Assembly (NCBI GenBank): GCA_963781065.1
Contig: CAWAET010000014.1
Location: forward strand, 41,321 to 105,320
DNA length: 64,000 nt
Reading direction: 5' to 3'
DNA from: Thermoanaerobaculia bacterium
GTDB taxonomy: Bacteria; Acidobacteriota; Thermoanaerobaculia; Multivoradales; JAHEKO01
Shown here in pieces: positions 1 to 64,000 of the stretch (the stretch's first letter is position 1; each line of letters opens with the position of its first letter). The translations under genes and the position numbers were made by a program. The notes under the pieces are model-generated. The model made no database searches and was not told where the DNA came from. It worked only from the letters and a program-made list of their open reading frames with translations.

Positions 1-60
1 GCTGGTCTGGAAGTTTTAGTCGGATCGCAGCCGCGGGCTGCGTTCCGTCCAAGTGTCAGT

Positions 61-92
61 CCCTGCATGCCGGGCACTCCCGGCATGCAGGG
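61..92. terminator. Perfect 14-bp GC-rich hairpin, possible terminator
   Basis: CCCTGCATGCCGGG-CACT-CCCGGCATGCAGGG; no U-tract. Confidence 0.35.
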
Positions 93-294
93 CCAAGACA
101 GCTGATGCCCGCATCGCCCCGCCGGGCCTCGGGCCGGGCCTGGCGGGGCAGTCCCGGCCTGGGCTTGCCGGGTGGTCCGCGGCGTTGGGCCGGGGCTCGG
201 GGCCGGGCGGCGGTTGCGTCGGGTCGTGGCTTGCGGGCAGAATCGGGCGCGCCGGCGGAACCGCTCGCGGGCTGAACCGGAAACGAGGTGAGGT

Positions 295-708
295 TTGAGG
301 AAGATCTTGACGGATACCGGCCATCCCGGCCCGGGGCGGGAGTTGGGGCTGCTGGTGCTGCGGGTGGTGTTCGCGGCCAGCCTGATCGGCGCCCATGGCT
401 GGGGGAAACTGACGCGGCTCGTCGAAGGCGGCGGCTTCCCGGATCCCCTCGGCATCGGCTCCCAGGCCAGCCTGGGCCTGGCGGTGTTCGCCGAGGTCTT
501 CTGCGCCCTGCTGGTCTTGCTGGGCATCGCGGCGCGGCCGGCGGCGGCGGTGCTGGTCGTGCTCTTCGTGGTCGCCTTCTTCGTGGTGCACGGCGACGAT
601 CCGTTCGCCAAGAAGGAGCTGGCCCTGGTCTACCTCGCGGCCTTCGCCACCGTGCTTCTCACCGGCCCGGGCCGCTACTCGCTCGGCCGGCTCTTCCGTC
701 GCGGATGA
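295..708 (+). CDS. DoxX family membrane protein
   Basis: LLVLRV...HGWGK...FPDPLGIG...AEVFCALL...HGDDPF..KELA..Y...GPGRYSL; TTG start after GAGGTGAGG. Confidence 0.85.
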   Translation: MRKILTDTGHPGPGRELGLLVLRVVFAASLIGAHGWGKLTRLVEGGGFPDPLGIGSQASLGLAVFAEVFCALLVLLGIAARPAAAVLVVLFVVAFFVVHGDDPFAKKELALVYLAAFATVLLTGPGRYSLGRLFRRG

Positions 709-718
709 GCGGCGGCCG

Positions 719-1447
719 ATGAGCGCAGAGCCGGCGGCCCGCCACATCGGCATCGTCGGCGTCAGCGCCGAGGGCGCGGCGCTGTGCTACCGGACGATCT
801 GCGTCGAGGGTGCGGCGCTGCTGGGCCGCCACGACCACCCCGAGGTGACGCTGCACACCCATCCGCTGGCGCGCTACATGGAGGCGATCGACGCCGGCGA
901 CTGGTCCGGCGTGGCGCGGCTGATGCTCGACTCGGCGCGGCGGCTCGAGGCGGTGGGGGCCGAGCTGCTGATCTGTCCCGACAACACGGTCCACCAGCCC
1001 TGGGCCGAGATCGTCGCGGCCTCGCCGCTGCCCTGGCTGCACATTGCCGAGGTGGTGGCCGAGGCCGCCGCCGCGGCTGGCCGGCGGCGGCTGGCGATCC
1101 TCGGCACCCGCTTCCTGATGGAGGGCCCGGTCTACCCGCCGGCTCTGGAGGCGCGGGGGCTCGCCTGGGAGATCCCGCTGCCGGCGGAGCGGCGCCGGAT
1201 CGACGCGGTGATCTTCGACGAGTTGGTCTACGGCCGGTTCGAGGACGCGGCGCGGCGCGACTTCTATGAGATCCTCGCCCGGATGCGCGATTCCGGGTGC
1301 GACGCGGCGATACTGGGGTGCACCGAGATCCCGCTGCTGGTGCGGGCCGAGGAGGCGCCGCTGCCGGTGCTGGACTCGACCCGCCTGCTGGCGCGGGCAG
1401 CGCTGCGGGCGGCGGTCGCCGGCGTCGAGGCGGGAGGAGAGCCATGA
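719..1447 (+). CDS. Aspartate/glutamate racemase family protein
   Basis: ICPDNTVH and ILGCTEIPLL motifs, LGTRFLME. Confidence 0.85.
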   Translation: MSAEPAARHIGIVGVSAEGAALCYRTICVEGAALLGRHDHPEVTLHTHPLARYMEAIDAGDWSGVARLMLDSARRLEAVGAELLICPDNTVHQPWAEIVAASPLPWLHIAEVVAEAAAAAGRRRLAILGTRFLMEGPVYPPALEARGLAWEIPLPAERRRIDAVIFDELVYGRFEDAARRDFYEILARMRDSGCDAAILGCTEIPLLVRAEEAPLPVLDSTRLLARAALRAAVAGVEAGGEP

Positions 1448-2082
1448 GGAACAGACATCTCACCGGCCGCTACCGGGCGATCTCCGCGCCCCTGGTCGCG
1501 GCGCTGCTGGCCGCCCTGGGTTGTGCGGCCGATCCGGTCGAGCAGGCGCCGCCGGCCCCCGATTCGCCGCCGGCCGCCGCGGCCGAGTCGCTCGAGGTCC
1601 CCTTCACCGCCGAGCAGATCCGCGAGGAGTGGCGACCGGGGCTGACCCTGGTGCTGCATTTCGCCTACCCGGATCGCCAGGAGTGGCAGCGCTGGACGGT
1701 GCTGGCGGCCGACGAGGACGGCGCCGAGATCGCCTATCTGCCGCTCGACGCCCAGGGCCAGCCGGTCGGCCTGGCGGAACGGGCGCGCAGCAGCTGGGCC
1801 GATCTGCGCGATCACGCCCTGTTCTCCGCCGCCGAGGCGCGGCGCGAGCGGGCCAGCCGGGAAACGGCCTTTGGCGAGCTCGAGGGCTGGCTCTACCGCG
1901 TGCACGATCCCCAGGCCGAGTCGATGACCGACTTCTTCTTCGCCGACGAGCTGGCCGGCGCGCCGGTCTGGATGGAGACCCGCAGCGGCGAGCGGGTCAT
2001 CCTGACGGTCAACCAGATCGCCCGTCAGCAGCTCGCAGGAGAGCCAGCAGGCGGTCCAGGAACGGCACCTGCGCCGGGTTGA
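1444..2082 (+). CDS. Hypothetical lipoprotein
   Basis: ATG after GGAGGAG overlapping upstream stop; hydrophobic stretch ending in lipobox-like AALGC. Confidence 0.65.
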   Translation: MRNRHLTGRYRAISAPLVAALLAALGCAADPVEQAPPAPDSPPAAAAESLEVPFTAEQIREEWRPGLTLVLHFAYPDRQEWQRWTVLAADEDGAEIAYLPLDAQGQPVGLAERARSSWADLRDHALFSAAEARRERASRETAFGELEGWLYRVHDPQAESMTDFFFADELAGAPVWMETRSGERVILTVNQIARQQLAGEPAGGPGTAPAPG

Positions 2083-2530
2083 GCTTGCGCCGGGCGGTGT
2101 CGAGGTCGAAGAACAGACCCTGGTCGACCTCCGGGATCTCGATCGTGCGGCCCGACCGCGGCGGCCACTCGAGCGGGATGGTGTTGCTGCGCACCGGCCG
2201 GCCCTCGGGCCAGTCTCCGGGCGCCGCCCAGGCCACCACCCGCTTGCCGCCGCGCTGGGTGACCTCGCCGAGCGGCAGCCACCCGACGCCGCCGGTGCAG
2301 GCGTCCACGGCCCGGCCGGTCTCTTCCTCGAACTCGCGGCGCGCCACCGCGCGCGGCGCTTCGCCGTCCTCGATCTCGCCCTTGGGCACGCTCCAGCAGC
2401 CCTCGTCGCGGCGGGCGAAGAACGGCCCGCCGGGGTGGACCAGGAAGACTTCGCAGAGCCATTTGGCGCGGCGGTAGAGCAGCAGGCCGGCGCTGGTGCG
2501 GGGGGACGATGGGGCCGCGGCTCGTTGCAT
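2009..2530 (-). CDS. NUDIX hydrolase
   Basis: SAGLLLYR..VFLVHPGGP..WSVPKGE...ARREFEEETG Nudix box; EWPPRSG..PEVD. Confidence 0.9.
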   Translation of the reverse strand: MQRAAAPSSPRTSAGLLLYRRAKWLCEVFLVHPGGPFFARRDEGCWSVPKGEIEDGEAPRAVARREFEEETGRAVDACTGGVGWLPLGEVTQRGGKRVVAWAAPGDWPEGRPVRSNTIPLEWPPRSGRTIEIPEVDQGLFFDLDTARRKLNPAQVPFLDRLLALLRAADGRSG

Positions 2531-2539
2531 CCGGCCAGT

Positions 2540-2695
2540 GTAGTGTCTCCGACTTCGCCTTACCGTCTGGACGGCTATCGACGCCGCTGGCGGCGTTGCG
2601 CTTCCTCGACATAGGCTCGGCTATGCCTGCGTCAGCGCGCCTTGCCAGCGACGCCGCCAGCTCGCCCATACGGCAAGGCGAATCGGAGACGCTAC
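2540..2695. mobile_element. MITE-like imperfect palindromic element
   Basis: Left end GTAGTGTCTCCGACTTCGCCTTACCGTCTGG is an imperfect inverted repeat of right end CCATACGGCAAGGCGAATCGGAGACGCTAC; central CCTCGAC-ATAG..CTAT-GCCTGCG hairpin. Confidence 0.7.
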
Positions 2696-3472
2696 CCAGC
2701 GCTCGAGATCGATCCACACCGGCGCGTGGTCGGAGGCGGTCATCCCCTCCTTCTTCTTGCGGTAGTCGCGGTCGATCTCGGCGCCGCGCAGCCGCTCGGC
2801 GACGCTCGGCGACACCAGCAGGAAGTCGATCCGCAGGCCGTGGTTGCGGTGGAAGCCGCCGGCCCGGTAGTCCCACCACGAGAACGCCTGACGGTCGGGG
2901 TGGAGGCTGCGGTAGGCGTCGACGAGGCCCGGCTCGAGCAGCCGCCGGAACCGCCGCCGCTCGTCGTCGGTGTGGAAGATGCTGCCGCCGAGCGCCTTCT
3001 CGTTCCAGCTGTCGAGCGGCGTCGGGCAGATGTTGAAGTCGCCGGCGACCACCGCCGCCCGGCCGGCGGTGCCGGCCGCCTCGAGATGCTCGGCCAGGGC
3101 GTCGAACCAGGCCAGCTTGCGCGGATAGTCCTCGTGGCCGAGGTGCTTGCCGTTGGGGCAGTAGAGGCTGGTGAAGGCGAGCTCGCCGGCGCGGGCGGTG
3201 AGCAGCCGGGCGCCCATCTCCTCCTGGCCCGGCAGGCCGGCCTGCTCCACCTCCAGCGGTTCGCGCGCCAGGACCGCCACCCCGTTCCACGCCTTCTGGC
3301 CGTGGCTGACCGCCCGGTAGCCGGCCGCTTCGAGCTCGGCGTGCGGGAACTGTTCGTCCTCGAGCTTGAGCTCCTGCAGCGCCACCAGGTCGGGCTGGCG
3401 GTCGGCGAGCCAGATCAGGAGAAAGTCGAGCCGCGCCCGCATGCCGTTGATGTTCCAGGTGGCGATTCTCAT
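2621..3472 (-). CDS. xth: Exodeoxyribonuclease III
   Basis: MRIATWNING, LQELK, GQKAWNGVA, GDFN, FSWWDYR, GLRID, SDHAPV. Confidence 0.95.
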   Translation of the reverse strand: MRIATWNINGMRARLDFLLIWLADRQPDLVALQELKLEDEQFPHAELEAAGYRAVSHGQKAWNGVAVLAREPLEVEQAGLPGQEEMGARLLTARAGELAFTSLYCPNGKHLGHEDYPRKLAWFDALAEHLEAAGTAGRAAVVAGDFNICPTPLDSWNEKALGGSIFHTDDERRRFRRLLEPGLVDAYRSLHPDRQAFSWWDYRAGGFHRNHGLRIDFLLVSPSVAERLRGAEIDRDYRKKKEGMTASDHAPVWIDLERWVASPIRLAVWASWRRRWQGALTQA

Positions 3473-3585
3473 GGCTTGGATTCTACCGGCCGTGGGGGTG
3501 TCAAAGATCGCCCCGCCGGGTCTCGACCTGACCGGCTTGCACTCCGCGACGGCGGCCCCTGGCTTTCAGGATACGCTCGCCGGCG

Positions 3586-4533
3586 ATGAACCGAACTGCC
3601 TGCTTGCTCTTGGGGTCGATGGTACTGGGTGCCGGCGCCGTCGAGGCGCAGCTGGTGCGGCTCGAGAATCGGCGACTTGCGCACGACGGGCTCGACCGCG
3701 AGTATCTCCTCTACACGCCGCGGCTTGCCGGAAGGCTGCCGGGCGCGCGGCCGCTGGTGCTGGTGCTGCACGGCGGCGGCGGCACCGCCCGGGGCATGGT
3801 GCGGAGCACGCGGCGGCGGTTCCACCAGCTGGCCGACCGGCACGGCTTCTACGTCGCCTACCTCGACGCGGTGGAGAAGACCTGGGACTTCGGCGAGGGT
3901 GAGGTGTCCGAGCGGCTCGAGCGGCGGGTCGACGACCTCGGCTTCCTGTCGCGGCTGGTCGACCGGCTGCTCGCCGAGCTGCCGATCGACCCCGGCCGGG
4001 TCTTCGCCACCGGCATCTCGCGCGGCGGCCAGGCTTCCTACTTCCTGGCCTGCAAGCTGCCCGGGCGGATCCGCGCCATCGCGTCCGTCGCCATGCCGCT
4101 GCCCGCCTTTCTCGAGGACGACTGCCGGCGCGGACCGCCGGTTGGAGTGGCGATCCTCAACGGCACCGAGGACCCGCTGGTGCCCTACGACGGCGGCCAG
4201 ATCGCCGTCTTCCGCCAGCAGCGCGGCCGGGTGCTGCCGACCGACGCCACCGCGCGGCTGTGGCGCCGGCGCAACGGCTGCTCCGAGCGGTCCGTCAGCG
4301 AGACCACCGACGAGAAGGACGACGGCACGGTGGTCGTCGAGACCCGCTGGACCGACTGCACCGGCGCGCCGGTGGTGGTCTACCGCATCGAAGGCGGCGG
4401 CCACACCTGGCCTTCTGGCGGCCAGTACCTGCCGGTCTCGCTGATCGGCCGGGTGTCGCGGGAGATCGACGGCGCGGACGAGGCGTGGTCCTTCTTCGCG
4501 CGGTTCGAAGCCGTGGCGGAGAGCGGCCGGTGA
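3586..4533 (+). CDS. Secreted LpqC/PHB-depolymerase-like esterase
   Basis: Signal peptide; LVLHGGGG, DDLGF, GISRGG nucleophile elbow, NGTEDPLVPY, GGGHTWP. Confidence 0.85.
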   Translation: MNRTACLLLGSMVLGAGAVEAQLVRLENRRLAHDGLDREYLLYTPRLAGRLPGARPLVLVLHGGGGTARGMVRSTRRRFHQLADRHGFYVAYLDAVEKTWDFGEGEVSERLERRVDDLGFLSRLVDRLLAELPIDPGRVFATGISRGGQASYFLACKLPGRIRAIASVAMPLPAFLEDDCRRGPPVGVAILNGTEDPLVPYDGGQIAVFRQQRGRVLPTDATARLWRRRNGCSERSVSETTDEKDDGTVVVETRWTDCTGAPVVVYRIEGGGHTWPSGGQYLPVSLIGRVSREIDGADEAWSFFARFEAVAESGR

Positions 4534-4943
4534 TCGGTGTCACGGCCTCGTTCACGCGGGGCGTGCGCGGCCTCGCTTGGCCGTGGTGGCTGTGGATCGC
4601 GCTTCTGGGGTTGGTCAACCTGGCGGCGCCGCTGGTCTTTCTCGGCAGCCTCGAAGCCAGAGTGGTGCTGGCGGCGACCCTGCTCGGGGCCATGGTCCAG
4701 TTCGCCATTGTCAGCCGTCTGGGCTTCGTCCGGCTGCTCGGCCTCGGCCATGTCCTGGCCTGGGTGCCGATGCTCCTGTGGCTGGTGCCACGACTGGGCA
4801 ACCTGGATCCGGGCACGGCGTTCGGCCGCTGGCTGTTCGCGGCGGTGGTCGTCGACCTGGCATCGTTGGCGATCGACTTCGTGGACGTGGCACGATACCT
4901 GGCCGGCGACCGCCGGCCGGCGCCGGGCACGGCGCCCCCCTGA
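4530..4943 (+). CDS. Hypothetical membrane protein
   Basis: GTG overlapping upstream TGA; about four hydrophobic segments; GFVRLLGLGH. Confidence 0.65.
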   Translation: MIGVTASFTRGVRGLAWPWWLWIALLGLVNLAAPLVFLGSLEARVVLAATLLGAMVQFAIVSRLGFVRLLGLGHVLAWVPMLLWLVPRLGNLDPGTAFGRWLFAAVVVDLASLAIDFVDVARYLAGDRRPAPGTAPP

Positions 4944-4979
4944 CAGGCGCAGACTGGACGCGCTAACTGGAGGAGAGAG

Positions 4980-5369
4980 ATGAGCGATTCCACCACCAAC
5001 GCGGCGCCGCGCTCGCTGATGCGCCGCGCCAACGCCGAGCCCCTCGACCCGGTCGCCGCCGGCCGCGCCACCTCCCGCCAGGTGCTGCTGGGGCCCGACG
5101 ACGGCATGCCCAACTTCGCCCTGCGGCGCTTCGTCATGGGTGAGGGCGGCGGCATGCCGCGCCACACCAACACCGTCGAGCACGAGCAGTACGTGCTGCG
5201 CGGCCGGGCGAAGATCCGGGTCGGCGACGAGGTCCACGACGTCGGCGCCGACGACGTGCTCTACATCGCCGCCGGCGTGCCCCACTCCTACGAAGTGCTC
5301 GAGGCGCCGTTCGAGTTCATCTGCGTGGTGCCGAACGGGCCCGACCGGATCGAGCTGGTGGAGGAGTAG
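4980..5369 (+). CDS. Cupin domain protein
   Basis: GGAGGAG RBS; PNFALRRF..GGGMPRHTN..EHEQYV...PHSY. Confidence 0.9.
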   Translation: MSDSTTNAAPRSLMRRANAEPLDPVAAGRATSRQVLLGPDDGMPNFALRRFVMGEGGGMPRHTNTVEHEQYVLRGRAKIRVGDEVHDVGADDVLYIAAGVPHSYEVLEAPFEFICVVPNGPDRIELVEE

Positions 5370-5381
5370 AGAGGGCGCGGC

Positions 5382-5756
5382 TCAGGAGAACTCCCCCGGC
5401 GCCCGGCCGATGTCGCGGATGCTGCAGCCGTCGCGCACCTCGAGGCCGAACTCGCGCGCCTTGGCCAGCACTTCGGGGTCGGCCGTGCCGGGGTTGAACC
5501 AGACCTCGCCGGCGCCCTTGTCGGCCAGGTCCTGGATCAGGCCGGCGGTCAGCCGGGGCGGCAGGTAGAGGCTGATGCGGTCGAGCTCGCCGGGCACCTC
5601 GGCGATCGAGGCATAGGCCTTGTTGCCTTCCACCTCGCCCCCCGCCGGGTTGACCGGGAAGACTTCCCAGCCTTCGGCGGCGTAGGCGCGGACACACTTG
5701 TTGCCGAACTTGGCGCGGTCGCGCGAGGCGCCGACCACGGCGATGGTCTGTTTCAT
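5382..5756 (-). CDS. CoA-binding protein (YccU-like)
   Basis: [32 protein letters not shown]; start overlaps selB stop. Confidence 0.85.
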   Translation of the reverse strand: MKQTIAVVGASRDRAKFGNKCVRAYAAEGWEVFPVNPAGGEVEGNKAYASIAEVPGELDRISLYLPPRLTAGLIQDLADKGAGEVWFNPGTADPEVLAKAREFGLEVRDGCSIRDIGRAPGEFS

Positions 5757-7663
5757 CCGGGGCTCCTGCGGACGACTTGGCGCTCGTCGCCCATCCTGCG
5801 GGTGACGCCCACCGAGTCGAGATGTTCGAGGATCGGGATCGCCCACTTGCGGGTGAGCCCGTAGCGCTCTTTGAACTGCGGCACCTTGAACTTCTCCAGG
5901 CCGCTGCCGCGCAGGTCTTCGGCGACCCGGTCGATGGCGGCGGCGGCGACGAGCAGCTCGCCCGGCAGCCGCACCAGCCGGCGGCGCTCGATGAGGTAGC
6001 GGATGACGCCGGCGAGGATCTGTGGTTTGGCTCCCAGGTTGCGGCCCAGCTCGGCCGGCGACGGCGGGGTCAGCCCGCCCTCGTCGAAGGCCTGCTGGAT
6101 GCGGCGCGACAGGTCGCTCTCGCCGCCGGTCAGTTCGGCGCTGCGGCCGGGCAGGTTGACCAGCTCGCCGTCGACGATGAGGATCTTCTCGGCCGCCAGC
6201 CGTTCCAGGTAGATCGGCGCCAGCCGGCCGGCCGGGCCGGGCAGGATGCGGCGCACCGCCTCGGCCTTGGGCATCCCCCGCGCCAGCCGCTCGCGACGGA
6301 AGTAGGCCGCCAGCTGGTCGCGCGCCCGCCGGGCGATCCGCTCCCAGGCTCGCGGGTCGAGCCAGCGGCGCCCGTCGCCGTGAGCGGCTGGAATCGGCAA
6401 CAGCCGGCCCGCCGCGGCCAGCCGGTCGAGGCGCGGTTCGAGGCCGTCCGGCTCGGCGCCGAGCCGGCGGGCCAGCGGCGCGGCGCCGGTGCCGGCCTCG
6501 CCGGCCTCGGCGACCCACAGCAGCAGGGCCTCGTCGAGTCCGCCGAGCAGGCCCGTGCGGGCCTCGGCCAGCGCCGTCCCGCGGCGCCGGCGCCAGGCGG
6601 GGTCGAGGATCTCGCCGCCGCCGATGGTCGCCGGCGGCGACGGCCGGCGGATGACGAAGCGGTCGCCACGCGCCGCCACCACCGGCGCCGCCAGCCGCAG
6701 CTCGACCAGGCCCTCCTCGCCCGGCTCGAGCGGTCCCTCGAGCGGCCGCAGCCGGCCGACCACCTCGGCGGAGTAGAGGTGCAGCCGCACCGCCGTCGAG
6801 CCGCGGATCGCCCGTGGCGCGTCGGCCAGCAGGCGGCAGCGCGCCGCCAGGCTGGTGGTGGCGGCGAAGGCCCCGCGGCGGACCAGCTGGCGGCCGCGCT
6901 GAAGCTGCTCGAGGGTGGCGCCGGAGAGCTGCAGGGCGGTGCGCTCGCCGCTCTCGGCGGCCTGGCGCGCCGCGCCGTGCACCTGGACGCCGCGCACCCG
7001 CACCGGGCCGCCCTCGGGCTCGTTCTCCAGCTCGTCGCCGACGCCGATGCGGCCGCCGGCCAGCGTGCCGGTGACCACCACGCCCAGGCCCTTGAGGTGG
7101 AAGGCGCGGTCGACCGGCAGCCGGGCCGGGCGGTCGGTGGCCGGCGCGGCCGCGTGGCGGTCCGCCAGCTCGACCAGCGCCGCCTCGACCTGGTCGATTC
7201 CGTCGCCGCTGACGCTCGAGGCCGCCAGCACCGGTGCGCCGGCGAAGGGCGAAGCGGCGAGCAGCTCCTCGACCTCCATCCGCGCCAGCTCGAGCAGGTC
7301 GCCGGCCACCAGGTCGGTCTTGGTCAGGACCGCCAGGCCGGCCGGGATGCCCAGCAGGCCGCAGATCGCCAGGTGCTCGCGGGTCTGCGGCTTGACCCCC
7401 TCGTCGGCCGCCACCACCAGCAGCATGACGCGGATGCCGCCGAGGCCGGCGAGGGCGTTGTGCAGGAACCGCTCGTGGCCGGGGACGTCGACAAAGCCGA
7501 TCTGCAGGTCGTCGCGCTCGAGGTGGGCGAAGCCCAGGTCGATGGTGATGCCGCGCTGCTTCTCCTCGGCCCAGCGATCGCAGTCGATGCCGGTGAGGGC
7601 CTCGACCAGCCGGGTCTTGCCGTGGTCGATGTGGCCGGCGGTGCCGACGATCACGCGGCGCAT
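5753..7663 (-). CDS. selB: Selenocysteine-specific elongation factor
   Basis: [37 protein letters not shown]; C-terminal winged-helix region [13 protein letters not shown]. Confidence 0.95.
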
Positions 7664-7679
7664 GGAGTCCGGCGGGTCT

Positions 7680-8150
7680 CTAGAGGCCCAGGATCTCGCG
7701 CGCCAGCCGGTTGATGGTGGCGCCGTCGGCGCGGCCGCGGTAGCGAGCCATCATCTGGCCCATGACCCGTCCGATGCCTGCCGGGCCGGCGAGGCCGCCG
7801 GCGTCGACGATCTCCTGGATGGCGCGGCGCAGCTCGCCCTCGTCGACCTGCTCCGGCAGGTAGGCGGCGAGGATCTCGGCCTCGCGCTCTTCGCCGGCGG
7901 CGCGCTCCTCGCTGCCGCCCAGGCGGTACTGCTCGCTGGCTTCGCGGCGCTGCTTGATCTGCTTCTGCACCAGGGTCGCGAAGCCGGCCTCGTCGACCGC
8001 CTCGCCGCCGCGGATGCGCTCGTTGTCGATCGCCGACAGGAGCATGCCCAGCGTGGCGACGCGCTGGCGCTCGCCCGCCTTACGCGCCGCCCGCAGGTCG
8101 GCTTCGATACGCTCCCGAGGCTCGCTCACAAGCACGATTATAGGGGACAC
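7680..8150 (-). CDS. GatB/YqeY domain protein
   Basis: [14 protein letters not shown]...E..EAEIL..YLP.Q; [13 protein letters not shown]; true start may be GTG near 8129. Confidence 0.9.
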
Positions 8151-8207
8151 GATCCCGCGGCAACGCCGCGGGTTCGTGTCCCCCTCTGTTCCCCCCTCTG
8201 CTCTCTT

Positions 8208-10412
8208 CTAGGTCTGCGGCAAGTCGATCACAAAAACCGTGCCGTGCGGCTCGTTGTCGGTCACCGAGACGGTGCCGTGGTGGTCGGAGACGATGCGGTG
8301 GACGATCGACAGACCCAGGCCGGTGCCCCGCCCCTTGGTCGAGAAGTAGGGCAGGAAGAGCTTGCGCTTGGCCTCGGGCGGGATGCCGGGACCGCTGTCC
8401 GAGATGCGGATGGAGAGCTGCCCGTTCTCCATGACGGTGGCGACGTGGACCTGGCCCGGCGCCTCGGTGGCCTCGACGGCGTTGTCGAGCAGGTTGATCA
8501 GCACCCGCTTGATCTGCTCCTGGTCGAGCCAGCCGGCGGCGTCGCCGGGCTCGACCTTGCCGTCGACCTCGACGCCCGGCTTGATGCCTTGATAGAGCTG
8601 CACGGTCTCTTCGATCAGCGGAGCAAGCTCGACCCGCGCGGGGCGCGGCCGGGGCATGCGCGCGAAGCGTGAGAACTCGTCCACCATGCCCTGCATGGCG
8701 TGCACCTCGCGAACGATGATCTCGACCCCCTCTTCGACGGTCTTGCCCAACTCGCCGGTGCCGCGGCGGTTGTGGTGCTGCATGCGCTCGGCGGCCAGCT
8801 TGATCGGCGTCAGGGGGTTCTTGATCTCGTGCGCGATGCGCCGCGCCGCCTCGCGCCAGGCGGCGGTCTGCTGTGCCTGGATCAGCTCGGTGTCGTCCTC
8901 GATCACCATCACCCGGCCGCGTTCCCGGCCGTCGGCGTCGCGCATGGTCGTGACCGTGGTGCCCAGCGTCTTCCACTCGCCGCCGACGACGATCCGCAGC
9001 TGGCGCGTGGCCTGCGCGCTGTCGTTGTCGCCGGCGAACAGCGGCACCAGCTTGCCCCGTTCCTCGTCTTCCCAGGCCTCGGCCGGGGTGCGGCCGACCA
9101 CCTCGTCGGCCCGCTGGCGCAGCATCTCCAGCGCGGCGCCGTTGCAGGTCAGGATGCGGCCGTCCTCGCCGATCGAGACGACGCCGGCGGCGACGCTCTG
9201 CAGGACGGCGCCGATCCCGGCGCGCTCTTCGGCCAGCCGCTCGTTGGCGGCCAGCAGCTCGCGGTTGGTCTCCTCGAGCAGCTGCTTGGAGCGCTCGAGC
9301 TCGCCGGTCATGCGGTTGAACGACTCGACCAGCACGCCCAGCTCGTCCGCCGCGGTGACCTCGACCCGGTAGTCGAGCTCGCCCTCCGAGACCCGCCGAG
9401 TGCCCTCGGCCAGGGCCTGGATCGGCTCGGTCAGCCGCCGCGCCAGGTAGAGCCCGGTCCACGAAGCGCCCAGCAGGACCAGCAGGGTGACCATCAGGAA
9501 GGTCAGCAGATAGCTGGCCTCGATCTCGCCCTTGCGCATCTCGAGCTGGCGGTAGCTCTGGTAGGACTCGATCAGCTGGGCGCTGTCGCGGGTGAGCAAC
9601 GGCGCCAGGATGGTGCCGGCGACGACCAGGCGGCGCCTCTCCGGTTCGCCTTTCGACTCGGCCGCCGCCGCCAGGATCAGCCGGCCGGGGGCGCCGGCGG
9701 AGCTGGTCACCCGGACGGCCTGGCCCTCGGTCAACGCCTCGAGCAGGAAGCGCCGGTCGGGCTCGGGCAGGTTGCGCAGCCCCGACTGCGAGTCGAGCAC
9801 CGCCTCGACGAAGTCGGTGCCAAGGTAGACGCCCAGGTAGTCGAGCTCGAGATCGGCCAGGTAGCGGCTCAGTTGCCGGGTGAGCTGCGGCCGCCGGCGC
9901 GGGTTCTCGACGTCGGAGCCGGCGATCTCGGCGAGCACCCGCTGGGCGTCGCGCCGGCGCGCCTGCTCGATGAAGAGGTTGAGCTCCTGCGCCACGTCGT
10001 GCCCCTGCTGCAGCACCTGGCGGATCTCCGGCTCGTTGAACCACTGGTCGACCCAGCCCTGCAACAGCTCGCTGCCATAGACGAACAACAGCATCCCGGG
10101 CAGCAGGGCGAGGCCGATGTAGGTCGCCACCAGCCGGGTGCCGAACTTGGAGCCCAGCCGCCGGTTGCGGCGGTCGATGATCAGCTTGATGAGGTTGCGG
10201 AACAGGACATAGACGATGGTCAGGATCAGGACCAGGTTGACGTACCAGATCGCCAGCAGCAGGACCCGGTTGGCGGCCACCTCGGCGGGCAGGTCGGCGC
10301 GGCGGCCGATGCCGTAGTAGATGACCGACAGCAGCAGCAACAGGGCGATCAGCCCGCCGACGATCCAGCGACTGTCCCGGTGCCGGTCCTTGAGGGTGTC
10401 GCGCAGCTTCAC
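8208..10412 (-). CDS. NtrY-like HAMP/PAS sensor histidine kinase
   Basis: Three N-terminal TMs, GSKF motif, [28 protein letters not shown]-box, HATPase YFSTK..GTGLGL. Confidence 0.9.
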
Positions 10413-10439
10413 GGCGGGCGTCCTGACGGCGGGTGCGGC

Positions 10440-10979
10440 CTACCGCGGCGGGCGCAGCTTGGCCGAGTAGCGCCAGGGCGTCGCCACCCGGCGGGGGATG
10501 AAGAAGAGGAGGTTGGCCGAGTCGATCTCGGCCCGCATGCGGATCATCAGGGAGCGCCGGTCGCCGCCGCCTTCCAGGGTGAAGATCGGCACCGCCTCGA
10601 ACCGGGTGAGCGCTCGCTCGAGCTCCTGCTCGTCGCGCACCACCCGGCTCTCGACCAGCCGGTCGTCCTGCTTGGTGTTGACCAGGTACTCGCGGGTGAC
10701 GGCGTCGTACGAGGCCACCACCTCGAGCCGGCTGGCGTCGATCTGCACGTCGAACCAGCGCTTGCGGTCGCGCAGCAGCCGGATGTCGAAGACGTAGCCC
10801 GAGGGCAGGCCGGTGCGGATGCGCTCCAGCAGCTCGTCGCTGAAGCCGTCGGTCAGCACGAAGCTGACCTGGACGCGCTGCCCGTCGAAGGCCGCCCGCG
10901 GCAGCTCGAGCCTCGGCTTGCCCGGTGGGTCGGCGGCCAGCAGCAGGCCGAGCCAGGCCAGGGCGACGGCATGCTTCAT
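10440..10979 (-). CDS. DUF4390-like periplasmic protein
   Basis: Signal peptide; position upstream of NtrY-like kinase; L.RI..GLP..F.I.L.R.R..WFD..YD.VTREY pattern. Confidence 0.65.
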   Translation of the reverse strand: MKHAVALAWLGLLLAADPPGKPRLELPRAAFDGQRVQVSFVLTDGFSDELLERIRTGLPSGYVFDIRLLRDRKRWFDVQIDASRLEVVASYDAVTREYLVNTKQDDRLVESRVVRDEQELERALTRFEAVPIFTLEGGGDRRSLMIRMRAEIDSANLLFFIPRRVATPWRYSAKLRPPR

Positions 10980-11060
10980 GGGATCAAGACTCTAGCAGGG
11001 AACGGCGATACGGGTTTGCGGCCCGCCCAAAGGGCTAGACTGAGCGGCCGGGGGTGACGA

Positions 11061-11525
11061 ATGGCGGGAGAGAAAAAGGCAGTGCCGGGCACGCTCGCCT
11101 CCAACCGGCGGGCGCGGCGCGAGTACGAGATCTTCGAAAAGATCGAGGCCGGCGTCGTGCTGCTCGGAACCGAGGTCAAGGCGGCGCGGCAGGGGCGGGT
11201 CCAGCTCAAAGACTCCTACGTCGAGGTGCGCGACGGCGAGGCCTGGCTGATGGGCGCTCACATCGGCCCCTACAGCCACGGCAACCTGGAGAACCACGAG
11301 GCCGAGCGGCCGCGCAAGCTGTTGCTCAACCGGCGCGAGATCGACCGGATCTTCGGCCGCACGACCATCAAGGGACAGACCTGCATCCCGCTGTCGGTCT
11401 ACCTCAAGGGCAACCGGATCAAGATCGAGATCGCGCTGGCCAAGGGCCGTAAGCTGTACGACAAGCGCCAGGCCGAGAAGGACAAGATGCTCGACCGCGA
11501 GGCGCGTGAAGGGCGCGACCGATAG
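11061..11525 (+). CDS. smpB: SsrA-binding protein
   Basis: NRRARREY..EAG..L.GTEVK..HI.PY..R.RKLLL..EI..GRKLYDKR. Confidence 0.97.
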   Translation: MAGEKKAVPGTLASNRRARREYEIFEKIEAGVVLLGTEVKAARQGRVQLKDSYVEVRDGEAWLMGAHIGPYSHGNLENHEAERPRKLLLNRREIDRIFGRTTIKGQTCIPLSVYLKGNRIKIEIALAKGRKLYDKRQAEKDKMLDREAREGRDR

Positions 11526-11547
11526 GTGGCGGTCGACCGCTCGAGAC

Positions 11548-11573
11548 CGGTCGAGACGGAGCTCGACCGCTAC
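11548..11573 (-). repeat. GTAG-type REP (compensatory stem variant)
   Basis: Reverse complement GTAG-CGGTCGAG-CTCCGT-CTCGACCG. Confidence 0.75.
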
Positions 11574-12049
11574 GACGTCCCGGCCGTGCGCCGCTGCTTG
11601 CGGCCGCCGGTGTCGCGGATGCGGTCGAGGGCGGTCTGGCCGCCGTACTGGGCGACGATCTTGTCGTCGTAGTCGTCGCTGATCGTCGCCACCGCCGCGA
11701 TGGTGCCCAGCAGGTCGTTGCGGTCGAGCGACTTGCCGAGCACCGACTGGGAGAAGAAGACGTCCTTGTCGACCAGCGAGAAGGCGCCCACCGGCAGCTC
11801 GTGGTTGAGCTCCAGCAGGCCGAGCAGCAGGTCCTCCTCGAGCCGCACGCCCTGGGCGCAGTAGGCGGTCACCTGGAGGATGGTCTGCTCGGGGCCGTAG
11901 GCCTCGACCGAGACCTCCAGCACGGTCGAGCCGTAGCCGACATAGAAGTGGCCGTTGTCCGGGTCCAGATAGGGCTCGTCGAAGAGCTCGCCGAGGTAGC
12001 GCTCGACTTTGTCGTGGGTTTGCTGGTGATGCTCGTTCTCGAACTCCAT
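11570..12049 (-). CDS. YbjN/T3SS-chaperone-like fold protein
   Basis: YGST..V.V...LLELN....GAFSL....VFF...D.YDDKIV..YGG pattern; GGAGG RBS. Confidence 0.7.
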   Translation of the reverse strand: MEFENEHHQQTHDKVERYLGELFDEPYLDPDNGHFYVGYGSTVLEVSVEAYGPEQTILQVTAYCAQGVRLEEDLLLGLLELNHELPVGAFSLVDKDVFFSQSVLGKSLDRNDLLGTIAAVATISDDYDDKIVAQYGGQTALDRIRDTGGRKQRRTAGTS

Positions 12050-12123
12050 CGTGACGCCTCCTATGGGGCTACTCTAGCAGGAGCGGTCGCGGTGGCGGGT
12101 CAGTGTCGCGGCGCGAAGAGCAT

Positions 12124-12149
12124 CGGTCGACACGGAAGTCGACCGCTAC
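12124..12149 (-). repeat. GTAG-type REP
   Basis: Reverse complement GTAG-CGGTCGAC-TTCCGT-GTCGACCG. Confidence 0.8.
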
Positions 12150-12210
12150 GGGGGCGGCTTCAGGGGTGGAGCCTGGCCGGGCCACTTTTTTGCTAGGGTC
12201 AACGGTTCGC

Positions 12211-15044
<2,834 letters not shown>

Positions 15045-15048
<4 letters not shown>

Positions 15049-15127
15049 AGGCCGGCCTCCACGTCGACCGCCCGCGGCGAAACGAATCCACCTCGCCCAC
15101 CGTAGCGGTCGACCTCCGTGTCGACCG
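15045..15127 (+). repeat. Two GTAG-type REPs upstream of RAYT (15045-15070 degenerate; 15102-15127 canonical)
   Basis: GTAGCGGTCGACCTCCGTGTCGACCG at 15102; GTAGAGGCCGGCCTCCACGTCGACCG at 15045. Confidence 0.8.
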
Positions 15128-15214
15128 TCCGATCGCAACGCCAGGCGGACTCCACCCCTCCGACCCAGTGAATGACAAGAAGGAACGTACCCGTTTTCGT
15201 CACTCTTCAAGACG

Positions 15215-15556
15215 ATGAAACGGCGAGAGCATTACCGCACTTGGGGCGGCAGCCACGGCAAGAGGCTCCCCGCCAATTCCTATCCACCAAGCTCACCGGT
15301 TCACGTGGTGATCGGCACTCTGGGGAGAAAGCCCGTATTCAGGCCATCCCGACTGGCGAATCAGGTCTTCGCTGTCGCCGAGGGCTCTCAGGCGACCATT
15401 GCCGCTTGCCTGATGCCCGACCACGATCACTTCATTCGCAACGAAGGAGCGGTTATCGCCACTGCCCGCTACATCGTAGGGAATCCCGTTCGGGAAGGGC
15501 TTGTTCGCGATTGGCGTGACTACCCGTACTCCTGCCTGAGACTGGACAATCCGTAG
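15215..15556 (+). mobile_element. REP-associated tyrosine transposase (RAYT/TnpA-REP, Y1 HUH family), short and apparently internally deleted
   Basis: CLMPDH, DHFIRNE, RYIVGNPVREGLV..W.DYPYS motifs; flanked by REPs; lower GC than neighbours. Confidence 0.85.
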
Positions 15557-15682
15557 CGGTCGACCTCCGTGTCGACCGGGATCCGATTCACCACCGGACG
15601 GTCGACACGGAGGTCGACCGCTACGGGGAGGGGGGGTGGGTTCGTCTTGGCGCCGACGGTCGACACGGAGGTCGACCGGTAC
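15553..15682. repeat. Three GTAG-type REPs downstream of RAYT (15553-15578 +, 15599-15624 -, 15657-15682 -)
   Basis: First two form an inverted BIME-like pair; third has GTAC instead of GTAG. Confidence 0.85.
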
Positions 15683-15723
15683 GGTGGGGATGCGGCATAA
15701 TGTCGCGGTAGGTTCCGACGCCC

Positions 15724-17205
15724 ATGCCTGACACCCGTATCCCGCTCGCCGAGAAGCTGCGCATCCTGCAGCTCGAGACCCTCTACGACCTGGCCGTCAG
15801 CCTGCATGCCGACCGTCCCGAGCAGGAGCTGGTGGACGAGCTGCTGCAGCGGGTCTGCGCGGCGCTCGATCCGGCGGCGGCGGTGGCGGTGACCCGCGAC
15901 GCCCTGGGAGCGGCGCGCGCCACCACCAGCGTCGGCTGGTCGGGCGACCCGCCGGCGGGCGAGGACCTGCTGGCCGGTCCGGTGTGGGGCGAGCTGGTGG
16001 CCAGCGGGCAGCCGCTGGTCTGGCGCGACGGCGAGCTCGCCGGCCGCGGCTACGGCGAGATGCTGGCCGTGCCGCTGGCCGGTCGCGAGGTCTATCTGGG
16101 CTATGTCGCGGTCTGCGACAAGGAGGTTCGGGGCGGCGAGGCCGGCGGCTTCACCGCCGACGACCGGCGGTTTCTCGGCTCGGTGGCGGCGCTGGCCGGG
16201 GTGGCGCTGGAAGGCGTGCGGCAGCTGGAGAGCCTCGAGACGCAGCGCGAGCGGCTGGAGGAGGAGAACCGGGCGCTGAAGGACAGCCTGGTGGACGGCT
16301 TCGACGGCCCGCGCATCGTCGCCCACACGCCGGCGATGCGCCGGGTGCTCGAGCGCGTCCAGCGGATCGCGCCGCGCAAGGTCAGCGTGGTCGTGCGGGG
16401 CGAGAGCGGCACCGGCAAGGAGCTGATCGCGCGGCTGCTGCACGTGCTCTCCGGCCGGCCCGGCGCGCTGGTGGCGGTCAACTGCGGCGCCCTGCCCGAG
16501 AGCCTGCTCGAGAGCGAGCTGTTTGGCATCGAAGAGGGCGTCGCCACCGGCGTCGGCGCCCGCCGCGGCACCTTCCAGCTGGCCGACGGCGGCACCCTGT
16601 TCCTGGACGAGATCGGCGACATGCCGCACGCGCTCCAGGTGCGGCTGCTGCGCGCCCTGCAGGAGGGCGAGATCGTGCGCGTGGGCGGCGCTCGGCCGAT
16701 CCCGGTGGACGTGCGGCTGGTGGCCGCGACCCACCAGGAGCTGGAACGGCTGGTGGCCGAGAAGAGCTTTCGCGAGGATCTCTACTACCGGCTCAAGGGA
16801 GTCGAGCTGACGCTGCCGCCGCTGCGCGAGCGCCGTCAGGACATTCCCCACCTGCTGCGCCAGTTCAGCTTGGAGTTCTGCCGCCGCGAGGGGCTGCAGC
16901 AGCCGGGGTTCGACAGTGAGGCGCTGGCGCTGATGATGGCCCATGACTGGCCGGGCAACGTGCGCGAGTTGCAGAACCTGGTCGAGGCGGCGATCTCGCT
17001 GGCCGAGGGCCGGGTCGACGCGGCCCTGGTCGGCTCGCTGATGGGCGGCGCGACGCCGGCGCCCGGCGGGCCCGAGCCGCTCGAGCTGGCGGCGGTGGAG
17101 CGGCGGCACATCCAGCGGGTGCTGCGGATGGCGGACGGCAACAAAAGCCGGGCGGCCGGCCTGCTGGGCATCGACCGGCGCACGTTGCAGCGGCGGGGCT
17201 TCTAG
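15724..17205 (+). CDS. GAF-containing sigma54-dependent activator (AAA+, Fis-type HTH)
   Basis: GESGTGKE, NCGALPESLLESELFG, GVATGV in place of GAFTGA, LFLDEIGD, FREDLYYRL, WPGNVRELQN, GNKSRAAGLLGI. Confidence 0.92.
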   Translation: MPDTRIPLAEKLRILQLETLYDLAVSLHADRPEQELVDELLQRVCAALDPAAAVAVTRDALGAARATTSVGWSGDPPAGEDLLAGPVWGELVASGQPLVWRDGELAGRGYGEMLAVPLAGREVYLGYVAVCDKEVRGGEAGGFTADDRRFLGSVAALAGVALEGVRQLESLETQRERLEEENRALKDSLVDGFDGPRIVAHTPAMRRVLERVQRIAPRKVSVVVRGESGTGKELIARLLHVLSGRPGALVAVNCGALPESLLESELFGIEEGVATGVGARRGTFQLADGGTLFLDEIGDMPHALQVRLLRALQEGEIVRVGGARPIPVDVRLVAATHQELERLVAEKSFREDLYYRLKGVELTLPPLRERRQDIPHLLRQFSLEFCRREGLQQPGFDSEALALMMAHDWPGNVRELQNLVEAAISLAEGRVDAALVGSLMGGATPAPGGPEPLELAAVERRHIQRVLRMADGNKSRAAGLLGIDRRTLQRRGF

Positions 17206-17441
17206 CGATATCGGAGCGGTCCCGAGTTGGCACTGCGGCTAAGTGTCGCAATCGCGGCAAACTGTCGCTTTTGCCTATGAATGAAGCTTTCAAAGGGCTT
17301 TTTCGAGCGATTCAGGAGGCTGGTGGAGGATGTATGCGGCGTTATGCCGCAGTCGACGTTCGAGCCATCCGGGCTGGCGGCTTGGGCGCAAACCGTTCTC
17401 CCCATGGAGGTTACGGTCGCCGATGCGGGCCCGTTCGAGCC

Positions 17442-17457
17442 TGGCAGCGCTCTTGCT
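17442..17457 (+). promoter_or_regulatory. Sigma54 (-24/-12) promoter
   Basis: TGGCAGCGCTCTTGCT = GG-N10-GC; followed by GGAGG (17476) and ATG (17486). Confidence 0.7.
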
Positions 17458-17485
17458 CTTGACTTGGGCGTTCCCGGAGGTACGG

Positions 17486-17641
17486 ATGCTCGAAGCGATT
17501 CGAAAAGCGGTAGTGCTGCCCCACCTCTCGCCCCAGGTGTTGATCGCGACGGTCACCTTCGCGGCCTTTGGTTGGCTGCTCGTCAACGACCTGATCCGGC
17601 CTCTGGCGGTGCTCTTGCTGCAGCTGTACCTGGCGTTCTGA
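17486..17641 (+). CDS. Small (51 aa) hydrophobic protein
   Basis: MLEAIRKAVVLPHLSPQVLIATVTFAAFGWLLVNDLIRPLAVLLLQLYLAF; good RBS and sigma54 promoter upstream. Confidence 0.55.
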   Translation: MLEAIRKAVVLPHLSPQVLIATVTFAAFGWLLVNDLIRPLAVLLLQLYLAF

Positions 17642-17813
17642 GCTGCCGGGCGGAGATAGGAACCGGACGAGGCCGGCCAGCCGCTGGTCGTCGCCGGTCG
17701 ATGAGACACGAGCCTTTGCATGATCGCGCGCAACTGCCCCGGCGAACCGCGCCCGGGCGCTTCCCTCCGGCCGTGCTCGACGGCCGGCTGCTGCTAAGCT
17801 CCGGGACCTGGCG

Positions 17814-18266
17814 ATGATGGACCTGGCGGTTCTCAGGCAGGTGACGCTGACCCTGCCCATGCTCCCCGACATGGAGATCGCGGCCAGCAAGACCGCCACG
17901 GCGATGGCTGAGTTCATCGACATGAGCCCCGATAGAATCGACGAGGTCCGCATGGCCGTGGTCGAGGCCTGCATCAACGCCATCGAGCACAGCGGCGCGC
18001 CGGACCGCAAGGTCCACATCACGTTCTCGATCCTGGGGGATCCGCTGCCCGAGAAGTTGTTGATCGAGATCTCCGACCTGGGTGTCGGCTTCACGCCGGA
18101 CGAGGTGGAAGTGCCGAAGATCGAGGAGAAGCTGAAAGCGAACCGCAAACGCGGCTGGGGCCTGAAGATCATCGAGGGCCTCATGGACGAGGTAGAAGTC
18201 GAAACGGGCAGCCAGGGGACCACCGTGAGGATGATCAAGTCCCGGCAGCCGGAGAGAGCGTCATGA
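17814..18266 (+). CDS. RsbW-like anti-sigma factor/serine kinase
   Basis: EVRMAVVEACINAIEH, DLGVGF, RGWGLKII..LMDEV, GTTVRM. Confidence 0.9.
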   Translation: MMDLAVLRQVTLTLPMLPDMEIAASKTATAMAEFIDMSPDRIDEVRMAVVEACINAIEHSGAPDRKVHITFSILGDPLPEKLLIEISDLGVGFTPDEVEVPKIEEKLKANRKRGWGLKIIEGLMDEVEVETGSQGTTVRMIKSRQPERAS

Positions 18267-18619
18267 TGACGGAAGCTTTGAAGGTCCGATTGGATCTGCG
18301 CGACGAGCTGGCGGTGATCTACACCGAGGGCTACATCAACAACCAGGGCGGCGAGGAGATCGCGCGAGTCGCCGACGAGGCCATGCAGCAGGGACGCAAG
18401 CGTGTGCTGCTGAACCTGGCGGGGACCAAGATCGTCAACTCGATCGGCATCTCGATCCTGATCGAGATCATCGAGAAGATGCTCGAGATCGAGGGCAAGC
18501 TGGCCTTCTGCAACCTGACTCCCACCATCGAGAAGACCTTCAACATCATGGGACTGACCCAGTACGCCGACATCCACGCCGACGAGACGTCCGCCGTGCG
18601 CCACATCGTCGGCAGCTGA
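18263..18619 (+). CDS. STAS domain anti-anti-sigma factor (RsbV-like)
   Basis: VLLNL...IVNSIGISIL (phospho-Ser site), F.IMGL. Confidence 0.9.
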   Translation: MMTEALKVRLDLRDELAVIYTEGYINNQGGEEIARVADEAMQQGRKRVLLNLAGTKIVNSIGISILIEIIEKMLEIEGKLAFCNLTPTIEKTFNIMGLTQYADIHADETSAVRHIVGS

Positions 18620-18624
18620 TCGCG

Positions 18625-20199
18625 ATGCCAGGACCGGCGGCGACGATGGACGAGACGGCGAGTTGGCAGAGCCTGCTCGGCCTCGACGCCTGCCTGCCCG
18701 GCGAGGAGGCGATCGTCTCCGCTCTGCTCGAACGGCTGCGCCGCGGAGCCGGCTGGAGCCGGGCCGGCCTGTACCTCGACGGCACGGACGGGCGGAGCCG
18801 GCGGCTGGCGACCGGCGGCGGCGAGCTGCCGATCTTGGCCGCCGATGCCGGCGACGACCTGTCGAGCCTCGCGCTGCCAGGCGCGCGGCTGCTCTACGCT
18901 CCGGGCGCCGACTGCCGGCCGCCGGAGCCGGACGCGCTGCTTGCCCTGGTCGCCGCCACCGACGCCTGGCGCCTGCGCCAGGAGCTCGACCGTGAGCGCT
19001 TCGCGGTCAGCTATCAAGGTGTCGGCGTCGAGGGCCTCTACGACGTTGGCCTGGCGATCGCGTCGACGCTGGATTTCGACCAGCTCTGCGACGAGATCCT
19101 GCTGCGGGCGGTGTCCCTGCTCGACGCTCGCGGCGGCTCCCTCTACCTGCTCGAAGGCGAGCGCTATCGCCTGATCCAGACCCTGGGCGGTGCCGGCCAG
19201 GCGACCGTGGCGCGCGACGACCCGGCGGTCGCGGCGCTGCTCGCCGGCCACCAGGAGGCCGGCGAGGGCCTGCTGCCGGGCGCTCGCCACGTGCTGGCGG
19301 TGCCGATCCAGATCGACGCCGAGCTGCGCGGGCTGCTGATGGTCGCCGACAAGGAGAGCCGCCGCGGCGTCGGACCCTTCCCGGCGACCGAGAGCCGTAC
19401 GCTGGCCCTGTTTGCCAACCAGGCGGCCGTCGCGCTCGAGGTCGCGCGGCTGCATCGCGATGCGCTGGAGAAGGAGCGGCTCGAGCGGGAGATCCAGATT
19501 GCCGCCGACATCCAGCGCCGGCTGCTGCCCACCAGATACCCGGAGGTCGAGGGGTTCGAGCTCGTCGGCTGGAGCCGTCCGGCGCGCCACGTCGGCGGCG
19601 ACTACTACAACCTGCTGGCCCGTCCCGGCGGCCGGTTGGCGGCGGTGGTGGCCGACGTCAGCGGCAAGGGCATGCCGGCGGCGCTCATGGTCTCCACCGC
19701 CCACTCGGCGCTCAACCTGCTGCTCGACCGCTCCGAGGTCGACGCGGACCTGGTCGAGCGGCTGAACCGGCACATCCTGGACACCAGCGCGCCGAACAAG
19801 TTCATCACCCTGCTGCTGGCCGAGCTCGATCCGCCCACCGGCAGCGTGCGCTACGTCAACGCCGGCCACAACCCCGGGCTGCTGGTGCGGGCCGGCGGCG
19901 AGGTGGAGGAGCTGGCGCCGGGCGGCCTGCCCCTGGGCATGTTCCCGGGCAGCTACCGCGACGCGCGGGTCGAGCTGGGACGCGGAGACCTGCTCTGCCT
20001 GTTCAGCGACGGCATCACCGAGGCGGAGGAGCCCGGCGGCGAGGAGTTCGGTCCGGCGCGGCTGACCGATCTACTGCGCCAGCGCGCCAAGGAGCCGCTG
20101 GACGAGCTGGTCGCCGGCATCGACGCCGCCGGGCTCGGCTTTGCCGCCGGCGCCGACCAGGCCGACGACCAGACCCTGGTCCTGCTGCGGCGGCAGTAG
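18625..20199 (+). CDS. GAF + SpoIIE/PP2C phosphatase (RsbU-like)
   Basis: IQRRLLP, VGGDYY, ADVSGKGMPAALM, NAGHNP, FSDGITEA, DDQT. Confidence 0.92.
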   Translation: MPGPAATMDETASWQSLLGLDACLPGEEAIVSALLERLRRGAGWSRAGLYLDGTDGRSRRLATGGGELPILAADAGDDLSSLALPGARLLYAPGADCRPPEPDALLALVAATDAWRLRQELDRERFAVSYQGVGVEGLYDVGLAIASTLDFDQLCDEILLRAVSLLDARGGSLYLLEGERYRLIQTLGGAGQATVARDDPAVAALLAGHQEAGEGLLPGARHVLAVPIQIDAELRGLLMVADKESRRGVGPFPATESRTLALFANQAAVALEVARLHRDALEKERLEREIQIAADIQRRLLPTRYPEVEGFELVGWSRPARHVGGDYYNLLARPGGRLAAVVADVSGKGMPAALMVSTAHSALNLLLDRSEVDADLVERLNRHILDTSAPNKFITLLLAELDPPTGSVRYVNAGHNPGLLVRAGGEVEELAPGGLPLGMFPGSYRDARVELGRGDLLCLFSDGITEAEEPGGEEFGPARLTDLLRQRAKEPLDELVAGIDAAGLGFAAGADQADDQTLVLLRRQ

Positions 20200-20232
20200 C
20201 CCGGCCCGCGGTCTTGGGCCGGCGCGAGGACC

Positions 20233-21558
20233 TCAGCCCAGGCCGATGGCCATGGCCGGCGCCGAGATGCCGCCCAGGTAGCCGGTGACGTCCAGCGACC
20301 GGCTGGGAGTCGCGCCGATTCCCCGGACGCTGGCCAAAGTCCGCACCAGGCTGGCCTGCCAGATCCGATCGGGGAGCGGCTCGGCCAGGCGGCCGTCGCG
20401 AATTCGCCGCAGACCGCCGAGAACCGCCCGGATCTGCAGCCGGCGGGGCTCGAAGCACTCGAGCGATCCCAGCTGCCCAACCCAGATGCCGCCGTCGGCC
20501 AGCCCCAGCAGGGCGTCGTCGGGATGCTCGCCGGACAGCAGGAAGAGGTTCTCGGCGCGGGCGTCGGCGCCGCCGATGGCATGCGCCGTAGGCTGCAGCC
20601 CGAGGACGGCGGCCTGCCGCTGGTCGAGCGCCGGCGTCCGCGGGATGCCCTCCCCGATCAGCTCGACCCGCCGCTTGGGGGCGCCCTCGAGATCGAACGG
20701 GAACGGCAGGCCGAGCGGGTCGGTGGCGTCGTCGACCAGGCCGATGGCGCGGTCGAAGACCTGGACTCCGAGATGCTCGCGCAGCAGCGAGCCGCCCTCG
20801 TAGTAGGCGGCGGCGGAGAGCGCCTCGCGGTTGAGCAGGTCGACCAGGCCGGCGGTGGCCTCGGGCGACAGGACCGCGGCATCGACCTCGGCCGGCGGCT
20901 TGCCCATCTCCGTCCCGCCGCGGCGCGCGCGGGCGCGCTCGAAGACCGCCGCCACCGGCAGCGTCTCGAGGGTGCGGGCCGCGTCCACCGCCAGGCCGCG
21001 GCCCGGTCCGCCGCCGGCGCGGACGGCGAGCTCGATGGCGCTGACCGAGACGCCGCGGCGCAGGCCGCGGCTGCTGTAGACCGCCACCCGCGCGTCGGCC
21101 CAGCGCAACCGGACGCTCTCCGAGCCGCGCGGCCGCCCGCCGGCCAGGCCGGCGACGGCAGCCTCGTCGAGCGCCGCGATCTTCTCGTCGCGCAGGCCGG
21201 CCAACCGAGGCAGCGCGCCGTCGTCGGGCGGCAGGTGGGGCAGCCCGGGCAGCGGCTCGCGGCTGCGCGATTGGGCGACCGCCGCCCGCACCGCGTTATC
21301 GAGGTCGCCGGCCGTCGCGGCGCCGGTGCGGTGGCTGCCGACCCGGCCGCGGTCGATCACCCGCACCAGGACCGTGAGCTCGCGGCGGCGCTCGATCTCC
21401 GGCCCGCCGCGGCCGATCCGGGCGCGCCCCCGCCAGGCCTCGAGCCAGACGAGCTCGGTCTCGTCGGCGGCCGAGCGCCCCAGGGCGCCCTCGAACAGGG
21501 CGGTGATCCGCTTTCTCGGGGTCAGGCGGCGCGGGGCGTCGGATCGTGGCATCGGCAC
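20233..21558 (-). CDS. TldD/PmbA (TldE-like) family protein
   Basis: VRVIDRGRVG, DDATDP.GLPFPFDLEG, TAHA, IRDGRL; no HExxxH seen. Confidence 0.75.
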   Translation of the reverse strand: MPMPRSDAPRRLTPRKRITALFEGALGRSAADETELVWLEAWRGRARIGRGGPEIERRRELTVLVRVIDRGRVGSHRTGAATAGDLDNAVRAAVAQSRSREPLPGLPHLPPDDGALPRLAGLRDEKIAALDEAAVAGLAGGRPRGSESVRLRWADARVAVYSSRGLRRGVSVSAIELAVRAGGGPGRGLAVDAARTLETLPVAAVFERARARRGGTEMGKPPAEVDAAVLSPEATAGLVDLLNREALSAAAYYEGGSLLREHLGVQVFDRAIGLVDDATDPLGLPFPFDLEGAPKRRVELIGEGIPRTPALDQRQAAVLGLQPTAHAIGGADARAENLFLLSGEHPDDALLGLADGGIWVGQLGSLECFEPRRLQIRAVLGGLRRIRDGRLAEPLPDRIWQASLVRTLASVRGIGATPSRSLDVTGYLGGISAPAMAIGLG

Positions 21559-21562
21559 CCTC

Positions 21563-22864
21563 TCAGCTCGCGGCGGCGATCGGCACCGCCAGCGGCGTGG
21601 CGAGCAGCCCGCGCTCGCTGGCGCCGGCGATCCGCACCGGCTGCAGCCCCCGGGCGGGGCTGGCGGCGCCGCCGTCAGCCGAGACGACCCGCAGGTAGTT
21701 GTCGGTCGTGCCCTGCCAGCGACCCTCGCGCCGCCTCTCCCAAAGCGCCTCGGTGACGGCGCCGATTTGGCCGCGCTCGAAGCGCCGCCGGCCGTCGCGG
21801 GCCACCTCCAGCAGCGCCGCCATCCGCCGGCGCTTGACCGCGTCCGGCAGCTGGTTCGGCATCGCCGCCGCCGCGGTGCCCGGCCGGACCGAGAACGGGA
21901 AGGCGTGCAGCCGGGCGAACTCCAGCCGGCGGCAGAGCTCCAGGCTGCGCTCGAACTCGCCGTCGGTCTCGCCCGGGAAGCCGGCGATCACGTCGGTGGT
22001 CACCGCGACCCCCGGCACCGCGGCGCGGATCTCCCGCACCAGCCCGGCAAAGCGGCGGCCGTCGTAGGGGCGCCGCATGCGCTTGAGCGTCGCGTCGCAG
22101 CCGCTCTGCAGCGACAGGTGGACGTGACGGCAGAGGCGGCCGCCGGCGAACAGCTCGAGCAGCCGGGGATCGAACTGCCAGGGGGCGATCGAGGTCAGCC
22201 GCAGCCGCGGCACTTCGGTCTCGGCCAGCAGCCGAGCGACCAGCTCGTACAGTCCGGTCGCGCCGTCGCGGTAGGAGGAGATCTGGACGCCGGTGACGAC
22301 GACCTCGGCAAAGCCGCCCGCCGCCAGCGCCGCGACCTCGCGCACGACCTCGTCCGCCGGGCGGCTGCGCTGGCGACCGCGGGTCGCGGGAATGACGCAG
22401 AAGGCGCAGGCCATGTCGCAGCCGTCCTCGATCTTGACCAGGGCGCGGGAGTTGCCGAAGGCGAGCGGCACGTAGGGCACCGGCGCCGGCCCCTCGGCGC
22501 CCAGGACGGCGGCCTCGGGGAAGGCCTCGTGCACCCGTTCCACCAGCAGCTCCTTCTCGTGGTTGGGGACCACCAGGTCGACCCCGGCCAGGGCCGCCGC
22601 GCCTTGCGGGTCGGCGGCCACGTGGCAGCCGGTCAGCACCGTCCGCACCCGCCGCTCGAGCCGGCCGCCGCGCCGCGCCGCCTTGCGCGAATCGCGCGCT
22701 GCCACGTGGGTCACGGTGCAGCTGTTGACGACGTGCAGGTCGGCTTCCTCCAGGGTGGGCACCAGCCGGTGGCCGGCGGCGGCGAAGCGCCGCGCCAGCG
22801 CCTCCGATTCGGCCTGGTTGAGCTTGCAGCCCAGATTGGTCAGATGGACCCGCACGGACGGCAT
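21563..22864 (-). CDS. MtaB/MiaB-family radical SAM methylthiotransferase
   Basis: LGCKLNQAES, NSCTVT, KIEDGCDMACAFCVIP, HLSLQSG, DVIAGFPGET; most like MtaB. Confidence 0.9.
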   Translation of the reverse strand: MPSVRVHLTNLGCKLNQAESEALARRFAAAGHRLVPTLEEADLHVVNSCTVTHVAARDSRKAARRGGRLERRVRTVLTGCHVAADPQGAAALAGVDLVVPNHEKELLVERVHEAFPEAAVLGAEGPAPVPYVPLAFGNSRALVKIEDGCDMACAFCVIPATRGRQRSRPADEVVREVAALAAGGFAEVVVTGVQISSYRDGATGLYELVARLLAETEVPRLRLTSIAPWQFDPRLLELFAGGRLCRHVHLSLQSGCDATLKRMRRPYDGRRFAGLVREIRAAVPGVAVTTDVIAGFPGETDGEFERSLELCRRLEFARLHAFPFSVRPGTAAAAMPNQLPDAVKRRRMAALLEVARDGRRRFERGQIGAVTEALWERRREGRWQGTTDNYLRVVSADGGAASPARGLQPVRIAGASERGLLATPLAVPIAAAS

Positions 22865-23011
22865 TCTAGTGGCCGGCGAGCGGCCGCGCAGCCCGGGGGC
22901 CGGCGCCTTGTCAGCCGCCGACGGCTGTACTAGCATCCAGGAACTTTCTGGCACCGGGGTCGGGACGGGCGCGACGAACCAAGATCAGCCGATGCGCCGG
23001 TCCGGCTGCCG

Positions 23012-24778
23012 GTGGAACAGACTCAGTCGAGGAGGGTCGACGTGTTCGCAAGACAGACTTTTGTGCGCTTGATCTTGGGCTTGGCCGTGTGCCTGGCGGC
23101 GGCGGTGCCGGCGCTGGCGCAGGAGTCCGCCTGGGAGGAGTACATCCGCCGCAACCCCGAGGCGGTGGACGACGACACGCTCGGCCCGCTCGAGCGCAGG
23201 ATCCTGCACGCCTTGACCCCGGACCAGGTGCAGGCCCTGTTCGACGGCGCGGTGGCGGAGGAGATCGTTCTCGACAGCGGCCAGACGCTGGCCGAGTACC
23301 TGCGGGACTCGGTGGGCGGCGGTCCTGGGCTGGTGTACGTGCCGGTGGACCTGTGCCGGCTGTTCGCCACCTCGGCGCAGACGGTGCCGGTGTCCGGCAG
23401 GATGGCGGCGGACGAGATCCGTGCGTACGTCGCCCGCGGCGCCGGGACGGCGCACACCGACCAGGGCGGCATGCCGGCCGGCTGCGGCATCCCGGACGAG
23501 GCGTTGGCGGCCCTGATCCACTTCCGGGTGGTGCCGGACCGGATCCAGGACGCGTTCGGCTTCTTCAAGGCCTGGCGGTCGGACCTGCCGGAACCGTCGA
23601 CCCGCATTCTGGACTACGAGCCGGTGATCGATCCGCCGCTCGCGGATCGGTTCCGATTCAACACCGCCACCGTGGTGGGGCTGTGCGACAGCACTCCCCT
23701 CGAAGCGAGGGCGACGGTCTGCCCGGCCGAGTTCAAGGTCAAGACGGCGCAGCTCGGCGCCCACGTGCGGGGCGACGTGGCGGGCTACTTCCGGCTGGCC
23801 GAACGGGCCGACGTGCCCGAGGCCGGCGACGCCGACACCCTGGACGGTCTGGACTCGACCGACTTCGCGGCGGCGGTGCACACCCACGACGGCGGCGACA
23901 TCACCTCGGGCACGGTGGGCGAGCCCTACATCGACCCGCTGATCGCCCGCGACGACGAGATCGTGCCGACGGTGCTGGCCAACGACGGCAGCGGCTCGGG
24001 CATCGACGCCGATCTGCTGGACGGCCGCGACTCGCTGGATCTGATGCTGCAGGTGGGCAACTGCCTGACCGTTTCCCCGAGCTGCCCGGCGGTTCCGGCC
24101 GACGCTCTTGCGGCGCGCTGCTGGCAGACGATCCAGGCGGCGATCGACGCGGCCGATCCGGTCTGCGCCAGCAACTGCCTGCCGGCCGCGGCCGGCCCCA
24201 CCAACCGCTACGTGGTCAAGGTCGGCCCCGGTGTCTACACCGAGCGAGTCATCATGATTCCCGATGTCGACATCGAGGGGTCGGGACAGAAGGCGACGAC
24301 GATCACGGACGACGGCAGCGTTTCTCCGGGGACCGTGCTCGGCGCCGACGACGCCGAGTTGCGCCACCTCACGGTCGCGAGTACCGGCCCCGCCGCCGGT
24401 GCCAGTATCGCCTTTCACACCATAGGCAAATCGCCGGCGCTGCGTCATGTGACGCTGCGAGCGTCAGGTGGCGCCAACAACCTGGCCCTGGTCAATGCCA
24501 CGGGCTCCGTCGTGTCACTGGTCCACGTCACCGCCAGCGCCGCCGCCGAGACGGTCTTCGACATCGCGGTCGAGAACCAGACCGCGTCGATCGTCATCCG
24601 AGACTCGGTCCTCGAGGGCGACGACAGCGCCGTGTTCAACAACACCGGGGCCACTTCGAGCCTCGTCAACACTCAGCTGCTCGGCCCGGCGAACGAAACC
24701 GGTGGCGGCAACACCATCACCTGTCTCGGCGCCTACGACGGCACCTTCACCGAACTCGACACCAACTGCCAGCCCTGA
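23012..24778 (+). CDS. Secreted tailspike-like protein (shared N-terminal module + DAD(T/L)LDG neck + beta-helix)
   Basis: Signal peptide ending PALA-Q; VYVPVDLCRL..GCGIP module; DADTLDG/DADLLDG; TIQAAID..YVVKVGPGVYTE beta-helix cap. Confidence 0.75.
   Translation: MEQTQSRRVDVFARQTFVRLILGLAVCLAAAVPALAQESAWEEYIRRNPEAVDDDTLGPLERRILHALTPDQVQALFDGAVAEEIVLDSGQTLAEYLRDSVGGGPGLVYVPVDLCRLFATSAQTVPVSGRMAADEIRAYVARGAGTAHTDQGGMPAGCGIPDEALAALIHFRVVPDRIQDAFGFFKAWRSDLPEPSTRILDYEPVIDPPLADRFRFNTATVVGLCDSTPLEARATVCPAEFKVKTAQLGAHVRGDVAGYFRLAERADVPEAGDADTLDGLDSTDFAAAVHTHDGGDITSGTVGEPYIDPLIARDDEIVPTVLANDGSGSGIDADLLDGRDSLDLMLQVGNCLTVSPSCPAVPADALAARCWQTIQAAIDAADPVCASNCLPAAAGPTNRYVVKVGPGVYTERVIMIPDVDIEGSGQKATTITDDGSVSPGTVLGADDAELRHLTVASTGPAAGASIAFHTIGKSPALRHVTLRASGGANNLALVNATGSVVSLVHVTASAAAETVFDIAVENQTASIVIRDSVLEGDDSAVFNNTGATSSLVNTQLLGPANETGGGNTITCLGAYDGTFTELDTNCQP
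23261..23845 (+). repeat. Copy 1 of near-identical intragenic duplication (copy 2 offset +1798)
   Basis: GAGATCGTTCTCGACAGCGGCC... at 23261 and 25059 continue almost identically. Confidence 0.9.
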
Positions 24779-24794
24779 CGCCGGAAGGCCGATC

Positions 24795-27700
24795 ATGAGG
24801 AAGAGCATGAGATCGCGAATCCCGCGGGCGGGCGTCCTGGCCCTCCTGCCCGTCCTGGCGCTCGCCGGGGTGTTGCTGCATGGCTCCGCCGCGGCTACTG
24901 ACGAGGGCGACGGCCGGAAGCCCACCGCCTGGGAGGAGGTCATCCGCCGCGACCCGAGCGCGGTGGACGACGACACGCTCGGCCCGCTCGATCGCAAGGT
25001 CCTGCACGCCGTGACCCCGGGCCAGGCGCAGGCGCTGGCCGAGGGGGCAGCGGCGGCGGAGATCGTTCTCGACAGCGGCCAGACGCTGGCCGAGTACCTG
25101 CGGGACTCGGTGGGCGGCGGTCCTGGGCTGGTGTACGTGCCGGTGGACCTGTGCCGGCTGTTCGCCACCTCGGCGCAGACGGTGCCGGTGTCCGGCAGGA
25201 TGGCGGCGGACGAGATCCGTGCGTACGTCGCCCGCGGCGCCGGGACGGCGCACACCGACCAGGGCGGCATGCCGGCCGGCTGCGGCATCCCGGACGAGGC
25301 GTTGGCGGCCCTGATCCACTTCCGGGTGGTGCCGGACCGGATCCAGGACGCGTTCGGCTTCTTCAAGGCCTGGCGGTCGGACCTGCCGGAGCCGTCGACC
25401 CGCATTCTGGACTACGAGCCGGTGATCGATCCGCCGCTCGCGGATCGGTTCCGGTTCAACACCGCCACCGTGGTGGAGCTGTGCGACAGCACTCCCCTCG
25501 AAGCCAGGGCTGCGGTCTGCGCGGCCGAGTTCAAGGTCAAGACGGCGCAACTCGGCGCCCACGTGCGGGGCGACGTGGCGGGCTACTTCCGGCTGGCCGA
25601 ACGGGCCGACGTACCCGAGGCCGGCGACGCCGACACTCTGGACGGTATGGACTCGACCGCCTTTGCGGCGGCCTCGCACACCCATGACGGCGGCGACATC
25701 GTCTCGGGCACGGTGGGTGAGCCGTACGTCGATTCGTTGATCGCCCGCGACGACGAGATCGTGCCGACGGTGCTGGCCAACGACGGCGCCGGCTCGGGGC
25801 TCGACGCGGATCTGCTCGACGGCAAGCATGCCTCGGCCTTCCGGCCGCGGCCGGCCAACGTGATCCAGGTCCACCCGACCGACGGCGACTTCGCCACCAT
25901 CCAGGGGGCGCTCGACGCCATCGGGGTGGATCCCAGGTTCCCCGCCGCCAGCGTCACCAACCGCTATCTCATTCGCGTCGGCGGCGGCGTCTACAACGAG
26001 CAGGTGACGATGGATCCGTTCGTCGACATCGAGGGCAAGGGCAAGACGGCCACGATCGTCTCCGCCGCATCGCAGCCCGGCCCCGAGGGCACCCTGGAGT
26101 GCGCCGACGACGCCGAGGTGCGCAACCTCACCGTCGAGTCGACCGGCGCCGGCGAGAAGGCGATCGCCATCCGCTGTCTCGGCGCCTCGCCGATGCTGAC
26201 CGACGTCAAGGCGGTCGCCACCGGTGCCACCGGCGGCACGCCCGAGAACATCGGCATCCTCAACGACGGTGCGGCGGCCATGCCGATGCTCACCGGCGTG
26301 CACGTCGACGCCAACCCGTCCCCGGGCCTTGGCGTGGTCAACCTCAACGGCGCCATGCCGACGATCCGCGACTCCGACATCACCGGCGCCGACTCGGCGA
26401 TCGAGAACCGCGACACCGCCACCGCCAAGGTGGCCAACACCGCCCTGGCGGGCGGCGCCGACGTGTTGCCGCCAGCGTTGCAGGCGAGCTACATGTGCGT
26501 CCGCGCCTACGTCGCGGGTACCCTGGCGGCGCTCAACGCCGAGTGCTTCCCCAACACGCCGCCGACGGCGACGGACGACGCCTACGCCACCCTGGGCAAC
26601 ACCCTGCTCGAGGTGACCCTCGACCACGCCGGCGCGGCCTCGCTCGCCAACACCACCGCCAGCCAGCCCTCGGTGATCGGCGAGACCACCACGCCCAAGA
26701 CCTACCGCAGCGTGTTCGAGAACGACACCGACGCCGAGACCGCCGACAAGAACCTGCTCACCGCGGCGGCCGTGGGCGGCACCGTCACCGCCGGCGCGGT
26801 GGTCAACATGTTCGCCGACGGCACCTTCGAGTACGTGCCGCCGGTGGGCGCCACCGGTACCGACACCTTTGACTACACGGTGACCGATCCCGGCGGCCTG
26901 GCGGACACCGGCACGGTGACGATTACGCTCGGCGATCTGATCTGGTACGTCGACAACGACAACGGCGGCACGGCCGACGGCCGATCCACCACGCCCTACA
27001 CCACGCTGGCGCCGATCGACGCCGGCGGCGGCGACGACGGCAAGGACGGCGCCGGCGACACGATCTTCGTCTTCGACGGCACCGGCAACACCGTCGGCGG
27101 CATCCTGCTCGAGGACAACCAGCTCCTCCAGGGGCACGAGATCGCCCTGGCGCCGGCCGGTTTCGAGTATGCCGGCGGCGCCAACCTGGTGGCCGCCTCG
27201 ACCGCGCCGACGATCACCGACGGCGCCGGCGACGTCATCGAGCTGGCCAGCGGCAACACGATCCGTGGGCTGGACATCGCCGCCACCAACGGCCTGGCGA
27301 TCACCGGCAACGGCGTCGCGGGAGCCACCATCGACGAGGTGGGCACCAGCGGCACGGGCACCGGCAATGGCGTGCTCTTCGACGGCGTCACCGGCACCAT
27401 CGCCATGACCGACCTCGACATCAACTCGTCGACCAACTGGGGCATCGCCATCCAGAACTCGAGCGCGACCTTCACCTTCGACGCCGCGAGCTCGATCACC
27501 AACCCGACCGGCGTGGCCTTCAGCGTCACCAACGGCGCGCCGAACGTGACCTACAGCGGCACGATCGCCAACACCTCGATCCAGACGATCGGCGTCAGTA
27601 CCACCACCGGCGGCACCGTGCTGTTCGACGGCGCGAGCATCAACGGCACCCGCATCTACCTGACCAGCGTCGGCGGCGACGTGACGGTGGATGCCGACGC

Positions 27701-30426
27701 GACCACCCTGAGCAACAGCTTCATGTCGGGCATCGAGATCACGAGCGCCTCGACCGGCACCTTCCGGTTTGACGACGTGACGATCTCGACCCCGACCGAC
27801 GAGGGCATCGAGATCAACGGCGGCGCCGGTGACGCCTTTACCGGCGCGGCGGACTTCAACAACGTCGACGTCACCTCCGCCAGCGCCCTGCCGGCGGTTT
27901 CCATCGTCGGGCTCGGCGGTGGCAGCGTCGACTTCGACGCCGCCAGCACCATCACCTCGACCAACGGCGGCATAGGCATCACCAGCAACGCCGGTGGCAC
28001 GATCACCTTCAACGGCTTTGTGGACCTCGACACCGCGGGCCTGGCGGCGGTCAACGCGACCTCCAACACCGGCGCCATGATCAACTTCGCGGGCAACCTC
28101 GACATCGACACCACCAGCGGCACCGGCTTCAACGTCACGGGCGGCGGCACGGTCAACGTGGACTCGTCGACCAGCTCGACCACGGTGGACACCGGCACCG
28201 GCATCGGCGTCAACATCGGCGCCGGCATTGGCGCCACCGGCGTCAGCTTCGACACCGTCAACGTCAACGGCTCCACTGCCGGCATCATCCTCGCCAACAC
28301 CGGCACCGGCACCTTCAACGTCACCACTGGCACGATCCAGAACATCACCGGCGGCGGCGTCGCGGCGGCCGAGTTCGGAGATGTCGACGGCACGGTGAAC
28401 ATCGGCGCCAGCCTGAGCAACAGCGGTGGCCACTCGGTGGTGATCGACTCAGGCTCCGCGGGCACCTTCACCTTCACCGGGCCGATCGACGACAACGCTC
28501 AGGGCATCGACATCTCGATCAACGGCGCCGGTGGCACGTTCACCTTCGCCGGCGGCCTCGACATCGACACCATCGATACGAACACAGGTTTCGACGCCTT
28601 CAGCGGCGGTACGGTCAACGTCTGCAGCGACTCCAACTGCAGCGCGCCCGGTGGCACACCGGTGGTCAACACGGTCGACACGACGGCCGGTACCGGGACG
28701 GCGGTGCTCATCGACTCTGTGACCATCGGCGGCGAGGGGGTCACCTTCCGGTCGATCGACGTCGACGGCAGCGGCACCGCCACCAACCCCGCCATCCGGC
28801 TCGACACCACCGGCGCCGGCGGGTTCACGGTCACCGGCATCGACGGCCCCTGCGGCAAGCCCGGGGATTCCGACTGCGACGGCGGCACGCTGGAGAACAT
28901 CCAGGGCGACGCCATCCACCTCGAGAACACCGACGGCCCGGTGTCGCTCTCCTACATGCTGATCGAGGACATCGGCTCCACGGCCGGCGGCTTCGACGTC
29001 CTGAGCGGCCACGACGCCATCCACGGCGAGAGCGTCGACGGCGGGCTGACCCTGGACAATGTCACCATCCGCCGGATCAGCGACATGGCGGTCAACGGCA
29101 CCCTGTTCTCGCCGGTCGGCCCGATGTTCGACCCGACCACGGTGTGGAACGGCCTCACCATCACCGATAGCCACATAGCCAACACCAACCGGTTCGACCC
29201 GGCGCTGACGTCGGTGGCCGACGACTCCGACGAGGGCGGCGTGCGCATCCTGGGTCTGCGCGGCACGACGCTGCTCGACGGCAACGTCTTCGAGCGCGGC
29301 GGCAACCTGGTGCAGTTCTTCGTCACCAGTGCCACGGGGCCGTTGCTACCGACGACCACGATCACCGTCACCGAGAACGATTTCAAGGAGGCCTACAAGG
29401 AGTTCGCCTCGGGAGGAACGCTGTCGAAGGGGATCACCTGCCTCGACGTCATCGCCCAGGACACCGGCAACGTCGACCTGACGGTCGGCTCGCGCGCCAC
29501 CGCGGTGGTCGGCCACCAGGCGAACGACGACGGCAACCTGTTCCTCAACTGCCACGGCGCCTCGCTGCGCTACGGCAACGACAGCGTCAGCCCCTTCGGG
29601 CTGCCGGCGCACACCGGCAGCGTCAGTCGCCGACGTGGGCAACAACACCTTCCAATCCACCGACCACGACAGCGCCCAGTCGGGCGACTTCGACTTCCCG
29701 CGCGGCTACCTGCTGGCGATCACCCGCGGCACCGATACCGCGACCCTCGACACGCGGATCTCGTACAACCTCTTCGACGAGGTCTCCTTCGAGGGCGGTC
29801 TGGGGCAGCTCAACCTCGACTTCGAGGACGGCATCCACCAGGCGAAGGTCGACTTCAACACCTTCGACTCGCCGGGCCACGCGCCGTGGTTCGTGCGCGG
29901 CGATTCGAGCGCCAGCGCCGAGGTCCTGTTCCGCGACAACAACGGGATCCGGGGCGCGTTCTGCTCGGGCGACCCGAGCGCCGCCGGCGGCGGGTGCGAT
30001 CTGGGCGCTGGCAATCTGTGCACGCCCACGGCGGAGAACCCCGCGGCCGAGGGCTACTGCGGCCCCGGCGAGTCCGCCACCGCCTCGGTGCAGAACGGGG
30101 CCGACCTCGACATGGGGATCATCGACGACACGTTCGCCCTCGAGGACGCCTTCTACACGATCGGCGAGACCGTGCGGATCCGCACCGTCAACACCGGCGG
30201 CGCCGGCACCATCTGCGCCTACCTCGAGGACAACACCTCGCCCAACGGCTACGGGCTGGAGGAGGACAACGGCACGCTGGAGCTGGAGCAGGGCGGCTCG
30301 GCTTCGACCGACCCGGCGACGGTGCTGGGTGACAACAACAACACCGGCACGCCGAAGAACATCTTCGGTGGCGTGACCGTCACCGCCGGCACCTGCACTC
30401 GTCCCTCCGGGGCGATCTTCAACTGA
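24795..30426 (+). CDS. Giant (about 1870 aa) secreted adhesin-like protein: shared N-module, beta-helix, Ig-like domain, long G/T/N-rich beta-solenoid; apparent frameshift near 29628
   Basis: Signal peptide; PTATDDAY..ENDTD..DGTFEY.P..GTDTFDYTVTD Ig-like motif; IWYVDN..DGRSTTPY; same composition continues in ORF 29635-30426. Confidence 0.8.
25059..25643 (+). repeat. Copy 2 of near-identical intragenic duplication
   Basis: Matches 23261-23845. Confidence 0.9.
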
Positions 30427-30438
30427 CGCGGCCGGGGA

Positions 30439-31995
30439 GTGGCGCCGAAAGGACGGCGAGGGCGGCCGGGTGGCTCCTGGCGTGCGCCCTGGCCTGGGTG
30501 CTGGTGGCCGCGGCTGGCGCTGGCGAGGAGCCGGCGTCGCCGGCCACCAGCCGCCCCGGGGCCTTCCCCGGCTACACGCTGTTCGCGCCGCTGCAGTCGA
30601 CGACCGCCTACCTGGTCGACATGGACGGGCTGGTGGTCCACGAGTGGCGCGGCCGGCGCAACCCGGGCAGCGGCGTCTACCTGACGCCGGCCGGCACCCT
30701 GCTGCGCCCGGTGCGCCGCACCGGCTCGACGGTCTTCCAGAGCGCCGGCACCGGCGGCCGCATCGAGGAGGTCGACTGGGACGGCAGCCTGCTCTGGCAG
30801 TTCGACTGGGCCGGCGTCGACTACGTCCAGCACCACGACATCGAGCCGCTGCCCAACGGCAACCTGCTGCTGCTGGCCTGGGAGCGCAAGAGCCGGGCCG
30901 AGGCGCTGGCCGCCGGCCGCGATCCGCGGACGGTCGGCGAGGAGGGGCTGTGGGTCGACTACCTGGTCGAGATCGAGCCGCGCCGACCGCAGGGCGGCCG
31001 GGTGGTCTGGGAGTGGCACGTCTGGGACCACCTGGTCCAGGATCGCGATCCCGCGCTGCCGGGGCACGGCTCGCCGCGCGAGCACCCCGGGCGGATCGAC
31101 GTCAACGCCGGCGCCCGCCCCGAGCCGGCCGATCCCGCCGCGCTCGACGCCGAGGTCGACCGGCTGCGCGCGCTCGGCTACCTCGGCGGCCGGCGCGACG
31201 GGCGGGGCCGCGCCCGGCGCCGGCTGCTCGCCGACTGGACGCACGCCAACGCGGTCGACTACAACCCGGAGCTCGACCAGATCCTGCTGACGGTGCGCGC
31301 ACCTGGACGAGATCTGGGTGATCGATCACGCCACGACGACAGCCGAGGCGGCCGGCTCCGAGGGCGGCCGGCGCGGCCGCGGCGGCGAGCTGCTCTACCG
31401 CTGGGGCAACCCGGCGGCCTGGGGCGCCGGCGGCGCCGCCGATCGCCGGCTCTTCGCTCCCCACGACGCTCGCTGGATCCCGCCCGGGCAGCCCGGGCGC
31501 GGGCAACATCCTGCTGTTCAACAACGGCCAGGGGCGGCCCGGCGGACAGCGCTCCTCGGTCGACGAGATCCGGCCGCCACTGCCGCCGGCGGCGGCTACC
31601 GCCGGCCGGTGGGCGAGCCGTTCGGGCCGGCGGCGCCGGTCTGGATCCACCGCGAGCCGCGCTTCTTCTCGGCCCGGCTGTCGGGCGCCCAGCGGCTGCC
31701 CAACGGCAACACCCTGATCTGCGCCGGCGAGCAGGGGCGGATCTTCGAGGTGACGCCCGGCGGCGAGATCGTCTGGGAGTACTCGAGCCCGTTCGGCCAC
31801 GACGGCCACCAGCTGGCGCGCAAGCCGTCCCTGCGCGAGCCGCTGGCCGGCCCGGCCGGCATCGGCGCCAGGGGTTCCGAGCCGTCACAGTTCGGCTACT
31901 CGCTGTTCCGCGCCACCCGGCTGCCGGTGGGCTATCCGGGGCTCGCCGGGCTCACGGTCGAGCGCCCGCCGGCGCGGCCGGAGATCGGGCCTTGA
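30439..31995 (+). CDS. Arylsulfotransferase (ASST)-like beta-propeller protein; start uncertain, frameshifts near 31302, 31500, 31577
   Basis: GYTLFAP..YLVDMDG.VVHEW, QHHDIEPLPNGN, VVWEWHVWDHL, DWTHANAVDYN, LLYRWGNP, PHDARWI, SGAQRLPNGNTLIC. Confidence 0.8.
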
Positions 31996-32151
31996 CCTTG
32001 GGCCTTGACCTTGGCCTCTCCTTGGTGTGAGATAGCGCTTCCACCGAGAGAGCCAGCGCGTGCCGCGGATCGAGAGGGCGGGAGGGCGGTCTTGGGAATC
32101 GAAACAGGTCCGCGGCCTGGACGCAGACCGGAGAACAGGAGGGAGACGTAG

Positions 32152-32682
32152 ATGTCGGAACCGTTTCTTGCGGAAGTGCGGATCGTCGGGTTCAACTTCG
32201 CGCCCCGGGGTTGGGCGTTTTGCGACGGCCAGATCCTGCCGATCAACCAGAACCAGTCGCTCTACTCGCTGCTTGGCACCACCTACGGCGGCGACGGGCG
32301 CACCAGCTTCGCGCTGCCGGATTTGAGAGGCCGCACGCCGATCCACCTCGGCGCAAGCAACGGCGGCGCCGACCACCTGCTGGGCCAGAAGGGCGGCGAG
32401 GAGGGCCACACCCTCTCCGAGGCCGAGATGCCCATCCACAACCACACGATGCGGGCCGTCAGCGACACCGCCGACACCGGCCAGGTGACCGGCGCCTTCT
32501 ACGCCGGCTCACCGGGCGGTACCGCGGTCTACACGGCGCAGAACCCCTCGACGCTCAACAATCCGTTCAACAGCGCCAACGTCCTGCCGGCCGGCGGCGG
32601 CCAGGCCCACAACAACATGCAGCCGACGCTGGCCCTCAACTTCTGCATCGCGCTCCAGGGCCTGTTCCCGTCGCGCAACTAG
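32152..32682 (+). CDS. Phage tail-collar domain (Mdp-like) protein 1
   Basis: MSEPFLAEVRI..FNFAPRGWAFCDGQ.LPINQNQSLYSLLGTTYGGDG..FALPDLRGR...HNNMQP.LALNFCIALQG.FPSR. Confidence 0.92.
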   Translation: MSEPFLAEVRIVGFNFAPRGWAFCDGQILPINQNQSLYSLLGTTYGGDGRTSFALPDLRGRTPIHLGASNGGADHLLGQKGGEEGHTLSEAEMPIHNHTMRAVSDTADTGQVTGAFYAGSPGGTAVYTAQNPSTLNNPFNSANVLPAGGGQAHNNMQPTLALNFCIALQGLFPSRN

Positions 32683-32700
32683 GCGAGGAGAGAAAGAGCC

Positions 32701-33222
32701 ATGTCGGAACCTTTTGTCGGAGAGATCCGGATGTTCGCGGGCAACTTCGCCCCTCGCGGCTGGGCCTTTTGCGATGGCCAGCTGTTGGCAGTCTCACAGA
32801 ACGACGCCCTTTTCTCGCTGCTGGGCACGATCTACGGCGGCGACGGCCGCACCACCTTCGGCCTGCCGGACTTGCGCGGCAGGGTCCCGATCCATGCCGG
32901 TGACGGCCCGGGGTTGAGTTCTCGCCGGCTGGGCGCCAAGTTCGGCACCGAGAACGAGACCCTGACGGTCAACCAGTTGTCGAGCCATACGCACAACCCG
33001 TGGGGCGCCACCGACGGCACGCCGGCGAACACCTCGCCGCTGAACGCGGCCCTGGCCAAGCCGACGCCCAACATCTTCGCGACGACCCGCAACAGCACCG
33101 CGAGCATGAACGCCGACACGATCACCAAGGTCGGCGGCTCGCGGAGCCACACCAACCTCATGCCGTTTCTCTGTATCCACTTCATCATCGCCCTGTTCGG
33201 CATCTACCCGTCGCGGCACTAG
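32701..33222 (+). CDS. Phage tail-collar domain (Mdp-like) protein 2
   Basis: MSEPFVGEIRMFAGNFAPRGWAFCDGQ..LFSLLGTIYGGDG..LPDLRGRVP...H.NLMPFL...FIIALFGIYPSR. Confidence 0.92.
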   Translation: MSEPFVGEIRMFAGNFAPRGWAFCDGQLLAVSQNDALFSLLGTIYGGDGRTTFGLPDLRGRVPIHAGDGPGLSSRRLGAKFGTENETLTVNQLSSHTHNPWGATDGTPANTSPLNAALAKPTPNIFATTRNSTASMNADTITKVGGSRSHTNLMPFLCIHFIIALFGIYPSRH

Positions 33223-33233
33223 GAGGCGAGACC

Positions 33234-33758
33234 ATGTCAGAACCTTTTACAGCTGAGATCCGCATCTTCGCCGGTAACTTCGCTCCCCGCGGCTGGGCGT
33301 TCTGCAACGGGCAGCTGTTGCCGGTGGCGCAGAACACCGCGCTGTTCTCGCTCATCGGCACGACCTATGGCGGCGACGGCCGGACTACCACCGCGCTGCC
33401 CAACCTGCAGGGCCGTGCCGCGATGCATCCCGGCCGCGGCCCCGGCCTGACCTCGCGCCGGCTGGGGCAAAGGGGCGGCGTCGAGATGGTCACCCTGAGC
33501 GAGGCGCAGATGCCGAACCACTCGCACACCGTGCAGGCCTCGAACGACCAGGCCAACACCAACGACCCGAGCAACAACAACCCCTCGCGCAGCGCCGGCC
33601 GCGGCGCCAACCGCTACAAGGCCTCGGGCACCCAGGTGGACATGGCGTCGAGGAGCCTCGTGTCCTCGGGCGACAGCCAGCCGCACGACAACATGCAGCC
33701 GTTCCTGGCGATCAACTTCATCATCGCGCTGGTGGGGCTGTACCCGAGCCGCAGCTGA
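33234..33758 (+). CDS. Phage tail-collar domain (Mdp-like) protein 3
   Basis: GGAGG RBS; MSEPFTAEIRIFAGNFAPRGWAFCNGQ...LPNLQGR...HDNMQPFLAINFIIALVGLYPSR. Confidence 0.92.
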   Translation: MSEPFTAEIRIFAGNFAPRGWAFCNGQLLPVAQNTALFSLIGTTYGGDGRTTTALPNLQGRAAMHPGRGPGLTSRRLGQRGGVEMVTLSEAQMPNHSHTVQASNDQANTNDPSNNNPSRSAGRGANRYKASGTQVDMASRSLVSSGDSQPHDNMQPFLAINFIIALVGLYPSRS

Positions 33759-33846
33759 GGCGAGGCCGAGATGAGCCGCGCCGCGGTCCCGCCCCCGGTG
33801 CGTTGGGGGGCGAGACCGTCGCCGCGGCCTCTTGGGGAACGGAGCC

Positions 33847-34461
33847 ATGACACCTGCCGCGCAGAGCTACTTCCGCTCCGACGTGCCTCCCGGCGTGTCG
33901 GGCGACTGGCGCGTGCGCCGTTTCGAGCTCACCGGCCAGCCGCCGGCCGACACGGCCTCCATCTCGCCGCTCGATGTCGAGCCGCCGGGCGAGTACACCG
34001 CGCTCGAGCGCGGCGACGAGATCTTCATGACCGATCTCTACAACGAGTGGTGGACGCAGCGACTGGCCATCGACAGGGCCTGTCAGCGGGGCGGCCGGGT
34101 CTTGGTCACCGGTCTGGGCCTCGGTCTGGTGGCCGAAGGGATGTTGCGCACCCCGGGCAGCCGGGTGGAGGCCGTCACCGTGGTCGAGGCATCGGCCGAC
34201 GTCATCCGGCTGGTGAGCGATCATCTGCTCGGCCGGCTCGGCGGCCGGCTCGAGATCGTGCATGCCGACGCCTTCGACTGGAGCCCACCGGCGGACAGCC
34301 GATACTCGATCGGCTGGCACGACATCTGGCCCAACCCCCAGGTGCCCGAGGCGATGCAGCAGGCCGAGCAGCTGGAGCGGCGGTACGCGCCCTTCTGCGA
34401 CTGGCAGGGCTCCTGGCCGCGCGAGTACCTCGCTGCCCTCGACCGCGCGGCGTCTAGATAA
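33847..34461 (+). CDS. Class I SAM-dependent methyltransferase (spermidine-synthase-like fold)
   Basis: RVLVTGLGLG motif I, VTVVE..ADV, IVHADAF, WHDIWP. Confidence 0.75.
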   Translation: MTPAAQSYFRSDVPPGVSGDWRVRRFELTGQPPADTASISPLDVEPPGEYTALERGDEIFMTDLYNEWWTQRLAIDRACQRGGRVLVTGLGLGLVAEGMLRTPGSRVEAVTVVEASADVIRLVSDHLLGRLGGRLEIVHADAFDWSPPADSRYSIGWHDIWPNPQVPEAMQQAEQLERRYAPFCDWQGSWPREYLAALDRAASR

Positions 34462-34526
34462 CCGATGCTACTGTCCGGCTCGTCCGAGCCGCAGAAAAAA
34501 CCAAGGAAGAGCCAAGGAGAAGATAG

Positions 34527-35096
34527 ATGCTCCCAGCAAAGATGGTCAGCGCCAGTCTCGCCTTCGTCGAAGGCAAGCACACCCAACCGCCCAACGTCGT
34601 CCTGGTGCCGTCGGGCGTCAGGACCTTCCCGGTCACCGTCGAGTGGTCGATGCAGTCGGAGGAGAGCTACATCATCGGCTCTCACGAGCCCACGGACGCA
34701 CATCGCTGGTGCGTCCTCGACGCCGATCTCAAGCAGGTGATGCGGGGCGCCGTCACGGGGCGGCATGGCACCAAGAAGGCCGAGCCCCTGACCAGCCGCA
34801 CGCTGCACGGTGGCGGTGCGCACAACCCACGCACGGATACGTTCGAGTTCGCCGGCGGCAAGCTCAAGAACGGCGGCACCTACATCCTGATCGCCAGCCG
34901 CCACGGAGTCCTCGCGGCGGGCGAGTTCGTAGCGGTGAAACAGCCCGGGGCGAAAGCGGCGGCCAAGAAGAAGGCGGTTCGCAAGGCCAAGGCCGCGCCC
35001 AAGGCCAAGGCGGCGCCCAAGGCCAAGGCGGCGCCCAAGGCCAAGGCCGCGCCCAAGGCCAAGCGGCGGGCAGCCCCGAAGAAGTCGGCGGCCTAG
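34527..35096 (+). CDS. Hypothetical protein with histone-H1-like Lys/Ala/Pro tail
   Basis: AAGGAG RBS; C-terminal KAKAAP x4. Confidence 0.7.
   Translation: MLPAKMVSASLAFVEGKHTQPPNVVLVPSGVRTFPVTVEWSMQSEESYIIGSHEPTDAHRWCVLDADLKQVMRGAVTGRHGTKKAEPLTSRTLHGGGAHNPRTDTFEFAGGKLKNGGTYILIASRHGVLAAGEFVAVKQPGAKAAAKKKAVRKAKAAPKAKAAPKAKAAPKAKAAPKAKRRAAPKKSAA
34983..35063 (+). repeat. 18-bp coding tandem repeat (4.5 copies)
   Basis: AAGGCCAAGGCSGCGCCC. Confidence 0.9.
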
Positions 35097-35117
35097 GCCC
35101 TCCGAAGTCCGCGATTC

Positions 35118-35155
35118 GGCAGCCCGCGCGCCCCGGGGCCGCGGGCTGTCTTTTT
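35118..35155 (+). terminator. Rho-independent terminator
   Basis: GGCAGCCCGCG...CGCGGGCTGTC followed by TTTTT. Confidence 0.75.
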
Positions 35156-35179
35156 GTCCATCGCCGCCGGGAGGAGGCC

Positions 35180-35662
35180 ATGCCGGAGCAGATCAGCTTG
35201 CGACCCATCGAGGAGGGGGACCGCCCCTTCCTCTTTCGCCTCTACGCCTCGACCCGGGCGGAGGAGTTGGCGGTCGTCGACTGGACCGACGAGGAGAAGG
35301 AGCACTTCCTCGACTTCCAGTTTGGCGCCCAGCACGACTACTACCAGGAGCAGTTTGCGAGCGCCCGCTTCGATCTCGTGCTGGTGGACGGCGAGCCTGC
35401 CGGCCGGCTGTACGTCGATCGCCGCGACGACGAGATCCGGCTGATCGACATCGCCCTGCTGCCCGAGCTGCGCCGCCGCGGCATCGGCGGCCGGCTGATG
35501 GACCAGGTCCTGGCCGAGGGACGAGAGGCGGGACTGCCGGTCCAGATCCACGTCGAGCACAACAACCCGGCGATGCGGCTCTACGACCGCCTCGGCTTCG
35601 AGCGGGTGGAGGAGCAGGGGGTCTACTGGCTGATGCGCTGGCAGCCGGAGGCTGAGGTCTAG
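35180..35662 (+). CDS. GNAT family N-acetyltransferase
   Basis: GGAGGAGG RBS; LYASTR.EEL..W...FL..QF.AQH.YY, GRLYV, IDIALLP..R.RGIG, NPA.RLY.RLGF. Confidence 0.92.
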   Translation: MPEQISLRPIEEGDRPFLFRLYASTRAEELAVVDWTDEEKEHFLDFQFGAQHDYYQEQFASARFDLVLVDGEPAGRLYVDRRDDEIRLIDIALLPELRRRGIGGRLMDQVLAEGREAGLPVQIHVEHNNPAMRLYDRLGFERVEEQGVYWLMRWQPEAEV

Positions 35663-35970
35663 GTGAAGACGGCCTCGAACAGGCTGCCCTCGGCGTTGCT
35701 GTCGAGCTGCACCAGGAAGACCGCCAACTCGCCGGTCTCGGGGTGGCGCAGGGTGCGAATCGACTGCTCCAGCAGCATCTCGGCGGGGCCGCGGAAGACC
35801 AGCGAGAACGGCAGCCGCTTGCCCAGCTCGGCGGCCTGTTTGGCCGACAGCTCGCCGACCGGGCCCGCCTCCCGAAGCTCGAGCTGCACCGGCTCGGCCT
35901 GCTCGAGAAGCAGGTCGAAGCTCTGGCCGACCAGCGGCTCGAATCGCGACAGCTCCAACGCGTCCAGCAT
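35659..35970 (-). CDS. DUF6916-like protein
   Basis: F...VGQ.F...L.L...PFSLVFRGP...L.Q....L.HP..G.L.VFLV......FEAVF; this family is typically found beside collar-protein trios. Confidence 0.75.
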   Translation of the reverse strand: MLDALELSRFEPLVGQSFDLLLEQAEPVQLELREAGPVGELSAKQAAELGKRLPFSLVFRGPAEMLLEQSIRTLRHPETGELAVFLVQLDSNAEGSLFEAVFT

Positions 35971-36116
35971 CGCCGAACAATAGCATCTGGTGGTCGGCGG
36001 GGCGCCGGGCGGCCGACCCCGCGGACCGGGCTCGGCTGCCGCTGGCTTGGCAATTGCAGCCGGAAGTTGCGACAATGATCGAGCGGCGCTGGCTGCCGCC
36101 GTCGATCCCCTCTCTG

Positions 36117-37835
36117 ATGACCGCAAGACTGACCTTGGCAGCTGTGCTCCTGGCCGCGGCCCCGTCCCTCGCCGAGGACGCGGCCGACCTGGTTCTGCGC
36201 AACGGCCGCTTCTACCCGGTATCCGTTCCCTGGTCGATCGAGGGCAGCCTGGCGGTGCGCGGCGGCCGGATCGCCTACCTCGGGCCCGACGCCGGCGCCG
36301 CCGGGATGATCGGCGCCGACACCGAGGTCGTGGAGTTGGCCGGCCGGGCGGTGACGCCCGGCCTGATCGACGCCCACTCGCACCTCGTGAGCCTGGGCCG
36401 GGCGCTGTCGGAGGTCGATCTGGTGGGCACCGCCTCCTACGCCGAGGTGATCGAGCGGGTGCGGGCGCGGGCGCGGCAGCTGCCGCCGGGAAGCTGGGTC
36501 CGGGGCCGTGGCTGGGACCAGAACGACTGGCCGGTCCAGGAGTTTCCGACCCACCAGCCGCTGAGCGCCGCGGTGCCCGATCACCCGGTCTGGATGCGTC
36601 GCGTCGACGGCCACGCGGCGCTGCTCAACGAGCGGGCGATGCGCTTGCTGGGCCTCGAGGAATCGATCGCGGACCCGCCGGGCGGACGGTTTCTGCGCGG
36701 CGCCGATGGCGAGCTCACCGGCGTCCTGATCGACGCCGCGATGACCGTCGCTCACGCCCGGGGGCTGGCCGGAGGCGCCGCTCCGGCGACCGGCGGCTCG
36801 GCCGCTGCGGCGGTCATCGACCAGGCGACACCGGAAGAGGTCGCAAGCTGGATCCTGACCGGCGCGGAGCACTGTCTGGAGCGCGGCCTGACGACGGTCA
36901 CCGACATGGGGATCGACCAGACCGAGTACCAGGCCTACGCCCGGCTGCGCGGCGCCGGTGGGCTGCCGCTGCGGGCGGCGCTGTTCCTCTCCGACGAGCC
37001 GGCGCTGCTCGAAGACTGGTTCGCGCGCGGGCCCGAGATCGACCCCGAGGCGCGGCTCACGGTGCGCGGGGTCAAGCTCTACTCGGATGGCGCCCTCGGC
37101 AGCCGCGGCGCGGCGCTGATCGAGGAGTACAGCGACGATCCGGGCAACCTGGGCCTGCTGCGCACCGGCTCCGGCCACGTCCAAGACGTCTGCCGCCGGG
37201 CGCTCGAGACCGGCTTCCAGGTCGGCATCCACGCTATCGGCGACCGCGGCAACCTGGTCAGCCTCGACGGCATCGAGCGCTGCTTTGGCGAGCCCCGGCC
37301 CGAGGCGCGGTTCCGCATCGAGCACGCCCAGGTGATGCGGCTGGGCGACATCGAGCGCATGGCCCGGCTGGGGGTGATCGCCTCGATGCAGCCGACCCAC
37401 GCCACCTCCGACATGCCCTGGGCCGAGGACCGCGTGGGTCCGGTCCGGATCCGCGGCGCCTACGCCTGGCGCCGGGTGCTCGAGGCCGGCGGCTCGCTGG
37501 CGCTGGGCAGCGACTTCCCGGTCGAGCGCGTCGATCCGCTGTTGGGACTGTACGCGGCGGTGACCCGGCAGGACCTGGAGGGCGACCCGGCGGGCGGCTG
37601 GCAGCCGGATCAGCGGCTCGACCGCGCCGAGGCGCTGCGCGGCTTCACCCTCGACGCCGCCCGCTCGCTCTTCCTGGAGGAAGAGGTCGGCTCGCTCGAG
37701 GTCGGCAAGCGGGCCGACTTGACGGTCTTCGCCCGCGACCCGATGACGGTGCCGGCAGCCGAGATCCCGGCGGTCGAGATCGATCTGACCCTGGTCGACG
37801 GCGAGGTGGTCTATCGCCGCGAGGAGACGCCATGA
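36117..37835 (+). CDS. Secreted YtcJ-like amidohydrolase
   Basis: PGLIDAHSH, GRGWDQNDW, RVDGHA, DGALGSRGA, HAIGDRGN, RIEHAQ, SMQPTHATSD, GSDFPVE; start could be 36075. Confidence 0.9.
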   Translation: MTARLTLAAVLLAAAPSLAEDAADLVLRNGRFYPVSVPWSIEGSLAVRGGRIAYLGPDAGAAGMIGADTEVVELAGRAVTPGLIDAHSHLVSLGRALSEVDLVGTASYAEVIERVRARARQLPPGSWVRGRGWDQNDWPVQEFPTHQPLSAAVPDHPVWMRRVDGHAALLNERAMRLLGLEESIADPPGGRFLRGADGELTGVLIDAAMTVAHARGLAGGAAPATGGSAAAAVIDQATPEEVASWILTGAEHCLERGLTTVTDMGIDQTEYQAYARLRGAGGLPLRAALFLSDEPALLEDWFARGPEIDPEARLTVRGVKLYSDGALGSRGAALIEEYSDDPGNLGLLRTGSGHVQDVCRRALETGFQVGIHAIGDRGNLVSLDGIERCFGEPRPEARFRIEHAQVMRLGDIERMARLGVIASMQPTHATSDMPWAEDRVGPVRIRGAYAWRRVLEAGGSLALGSDFPVERVDPLLGLYAAVTRQDLEGDPAGGWQPDQRLDRAEALRGFTLDAARSLFLEEEVGSLEVGKRADLTVFARDPMTVPAAEIPAVEIDLTLVDGEVVYRREETP

Positions 37836-38575
37836 GAGCCCCGGGGACTGCCCGCGTTCCGCCAGTTCTGTTGGCCGCTCTGTTAGCCTGTCCGGTGATG
37901 GCCGGTGCGCTCGATCCCAAGGCGCCGCCCCCGGACCCGTTTGCCGACCTGCGCCACGACATGGTCGAGCAGCAGATCCGGCGCCGGCAGGTGCAGGCGC
38001 CGAACGTGCTGCGGGCGATGGAGGAGGTGCCGCGCCACCGCTTCGTGCCCGACCACCAGCAGGGCTCGGCCTATGTCGACGCGCCGCTGCCGATCGGCGA
38101 CGGCCAGACCATCTCGCAGCCCTATGTGGTCGCCCTGATGACCGAGCTGCTGGAGCTCGACGCCGACTCCACGGTGCTCGAGATCGGCACCGGCTCGGGC
38201 TACCAGGCGGCGGTGCTGTCGCGCATCGCCAAGCAGGTCTACTCGATCGAGATCCTCGAGGGCCTCGGCGAGCAGGCGCGCGACCTGCTCGGGGAGCTCG
38301 GCTACCGCAACGTCGAGGTGCGGATCGGCGACGGCTACCAGGGCTGGCCCGAGGCGGCGCCCTTCGACGGCATCATCGTCACCGCGGCGCCCGAGCGCAT
38401 CCCGCAGCCGCTCGTCGACCAGCTCCGGCTGGGCGGCAAGATGGTGATCCCGGTGGGCCGCTTCCTGCAGGAGCTGCTGGTCATCACCCGCACCGCGGAC
38501 GGCATCCAGACCCGCGAGGTGGCAGGCGTCCGCTTCGTGCCGATGATCGGCGAGGTCGAGAAGCCGCCGTCGTAG
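37832..38575 (+). CDS. pcm: Protein-L-isoaspartate O-methyltransferase
   Basis: VPRHRFVP, LPIGDGQTISQPY, VLEIGTGSGYQAA, GDGYQGWPEAAPFD, VRFVPM. Confidence 0.95.
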   Translation: MRAPGTARVPPVLLAALLACPVMAGALDPKAPPPDPFADLRHDMVEQQIRRRQVQAPNVLRAMEEVPRHRFVPDHQQGSAYVDAPLPIGDGQTISQPYVVALMTELLELDADSTVLEIGTGSGYQAAVLSRIAKQVYSIEILEGLGEQARDLLGELGYRNVEVRIGDGYQGWPEAAPFDGIIVTAAPERIPQPLVDQLRLGGKMVIPVGRFLQELLVITRTADGIQTREVAGVRFVPMIGEVEKPPS

Positions 38576-38631
38576 GCTGCCGGGCCCGAGCCGCGGACCG
38601 GCGGCGAGCGGTTCGGGGCGCCCGCTCGCCC

Positions 38632-39951
38632 TCAGCGGTCGAGGCGCCGCACCTCGTCGTCGATCGGCGTCGGCATCTCGAGCTGGCGACGGGTCTGATC
38701 GGCCACCTTGAGCTCGTCGAGGCGCCGTCCCATCGGCAGCAGCCGGCGCTCGAACGAGCCCACGGCCCGGTTGTAGGCGTCGAGCGCCTGGCCCAGTCCG
38801 CGGCCCATGTTGGTCAGCTCCTCGGCAAACTTGGCCGCCCGTTCGTAGAGCTCCCGCGCCACGCCGGCGATCTGCTCGGCGTTCTCGGCCAGCGACTGCT
38901 GCTGCCAGTAGACGGCGAAGGTGCGCAGCAGCGCCACCAGGGTGGTCGGGGTGGCGATCAGCACCTTGGAGCGCATGGCGTCGACCTGCAGATCGGGGTC
39001 GCGCTCGAAGGCGGCCGAGAGAAACGGGTCGCCGGGCAGGAAGAGAACCACCAGGTCGACGTCGCCGGCCAGCGAGTCGGCGTAATCGCGGGCCGCGAGC
39101 GAGCGCACGCGCTGGCGCAGCGCCCGGACGTGCCGGTCGAGCGCCGCGTTGCGCTCCGCCTCGGTGGTCGCCTCGCTGGCTTCGAGAAAGGCGGCCAGCG
39201 GCGCCTTGGCGTCGACCGCCACGAAGCGGCCGCCGGGCAGCTTCACCGTCATGTCCGGCCGGCCGCCGTCCTCGACCGTGGTCTGCTCGACGAAATCGCA
39301 ATGCCGGGTCATGCCGGCCATCTCGGCGATGTTGCGCAGCGCGATCTCGCCCCACTTGCCGCCCCCCTGCGGGCCGCGCAGGGCGGCGGCCAGGGTGGTC
39401 GTCTGCTGCTGCAGGCCGGCGGTCGCGCCGGCCAGGGTCTTGACCTGGCTGTCGATCCGCGAGTAGGCCTCGACCCGCGCCCGCTCGACCTCGCCGGTGC
39501 GCTGCTCGAGCCGCGTCAGCGTCTCCTTGAGCGGCTCCAGCAGATTGCGGATCTCGACCTTGCGCTCGTCGAGGTCGGCCCGGGCGCCGGCGCGGGCGCC
39601 GGCCAACTTCTGCTCTGCCAGGGCCAGGAACTGCTGACTCGAGCCCTGGAGCGCCGCCGCCGCCAGGGACTTGAAGGTCGTCTCGAGCTCGCGCCGGGTC
39701 CGCTCGACAAAGCGCTGCTGCTCGTCGATCAGCCGCCGCGCCTCCTCGGCACGGGCGCCGGCGACCGCCTGCTGGCGATCGAGCTCGCGAACCGTCCGCT
39801 GCGCCTCGTCGAGCTCGCGCTCCGCCTCCTCGCGCCGCGCCCGCTCCCCGGCCAGCGTCGCCCGCGCTGCGGACAGGCGGGCCGCGGCCAGCAGCCCGGC
39901 GATCAGCAGCCCGGCCACCGCGGCCAGCACCGGAATCAGGAGCTCGCTCAT
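38632..39951 (-). CDS. rmuC: DNA recombination protein RmuC
   Basis: N-terminal TM and coiled coil; GKWGE..L, RPD..V.LPG...VDAKAPL, IATPTTL.ALL, YN.AVGS. Confidence 0.92.
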   Translation of the reverse strand: MSELLIPVLAAVAGLLIAGLLAAARLSAARATLAGERARREEAERELDEAQRTVRELDRQQAVAGARAEEARRLIDEQQRFVERTRRELETTFKSLAAAALQGSSQQFLALAEQKLAGARAGARADLDERKVEIRNLLEPLKETLTRLEQRTGEVERARVEAYSRIDSQVKTLAGATAGLQQQTTTLAAALRGPQGGGKWGEIALRNIAEMAGMTRHCDFVEQTTVEDGGRPDMTVKLPGGRFVAVDAKAPLAAFLEASEATTEAERNAALDRHVRALRQRVRSLAARDYADSLAGDVDLVVLFLPGDPFLSAAFERDPDLQVDAMRSKVLIATPTTLVALLRTFAVYWQQQSLAENAEQIAGVARELYERAAKFAEELTNMGRGLGQALDAYNRAVGSFERRLLPMGRRLDELKVADQTRRQLEMPTPIDDEVRRLDR

Positions 39952-40030
39952 GCCGCCGCCGAGGGTTTCGCCGTAGGCCAATTCACAGGCGACAGGATAC
40001 CGGAGAGGCGAGGCAGGCGGGGCGCCCGAA

Positions 40031-40180
40031 GCGGCGCGAGAGGGCCGGCCGGCTCGGAGCCGAGGGGCCTGGCCCTGGGGTGGGAAGCTGCTCCTGCGCG
40101 CGCTGCTTTCGCTGCGTGCTCGGACACTTCCCACTGACGGGCCGGCCCCTCCGCTCCCGGCCGGCCTCCGCTGGCGCTGC
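40031..40180. repeat. About 150-bp imperfect palindrome (MITE-like or structured RNA)
   Basis: Nested pairs AGGGCCGGCCGG/CCGGCCGGCCT, GAGGGGCC/GGCCCCTC, GTGGGAAG/CTTCCCAC. Confidence 0.55.
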
Positions 40181-40276
40181 GCGCGATCGTCTGTGAAGCC
40201 CCACGATGGAGCGTCACCTCAGCGGCTTGTAGCGGCTTCTTGGCACTCCCACTACCCGCCCTCGGCTATGGTCACA

Positions 40277-40541
40277 GGGGATTCGCTCCAAGCCGTTGAG
40301 CCGCAGGCTCAGCGGCGCGACCGAATCCCTTCTGCGCCATCATTTCCCGCCGTTGGCGGCAGCAAGCGGGGATTCGCTCCAAGCCGTTGAGCCGTAGGCT
40401 CAGCGGCGCGACCGAATCCCTTCTGCGCCATCATTTCCCGCCGTCGGCGGCAGCAAGCGGGGATTCGCTCCAAGCCGTTGAGCCGTAGGCTCAGCGGCGC
40501 GACCGAATCCCTTCTGCGCCATCATTTCCCGCCGTTGGCGG
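40277..40541. repeat. Three tandem 91-bp hairpin-rich repeats abutting the tRNA 3' end
   Basis: Units start at 40277, 40368, 40459 (GGGGATTCGCTCCAAGCCGTTGAGCC...); only one or two substitutions between units. Confidence 0.95.
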
Positions 40542-40545
40542 GAAA

Positions 40546-40621
40546 TGGTGGAGCAGAAGGGATTCGAACCCTCGACCCCCACGTTGCGAACGTGGTGCTC
40601 TCCCAACTGAGCTACTGCCCC
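40546..40621 (-). tRNA. tRNA-Ala (CGC)
   Basis: GGGGCAGTAGCTCAGTTGGGAGAGCACCACGTTCGCAACGTGGGGGTCGAGGGTTCGAATCCCTTCTGCTCCACCA; G3:U70 pair; encoded CCA. Confidence 0.97.
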
Positions 40622-40656
40622 ACGGGCCCGCCGAAGCGACGTTTACTCTATCAGCG

Positions 40657-42055
40657 TCACCACGGAACCGTCTCGCGATTCCACGGCAGGTGCGGCCGCG
40701 GCCAGCCGTCTTCCTCCGCCAGGGTGGCCGCCAGCGCCTTGCGGGCCGGGTCTTCGCCGTGGTTGAGGAAGACCCGGCGCGGCGAGCCGGCCAGGGCGCG
40801 ACACCAGCGCACCAGCTCGGCCTGGTCGGCGTGCGCCGAGAGGCCGTGCAGGCTCGAGATCTCGGCCCGCACCGGAATCCGGTCGCCGTGGATCGCCACC
40901 GTCCGGGCGCCTTCGATCAGCGCCCGGCCGCGGGTGCCGCCCGCCTGGTAGCCGACGAAGATCACCGCGTTGCGCTCGTCGCCCAGCCGCCGCTTGAGGT
41001 GGTGGACGACGCGGCCGCCGGTGGCCATGCCGCTCGAGGCGACGATCACCGCCGGCTCGCGGCGGCTGTTGAGCCGCTTCGACTCGTCGACCTTGCGGCA
41101 GCGGTTGAAGCGGTCCGGCGCCAGCGGGTCGAGGTGCTGCTGGACGAGCTCGCGCAGGTCTTCGTCGTGCTCCGACTCGGCCTGTTCGTAGATGTCGGTC
41201 GCCTTGATCGCCATCGGCGAGTCGAGAAAGACCGCGTCGGGATCCAGCAGGCCGTCGTCGACCAGGGCGGAGAGGTGGTAGAGCACCTCCTGGGTGCGGC
41301 CGAGAGCGAAGGCGGGGATGATCACCATGCCGCGGCGCTTGAAGACCCGCGCGATGATCTCGCGGAAGGCCGCCTCGGGGTCGGTCTCCCGGTGGTCGCG
41401 GTCGCCGTAGGTCGATTCGAGCACCAGCGCGGCGGGCCGCTCCAGCGGCGGCTCCGGGTCCTTTATGATCGGCACGTCGTAGCGGCCGACGTCTCCGGAG
41501 AAGCACCAGGTGCGTCGTTCACCGTCGCTGCCCTTGGCGCTGATCTCGATCGAGGCAGCGCCCAGCAGATGGCCGGCGCGGCGCAACCGCACCCGGATGC
41601 CGGGCAGGATCTCGTGCTCCTGGTCGAAGTCCAGCCGGTCGCAGCAGCCGGATCGCCGCGCGGCTGTCCTTGGCGGTGTACAGCGGCTGGGGATCGGCGT
41701 GGCGGCTGTAGCCCTTCTTGCGGGCGTAGCGCGCCTGCTCCTCCTGGATCTTGCCGGCGTCCTGGAGGATCAGCGAGACCAGCCCGCGGCTCGCGCGCGA
41801 GCAGTAGATCGGCCCCTCGAAGCCCTCGGCGACGAGCCGGGGCAGAAGACCGGTGTGGTCGAGATGGGCGTGGGTCAGCAGTACCGCCGACAGCTCGTGC
41901 GGCCTGAAGACGAAATCGCGCCAGTTGAGCTGTTCCAGCTCGTCGTCGCCCTGGTAGAGCCCGCAGTCGACCAGCAGCCGCGTTTCGCCCCAGCGCAGCA
42001 GGGTGGAGCTGCCGGTGACCGATCCGCACGCGCCGCAAAAAGTGACTTCGCCCAT
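40657..42055 (-). CDS. MBL-fold beta-CASP ribonuclease-like protein; apparent frameshift near 41635
   Basis: GACGSVTGS, LVDCGLYQG, THAHLDHTG, AGHLLG, FSGDVG, ESTYGDR, PAFALGRTQE, SAHADQ, HGE. Confidence 0.9.
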
Positions 42056-42155
42056 CTCTCGACCTCGCTTTCCGCTCAGCCGATCCTACCAAGCGGCGCG
42101 GGGCCTCGCGGGCCGCGGGCGAGTCATGTAGATTAGGGCCGCAAGGAGACGAGTC

Positions 42156-42605
42156 ATGGCCAAGAACGTAGAGCACATCGACGAAGCCAAGGAGAAGGCT
42201 CGGCAGGCCGCCGAGGCCGCCGGCAAGGCGGTGCAGGAACGGCTGCAGACCGCGCGCGAGAAGTTCTCCGAGGTGGCGGACAACCTGGGCAAGGGCGCCG
42301 GCAGCGCGACGGAGAAGGTCAAGTCCAAGGCCGGCGAGGCGAGTGGCAAGGTCAAGGACAAGGCCGGGCAGGTTTCGGCGGTCGCGCGCGAGAAGTACGG
42401 CGTCGCGGCGGAGCGGGCCCGGCAGGGCTACGACGTGGCCACCGAGCGCGCCAAGCAGGGCTACGAGCGAGCCCGCAAGGACCTCGACGACCTGACCGGC
42501 AACGTCAACGAGTACGTGCGCGACAACCCCGGCAAGTCGGTGTTGATCGCCGCCGCCGTGGGGTTCCTGATCGGCCTCGTGCTCCGTGGCCGCAGCCGCG
42601 ACTGA
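42156..42605 (+). CDS. ElaB/YqjD (DUF883)-like protein
   Basis: AAGGAG RBS; A/K/E-rich helix; YVRDNPGKSVLIAAAVGFLIG C-terminal anchor. Confidence 0.85.
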   Translation: MAKNVEHIDEAKEKARQAAEAAGKAVQERLQTAREKFSEVADNLGKGAGSATEKVKSKAGEASGKVKDKAGQVSAVAREKYGVAAERARQGYDVATERAKQGYERARKDLDDLTGNVNEYVRDNPGKSVLIAAAVGFLIGLVLRGRSRD

Positions 42606-42628
42606 GCGGCGCCGAACCGGTCTGCCGG

Positions 42629-42868
42629 GTGATGAGCGCCGAGCGAGACAATCTGGCCGACGAGCTGGTCGACCAGCTGGTGGCGACCGATGTCGACTGG
42701 CGGGACCTGGTCTGCGCCTACCCAAAGTCGTCGCTGTTGCTGGCCGCGATCGGCGGCTTTTCCCTCGGCCGGGCCCGGGGCACGGCGATCGTCGCCGCGC
42801 TGGCGAACCACGCCGCCGATACCCTGGCCGGCAACATCAACGAGTATCTCGGCGACGAGGTTCTCTAG
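42629..42868 (+). CDS. Small hypothetical protein
   Basis: Fills gap in operon; DW..LV..YP...LLLAAIGGF.LG resembles the same anchor motif. Confidence 0.6.
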   Translation: MMSAERDNLADELVDQLVATDVDWRDLVCAYPKSSLLLAAIGGFSLGRARGTAIVAALANHAADTLAGNINEYLGDEVL

Positions 42869-42932
42869 CCAAGCTGGCAGCCCGTGGGCCGGGCAGCCGC
42901 GGAGGGCTGGCCCGCGCGCCGTCGCTGAAGGC

Positions 42933-43805
42933 ATGCGCCGCATCCTGCACATCTCGGACGTCCACTTCGGGCCGCCCCATCTGCCGGCGGTGGCCGCCGG
43001 CGTGGAACGGCTGGTTGCCGAGCGGCAGCCCGATCTGGTGGCGCTGTCGGGCGACTTGACGCAGCGCGCCAAGCCGGGCCAGTTTCGCCAGGCGCGGGCC
43101 TGGGTCGATCGGCTGGGCGTGCCGACCGTGACCGTTCCCGGCAATCACGACGTGCCGCTCTATCGCTTCTGGGAGCGGTTCCTGAGCCCCTATGGCGCCT
43201 ACCGCAGCCATTTCGAGGGCGACCTCGAGCCGCTCTACCGCGACGACGAGCTGCTGGCGGTGGGTGTGAACACCGCCTACGGCTGGACCTTCACCGGCGG
43301 GCGCATCCGGCTGTCCCGGCTGCTCGAGCTGGCCGAGCTGATCGAGGCGGCGCCGGACGAGCTGTTCAAGGTGGTGATCGCTCACCACCACCTGATCCCG
43401 CCGCCCAACTTCGGCAGCCAGCGGGTGTCGATCAACGCCTGGGAGGCGGTCGATCTGTTCAGCGAGATCGGCGTCGATCTGGTCCTCTCCGGCCACCACC
43501 ACCAGACCTACATCGGCAGCTCCGAGGAGTTCTACCCGCGGGGCCGCGCGCCGGTCGTGATCCTGCACTCGGGCACCACGACCTCGAGCCGCGGCCGCGG
43601 CGGCGAGCGCGACAAGAACAGCTGCAACTGGATCGAGGTCGGAGGGGAGTCGATGCTGGTCTCGCACCTGCGCTGGCACCCGAAGCTGGATCGGTTCGCC
43701 GAGCACAGCCGCCATCTGTACCCGCGTCAGCGCCGCCGGCCGTACACCCTCGAGGGACTGACGAACGCGGCCGCCGCGCCGCCGGCCGCGGAGAGCGCCG
43801 ATTGA
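42933..43805 (+). CDS. Metallophosphoesterase (Icc/CpdA-like)
   Basis: HISDVHFG, SGDLTQRA, PGNHD, HHH, LSGHHH. Confidence 0.9.
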   Translation: MRRILHISDVHFGPPHLPAVAAGVERLVAERQPDLVALSGDLTQRAKPGQFRQARAWVDRLGVPTVTVPGNHDVPLYRFWERFLSPYGAYRSHFEGDLEPLYRDDELLAVGVNTAYGWTFTGGRIRLSRLLELAELIEAAPDELFKVVIAHHHLIPPPNFGSQRVSINAWEAVDLFSEIGVDLVLSGHHHQTYIGSSEEFYPRGRAPVVILHSGTTTSSRGRGGERDKNSCNWIEVGGESMLVSHLRWHPKLDRFAEHSRHLYPRQRRRPYTLEGLTNAAAAPPAAESAD

Positions 43806-45073
43806 GCGTCGCCGCCGGCTGGCGCCCACCGGTGGTGCGGCGCCTGGCCGGTGGCTTGACCGTCGGCCTGGTCGAGCGCCGTCAGTCGCCGATCGTCTCG
43901 ACCGTCGTCTGCTACCGCGCCGGCGCCGCGGCGGAGCCGCCCGAGCTCGCCGGGATGGCGCACTTCCTCGAGCACATGATGTTCAAGGGCTCGGCGGGCT
44001 ACGGTCCGGGAGAGGTGGATCGCGTCACCCAGCGGCTGGGCGGCGCCAACAACGCCTACACCGGCCACGACGCCACCCTGTACGAGTTCAGCTTCGCCGC
44101 CGAGCACTGGCGCGAGGCGCTGGCGATCGAATCCGACCGGATGGCCGGGCTGAGCCTCGAGCCGCGGCAGCTCGAGGCCGAGCGCGAGGTGATCCTGGAA
44201 GAGCTGGCGATGGTCGAGGACGACCCCTGGGACGCTCTCGAGCTGGCGGTGCTGGCCGAGCACTACGGCCGGCATCCCTACGCCCGGCCGGTGCTGGGAA
44301 ACGCCGAGAGCCTGCACCGCATCGGCCGGGACGAGCTGGCGGGGTTTCACCGCCGCCACTACCGGCCGGCCGCGGCCGTGCTGGTGGTTGCCGGCGACGT
44401 CGGGGAGGACGCCTTCGACGCCGTCGCCGAGCGTTTCGGCGGCCGGGGTGCGGCCGATCACGCGCCGCCGACGGTCCCCGCCGCGGCGGCGGTGCCGTCG
44501 CCGCCGCGCGCGACCCGGCGCTTCGAGCTGCACCGGGGCGAGCTGGCGCGACTGCTCGTCGCCCTGCCGGCGCCGCCGGCCGGCCAGCCCGGCTACGCCG
44601 AGCTGCGGGTGGTCCTGACCGCCCTTGCCGGCGGCCGCACCAGTCGCCTGCATCGCCTGCTGGTCGAGGAGCGCCGGCTCTGCTCGTCGGTCGGCGCGCA
44701 GATCGACGAGACGGTGGGACCCGGCGTCGCCCTGGTGGCCTGCGAGCTGCTGCCCGGGGCCGCGCCGGCCGAGGTCGAGGCGCTGCTGCTGGCCGAGATC
44801 GCCGGGTTGGCCGCCGGCGGCCCGACCGCCGCCGAGGCCGCCCGCGCCCGCCGTCAGCTGCTCGCCGACTGGGTCTTCTCGCGCGAGACCGTCGGCCAGG
44901 AGGCGCAGGCCACCGCCACCGCCCTGGCGCTGTTCGACGTCGAGCACGAGCGACGCCACCTGGCGCGGATCGAGGGCTGCGAGCGTGGCGAGCTGGAGCG
45001 GGCCGCGGCCGCCCATCTGGACTCCTCCGGCCTGGTCATCGGCTGGTCGCTGCCTGAACGGGAGCGGCCCTAG
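43802..45073 (+). CDS. M16 family zinc peptidase, catalytic subunit
   Basis: GMAHFLEHMMFKGS, NNAYT..D.T.Y, ESDRM, HPY.RPVLG. Confidence 0.9.
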   Translation: MSVAAGWRPPVVRRLAGGLTVGLVERRQSPIVSTVVCYRAGAAAEPPELAGMAHFLEHMMFKGSAGYGPGEVDRVTQRLGGANNAYTGHDATLYEFSFAAEHWREALAIESDRMAGLSLEPRQLEAEREVILEELAMVEDDPWDALELAVLAEHYGRHPYARPVLGNAESLHRIGRDELAGFHRRHYRPAAAVLVVAGDVGEDAFDAVAERFGGRGAADHAPPTVPAAAAVPSPPRATRRFELHRGELARLLVALPAPPAGQPGYAELRVVLTALAGGRTSRLHRLLVEERRLCSSVGAQIDETVGPGVALVACELLPGAAPAEVEALLLAEIAGLAAGGPTAAEAARARRQLLADWVFSRETVGQEAQATATALALFDVEHERRHLARIEGCERGELERAAAAHLDSSGLVIGWSLPERERP

Positions 45074-46344
45074 TGGGCGCCGACCCGGCGGCGGGGCCGG
45101 CGGGCGGCGGGCCGCGCGCGCGGCTGCGGTGCCGCCGTGTGGAAGGCCCGCCGGTGGCGGCGGTGCGGGTCTTCCTGCCGGGCGGCAGCCGCGCCGAGGA
45201 GATTCCCGGGACCGCGCTGGTCTGCGGCCGTGGCCTGGTCGAGGGCAGCCTGCACCGCGGTTGGCGGCAGGTCTTCGAGGAGGCGGAGGACCGCGGCGTC
45301 GAGCTCGACGGGCTGGCCGGCTTCGAGGCCATCGGCCTGGCCGTCGACTGTCTGGCGAGCGAGCTCGATCGGGCGCTTGGCTGGGCCGCCGAGCTGGCCC
45401 TCGAGCCGGCCCTGGCAGAGGATCGGATCGCCTGGCTGGCCGACCAGGCCGCGGCCGAGCTGGCCGCGCTGGCCGACCAGCCCGAGGCGCTCACCGGTTT
45501 CGCCTTTCTGCATCAGCTCTACGATCCCAATCCGCGCGGGCGGCCGCTCCAGGGCAGCCGGAGCTCGCTCGAGCGGCTGGGCGCGGGCGATTGCCGCCGC
45601 TTCCACCGCCGCTCGCTGGCCGCCGGCGCGATCGTGGCGGTGGCCGGAGATCTCGACGAGGAGGCCGTCGGGCGGCGGGTCGAGGGGCTGTTCGCCGGCG
45701 CCGTCGAGCCCGCTGGGCCCGCCGAGCCCGCTGAACCGCCGGCGCCGGTGGGCAGCGGCAAGCGCCGGCGCACCGTTGCGGTCGGCCGGGTCGACCAGGC
45801 CCATCTGGTGGCCGGTCATCTCACGGTCGACCGGCAGCACCCCGATCTGCCGGCGCTCGAGCTGCTGAGCGTCGTGCTGGGCGCCGGCGCCGGGCTCAGC
45901 GGGCGCATCCCCGAGCGCGTGCGCGAGCGCGACGGCCTGGCCTACGTCGCCGGCGCCGAAGCGGCGGCCGGCGCCGGCCTCGAGCCCGGCCGGCTGGAGA
46001 TCTACCTGTCGACCTCCCCCGACCGGCTCGAGCGGGCGGAGCGGGCGGTACGGGAGGAGCTCACGCGGCTGCTCGAGGAGGGGCCGAGCGAGGGCGAGGT
46101 GCTCTCGGCGCGGGACTATCTCCTGGCCCGCGAGCCCTTCCGCTTCGAGACCGCCCGTCAGTGGGCCGATCTGTCGGCCCGAGCCGCTCTGACCGGCCTG
46201 CCGGTCGACGACGTCGACTGGCGGCGGGAGCGATGGCGGCGGCTGGGGCGGCCAGAGGTGGTCGCCGCGGCCCGCCGCAACCTGTCGGTGGAGGAGCTGC
46301 GAGTCACTCTGGGGGTCCCCGGGTGGCCGCCGGCGGCGGTCTAG
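45073..46344 (+). CDS. M16 family peptidase, non-catalytic partner
   Basis: No HxxEH; R..ERVRERDGLAY motif; translationally coupled. Confidence 0.8.
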   Translation: MGADPAAGPAGGGPRARLRCRRVEGPPVAAVRVFLPGGSRAEEIPGTALVCGRGLVEGSLHRGWRQVFEEAEDRGVELDGLAGFEAIGLAVDCLASELDRALGWAAELALEPALAEDRIAWLADQAAAELAALADQPEALTGFAFLHQLYDPNPRGRPLQGSRSSLERLGAGDCRRFHRRSLAAGAIVAVAGDLDEEAVGRRVEGLFAGAVEPAGPAEPAEPPAPVGSGKRRRTVAVGRVDQAHLVAGHLTVDRQHPDLPALELLSVVLGAGAGLSGRIPERVRERDGLAYVAGAEAAAGAGLEPGRLEIYLSTSPDRLERAERAVREELTRLLEEGPSEGEVLSARDYLLAREPFRFETARQWADLSARAALTGLPVDDVDWRRERWRRLGRPEVVAAARRNLSVEELRVTLGVPGWPPAAV

Positions 46345-46354
46345 CCTGGCTAGC

Positions 46355-46612
46355 TGTGTCCATCCACAGCAACTGTGGGAAACCCTGTGGAAAAGCCGGT
46401 GGAAAAGGATCGATACCGGCCTGGCTGCGGGGGCCGGCACATTTTGAACAAGAGGTTGTGCAGTACTCTGGAAAGTCTTTGTTATGAAGCAGTTACGCAT
46501 TCTTCGGGCGGGAATCGGGCAGACCCTGCCGGTGGGCCGGTCGGGATTTCCACAGATTTGGGCCGAGTGCTTTCGAAAGTAGGCTAAGTCCTTGCCCGCG
46601 AACCGTTTAGAG
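46355..46612. promoter_or_regulatory. DnaA-box cluster with IHF-like site in a lower-GC intergenic region (oriC candidate)
   Basis: CCATCCACA 46360, TGTGGGAAA 46374, TGTGGAAAA 46386, GGTGGAAAA 46398, TTTTGAACA 46442, ATTTCCACA 46546; TATGAAGCAGTTA near 46483. Confidence 0.55.
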
Positions 46613-46644
46613 GCAACTGGTATAGTCCGTCGAGCGGTTCGACC

Positions 46645-47745
<1,101 letters not shown>

Positions 47746-47782
47746 GGCTGGCCGCGCCCGACACCCAGGAGGAGAGGCTGCG

Positions 47783-48175
47783 ATGTCAGAGACGTTACCG
47801 AGCGATCTGCTGTACTCGGAGGAGCACGAGTGGCTGCGGCGGCACGACGACGGCGTCTGCCGGGTTGGTATCACCGCCTTTGCCCAGGACGAGTTGGGCG
47901 AGGTGGTCTTTGTCGATCTGCCCGAGGTCGGTCAGACGTTCGAGGCCGGCGACGAGCTTGGGACCATCGAGTCGGTCAAGGCGGTGGCGGAGATCTACTC
48001 GCCGGTCGGCGGCGAGGTCACGGCAGTCAACCAGGCGCTCGAGGACGAGCCCGAGAGGGTGAACGCCGACGTCTACGGCGAGGGCTGGCTGATCGAGCTG
48101 CGTCTTTCGGACGAGGCGGACCTCGGCAAGCTGATGAGCCCGGAGGCCTACGAGGAGTTCGTCCAGCCGAGCTGA
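47783..48175 (+). CDS. gcvH: Glycine cleavage system H protein
   Basis: HEW, GIT.FAQ.ELGEVVFV, IESVKAV lipoyl-Lys, YGEGW. Confidence 0.97.
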   Translation: MSETLPSDLLYSEEHEWLRRHDDGVCRVGITAFAQDELGEVVFVDLPEVGQTFEAGDELGTIESVKAVAEIYSPVGGEVTAVNQALEDEPERVNADVYGEGWLIELRLSDEADLGKLMSPEAYEEFVQPS

Positions 48176-48201
48176 CCGCCGGCCGCCGTCCGCGACCCTC
48201 G

Positions 48202-48597
48202 ATGCGCCTCGAAGTCGTCCTGCTGGGGATCTTCCTGGCCGCCTGGTGTCTGGCCCTGCTGTCGGTGGCCGTCGGGCTGCCGCTGGCCGGCCTGGTGCCG
48301 CTGAGCCTCTACCAGCTCTTCGGCATCGCCGCGGCGGCCGGTTGGCTGAGCGGCAACCTGTACGTGCGGCGGTCGCGTGGGCTGCCGCGCCGGTTCCGCC
48401 GCCGGGTGCTGCTGATCTATCTGCTGGGGCCGCCGTCGCTGATCTATCTGCTGCGCACCATGGCGCCGGCGGCGCAGCAGGGCGCCGCGCCGTTGGCCGG
48501 CATCTGGGCGTTCGGGGTGCTGGCGATCTTCTTCATGGTGCCGGTCTCGCTGCGCCGCCCCGACCGCGCCTCCGACCGCTACCGCGCCGGCCGCTAG
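48202..48597 (+). CDS. Hypothetical membrane protein
   Basis: ATG at 48202; about four hydrophobic segments. Confidence 0.65.
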   Translation: MRLEVVLLGIFLAAWCLALLSVAVGLPLAGLVPLSLYQLFGIAAAAGWLSGNLYVRRSRGLPRRFRRRVLLIYLLGPPSLIYLLRTMAPAAQQGAAPLAGIWAFGVLAIFFMVPVSLRRPDRASDRYRAGR

Positions 48598-48777
48598 CCC
48601 GACCTTCTCACCAGCTCACGACTACGCCGACGTATGTACCTGAATCTGCGAGACTTCCCTCGGTCGGTCATCCTCGACGTACTTCAAGTACGCCTGCGGT
48701 GCCCTCGGTCGGTAAGTCCCACATCTTCAGGCACCTACGCCGGCTCGCTGCGAGAGCCGGTAAGAAGGGCGGGCTAG
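48594..48777. mobile_element. MITE-like palindromic element between convergent genes
   Basis: TIRs CTAGCCCGACCTTCTCACCAGCTC / GAGCCGGTAAGAAGGGCGGGCTAG; inner arms GCCGACGTATGTACCTGAA / TTCAGGCACCTACGCCGGC; core CCTCGAC-GTAC-TTCAA-GTAC-GCCTGCG. Confidence 0.75.
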
Positions 48778-49823
48778 CGCCCGGGCCCGGGGCCGGGGTC
48801 GGGGTCGACCAGCATGGCGTCGCCATAGGAGTAGAAGCGGTAGCCCTCGCGCACCGCCTCGCGGTAGGCGGCCAGGACCCGCTCGCGCCCGCCGAGCGCG
48901 CAAACCAGCAGCAGCAGGGTCGAGCGGGGCAGGTGGAAGTTGGTGAGCAGGCGGTCGACCACCCGGAAGCGGTGTCCCGGGCGGATGAACAGCCCGGTCC
49001 GGCCGCTGCCGGGCTCGATCCGGCCGCCGCCGGCGGCCACCGTCTCGAGGGTCCGCACCACGGTGGTGCCCACCGCCACGATCCGGCCGCCGCGCTCGCG
49101 GGCGCCGGCCACCTGGCGGGCGGCCGCCGGCGTGACCTCGAAGCGCTCGGCGGCCATCCGGTGGGTGTCGAAGCGGTCGCCGCGGATCGGCTGGAAGGTC
49201 CCGGGGCCGACGTGCAGGGTCAGCCGGCAGATCTCGACGCCTCGCCGCCCGAGCTCGGCCAGCAGCCGCTCGTCGAAGTGCAGCCCGGCGGTGGGGGCCG
49301 CGATGCTGCCCGGGGCGCGGGCGAAGAGGGTCTGGTAGCGCTCGCGGTCCGCCGGCTCGTCGGGCCGTTCGATGTAGGGCGGCAGCGGGATGTGCCCCAG
49401 CCGATCGAGCAGCGGCTCGAGCGGTCGGTCGGCGCGCAGGTGGAAGAGCCCGTCGCCGCTGACCGCCTCGACCGTCAACTCGAGCTCGCCGTCGACCTCG
49501 AGCACCGAGCCGGGGCGCAGCCGCCGGCCGGGCCGCGCCAGCGCCGTCCACAGGCGCGGCGCCAGCCGCTCGCCGAGCAGCAGCTCGACCCGGCCGCCGC
49601 CCGGCCGCCGAAGCGCGAACAGCCGCGCCGGCAGCACCCGGCTGTCGTTGACCACCAGCAGGTCGCCGGGCTCGAGCAGACCCGGCAGCTCGGCGATGCG
49701 GCGGTGGCGCGCCGCGCCCGCCGCCGCCAGGACCAGCAGGCGGCTCTCACCCCGCGGCGCGGCGTGCTGAGCGATCCGCTCCGCCGGCAGGTGGTAGTCG
49801 AAGGCGTCGAGAGATTCGCTCAC
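48774..49823 (-). CDS. queA: S-adenosylmethionine:tRNA ribosyltransferase-isomerase
   Basis: FDYHLP.ERIAQ, VNDSRV.PARL, PLPPYI, YQT.FA..PGS.AAPTAGLHF, TNFHLPRSTL, YRFYSYGDAM. Confidence 0.96.
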   Translation of the reverse strand: MSESLDAFDYHLPAERIAQHAAPRGESRLLVLAAAGAARHRRIAELPGLLEPGDLLVVNDSRVLPARLFALRRPGGGRVELLLGERLAPRLWTALARPGRRLRPGSVLEVDGELELTVEAVSGDGLFHLRADRPLEPLLDRLGHIPLPPYIERPDEPADRERYQTLFARAPGSIAAPTAGLHFDERLLAELGRRGVEICRLTLHVGPGTFQPIRGDRFDTHRMAAERFEVTPAAARQVAGARERGGRIVAVGTTVVRTLETVAAGGGRIEPGSGRTGLFIRPGHRFRVVDRLLTNFHLPRSTLLLLVCALGGRERVLAAYREAVREGYRFYSYGDAMLVDPDPGPGPGR

Positions 49824-50818
49824 GCGTGGCGAGGGTCCCGGCGATCGCGCAGCCCGTCGCCGAGCAGGTTGAGACCGATGACGGTCAGCGCCAGAGCGGC
49901 CCCCGGGAAGGTGGTGACCCACCAGGGGGAGAGCAGGGCGCCGCCGCCGTCGGCGACCAGATTGCCCCAGCTCGGCAGCGGCGGCTGGACTCCAAACCCG
50001 AGATAGGACAGGGCGGCCTCGATGAGGATCAGGTCGCCGATGCCCAGCGCGGTGTCGACGATCACCGGCGTCAGTGCCGCCGGCAGCAGGTGGCGCAAGA
50101 GCACCCGCAGCGGCGGCGTCCCGGTGGCGCGGGCGGCGGCCACAAAGCCGCGCTGCCGCGCTACCCGCACCTCGGCCCGCACCAGCCGGGCGGCCCCCAT
50201 CCACGACGTGGCGCCCAGGATCAGCGTCAGCGTGACGGTGGAGAGGTCGAACAGGCCCGCCACCCCGAGCAGCAGGAACAGGCGCGGGAAGCAGAGCAGC
50301 GCGTCGGCGGAGCGCATCAGGACCGCGTCGAGCCAGCCTCTGCTGAGCCCGGCCGCGCCGCCCACGGCCAGCCCCAGACCGAGCGCCGTCGCCCCGGCGA
50401 ACAGACCGATCAGCAGCGACACCCGGCCGCCGTAGAGGATCCGCGACAGCAGGTCGCGGCCCAGCCGGTCGGTGCCGAGCGGGAACCGCCAATGGTCGCG
50501 GATCCGGCCGCCCTCGAGGTTGGCGACCCGCTGGCGGGGGAGCTCCAGCCATTCGCCCCGCCGGCGCAGACGCACCCGCTCCGGCCCGACCTCGACCTCG
50601 TCCGCCAGCCGCCACTCGCCGTCGTCCAGCCGCACCGCCAGCAGCCGCGTGCCCGGCGGCCGGTGACGGGCCGCGGCGGGGTCGACCATGGCGGTCGGGT
50701 CGTGCGGCGCCAGCAGCGGCGCGGCCAGGGTCGCCAGGCCCATCAACGCCAGCAGGCCGGCGCCCCAGCGGATCAGCGGCGCCCGCCGGGCCGACGCTCG
50801 GATCGGCTCAGACGCCAT
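49820..50818 (-). CDS. Peptide/nickel ABC permease (DppC/OppC-like)
   Basis: LGTDRLGRDLLSRILYGGRVSL, FV.AARA.G, EAALSYLG.GVQPP..SWG. Confidence 0.92.
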   Translation of the reverse strand: MASEPIRASARRAPLIRWGAGLLALMGLATLAAPLLAPHDPTAMVDPAAARHRPPGTRLLAVRLDDGEWRLADEVEVGPERVRLRRRGEWLELPRQRVANLEGGRIRDHWRFPLGTDRLGRDLLSRILYGGRVSLLIGLFAGATALGLGLAVGGAAGLSRGWLDAVLMRSADALLCFPRLFLLLGVAGLFDLSTVTLTLILGATSWMGAARLVRAEVRVARQRGFVAAARATGTPPLRVLLRHLLPAALTPVIVDTALGIGDLILIEAALSYLGFGVQPPLPSWGNLVADGGGALLSPWWVTTFPGAALALTVIGLNLLGDGLRDRRDPRHA

Positions 50819-51788
50819 CGCGGAGCCTCGGGTCGAGCGCCATCTGCAACAGGTCGGCCGCCAGGCTGCCGAGGATGACCAGGGCGCCGCTGAGCGCCGT
50901 GGTGGCGAGCACCACCGGGTAGTCGCGCGCCATCACCGAGGTGAAGGCCAGGCGGCCGACGCCGGGCCAGGAGAAGACGACCTCGACGATCAGCGCGCCG
51001 CTCAACAGTGCCGGCAGCGACAGGCCGAGGATCTGGACCAGCGGCGTCGCGGCGTTGCGCAGCGCGTGCAGCCAGACGATCCGGCGCCGGCTGAGGCCTT
51101 TGGCGCGGGCGGTGCGGACGAACTCCTCGCCCAGGGTGTCGAGCAGGCTGGCGCGGACGAAGCGGGCGGTGGCGCCACCCGCCGCCAGACCGAGCACCAG
51201 CGCCGGCAAAGCGAGGTGGTGCAGCAGGTCGGCCAGGCGGGCCGCCGGCGCCAGATCGGCGGCGCCGACCGACCGCATGTGGCCGAGCGGGAACAGACCG
51301 AGACCCTCGCTGAGAAACGCCAGGGCCAGCAGGCCGAGCCAGAAGGTGGGCAGCGAGTAGAGCAGCACCGAGCCGGCGCGGATCAGGTGATCGGCGCGCC
51401 GGCCGGCGCGCCTGGCGGCGGCGACGCCGAGCAGCAGGCCGGCGCCGTTCTGCACCAGCAGGGCCGCCGCCGCCAGCAGCAGGGTCGGCCCCAGGCGGGC
51501 GCCGAGCACCTCGGCCACCGGCCGGTTGTGGCGGAAGGAGATCCCGAGGTCGCCGCGCAGTATCGCCGCCAGCCAGCGCAGGTACCGCTCGTGCGGCGGC
51601 CGGTCGAGGCCGTAGGCGGCGCGCAGCGCCCTCTGCTGCTCGCCGCCGATCCGCGGGTCGAGCAGCCGATCGGCGGCGTCCCCGGGCGCCAGCTCCAGCA
51701 GGGCGAACAGCAGGCTGAGCACCAGCAGCAGCAACAGCGCCGCGGCCCCCAGCCGGCGCGCCACCATCCCGGTCAGTCCGCCGCGCAC
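50808..51788 (-). CDS. Peptide/nickel ABC permease (DppB/OppB-like)
   Basis: GLDRP, GDLGIS, PTFWLG, FVRTARAKGL, VEVVFSWPGVG, RDYPV. Confidence 0.92.
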   Translation of the reverse strand: MRGGLTGMVARRLGAAALLLLLVLSLLFALLELAPGDAADRLLDPRIGGEQQRALRAAYGLDRPPHERYLRWLAAILRGDLGISFRHNRPVAEVLGARLGPTLLLAAAALLVQNGAGLLLGVAAARRAGRRADHLIRAGSVLLYSLPTFWLGLLALAFLSEGLGLFPLGHMRSVGAADLAPAARLADLLHHLALPALVLGLAAGGATARFVRASLLDTLGEEFVRTARAKGLSRRRIVWLHALRNAATPLVQILGLSLPALLSGALIVEVVFSWPGVGRLAFTSVMARDYPVVLATTALSGALVILGSLAADLLQMALDPRLRDGV

Positions 51789-51805
51789 CGCTCAGCCCGC
51801 TCCGC

Positions 51806-53461
51806 TCACCGCGGGCCCGGCGCCAGCCACCACTCCTCGATCCGGTAGTACGAGTCGAGAGAGTTGGCCCGAACGCCCCGCAGCCGCCGCGAGACGCCGT
51901 AAAGCGTCTGCGGCTCCCACAGAAAGGCGAACGGCTGCTCCTCGTGGATGACGCCCTGGATCTCCCACAGCAGCCGGCGACGCTCGCCCGGGTCGCCGCT
52001 CGACCGGGCCGTCTCGATGAGGCGGTCGAGCCGCGGGTTGGAGTAGCCGCCGAAGTTGAACCCGTCGTCGATCGAGTCGCTGTGGAAGGCGTAGGTCAGG
52101 TCGAGGGAGGTGTCCGGGGTGAAGGCCATGAGGACGGCGTCGAAGTCTCCCTCGCCCAGCTTGTCCACGAGCGTGGTCCACTCGATCTGCCGAGGCCGCG
52201 CCTCGACGCCGATGCGGCGCAGGTCTTCCTGGATCATCACCGTGGCGTCGGTCCGTGCGCGGTTGTCGGCGTTGGTCAGCAGCTCGAAGCTGAAGCGCAG
52301 GCCGTTTCGTTCGAGCACGCCGTCGCTGTCGCCGTCGCGCCAGCCCAGCTCGGCCAGCAGCCGGCGGGCGCGATCGGGGTCGTGCGGCCACGGGCCGGGA
52401 TCGTCGCGGTGCGCCCAGACGTTGGAGAGGATCGGCGAGCTGGCCACGGTGGCGCGGCCGAACCACAGGGTGTCGACGATCCTCTCGCGGTCGATCGCCA
52501 GGACCAGGGCCTGCCGGACCGCGAGGTCCGCCAGCAGCGGCCGGTCCAGGTTCCAGAGGACGAAGTTGTACTGGCGGCCGCCGGCGACTTCCAGCCGGGT
52601 GCCGGCCCCGGCCTCGACCTCGGCCGCGGCGGCGGCGGGCACCTGCGTGACAAAGTCGACCGTGCCCGCCAGCAGTTGGCTGAGGCGGTTGTTGGCCTCG
52701 GGCACGATGCGGAACACCACCCGGTCGAGCCGCGGATAGCCCTCCCGGTAGTAGGCCGGGTTGCGCTCCAGGACGATCTGCTGGTCCGGCTGCCAGTCGG
52801 CCAGGCGGAACGGCCCGTTGACCACCTGGTGCTCGAGGAACCAGCCGCCGCTCTCGCGCCACCGCGCGAGCGGCAGCTCTTGCCAGCGGTGGCGCGGCAG
52901 GATGTGCCCCTGGTTGAGGTCGGCCAGGCGCGACGGCGAGTCGTTGCCAAAGCGGACCCGGAGACGGCTGGCGTCGACCGCCTCGATGTCGAGGATCGAC
53001 GTCTTCATGCCGGCGTAGGACCAGCCCAGGCTCTGGTCGGTCTGCAAACGCCAGGTCCACACCACGTCGTCGGCGGTCACCGGCACGCCGTCGTCCCAGA
53101 CGACCCCGGGCCGTAGCTCGATCGCCAGCGTGCGCCCGTCCGGCTGCCACTCCCAGGCGGCGGCCAGCTCCGGCTCGAAGGCGGGCGGGCCGTCGGCGGA
53201 GTCGGGCTGCTCGTCGAACAGCTGCAGATAGAGCATGTCGAGGATGCTGCCGTTGAACGAGTCGGAGCTGTCGAGCAGCGGGTTGATGCCGGTGATGTCC
53301 GCGGCCGCGGCGACGATCGCGGTGCCGCCGCTGACCGGCTCGGCGGACTCCGGGGTCGGCGGGGCGGGGGCTGGCTCGGCGCAGGAGAGCGAGGTCAGCA
53401 GGACCGCCAGCAGCGGCGGCGTCGTGAGCGACCTGCACCGCCGGCTTCTTGAGGTCTGCAA
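51806..53461 (-). CDS. Family 5 ABC substrate-binding lipoprotein
   Basis: Lipobox-like SLSC; LRPGV.WDDG.PVTADDV, NGPF, VRQAL..AIDR, N.GGYSNP; start uncertain. Confidence 0.9.
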   Translation of the reverse strand: MQTSRSRRCRSLTTPPLLAVLLTSLSCAEPAPAPPTPESAEPVSGGTAIVAAAADITGINPLLDSSDSFNGSILDMLYLQLFDEQPDSADGPPAFEPELAAAWEWQPDGRTLAIELRPGVVWDDGVPVTADDVVWTWRLQTDQSLGWSYAGMKTSILDIEAVDASRLRVRFGNDSPSRLADLNQGHILPRHRWQELPLARWRESGGWFLEHQVVNGPFRLADWQPDQQIVLERNPAYYREGYPRLDRVVFRIVPEANNRLSQLLAGTVDFVTQVPAAAAAEVEAGAGTRLEVAGGRQYNFVLWNLDRPLLADLAVRQALVLAIDRERIVDTLWFGRATVASSPILSNVWAHRDDPGPWPHDPDRARRLLAELGWRDGDSDGVLERNGLRFSFELLTNADNRARTDATVMIQEDLRRIGVEARPRQIEWTTLVDKLGEGDFDAVLMAFTPDTSLDLTYAFHSDSIDDGFNFGGYSNPRLDRLIETARSSGDPGERRRLLWEIQGVIHEEQPFAFLWEPQTLYGVSRRLRGVRANSLDSYYRIEEWWLAPGPR

Positions 53462-53532
53462 CCTGGCTCCGTCGGACGAATGGGCATGCTATCGGGCGAC
53501 TGGGAAGCGGGTCAAACTGCTATCGTCCTGGC

Positions 53533-54945
53533 GTGTCCGAATCCAGCGACAGACACGGCTCGCGTCGGCTGGCCATCGGTCTGGCCGCGCTGGCGGCGTT
53601 CACCCTGCTGGTGATCGGCCTATTCGGCTGGCTGATCTTCCGTCAGCTGTCCGAGCGCGAGATCCGCCAGGCGCTGCTCGAGACGCAGGCCGAGGCCGAA
53701 AGCGTGGCCGAGCAGATCGCCGAAGGCGCGGTGCGCCAGGGCGGCGACCTCTACACCGTGGTTGCGGTGGAGCAGGAAGTGCGAACCTACGTCGATTCGC
53801 TCCTGGCGCAGCGCGAGCTGATCCAGAAGTTCGAGATCCGCGATCGCGAGGGCGTCCTGGTCTACTCCGGCTCGCGCGAGGACAGCATGCCGATCGGCGA
53901 CGGCAAGCAAGTGCCGATCCAGGAGGGCGGCGAGCTGGGGCCGAACATCCAGCAGATCGTCGAAGAGCGGCCCTTCACCTTCGACATCCCGTTGCCGGCG
54001 GAGCTCAACGTGCCGATCGGCGAGCTCGGGTTTCTGCGCGTCGGCCTCAGCCTGGGCGAGCTCGACCGGCGGGTCAGCGAGCTGCGCGTCGATCTCATCC
54101 GCACCACGACACTCATCGCCCTGATGACCCTGCTGTTTCTCTGCCTCGCCTACTGGATCGTCTGGCGCCTGTGGCGCAGTAGCAGGCGCCTCGAGGAGCA
54201 GGCGTTGGAGGCCGAGCGGATGGCCTACATCGGCACCCTGGCCTCGGGCCTGGCGCACGAGATCCGCAACCCGCTCAACTCGCTCAGCCTCAACATGCAG
54301 CTGCTGGAAGAGGAGATGGACGGCACGACGACCGACCCCTCGCGCTCGCGGCTGCTCAACATGACGCGCGACGAGATCGGCCGGCTGGAACGGCTGGTGA
54401 CCGACTTCCTGAGCTACGCCCGGCCGCCGGGGCTGGAGCCGGACGAAGTCGCGCCGCGGGAGCTGCTCGAGCGCTGCCGTGATCTGCTCCAGGTCGAAGC
54501 GACGGAGCACAACGCCCGGATCGCCATCGACGACGCCACCGACGGCCTGCGGGTGCGGGTCGACCGGGCGCAGCTCGGCCAGCTGTTCATCAACCTGGTG
54601 CAGAACGGCGTCGCCGCGGCGCACGAGGCCGGGAGGTCGCCGCGCCTCTCCCTGCGAGCGCTGAACCGCGGCGGCCGTGCCGTCTTCGAGGTCAGCGACA
54701 ACGGCACCGGGATCCCGGTCGCCGAGCGGGAGCGGATCTTCGACCTGTTCCACTCCAGCCGCAAGGGCGGCACCGGCCTCGGCCTGGCGATCGTCAAGCG
54801 GATCGCCCAGGCGCACGACGCGAGCCTGGAGGTCGACGGCGCGCCGGGCGAAGGCACCACCGTGCGGCTCATCCTGCCGATCGAGCGGACGGTCCAGCCG
54901 GCGCCGACTCCGGCCGCGCCGCTCGAGCCGTCGGTGTCGCGCTAG
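53533..54945 (+). CDS. Membrane sensor histidine kinase
   Basis: Two TMs; LASGLAHEIRNPLN, INLVQN, DNGTGI, GGTGLGL; start uncertain. Confidence 0.9.
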   Translation: MSESSDRHGSRRLAIGLAALAAFTLLVIGLFGWLIFRQLSEREIRQALLETQAEAESVAEQIAEGAVRQGGDLYTVVAVEQEVRTYVDSLLAQRELIQKFEIRDREGVLVYSGSREDSMPIGDGKQVPIQEGGELGPNIQQIVEERPFTFDIPLPAELNVPIGELGFLRVGLSLGELDRRVSELRVDLIRTTTLIALMTLLFLCLAYWIVWRLWRSSRRLEEQALEAERMAYIGTLASGLAHEIRNPLNSLSLNMQLLEEEMDGTTTDPSRSRLLNMTRDEIGRLERLVTDFLSYARPPGLEPDEVAPRELLERCRDLLQVEATEHNARIAIDDATDGLRVRVDRAQLGQLFINLVQNGVAAAHEAGRSPRLSLRALNRGGRAVFEVSDNGTGIPVAERERIFDLFHSSRKGGTGLGLAIVKRIAQAHDASLEVDGAPGEGTTVRLILPIERTVQPAPTPAAPLEPSVSR

Positions 54946-54966
54946 CTCGGGCCTGGCCTGGACCGG

Positions 54967-55128
54967 CTAGCCGATCAGCTCTTCGTACTGCGACTCGGTG
55001 AAGAACTGGTCGGTGTCTTCGTTACCGCAGACCGGGCAGAGCACCTCGATCAGCTCGCCCAACCGGAACTCGAAGTCGTAGCAGGGCGTTTCGCACTCGA
55101 CGCAGATCAGGTATTCCGGAGCTTCCAT
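54967..55128 (-). CDS. Small zinc-ribbon protein (53 aa)
   Basis: GGAGGG RBS; CVEC..PCY...CPVCGN; acidic. Confidence 0.65.
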   Translation of the reverse strand: MEAPEYLICVECETPCYDFEFRLGELIEVLCPVCGNEDTDQFFTESQYEELIG

Positions 55129-55991
55129 CGTCCCTCCGCCGGCACCGCCCGCGGCGGCCCGGTCCTCGAGCTCTGCAAGTCGCGGAAGGCCGCCGCCAGC
55201 AGCCGCGGCCGTTCCCACTGCAGGCCGTGAGCGCAGCCGGGCAGCACCACCAGGCGCGATCTGGGGATGGCGGCGGCCATGCGGCGCGCCGCCGCCAGCT
55301 CGAACAGGCCGTCGGCCTCGCCCCAGATGAGCCCCACCGGCTGCCGCAGGCTCTTCAGTTCCGCGTCGTCGTAGGCCTCGGCCTCCTCGGTCGAGGTCAA
55401 CACGTGCCGCACCGCGGCCGAAGAGTAGGCGGCGCGGAAGATGCGCCGGCCGGCCCGCAACAGCAGCGGGGTGCGCACGAACATCACGCGGTAGAAGCGC
55501 TCGACGTCGGCGAGGGTGTCGATCGTCACCAGCCGCAGGATCCGTTCCCAGTCCTGGTCGCGATAGCCGGCCGCGGCCACCAGCACCAGGCGCGACACCC
55601 GCTCGGGCGCCGCCAGGGCGGCGCGCACCGCGATCCAGGCGCCCAGGCTGATGCCGCCGAGGTTGACCGGCCGCTCGCCGAACGCGGTCCGCGCCAACTC
55701 CAGGATCGCCGCCGCGCCGCCGGCGACCCCCAGGCTGCCGCCCGGGCAGACGGTGCCGCCATGGGCCGACAGCTCGGGCACCAGGATCCGGCAGTCGCGC
55801 CGCAGCAGGGCCAGCGGCGCCCGCCAGCTCAGCGCCGTCGAGCCCAGGCCGTGGAGCAGGATCCAGGGCTCGCCGTCGGCGGGGCCCAACTGCCACACCT
55901 TGAGGTCCACCTCGCCCAGCCGGTGCCGGAGCGGGCGCGCGCCGAGCGGCAGCAGGGCGGCGGCGGTGGCGGTCGGCATCAGGCCCAGCAT
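55107..55991 (-). CDS. Alpha/beta fold hydrolase
   Basis: LLHGLG, GISLGA nucleophile elbow, IWGEAD, H near C-terminus. Confidence 0.85.
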   Translation of the reverse strand: MLGLMPTATAAALLPLGARPLRHRLGEVDLKVWQLGPADGEPWILLHGLGSTALSWRAPLALLRRDCRILVPELSAHGGTVCPGGSLGVAGGAAAILELARTAFGERPVNLGGISLGAWIAVRAALAAPERVSRLVLVAAAGYRDQDWERILRLVTIDTLADVERFYRVMFVRTPLLLRAGRRIFRAAYSSAAVRHVLTSTEEAEAYDDAELKSLRQPVGLIWGEADGLFELAAARRMAAAIPRSRLVVLPGCAHGLQWERPRLLAAAFRDLQSSRTGPPRAVPAEGRWKLRNT

Positions 55992-56128
55992 TGTCGGCCG
56001 GACCCTACCACCGTCGGCTGCCGCGGGCCGACGCGGCCTGGCGGCGTGGTTCAGGGCGGCGCGATTGACCCTTCGGCGCGCCCGTGCTAGCCTGACGACT
56101 TGCCGCCGGCGAGCGGTGGAGGAGAGTC

Positions 56129-56440
56129 ATGTACGCAGTCATCGAAACAGGCGGAAAGCAGTACCGCGTCGCCAAAGGCGACGTGATCGAGATCGAGCGC
56201 ACCGAGCTCGAGGGCGAGACCGGGATCGAATTCGACCGGGTCCTGATGGTGTCGGGCGACGACGGCGTCCAGGTCGGCGACCCGGTGGTCGGGAAGGCCA
56301 AGGTGACCGGCAAGCTGCTGGCAGAGATTCGCGGCGAGAAGCTGCTGGTGTTCAAGAAGAAGCGACGCAAGGGCTACAAGAAGCTGCGCGGCCATCGCCA
56401 GGAGTTGATGCGCGTCGAGATCGAGAAGATCCAGGCCTGA
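56129..56440 (+). CDS. rplU: 50S ribosomal protein L21
   Basis: MYAVIETGGKQYRV..GD...KKKRRKGY...GHRQ. Confidence 0.98.
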   Translation: MYAVIETGGKQYRVAKGDVIEIERTELEGETGIEFDRVLMVSGDDGVQVGDPVVGKAKVTGKLLAEIRGEKLLVFKKKRRKGYKKLRGHRQELMRVEIEKIQA

Positions 56441-56464
56441 CCGGCCGCGGAGGTAGCAGAAGTC

Positions 56465-56722
56465 ATGGCGCACAAAAAAGGCCAGGGTTCCAGCCGGAAC
56501 GGCCGCGATTCAAACCCCCAGCATCTGGGCGTCAAGCGGTTCGGCGGTCAGCGGGTCACCGGCGGCACGATCATCGTGCGCCAGCGCGGCACCCGCTTCG
56601 TGCCGGGTCTGAACGTCGGTCGCGGCGGCGACGACACGCTGTTTGCCAAGGCCGACGGCACCGTCGAGTTCCAGAAGAAGAAGCGCGGCACCTACGTTCA
56701 CATCCAGCCGGCTGTCGAGTAG
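56465..56722 (+). CDS. rpmA: 50S ribosomal protein L27
   Basis: [16 protein letters not shown]...LGVK.FGG...IIVRQRGT. Confidence 0.98.
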
Positions 56723-56746
56723 CAGTCGGCTAGGGGGACCACCCCG

Positions 56747-57796
56747 CTGATCTTCCTTGACGAGGCCACCATCCGGGTCTGCGGTGGCCGCGGCGGCAAC
56801 GGCTGCACGGCCTTCCGGCGGGAGAAGTTCGTGCCCCGAGGCGGCCCTTCCGGCGGTGACGGCGGGCAGGGCGGCGACGTCTGGCTGGTCGGCGACGAGG
56901 GCATCAACACCCTCTACCACCTGCGCTTCCACTCGCTCTACCCCGGCGAGCGTGGCCGTCACGGCGAGGGGTCCAATCGCACCGGCCGCTCGGGCGTCGA
57001 CCGGCTGGTGAGCGTGCCGCTCGGCACCGTGGTGCGCGACGCCGACAGCGGCGAGCTGGTGGGCGAGGTGCTGACCGACGGCGGTCGGCTGCTGGCGGCG
57101 CGCGGCGGCCGCGGCGGCCGCGGTAACGCCCGTTTCGCCTCCGCCACGCAGCAGTCGCCGCGCCGCTCCGAGCCGGGCGGGGAGGGGCAGGAGCGGCGCC
57201 TGCGGCTCGAGCTCAAGCTGCTCGCCGACGTCGGCGTGCTGGGTCTGCCCAACGCCGGCAAGTCGACCCTGATCTCGGTGGTTTCCGCGGCCCGCCCCAA
57301 GGTGGCCGACTATCCCTTCACCACCCTGGCGCCGCAGCTCGGCGTCGTGGCCGACGGCTTCGAGACCGAGCCGTTCGTCATCGCCGACCTGCCCGGGCTG
57401 ATCGCCGGCGCCGCCGAGGGGGCGGGTCTGGGGCACCGCTTCCTGCGCCACGTCGAGCGCTGCCGGCTGCTGCTCCACCTGGTCGACCTGGCGGCTCTGG
57501 GCGATGCGGCCGAAGACCTGGCGACGGTCGAGGGTGAGCTGGCCGCCTTCGACCGGTCGCTGCTGGCCCGGCCGCGCTTTGTCGTCGGCTCCAAGGCCGA
57601 CGCGGGGCGCGAGGAGCGGCGTGAGGCCCTGCGGCGGGCCGCGGCGGACCAGCTCCTGCCCTACTTCGAGATCAGCTCCCAGACCGGCGCCGGGGTCAAG
57701 GCGCTGATGTCGGCGGCGCGGCGCGAGCTGGCGCGCATCGCCCCTGGCGGGGCTCCCCAGGCGCCGCCGCCGGCGGGCGCGGTTTCGGGCTGCTAG
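56747..57796 (+). CDS. obgE: GTPase ObgE; probable non-canonical (CTG) start
   Basis: FLDEA...GG.G..AFRREKFVPRGGPSGGDGG; LELKLLADVG..GLPNAGKST; YPFTTL.P; ADLPGLI. Confidence 0.95.
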   Translation: MIFLDEATIRVCGGRGGNGCTAFRREKFVPRGGPSGGDGGQGGDVWLVGDEGINTLYHLRFHSLYPGERGRHGEGSNRTGRSGVDRLVSVPLGTVVRDADSGELVGEVLTDGGRLLAARGGRGGRGNARFASATQQSPRRSEPGGEGQERRLRLELKLLADVGVLGLPNAGKSTLISVVSAARPKVADYPFTTLAPQLGVVADGFETEPFVIADLPGLIAGAAEGAGLGHRFLRHVERCRLLLHLVDLAALGDAAEDLATVEGELAAFDRSLLARPRFVVGSKADAGREERREALRRAAADQLLPYFEISSQTGAGVKALMSAARRELARIAPGGAPQAPPPAGAVSGC

Positions 57797-57834
57797 GCGC
57801 GCGCGAGCGGATAGACCGGGCAGAGGAGAGCACG

Positions 57835-58440
57835 GTGAAGATCGGCGTCTTTGGCGGCAGCTTCGACCCCTTCCACTTCGGCCACCTGTGGCCGGTGCGC
57901 GAGGCCAGGCGCCGGCTCGGCCTGGACCGGGTGCTCTACCTGCCGACTGCCAGCCCGCCCCACAAGCCGAAGGGTCAGGTTGCGCCGGCCTGGTCGCGGT
58001 TCGCCATGGTGGAGCTGGCGCTGCTGGGCGAGCCGGACATGCGGGTCTCGCCGATCGAGTTGACGCCGGGCCGCCCGGCCTACACCGTCGACTCGCTGGC
58101 CCGGCTGGGCCGCGAGCACCCGGGCGACGAGCTGTGGCTGATCCTCGGCGGCGACAACTTCGCCCAGCTGCCGACCTGGAAGAGCTGGCGGCGGCTGCCG
58201 CGGCTGGCGCGGCTGGCGGTGCTGGTGCGACCGGGGGCGCGGCAGCAGCTCGAGCAGGGCTGGCCGGAGGAGGTGCGCCGGCTGGCGGCGGGCGACCGGG
58301 TCGAGATCGTGGCCAACCGGCCGGTGCGGATCTCGTCCACCCGGCTGCGCCGGCTGCTGGCGGCCGGCGAGCCGCCGCCGCCCAGGACGGTGCCGCGAAC
58401 GGTGCTAAAGTACATCCGGAAGTACCGTCTGTATCGATGA
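57835..58440 (+). CDS. nadD: Nicotinate-nucleotide adenylyltransferase
   Basis: GVFGGSFDPFHFGHL, PPHK, YTVDSL, ISST.LR, YI....LY. Confidence 0.93.
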   Translation: MKIGVFGGSFDPFHFGHLWPVREARRRLGLDRVLYLPTASPPHKPKGQVAPAWSRFAMVELALLGEPDMRVSPIELTPGRPAYTVDSLARLGREHPGDELWLILGGDNFAQLPTWKSWRRLPRLARLAVLVRPGARQQLEQGWPEEVRRLAAGDRVEIVANRPVRISSTRLRRLLAAGEPPPPRTVPRTVLKYIRKYRLYR

Positions 58441-58820
58441 GTACCGAGCCCGCCAGACCGCTCGACATCCCCGCGCGCGTCGGCCGGGCCGTCTTGGCGG
58501 CCCTCGACAAGAAGGGGCTCGATCTGCGCGTCCTGCACCTCGAGCGGGTCACCGAGTTCACCGACTACTTCCTGATCTGCAGCGCCGGCAACCGGCGCCA
58601 GATCGAGGCGATCGGCGACAGCATCCAGGACAGCCTGCGCGTCAACGAGGCCGTTCGCCCGCTGCACGTCGAGGGCAAGGGCGGCGGCAACTGGCTGCTG
58701 CTCGACTACGGCGACTTCGTGGTCCACGTCTTCGACCCGCAGACGCGGGCCTTCTACGATCTCGAGCGCCTGTGGTCGGACGCGCCGGACGTGACCGGCG
58801 AGTTCCTGCAGGCGGGCTAA
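58437..58820 (+). CDS. rsfS: Ribosome silencing factor
   Basis: DKKG.D, TDYFLICS, W.LLDYGD.VVHVF...R.FYDLERLW. Confidence 0.95.
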   Translation: MSTEPARPLDIPARVGRAVLAALDKKGLDLRVLHLERVTEFTDYFLICSAGNRRQIEAIGDSIQDSLRVNEAVRPLHVEGKGGGNWLLLDYGDFVVHVFDPQTRAFYDLERLWSDAPDVTGEFLQAG

Positions 58821-59729
58821 GTGACCGGCGGGGCGCTCGACGAGCTGCTGGCGACTTCGCCGTCGCTGGCCGAGCCGCTGCGCGCCGCCGCCCGCGCGGC
58901 CGCCACCGAAGTGCCGATCTTGATCCTCGGCGAGCCCGGCAGCGGCCGCTCGACCCTGGCCCGGGCGTTGCACGCGGCGAGCCGGCGGGCCGGCGGCCCG
59001 CTGGTCGAGGTGGACGTGGCGGTGGGACCGCCGGCGCTGTTCGAGAGCGAGCTGTTCGGGCACCGGGCCGGCGCCTTCACCGGCGCGGCAGCCGACCGGC
59101 CCGGCCGGGTGGAGCGGGCGGCCGGCGGCACCCTGGTCCTGGACCACGTCGAGGAGATGCCGCTGGCGACCCAGGCCAAGCTCCTGCGGCTGGTCGCCGA
59201 GGGCCGCTACGCCCCGGTCGGCGGCGACGACCTGCCGGCCGACGTACGCTTCCTGGCCATCGCCGCGGCAGACCTCGAGCAGCGGGTCGAGAGCGGCGCC
59301 TTCCGCCAGGACCTCTACTACCGGCTCGAGGTGCTGACGGTCCGGCTGCCGCCCCTGCGCCGGCGGCGCGCCGACCTGGCGACGCTGACCGAGGCCCTGC
59401 TCGCCGACCTCGGTCAGCGCTTCGAGCGGCCGGGCCTCGAGCTCACCGCGGCCGCCCGCGGGTGGATGGCGCGCTATCCCTGGCCGGGCAACCTGAGAGA
59501 GCTGCGCAACCTGCTCGAGCGGGCCGTGCTCAGCCAGACCGGCAATCGCCTCGACCCGGCGCCGCCGCGGGGCGGGGCCGGTCGCCCGCGGACCCTGGAG
59601 GAGGTGGAACGGCGCGAGATCGAGCGCGCTCTGGCCTGGGCGCGCGGCCACCAGGGCCGGGCCGCGCGGCTGCTGGGCATCAGCCGCAAGACGCTATGGC
59701 ACAAGCGCCGGCGGTACGACCTGCCGTGA
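58821..59729 (+). CDS. Sigma54-interaction AAA+/HTH protein lacking a sensor domain
   Basis: GEPGSGRS, ESELFGH..GAFTGA, LDHVEE, FRQDLYYRL, WPGNLREL, AARLLGISRKTL. Confidence 0.85.
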   Translation: MTGGALDELLATSPSLAEPLRAAARAAATEVPILILGEPGSGRSTLARALHAASRRAGGPLVEVDVAVGPPALFESELFGHRAGAFTGAAADRPGRVERAAGGTLVLDHVEEMPLATQAKLLRLVAEGRYAPVGGDDLPADVRFLAIAAADLEQRVESGAFRQDLYYRLEVLTVRLPPLRRRRADLATLTEALLADLGQRFERPGLELTAAARGWMARYPWPGNLRELRNLLERAVLSQTGNRLDPAPPRGGAGRPRTLEEVERREIERALAWARGHQGRAARLLGISRKTLWHKRRRYDLP

Positions 59730-60943
59730 GTTGGCGACGGCTGGCGGCCGTGGCGCCGATCGTGGGCGCGCTGGCGGCGCCGGGCTGGGCGCTGGCGCCG
59801 CCGGAGAGGCTGCTCGCGGACGGGATGCGCGGCGCCGGCCTCGAGCGGGTGGAGAGGCTGCCCGGCGAGGTGGTGGCGGTGCGCGGCGCGCTGCCGGGAA
59901 GCGGCGGGCTTCGCGTGCTGCTCTTCGCCGGCTGCGGGCCGGGCGCCGCGGCGAGCCGTGACGCGGCCCTGCTGGCGGCGGCCGACCTGGCCAGGACACC
60001 GCGCCGGCACACGATCGAGCTCGTGCTGTGCGCCGCCGGCGGCGCCGGCCCCGACGCCGCGCGGCGGACGGCCGCCGCCTGGCTCGAGGCCCATCCTGCC
60101 GCGGCCGCCCGCGACGCCGTTCTCGCGGCCCTCCTTCTGGAGGTCGGCGACCGTCCCGGGGCGGCGGCCACCGGGCTGCTGGCGGCGGCCGGCGGCGACG
60201 CGGACCACCGCCTGGCGCCGGCCTGGCTGGCCCACGCGGCGGTTCGCGGCGCCCGTGCCGCCGGCGGCTCGCTGGCGATCGGCGATCCCGGCTGGCCGCT
60301 TCTGGGCCAGCTGCTGGGCCGCTACGGCCGGTCGCGCGTGCCCACCGGGGCCGAGCCCTTCCTCCTCGCCGGGGTGCCGGCGCTGGGGCTGACCGGCGGC
60401 AGCGAGGCTCGCTGGCCGGCGATCCTGGCCGGCATCGTTCGCCGGCTCGACGGGCTCGCCGGGCGGCCCCGGGACGACGACGCCTGCCTCGCCCTGGCGG
60501 GCAAGGTCCTCTCGCGCCGCGATCTCTACTGGCTGGGCCTGGCGGTCTGGGCGGCGCTGCTCGCCGGCGGCCGGCCGGGGGCGTGGCGCGGCGCTGGCAG
60601 CGGCCAGCGGCGGCGGCGCGGCCGGCGCTTCGCGCCGCGGTTCCTGCTCCGCATGGGCTTCCTCGCGGCGCTGCTGCTGGCGCCGGCGGCGACCCTGGTG
60701 CTGCTGGCGCTGCCCGCCCTCGTCAGCCTGGCGCCGCTGCGGCGGCCCGCGGCGGTGTGGCTGGGGCGGGCTCTCGCGGCGGCCCCGGCCGCCGTCTTCG
60801 CCGGCTACTGGGCGGTGGCGCTGGCCGCCGGCCGGGTGAGCCTGTGGCCGGCGCAGCCGCTGCGGCTGGCGCTGGTCGTCGCCGGCGTTGCCCTGGCCGT
60901 GGGCCTGGTCGGCCGGGAGCGGACCGGGCCGCCGGCGGGCTGA
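59726..60943 (+). CDS. Hypothetical exported/membrane protein (possibly degenerate M28-like domain plus C-terminal TMs)
   Basis: GTG overlapping upstream stop; signal-like N-terminus; several C-terminal hydrophobic segments. Confidence 0.55.
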   Translation: MSWRRLAAVAPIVGALAAPGWALAPPERLLADGMRGAGLERVERLPGEVVAVRGALPGSGGLRVLLFAGCGPGAAASRDAALLAAADLARTPRRHTIELVLCAAGGAGPDAARRTAAAWLEAHPAAAARDAVLAALLLEVGDRPGAAATGLLAAAGGDADHRLAPAWLAHAAVRGARAAGGSLAIGDPGWPLLGQLLGRYGRSRVPTGAEPFLLAGVPALGLTGGSEARWPAILAGIVRRLDGLAGRPRDDDACLALAGKVLSRRDLYWLGLAVWAALLAGGRPGAWRGAGSGQRRRRGRRFAPRFLLRMGFLAALLLAPAATLVLLALPALVSLAPLRRPAAVWLGRALAAAPAAVFAGYWAVALAAGRVSLWPAQPLRLALVVAGVALAVGLVGRERTGPPAG

Positions 60944-60979
60944 GCCGCACCGGCCGCGGCGGCGGCCGGCCGGGCCGGG

Positions 60980-62167
60980 CTACTCGCCTCGCGAGAGCTC
61001 GGTGAGCGTCGCGACCGCCCGGTCGCACTCCCGCTCGGTGTTGTAGAAATGCGGCGCCATGCGGATCCCGGCGCCGGGCCGGAAGTCACACAGGATCTGG
61101 CGCTCGATCAGCTGCTGGCAGAGGGTCTCGGCCCGCGGATGCCAGATCGACACGGTGCCGCCGCGCCGCTCGGGGTCGCGCGGCGTCCGCACCTCGAAAC
61201 CGGCGGTCTCGGCGGCAGCCATCAGGTGGCCGGTCAGCGCCAGCGAGCGACGGCGGATCGCCTCGACGCCGATGGCGGCCACGATCCGGTAGCCCGGCCG
61301 GCAGGAGTGCAGTGCCGGCACCGCGGGCGTGCCGGTCAGGAAGCGCCAGGCGCCGGCGGCGTAGCGTATCCGGCCGGGCCGGAAGGCGAAGGGCTCGCGG
61401 TCGGCCTGCCAGCCGGTGAGCCGCGGCTCGAGCCGCTCGGCGAGCTCGGGCCGCACCCACAGGTAGGCGGCGCCGGGACCGCCACAGAGCCACTTGACCG
61501 AGCCGCCGGTGGCCGCGTCGACGCCCCAGTCGGCCAGCGCCAGCGGCACCGTGCCGGTCGACTGGTAGGTGTCGAGCAGCAGCAGGGCGCCGACCTCGCG
61601 GCAGCGCGCGGCCACCGCCCGGGCGTCCTGGACGAAGCCGCTCTTGAACAGCACGTGCGAGATCGATACCAGCCGCGTGCGCTCGTCGATCGCCGCCAGC
61701 AGCCTCTCGCCGTCGATGGTCAGGCCCTCGGCCGAAGGCACCCGCACGATGTCGGCGCCCTTGGCCCGCTCGCCCTCGAGCAGGTAGAGCAGCGACGGGA
61801 AGTGGAGCTCGGTGGTGACGATCCGCGGCCGCTCGGGCGGGTAGTCGAGCGCCGACAGGAAGCCCGCCGCCGCCAGGGTGACGTTCTGGTGCATCGAGAC
61901 CTCGCCGGCGCCGACGCCGAGCACCGGCGCCAGCAGGTCGCCGGTCTCGACCGCGATCTCCCACCAGCCCTCGCCCCACGCCCGCACGCCGCGCTGGTCC
62001 CAGGCGTCGGCGAACCGACCCAGCTCGGCGCGCACGCCGCGCGGCATGGCGCCGAGCGAGTTGGAGATCAGATAGGTCGTCCGCTCGAGGATCGGGAACT
62101 CACGCCGCCATTCGAGCAGCTCGTGGTGGGGTGCGCTGGCCGGCGCCTCGGCCGGCCCCGCGGTCAT
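60980..62167 (-). CDS. Kynureninase-like PLP enzyme (aminotransferase class V)
   Basis: YLISNSLGAMP, W...GV.AW, D.YQS.G, GGSVKWLCGGPG, GW, RGGTV, D.RP..GIR.APHFYN. Confidence 0.85.
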   Translation of the reverse strand: MTAGPAEAPASAPHHELLEWRREFPILERTTYLISNSLGAMPRGVRAELGRFADAWDQRGVRAWGEGWWEIAVETGDLLAPVLGVGAGEVSMHQNVTLAAAGFLSALDYPPERPRIVTTELHFPSLLYLLEGERAKGADIVRVPSAEGLTIDGERLLAAIDERTRLVSISHVLFKSGFVQDARAVAARCREVGALLLLDTYQSTGTVPLALADWGVDAATGGSVKWLCGGPGAAYLWVRPELAERLEPRLTGWQADREPFAFRPGRIRYAAGAWRFLTGTPAVPALHSCRPGYRIVAAIGVEAIRRRSLALTGHLMAAAETAGFEVRTPRDPERRGGTVSIWHPRAETLCQQLIERQILCDFRPGAGIRMAPHFYNTERECDRAVATLTELSRGE

Positions 62168-62180
62168 CTCGCCCGGCCCA

Positions 62181-62957
62181 TCAACGGCCCTTCCACGCTG
62201 CCGGCCGCTTCTCCAGAAACGCGGCCACGCCCTCGGCCTTGTCCTCGGTGGAGAAGCAGAGGCAGAACAGGTCGCGCTCGTAGAGCAGGCCCTCCTCGAC
62301 CGCCATCCGCTCGCTGGCCCGCATCGCCTCCTTGGCGACCTTGAGGGTGAGCGGGCTCTTGGCGGCGATCTTGGCGGCCAGGGCCATCGTCGTGGCGCGC
62401 AGCTCGTCGGCCGGCGCGACCAGGTCCACCAGACCGATGCGAGCCGCCTCGTCGGCCGCGATCATCTCGCCGCTCAGGATGAGGCGCATGGCCTGACCGA
62501 GGCCGACCAGCCGCGGCAGGCGCTGGGTGCCGCCGCCGCCGGGGATCAGCCCGAGATTGACCTCCGGCTGGCCGAAACGGGCCCGGTCCGAGGCGACGCG
62601 GATGTCGCACGAGGCGGCCAGCTCACAGCCGCCGCCGAGGCAGAAGCCGTTGATCATGGCGATCACCGGTTTGGGGAAGGAAGCCATGATGTCGAAGACG
62701 CGCGGGCTGCGCATCGCCTCGCGCTGGTCGAACGGGGTGCGGCCGGCGAACTCGCCGATGTCAGCGCCGGCGATGAACGACTTCTCGCCGGCCCCGGTGA
62801 TGACCACCGCGCCGACGCCGTCGTCGGCCTCGATCTCGTCCAGCAGCGCCAGCATCTCGTCGCGCACCTGCTGGTTGAGGGCGTTGAGCTTGTCCGGCCG
62901 GTTGACGGTCAGCAGGGCGACGCGGCCCTCCAGCTCTTTGAGGACGGTTTCAGACAT
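62181..62957 (-). CDS. Enoyl-CoA hydratase/isomerase
   Basis: NRPDKLNALN, FIAGADI, GGGCELA, FGQPEVNLG.IPGGGGTQRL. Confidence 0.93.
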   Translation of the reverse strand: MSETVLKELEGRVALLTVNRPDKLNALNQQVRDEMLALLDEIEADDGVGAVVITGAGEKSFIAGADIGEFAGRTPFDQREAMRSPRVFDIMASFPKPVIAMINGFCLGGGCELAASCDIRVASDRARFGQPEVNLGLIPGGGGTQRLPRLVGLGQAMRLILSGEMIAADEAARIGLVDLVAPADELRATTMALAAKIAAKSPLTLKVAKEAMRASERMAVEEGLLYERDLFCLCFSTEDKAEGVAAFLEKRPAAWKGR

Positions 62958-63007
62958 GGGTCTCTCCTTCCGGCCCGGCAGCGGCACGCCGCCGGGCGAC
63001 GTTCAGG

Positions 63008-63775
63008 TCAACGGTGCTGCCACTGCGGGGCGCGCTTGGCGAGAAACGCCGCGACGCCCTCGCGCGCGTCCTCGGTCTGCAGCAGCTCTTCGAGATAGAT
63101 GCGCTCGGTCTCGGCCAGGGCCTCGGCGAAGCTCCTGCCCCCGGCCGCCTGGACGGCGCGCTTGATCCGGCGGGTGACGGCGGCGCTCTTCGAGGTGAGG
63201 CGCTTGGTGATATTGCCGATCTTGCTCTCCAGCTCGGCGGCCGGCACCCGCCAGGTGACCAGGCCGAGCCGCTCGGCCTCGGTGCAGTCGAGCAGCCGGC
63301 CGCTGAGCAGCAGCTCGAGGGTTCGCCCGCTGCCCAGCCGCGCCGGGAAGAGGGCGGCGGCGACCGGCGGGAAACATCCCAGGTCGACCTCGGGCTGGCC
63401 GAAGCGGCTGTCGTCCGCCGCCAGCATCATGTCGCAGCACGCCGCCAGCTCGAGGCCGCCGCCGAGGCAGTGGCCGCGGACCGCGGCGATGGTGACCGCC
63501 GGCAGCCGGCGCAGCGTGGTGACCGCGCGGTGGAAGGCGGTGAGCATGGCGCGGGCGCGCTCGGGCGTGTGGTCCTGGACCGCCGAGCCGGCGGAGAAGG
63601 CTTCCTCGCCGGCCGCTCGCAGCCAGAGCAGTTGCAGGTCCGGGTCTCCGGCCAGCTCGTCGAGGCGCCGGCCGAGCTCCTCGAGGGTCTCCAGATCGAG
63701 GATGTTGAGCGGCGGTTGGTTGAGGGTCAGCTCGCCGACCCGGTCCTGCCGTGTATAGAGCACTCGGTAGTTCAA
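63008..63775 (-). CDS. Enoyl-CoA hydratase family (Dch-like)
   Basis: TTG start after GAGGAGAGG; PPLNILD, FSAG...DH, CLGGGLEL, GQPE.DLGCFPPVA, YL.EL..TEDA.EG. Confidence 0.85.
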   Translation of the reverse strand: MNYRVLYTRQDRVGELTLNQPPLNILDLETLEELGRRLDELAGDPDLQLLWLRAAGEEAFSAGSAVQDHTPERARAMLTAFHRAVTTLRRLPAVTIAAVRGHCLGGGLELAACCDMMLAADDSRFGQPEVDLGCFPPVAAALFPARLGSGRTLELLLSGRLLDCTEAERLGLVTWRVPAAELESKIGNITKRLTSKSAAVTRRIKRAVQAAGGRSFAEALAETERIYLEELLQTEDAREGVAAFLAKRAPQWQHR

Positions 63776-63922
63776 TGCCTCTCCTCGCAGTGGTCTCCGG
63801 CCGCAGCCCTCGCCGCGGCGTCGGGGAAGTCGCGCCACCGCCGTTTCCGGACATGGGACTCCGCCTTGGCCTGGCTCTCGACGCGGACCACCAGGTGGTC
63901 CGCCGCCGGATCGGCAGCCACC

Positions 63923-64000
63923 TCAGCGGCCGCTGAACTGCGGCTTGCGCTTCTCGACGTAGGCGTCGAGACCCTCGCGCGCGTCGGGGCTCTCGAACAG
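63923..64000 (-). CDS. C-terminal fragment of an enoyl-CoA hydratase family protein (runs off window)
   Basis: LFESPDAREGLDAYVEKRKPQFSGR-stop. Confidence 0.75.
   Translation of the reverse strand: MFESPDAREGLDAYVEKRKPQFSGR

What the first reader, a model, noticed from the sequence alone, without database searches (positions are those of the whole stretch)
23012..35970. Candidate uncharacterised phage-tail-derived surface-fibre system: tailspike-like adhesins + collar-protein trio + modifying enzymes + GNAT + DUF6916
Seen: a compact, mostly co-directional 13-kb block between housekeeping genes. It holds two signal-peptide beta-helix proteins with tail-fibre-like necks, an ASST-like protein, three paralogous tail-collar proteins, a SAM methyltransferase, a basic-tailed protein, a GNAT and a DUF6916-like gene, with no capsid, sheath, tube, baseplate, terminase or integrase. 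Established: collar-trio + GNAT + DUF6916 cassettes (annotated microcystin-dependent proteins) recur next to large surface proteins in many bacteria and, to my knowledge, have no defined function. Inference: domesticated phage tail parts build a cell-surface or secreted fibre, with a collar heterotrimer as tip or adaptor, DUF6916 as chaperone, and acyl/sulfo/methyl transferases modifying components.
Basis: partly seen in the sequence, partly recalled or inferred. Interest (0 to 1): 0.85.

Follow-up and report, generated by a model that had tools for sequence, protein, structure and literature searches.

The report
Cellular three-collar fibre-tip gene cassette
This bacterial chromosome carries a widespread but unstudied gene set in which three different copies of a phage tail-fibre tip travel with a giant secreted protein, an acetyltransferase and a small unknown protein, while the other enzymes in the block are local add-ons.

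Summary
Only part of the block is a conserved unit: giant Sec-signal beta-helix/Big_9 protein B, three collar paralogs in fixed order, a GNAT and DUF6916.

- I fetched 50 loci through the GNAT alone, each with at least 6 kb on both sides. Of these, 45 hold three or more collars, 41 in order 1-2-3, 37 hold DUF6916 and 39 a B-like giant protein.
- The record titles span at least ten phyla. No phage genes lie nearby, and the GNAT has no relative in viral contigs.
- ASST (0/80), the A/B N-terminal domain (0/80), the methyltransferase-like p209 (4/80) and the basic-tailed p189 (4/80) are local additions.
- The breaks in B and in the ASST-like gene are probably assembly indels, because uvrA in the same window is broken the same way.
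- Natural single-chain proteins with exactly three collar units exist. They carry signal peptides and PEP-CTERM or adhesin domains. Together with a published virophage heterotrimer, they argue that Col1-3 form one mixed trimer used outside the cell.
- The split collars have no export signal, and no binding was shown.

This scan found the same cassette before in at least 8 other genomes. The function is untested. I rate it a new variant of a known kind, interest 0.6.

The parts
23012..24778 (+). A: 588-aa secreted protein with four parts: signal peptide, N-terminal beta-sandwich domain, about 70-aa fibre-repeat neck with HxH, and a pectin-methylesterase-like right-handed beta-helix. It is a local paralog of the first third of B, not a conserved cassette member.
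   Evidence: GC3 0.91. 69% identical to B over residues 37-588. Only about 9 full-length homologs, 49-63% identical. The model has pLDDT 70, with the beta-helix part at 80-94. Foldseek PDB best hits are pectin methylesterases at E 1.6e-5. 74 viral beta-helix tail proteins match at E<=0.001. 0 of 80 cassette loci hold it.
24795..30426 (+). B: giant exported protein, about 1877 aa if read through. It has an A-like N-terminal third, a Big_9 domain (aa 626-711), a long Thr/Gly/Asn-rich beta-helix region and a 267-aa C-terminal 'tail' domain. There is an apparent 1-base frameshift near 29625. This is the cassette's giant surface protein.
   Evidence: ORF 24468-30332 with the GC3 frame switching at about 29550 to the frame of 29635-30426. 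Big_9 scores 5e-8. The middle and C-terminal parts hit giant ORFs beside the trio in 12 of 20 and 39 of 50 loci. In L016 the homologous tail is in frame within one 3291-aa ORF. Contigs of related strains lack one base at 29625/29627.
30450..31995 (+). ASST-like (arylsulfotransferase-family beta-propeller) gene with a hydrophobic N-terminus. It is read in four frame pieces, with breaks near 31285, 31497 and 31580. It is a local insert between B and Col1.
   Evidence: PF05935 scores 1.1e-11 and PF14269 0.0016. Three-frame translation. DNA context. One related contig lacks a base at 31495. 0 of 20 and 0 of 80 cassette loci have it.
32152..32682 (+). Col1: leaderless collar-plus-head protein, 176 aa, first positional paralog.
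   Evidence: PF07484 scores 1.3e-28. It best-matches the first gene of the trio in relatives. HxH is invariant in 35 of 35 sequences. Strong GGAGG-type site upstream.
32701..33222 (+). Col2: leaderless collar-plus-head protein, 173 aa, second positional paralog.
   Evidence: PF07484 scores 1.2e-30. A profile of 35 orthologs hits cyanophage A-1(L) fibre 8kec at 3.6e-10 and T4 gp12 1ocy at 7.6e-6. HxH is invariant.
33234..33758 (+). Col3: leaderless collar-plus-head protein, 174 aa, third positional paralog.
   Evidence: PF07484 scores 8.5e-28. HxH is invariant. Positional clade in the tree.
33847..34461 (+). p209: methyltransferase-fold-like protein (204 aa from the ATG; the ORF starts at a TTG at 33832). 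An occasional accessory gene.
   Evidence: PHROG 15480 scores 5.3e-30. No Pfam hit and no PDB sequence hit. 289 homologs, mostly unnamed, two called spermidine synthase. Found in 4 of 80 cassette loci, the same 4 that have a B-tail-like domain.
34527..35096 (+). p189: small protein with a Lys/Ala/Pro-rich basic tail built from 18-nt repeats. It belongs to a rare lineage-specific family and is an occasional accessory gene next to the GNAT.
   Evidence: No Pfam, NCBIfam, PHROG or PADLOC hit. 18 representatives among 1.84 billion proteins. Found in 4 of 80 loci. No relation to DUF6916 (hhalign probability 0.4%).
35180..35662 (+). Cassette GNAT, 160 aa, leaderless. Its nearest solved relatives are N-terminal protein acetyltransferases.
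   Evidence: PF00583 scores 5.6e-15. 51-69% identical across 17 loci. 251 relatives in genome contigs. Profile hits: 6wqb 'N-terminal acetyltransferase' 5e-12, Naa50 and RimI at 1e-6 to 1e-7. rimI is the best NCBIfam hit, 1.9e-9, below its cut-off.
35659..35970 (-). DUF6916 protein, 103 aa, leaderless, convergent with the GNAT.
   Evidence: PF21880 scores 1e-23. It is the only copy in this genome. Present in 24 of 41 related genomes. Next to the GNAT in 37 of 50 loci.

Best explanation
The conserved unit is six genes: B, Col1, Col2, Col3, GNAT and DUF6916. It is a cellular, non-phage cassette, inherited at this chromosomal site within the family and also shared across phyla.

Proposed working:
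- Inferred: Col1, Col2 and Col3 fold together 1:1:1 into one mixed trimer of about 56 kDa. It is built like the receptor-binding tip of a phage tail fibre (collar plus head), and three HxH pairs around the axis hold a metal ion.
- Inferred: the trimer is a carbohydrate- or surface-binding head that works with the giant Sec-exported beta-helix/Big_9 protein B, in adhesion or recognition outside the cell.
- Inferred: the GNAT is a protein N-alpha-acetyltransferase. It caps the three conserved N-termini (M-[S/A]-[E/Q/D]-P-[F/Y]) that meet where a fibre shaft would normally join.
- Guess: DUF6916 is a cytoplasmic assembly or hand-over factor.

Shown here: the gene content, the fixed order, the co-occurrence and the absence of phage context.

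A, the ASST-like gene, p209 and p189 are lineage-specific neighbours or accessories, not core parts.
For: Co-occurrence, sampled from DUF6916:
- PF21880 is present in 24 of 41 related genomes.
- Of 20 regions fetched around it, 15 hold Col1-Col2-Col3 in that order, 17 hold the GNAT and 12 a B-like giant ORF.

Co-occurrence, sampled from the GNAT (a set that overlaps the first):
- 251 relatives were found and 80 loci kept. 50 of these have at least 6 kb on both sides.
- Of the 50, 45 hold three or more collars, 41 in order 1-2-3, 37 hold DUF6916 and 39 a B-like protein.
- In 36 of the 45 the trio is co-directional with and upstream of the GNAT.
- Record titles span Acidobacteriota, Gammaproteobacteria, Planctomycetota, Chloroflexota, Bacteroidia, Rhodothermales, Calditrichia, Cyanobacteria, Trueperaceae, Gemmatimonadetes and others.

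One unit, not three genes:
- Col1, Col2 and Col3 each form one cluster across 35 loci (SH-aLRT 86, 86, 74; quick tree), and the same sub-groups recur in all three.
- Mean column identity is 63-70% across phyla.

Fusion evidence:
- 1555 longer homologs of Col2 were found.
- 10 of 10 scanned hold exactly three Collar domains in one chain. 3 have PEP-CTERM above cut-off, 2 have dockerin, and 3 sit inside Big_9/Cadherin/HYR giant proteins.
- 98 of 120 have a hydrophobic N-terminus.
- One of them (P0034) folds as a single compact body, pLDDT 90.9 and pTM 0.86.
- Its only PDB matches at Z>=2 among 48,161 chains are T4 gp12, T4 gp37 tip and cyanophage A-1(L) fibre, with Z 2.3-3.9.

Precedent: three consecutive collar proteins of virophage DSLV2 co-purify as a heterotrimer of about 55 kDa and bind Synechococcus cells (passages read in PMC12724248).

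Metal site: HxH is invariant in all 3 x 35 sequences. It aligns with LPSHQH of the A-1(L) fibre.

GNAT: its best solved relatives are N-terminal acetyltransferases.

Not phage:
- No phage genes in the block or the scanned flanks.
- The GNAT has no relative in viral contigs.
- Col2 is at most 38% identical, among the 15 listed rows of 455 phage records.
- The same rSAM/PmbA flank occurs in L017, L032, L055, L070 and L102.
Against: - Every split collar, GNAT and DUF6916 lacks an export signal (0 of 105, 0 of 18 and 0 of 35), while B has a Sec signal. How the trimer would reach B is unexplained.
- A Tat-signal neighbour exists only in a sub-lineage: 6 of 20 relatives' loci and 6 of 80 loci. It is absent here.
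- 11 of 50 loci show no B-like protein with my queries.
- 5 of 50 have the GNAT without a trio, and two of these (L042, L058) still have DUF6916. L032/L044 keeps p189-like, GNAT and DUF6916 without collars. So the GNAT-DUF6916 pair can outlive the collars.
- The fused three-collar proteins lack the head insert, are circularly permuted, and mostly fall outside the Col1/2/3 clusters. They are relatives, not fusions of this trio.
- The EPF start is also kept between units of the fused proteins, so its conservation may be structural rather than an acetylation signal.
- No binding, heterotrimer or localisation was shown for these proteins.
Confidence: 0.5

Rival explanations
1. The leaderless part (Col1-3, GNAT, DUF6916) works inside the cell. 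It could be a cytoplasmic glycan- or protein-binding trimer with its own modifying enzyme, or it could be released only on lysis. The giant exported protein is then a co-inherited neighbour, not a physical partner.
For: 0 of 105 split collars, 0 of 18 GNATs and 0 of 35 DUF6916 proteins have a hydrophobic N-terminal segment. The GNAT and DUF6916 persist without collars or a giant protein in L032/L044, L042 and L058. 11 of 50 loci lack a detectable B-like protein.
Against: Relatives of the fold that carry three collars in one chain are exported: 98 of 120 have a hydrophobic N-terminus, and PEP-CTERM, dockerin or adhesin domains are present. A B-like giant protein sits beside the trio in 39 of 50 loci, usually directly upstream and co-directional. 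Every characterised relative (gp12, gp37, A-1(L) fibre, DSLV2 proteins) binds cell-surface glycans from outside (for DSLV2; the rest is established knowledge, recalled).
Confidence: 0.22
2. One reading: the whole 13-kb block is one surface-fibre system. A, B, ASST, the collar trio, the methyltransferase, the basic-tailed protein, GNAT and DUF6916 all belong to it, and the sulfo-, methyl- and acyl-transferases modify the fibre.
For: All the genes are adjacent and, apart from DUF6916, co-directional, with short gaps. p209 co-occurs with the B-tail-like domain in 4 of 4 loci that have either. A p189-like gene lies next to the GNAT in 4 of 80 loci, and another basic-tailed protein in 5 of 80. The A-family and p209-family homologs P0005 and P0152 both list a 90005-base contig. 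I did not follow that up.
Against: ASST is found in 0 of 80 and 0 of 20 cassette loci. The A/B N-terminal domain is found in 0 of 80. That domain occurs in 11 of 101 related genomes. Where the cassette position is known (G040, G029) it lies elsewhere, and G004 and G018 have it without DUF6916. p209 belongs to a family of 289 proteins, far commoner than its 4 of 80 presence in cassettes.
Confidence: 0.1
3. The block is a decayed prophage or tailocin remnant, and the frame breaks are signs of decay.
For: The collars hit phage tail families in PHROGs, down to 1e-26. The A model resembles viral beta-helix tail proteins, E down to 1e-9. B and the ASST-like gene have frame breaks.
Against: No capsid, sheath, tube, baseplate, terminase or integrase hit in the block or the scanned flanks. 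The same six genes in the same order occur in dozens of genomes of many phyla, with 63-70% identical collars. The same chromosomal flank is kept in relatives. The GNAT has no relative in 2.9 million viral contigs. The frame breaks are matched by at least 3 breaks in uvrA, and related strains read through at two of the sites.
Confidence: 0.03

Closest known systems
Tripartite tail proteins of virophage DSLV2 (Aquatic Virophage 1 lineage; J Virol 2025, PMC12724248; passages read)
   Same: Three consecutive genes of about 170-200 aa, each a PF07484 collar plus a head. Position-specific clades. In that work they co-purify as one heterotrimer of about 55 kDa that binds cyanobacterial cells and is modelled on LPS.
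   Different: There the trimer is a virion part beside capsid genes. Here there is no virus. The trio travels with a GNAT, DUF6916 and a giant exported protein. Heterotrimer formation is not shown for these proteins.
Receptor-binding tips of phage fibres: T4 gp12 (1ocy, 5iv5), T4 gp37 tip (2xgf), cyanophage A-1(L) fibre (8kec)
   Same: Sequence-profile homology of the collar region (8kec 3.6e-10, 1ocy 7.6e-6). An HxH motif at the equivalent place. These are the only structural matches of the three-collar model.
   Different: Phage tips are homotrimers at the end of a long shaft in the same chain and are attached to a baseplate. Col1-3 start at the collar, have no shaft, are three different chains and are chromosomal.
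Natural single-chain three-collar proteins with signal peptide and PEP-CTERM, dockerin or adhesin domains (unstudied)
   Same: About 50% identical collar units, exactly three per protein. Some are embedded in Big_9/Cadherin giant proteins like B.
   Different: One chain, circularly permuted, the head insert missing, exported by their own signal peptide. Whether they have a GNAT or DUF6916 beside them was not examined.
Phage tailspikes and CE8 pectin-methylesterase-like beta-helix proteins (for A and the first third of B)
   Same: Layout of N-terminal domain, fibrous neck and right-handed beta-helix. Foldseek hits to pectin methylesterases (E 1.6e-5) and to viral tail fibre or spike models (E 1e-9).
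   Different: No PHROG or Pfam family hit. Signal peptide present. The N-terminal domain is a small bacterial family. Trimer state and any enzyme activity are untested.
R- and F-type tailocins (domesticated phage tails)
   Same: Phage tail-derived parts kept on a bacterial chromosome for the cell's own use.
   Different: Tailocins keep sheath, tube, baseplate and lysis genes. None is present here. Only the fibre tip is kept.

Membership tests
Pfam PF07484 Collar (phage tail collar domain) | Match above the gathering score | tested here: met
   99.1, 105.6 and 96.5 bits against a cut-off of 24 for Col1-3
gp12/gp37-type fibre tip | HxH metal-binding motif after the collar | tested here: met
   H96 and H98 are invariant in 35 of 35 sequences of each paralog. 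The motif aligns with LPSHQH of 8kec. Metal binding itself was not tested.
gp12/gp37-type fibre tip | N-terminal shaft in the same chain that joins the tip to a baseplate or fibre | tested here: not met
   Col1-3 begin 6-7 residues before the collar domain. The alignments start at M1 in all loci.
gp12/gp37-type fibre tip | Trimeric assembly | not testable with these tools
   Only indirect evidence: three-collar single-chain relatives fold as one body. The one complex job scored another partner and gave no verdict.
DSLV2-type tripartite tail proteins | Three consecutive collar genes forming position-specific clades | tested here: met
   Order 1-2-3 in 15 of 20 and 41 of 50 loci. Each position forms one cluster in the quick tree.
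DSLV2-type tripartite tail proteins | Part of a virion, next to capsid genes | tested here: not met
   No capsid or other virion gene in the block or the scanned flanks. The GNAT is absent from viral contigs.
Recurrent cellular three-collar cassette (this scan's earlier notes; no published name) | Giant exported protein, Col1-2-3 in fixed order, GNAT and DUF6916, without phage genes | tested here: met
   All six are present here, and they co-occur in relatives.
Prophage or tailocin | Sheath, tube, baseplate, capsid, terminase, integrase or lysis genes nearby | tested here: not met
   PHROG scan of 10 block proteins. Pfam scan of 16 flanking genes. The window beyond about 15.7-46.3 kb was not scanned.
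Pfam PF05935 Arylsulfotransferase (ASST) | Family match over an intact protein | tested here: inconclusive
   The N part scores 44.9 bits against a cut-off of 24.2. The C part matches PF14269 below its cut-off. The frame is broken three times in this assembly. Catalytic residues were not examined.
GNAT (PF00583); N-terminal acetyltransferase subgroup | GNAT fold match; N-alpha-acetyltransferase specificity | tested here: inconclusive
   The fold is met (56.1 bits against 20.7). The best solved relatives are N-terminal acetyltransferases, but rimI scores 37.8 against a cut-off of 86.4. The substrate is unknown.
Pfam PF21880 DUF6916 | Match above the gathering score | tested here: met
   83.7 bits against 27.
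Class I SAM methyltransferase (p209) | Recognised methyltransferase family match and a SAM-binding motif | tested here: inconclusive
   No Pfam hit at E<=0.01. PHROG 15480 'methyltransferase' scores 5.3e-30. An aminopropyltransferase model scores 19.6 bits against 472. A G-rich loop VTGLGLG is seen in the sequence.
Phage tailspike (A, B) | Phage tail-spike family membership | tested here: not met
   No PHROG hit at E<=0.001 for A or B. Only the fold is alike.
Known anti-phage defence systems (PADLOC) | Match of any block protein to a defence-system model | tested here: not met
   0 hits for 9 of 10 proteins. p209 alone has a weak methyltransferase-like hit (mad2, 3e-5, 21 bits).

The most novel reading that the evidence does not exclude
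Bacteria of many phyla own a 'cellular tail-fibre tip'. Three leaderless paralogs are assembled in the cytoplasm into a metal-stapled heterotrimer. A dedicated N-terminal acetyltransferase caps it and DUF6916 handles it. It is then exported already folded by a route not yet known, and docks on a giant beta-helix exoprotein as its recognition head. This would be a new kind of adhesion or recognition organelle derived from phage receptor-binding proteins, with its own maturation pathway, spread by horizontal transfer.
Probability: 0.25. Interest if true: 0.8.

Novelty: new variant of a known kind. Interest (0 to 1): 0.6.

Why it matters
If the reading holds, a receptor-binding module known from phage and virophage particles has been taken over by cells of at least ten phyla as a stand-alone three-chain binding head.

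Its collar proteins are 63-70% identical across phyla (mean column identity, 35 loci). It keeps a private acetyltransferase and a domain of unknown function.

That would give DUF6916 and a large share of the 'microcystin-dependent protein' annotations a first functional context. It would add a class of bacterial surface lectins or adhesins. It would also pose a clear export puzzle: leaderless subunits beside a Sec-exported partner.

The cassette occurs in cultured strains named in the record titles: Sulfidibacter corallicola M133, Novipirellula rosea JCM 17759 and Rhodopirellula maiorica SM1. So the question can be tested at the bench.

For this window the practical result is narrower. Only six of the eleven genes belong to the conserved unit, and the apparent pseudogenes are probably assembly errors.

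Tried and rejected
- Complex prediction of Col1, Col2, Col3 and DUF6916, with DUF6916 as the scored partner. Verdict 'no answer': score 0.35, but a control with chain 1 replaced scored 0.52. It is no evidence either way. The heterotrimer itself was not scored.
- Foldseek of the three-collar model against the PDB: no match at E<=0.001. The gp12 and A-1(L) rows there are weak.
- ESM Atlas for DUF6916: only DUF6916 clusters, nothing beyond Pfam.
- Single-sequence PDB search with Col1: only spurious ankyrin-repeat hits on a short GRTPIHL motif.
- Is p189 or the Tat-signal neighbour of other loci a DUF6916 paralog? hhalign probabilities are 0.4% and 0.5%, so not detectable. Seven accessory proteins from relatives' loci have no Pfam family.
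- Tat hitch-hiking as the general export route: the Tat-signal protein family is found in 6 of 80 loci only and not here.
- Search for fused three-collar genes among 101 relatives, as a control for GNAT/DUF6916 linkage: only split units were found, so the control could not be made.
- RNA evidence: no RNA holder listed.
- Read laying covered only parts of the stretch with short contigs of related strains. The breaks near 31285 and 31580 were not bridged by an informative contig.
- The careful tree search did not finish in 300 s. The quick tree is reported.
- Pseudogene reading of the ASST-like gene and B: dropped after the uvrA control.
- Literature: 'DUF6916' gave 0 papers. 'phage tail collar domain' or 'microcystin-dependent protein' gave 23 papers, none on the bacterial cassette by title or abstract. 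Passages of PMC3174227 and PMC5579227 only mention paralog selection and metaproteome detection. 'COG4675', 'MdpB' and 'tail-collar' gave nothing relevant in the 25 listed. Supplementary files were not opened.

Full report
**What is in the sequence**

The window has about 72% G+C, so I picked genes by third-position G+C and frame plots and then translated them. Between a radical-SAM MiaB-like gene (21563-22954, minus) and an amidohydrolase gene (36054-37835, plus) lie eleven genes.

- A, 23012-24778.
- B, 24795-30426.
- An ASST-like gene, about 30450-31995.
- Col1, Col2 and Col3, at 32152-32682, 32701-33222 and 33234-33758.
- p209, 33847-34461.
- p189, 34527-35096.
- A GNAT, 35180-35662.
- A DUF6916 gene on the minus strand, 35659-35970.

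Pfam confirms Collar three times (1e-28 to 1e-30), Big_9 in B, ASST, GNAT and DUF6916. p209 has no Pfam hit but matches a PHROG 'methyltransferase' family at 5e-30. p189 matches nothing. There are three corrections: the DUF6916 strand, the weak basis for 'SAM methyltransferase', and the broken frames described next.

**Broken frames are probably assembly errors**

B changes frame near 29625, and the ASST-like gene runs through frames 0, 1, 2, 1 within 400 bases. I first read this as decay. Then I found that uvrA at 12103-15048 is also read in at least three or four frames. Its pieces match UvrA profile positions 19-96, 103-648 and 686-942.

In a relative (L016) the domain homologous to the B tail is in frame within one 3291-aa ORF. 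Short contigs of related strains from two runs of two studies lack one base at 29625 or 29627. One contig lacks a base at 31495. I therefore treat B and the ASST-like gene as probably intact in the organism. I cannot prove it, because two of the ASST breaks were not covered.

**What recurs and what does not**

I sampled related loci in two ways. The two sets overlap and are not independent.

From DUF6916:
- PF21880 occurs in 24 of 41 related genomes. This count includes the window's own genome and one unpublished genome, G003.
- Of 20 regions fetched around it, 15 have three collars that best-match Col1, Col2 and Col3 in that order.
- 17 have the GNAT and 12 have a large ORF homologous to the middle or C-terminal part of B.

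From the GNAT:
- An alignment of 18 cassette GNATs, 51-69% identical, found 251 relatives in the species-representative genome collection. 80 loci were returned.
- 50 of the 80 have at least 6 kb on each side.
- Of those 50, 45 hold three or more collars, 41 in order 1-2-3, 37 DUF6916 and 39 a B-like protein.
- In 36 of the 45 the trio lies upstream of and co-directional with the GNAT.
- The record titles cover Acidobacteriota (the closest, up to 79% identity, so the window's organism is probably an acidobacterium), Gammaproteobacteria, Planctomycetota, Chloroflexota, Bacteroidia, Rhodothermales, Calditrichia, Cyanobacteria, Trueperaceae, Gemmatimonadetes and others.

The other genes do not recur.
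- The ASST-like gene and the A/B N-terminal domain were found in none of the 80 loci and none of the 20.
- p209 was found in 4 of 80, always together with a B-tail-like domain.
- p189 was found in 4 of 80.

Several relatives keep the cassette at the same rSAM/PmbA flank (L017, L055, L070, L102). One (L032/L044) keeps only a p189-like gene, the GNAT and DUF6916 there.

**A and B**

- A is 69% identical to the first 545 residues of B. At the DNA level, about 450 bases are 98-100% identical, which suggests recent gene conversion.
- A belongs to a small family of about nine full-length proteins.
- Its model (pLDDT 70) has three parts: an N-terminal beta-sandwich, a neck that is disordered in the monomer, and a confident right-handed beta-helix. 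The helix resembles pectin methylesterases (E 1.6e-5) and viral tail fibre or spike models (E down to 1e-9; 74 hits at E<=0.001).
- The neck is a repeat of about 59 aa with a conserved HxH. Otherwise unrelated beta-helix proteins share it at 58-72% identity, some with several tandem copies.
- The N-terminal domain occurs in 11 of 101 related genomes. It is not next to the cassette where both positions are known, and it also occurs in genomes without DUF6916.
- So B is a local chimera: an A-type front end joined to the cassette-type giant protein. A is a neighbour by duplication. 'Tailspike-like' holds for the fold and layout, but not for family membership (no PHROG hit).

**The collar trio**

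- Each collar starts six or seven residues before the collar domain and has no shaft and no signal peptide.
- Profiles of 35 orthologs each are 63-70% identical on average across phyla, with HxH invariant.
- By profile they are homologous to the cyanophage A-1(L) fibre (3.6e-10) and to T4 gp12 (7.6e-6).
- In a quick maximum-likelihood tree each position forms one cluster (support 86, 86, 74), and the same sub-groups recur in all three. The triplication is therefore old, and the three genes are inherited as a set.
- Phage homologs are much more distant: at most 38% identity among the 15 listed rows of 455 phage records.

**Evidence that three collars make one body and act outside the cell**

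- A search for longer homologs of Col2 found 1555 proteins.
- All 10 that I scanned have exactly three Collar domains in one chain. They carry PEP-CTERM (3 above cut-off), dockerin (2), or sit inside Big_9/Cadherin/HYR giant proteins (3).
- 98 of the 120 listed have a hydrophobic N-terminal segment, against 0 of 105 split collars.
- In 16 of 16 parsed proteins the arrangement is circularly permuted. The C-terminal strand segment comes first, and the head insert is missing.
- One of them, P0034, folds as a single compact body (pLDDT 90.9, pTM 0.86).
- Among 48,161 PDB chains its only matches at Z>=2 are gp12, the gp37 tip and the A-1(L) fibre, at low Z (2.3-3.9).
- The published virophage DSLV2 case shows three consecutive collar proteins co-purifying as a heterotrimer of about 55 kDa that binds Synechococcus cells (passages of PMC12724248).
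- Together these make a Col1-Col2-Col3 heterotrimer likely. I put it at about 0.75. I did not test it directly.

**GNAT and DUF6916**

- The GNAT's best solved relatives by profile are N-terminal acetyltransferases: 6wqb at 5e-12, and Naa50 and RimI at 1e-6 to 1e-7. All collars begin M-[S/A]-[E/Q/D]-P-[F/Y].
- I propose that the GNAT caps the three N-termini that would meet at the base of the trimer. This is inference only, because the EPF motif is also kept inside the fused proteins.
- DUF6916 is a leaderless protein of about 100 aa with a conserved LFLVPxGPD...YEAVFT end. Its role is a guess.
- Two loci keep the GNAT and DUF6916 without collars.

**The main difficulty**

B has a Sec signal, but the collars, the GNAT and DUF6916 have none. 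A Tat-signal protein lies between Col3 and the GNAT in a sub-lineage only. It is not a detectable DUF6916 relative and is absent here. How a cytoplasmic trimer would meet an exported giant protein is unexplained. That keeps an intracellular role alive as a rival.

**Not a prophage, not a known defence system**

- No phage structural, packaging or integration genes lie in the block or in the scanned flanks.
- There is no tRNA or repeat boundary.
- No PADLOC model matches beyond a weak methyltransferase-like hit.
- The cassette GNAT is absent from viral contigs.

**Novelty**

I found no paper on the bacterial cassette. This scan has noted the same cassette in at least 8 other genomes. Those notes gave leads: the virophage paper, Tat and PEP-CTERM partners. 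They are not evidence. My own tallies agree with them on recurrence and fixed order.

The thing is a cellular variant of a known kind of module, the phage or virophage fibre tip, with unstudied companions.

**Verdict**

- Observation: confirmed.
- Interest: 0.6.

Noticed in passing
window 12103-15048: uvrA is read in at least three or four different frames. The pieces match UvrA profile positions 19-96, 103-648 and 686-942. A housekeeping gene broken like this points to indel errors in the assembly.
   Followed up: yes
window 23252-23700 and 25050-25500: About 450 bases of A and B are 98-100% identical, while the rest of the two genes is 60-70% identical. This suggests recent gene conversion between the paralogs, or an assembly effect in a metagenome bin.
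   Followed up: partly
window 15724-20199: A sigma-54 activator with a GAF domain is followed by a partner-switching set: an HATPase_c_2 kinase, a STAS protein and a GAF-SpoIIE phosphatase. It lies just upstream of the PmbA and rSAM genes that flank the block.
   Followed up: no
proteins P0031-P0150: Single-chain three-collar proteins are circularly permuted: the C-terminal strand segment comes first and the head insert is missing. Many end in PEP-CTERM. They form a large exported sister group of the split trio.
   Followed up: partly
L080 3462-7251 and L097 1929-5873: Two loci titled Lysobacterales carry two complete Col1-2-3 trios, one on each side of the cassette GNAT.
   Followed up: no
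L032 (same as L044) 4167-5432; L038; L042; L058: The GNAT and DUF6916 persist without any collar or giant gene. In L032/L044 they do so with a p189-like gene, at the same rSAM/amidohydrolase site as in the window.
   Followed up: partly
L021-L025, L029 (between Col3 and GNAT): A 250-300-aa protein with a twin-arginine signal and no Pfam family sits inside the cassette of one sub-lineage. It is found in 6 of 80 GNAT loci and is not detectably related to DUF6916.
   Followed up: partly
L023 14820-15700: A tandem DNA repeat of roughly 63 bases, about seven copies, open on both strands, lies between Col3 and DUF6916.
   Followed up: no
proteins P0010, P0011, P0015, P0017 and P0019 against A residues 263-331: The neck of A and B is a repeat module of about 59 aa with HxH. 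Unrelated beta-helix proteins share it at 58-72% identity, and P0010 has up to five or six tandem copies. One carrier (P0015) has a Peptidase_S74 domain.
   Followed up: partly
proteins P0005 and P0152: An A-family homolog (52% identical) and a p209 homolog (72% identical) both list a longest contig of 90005 bases. The two genes may therefore be linked in another organism as well.
   Followed up: no
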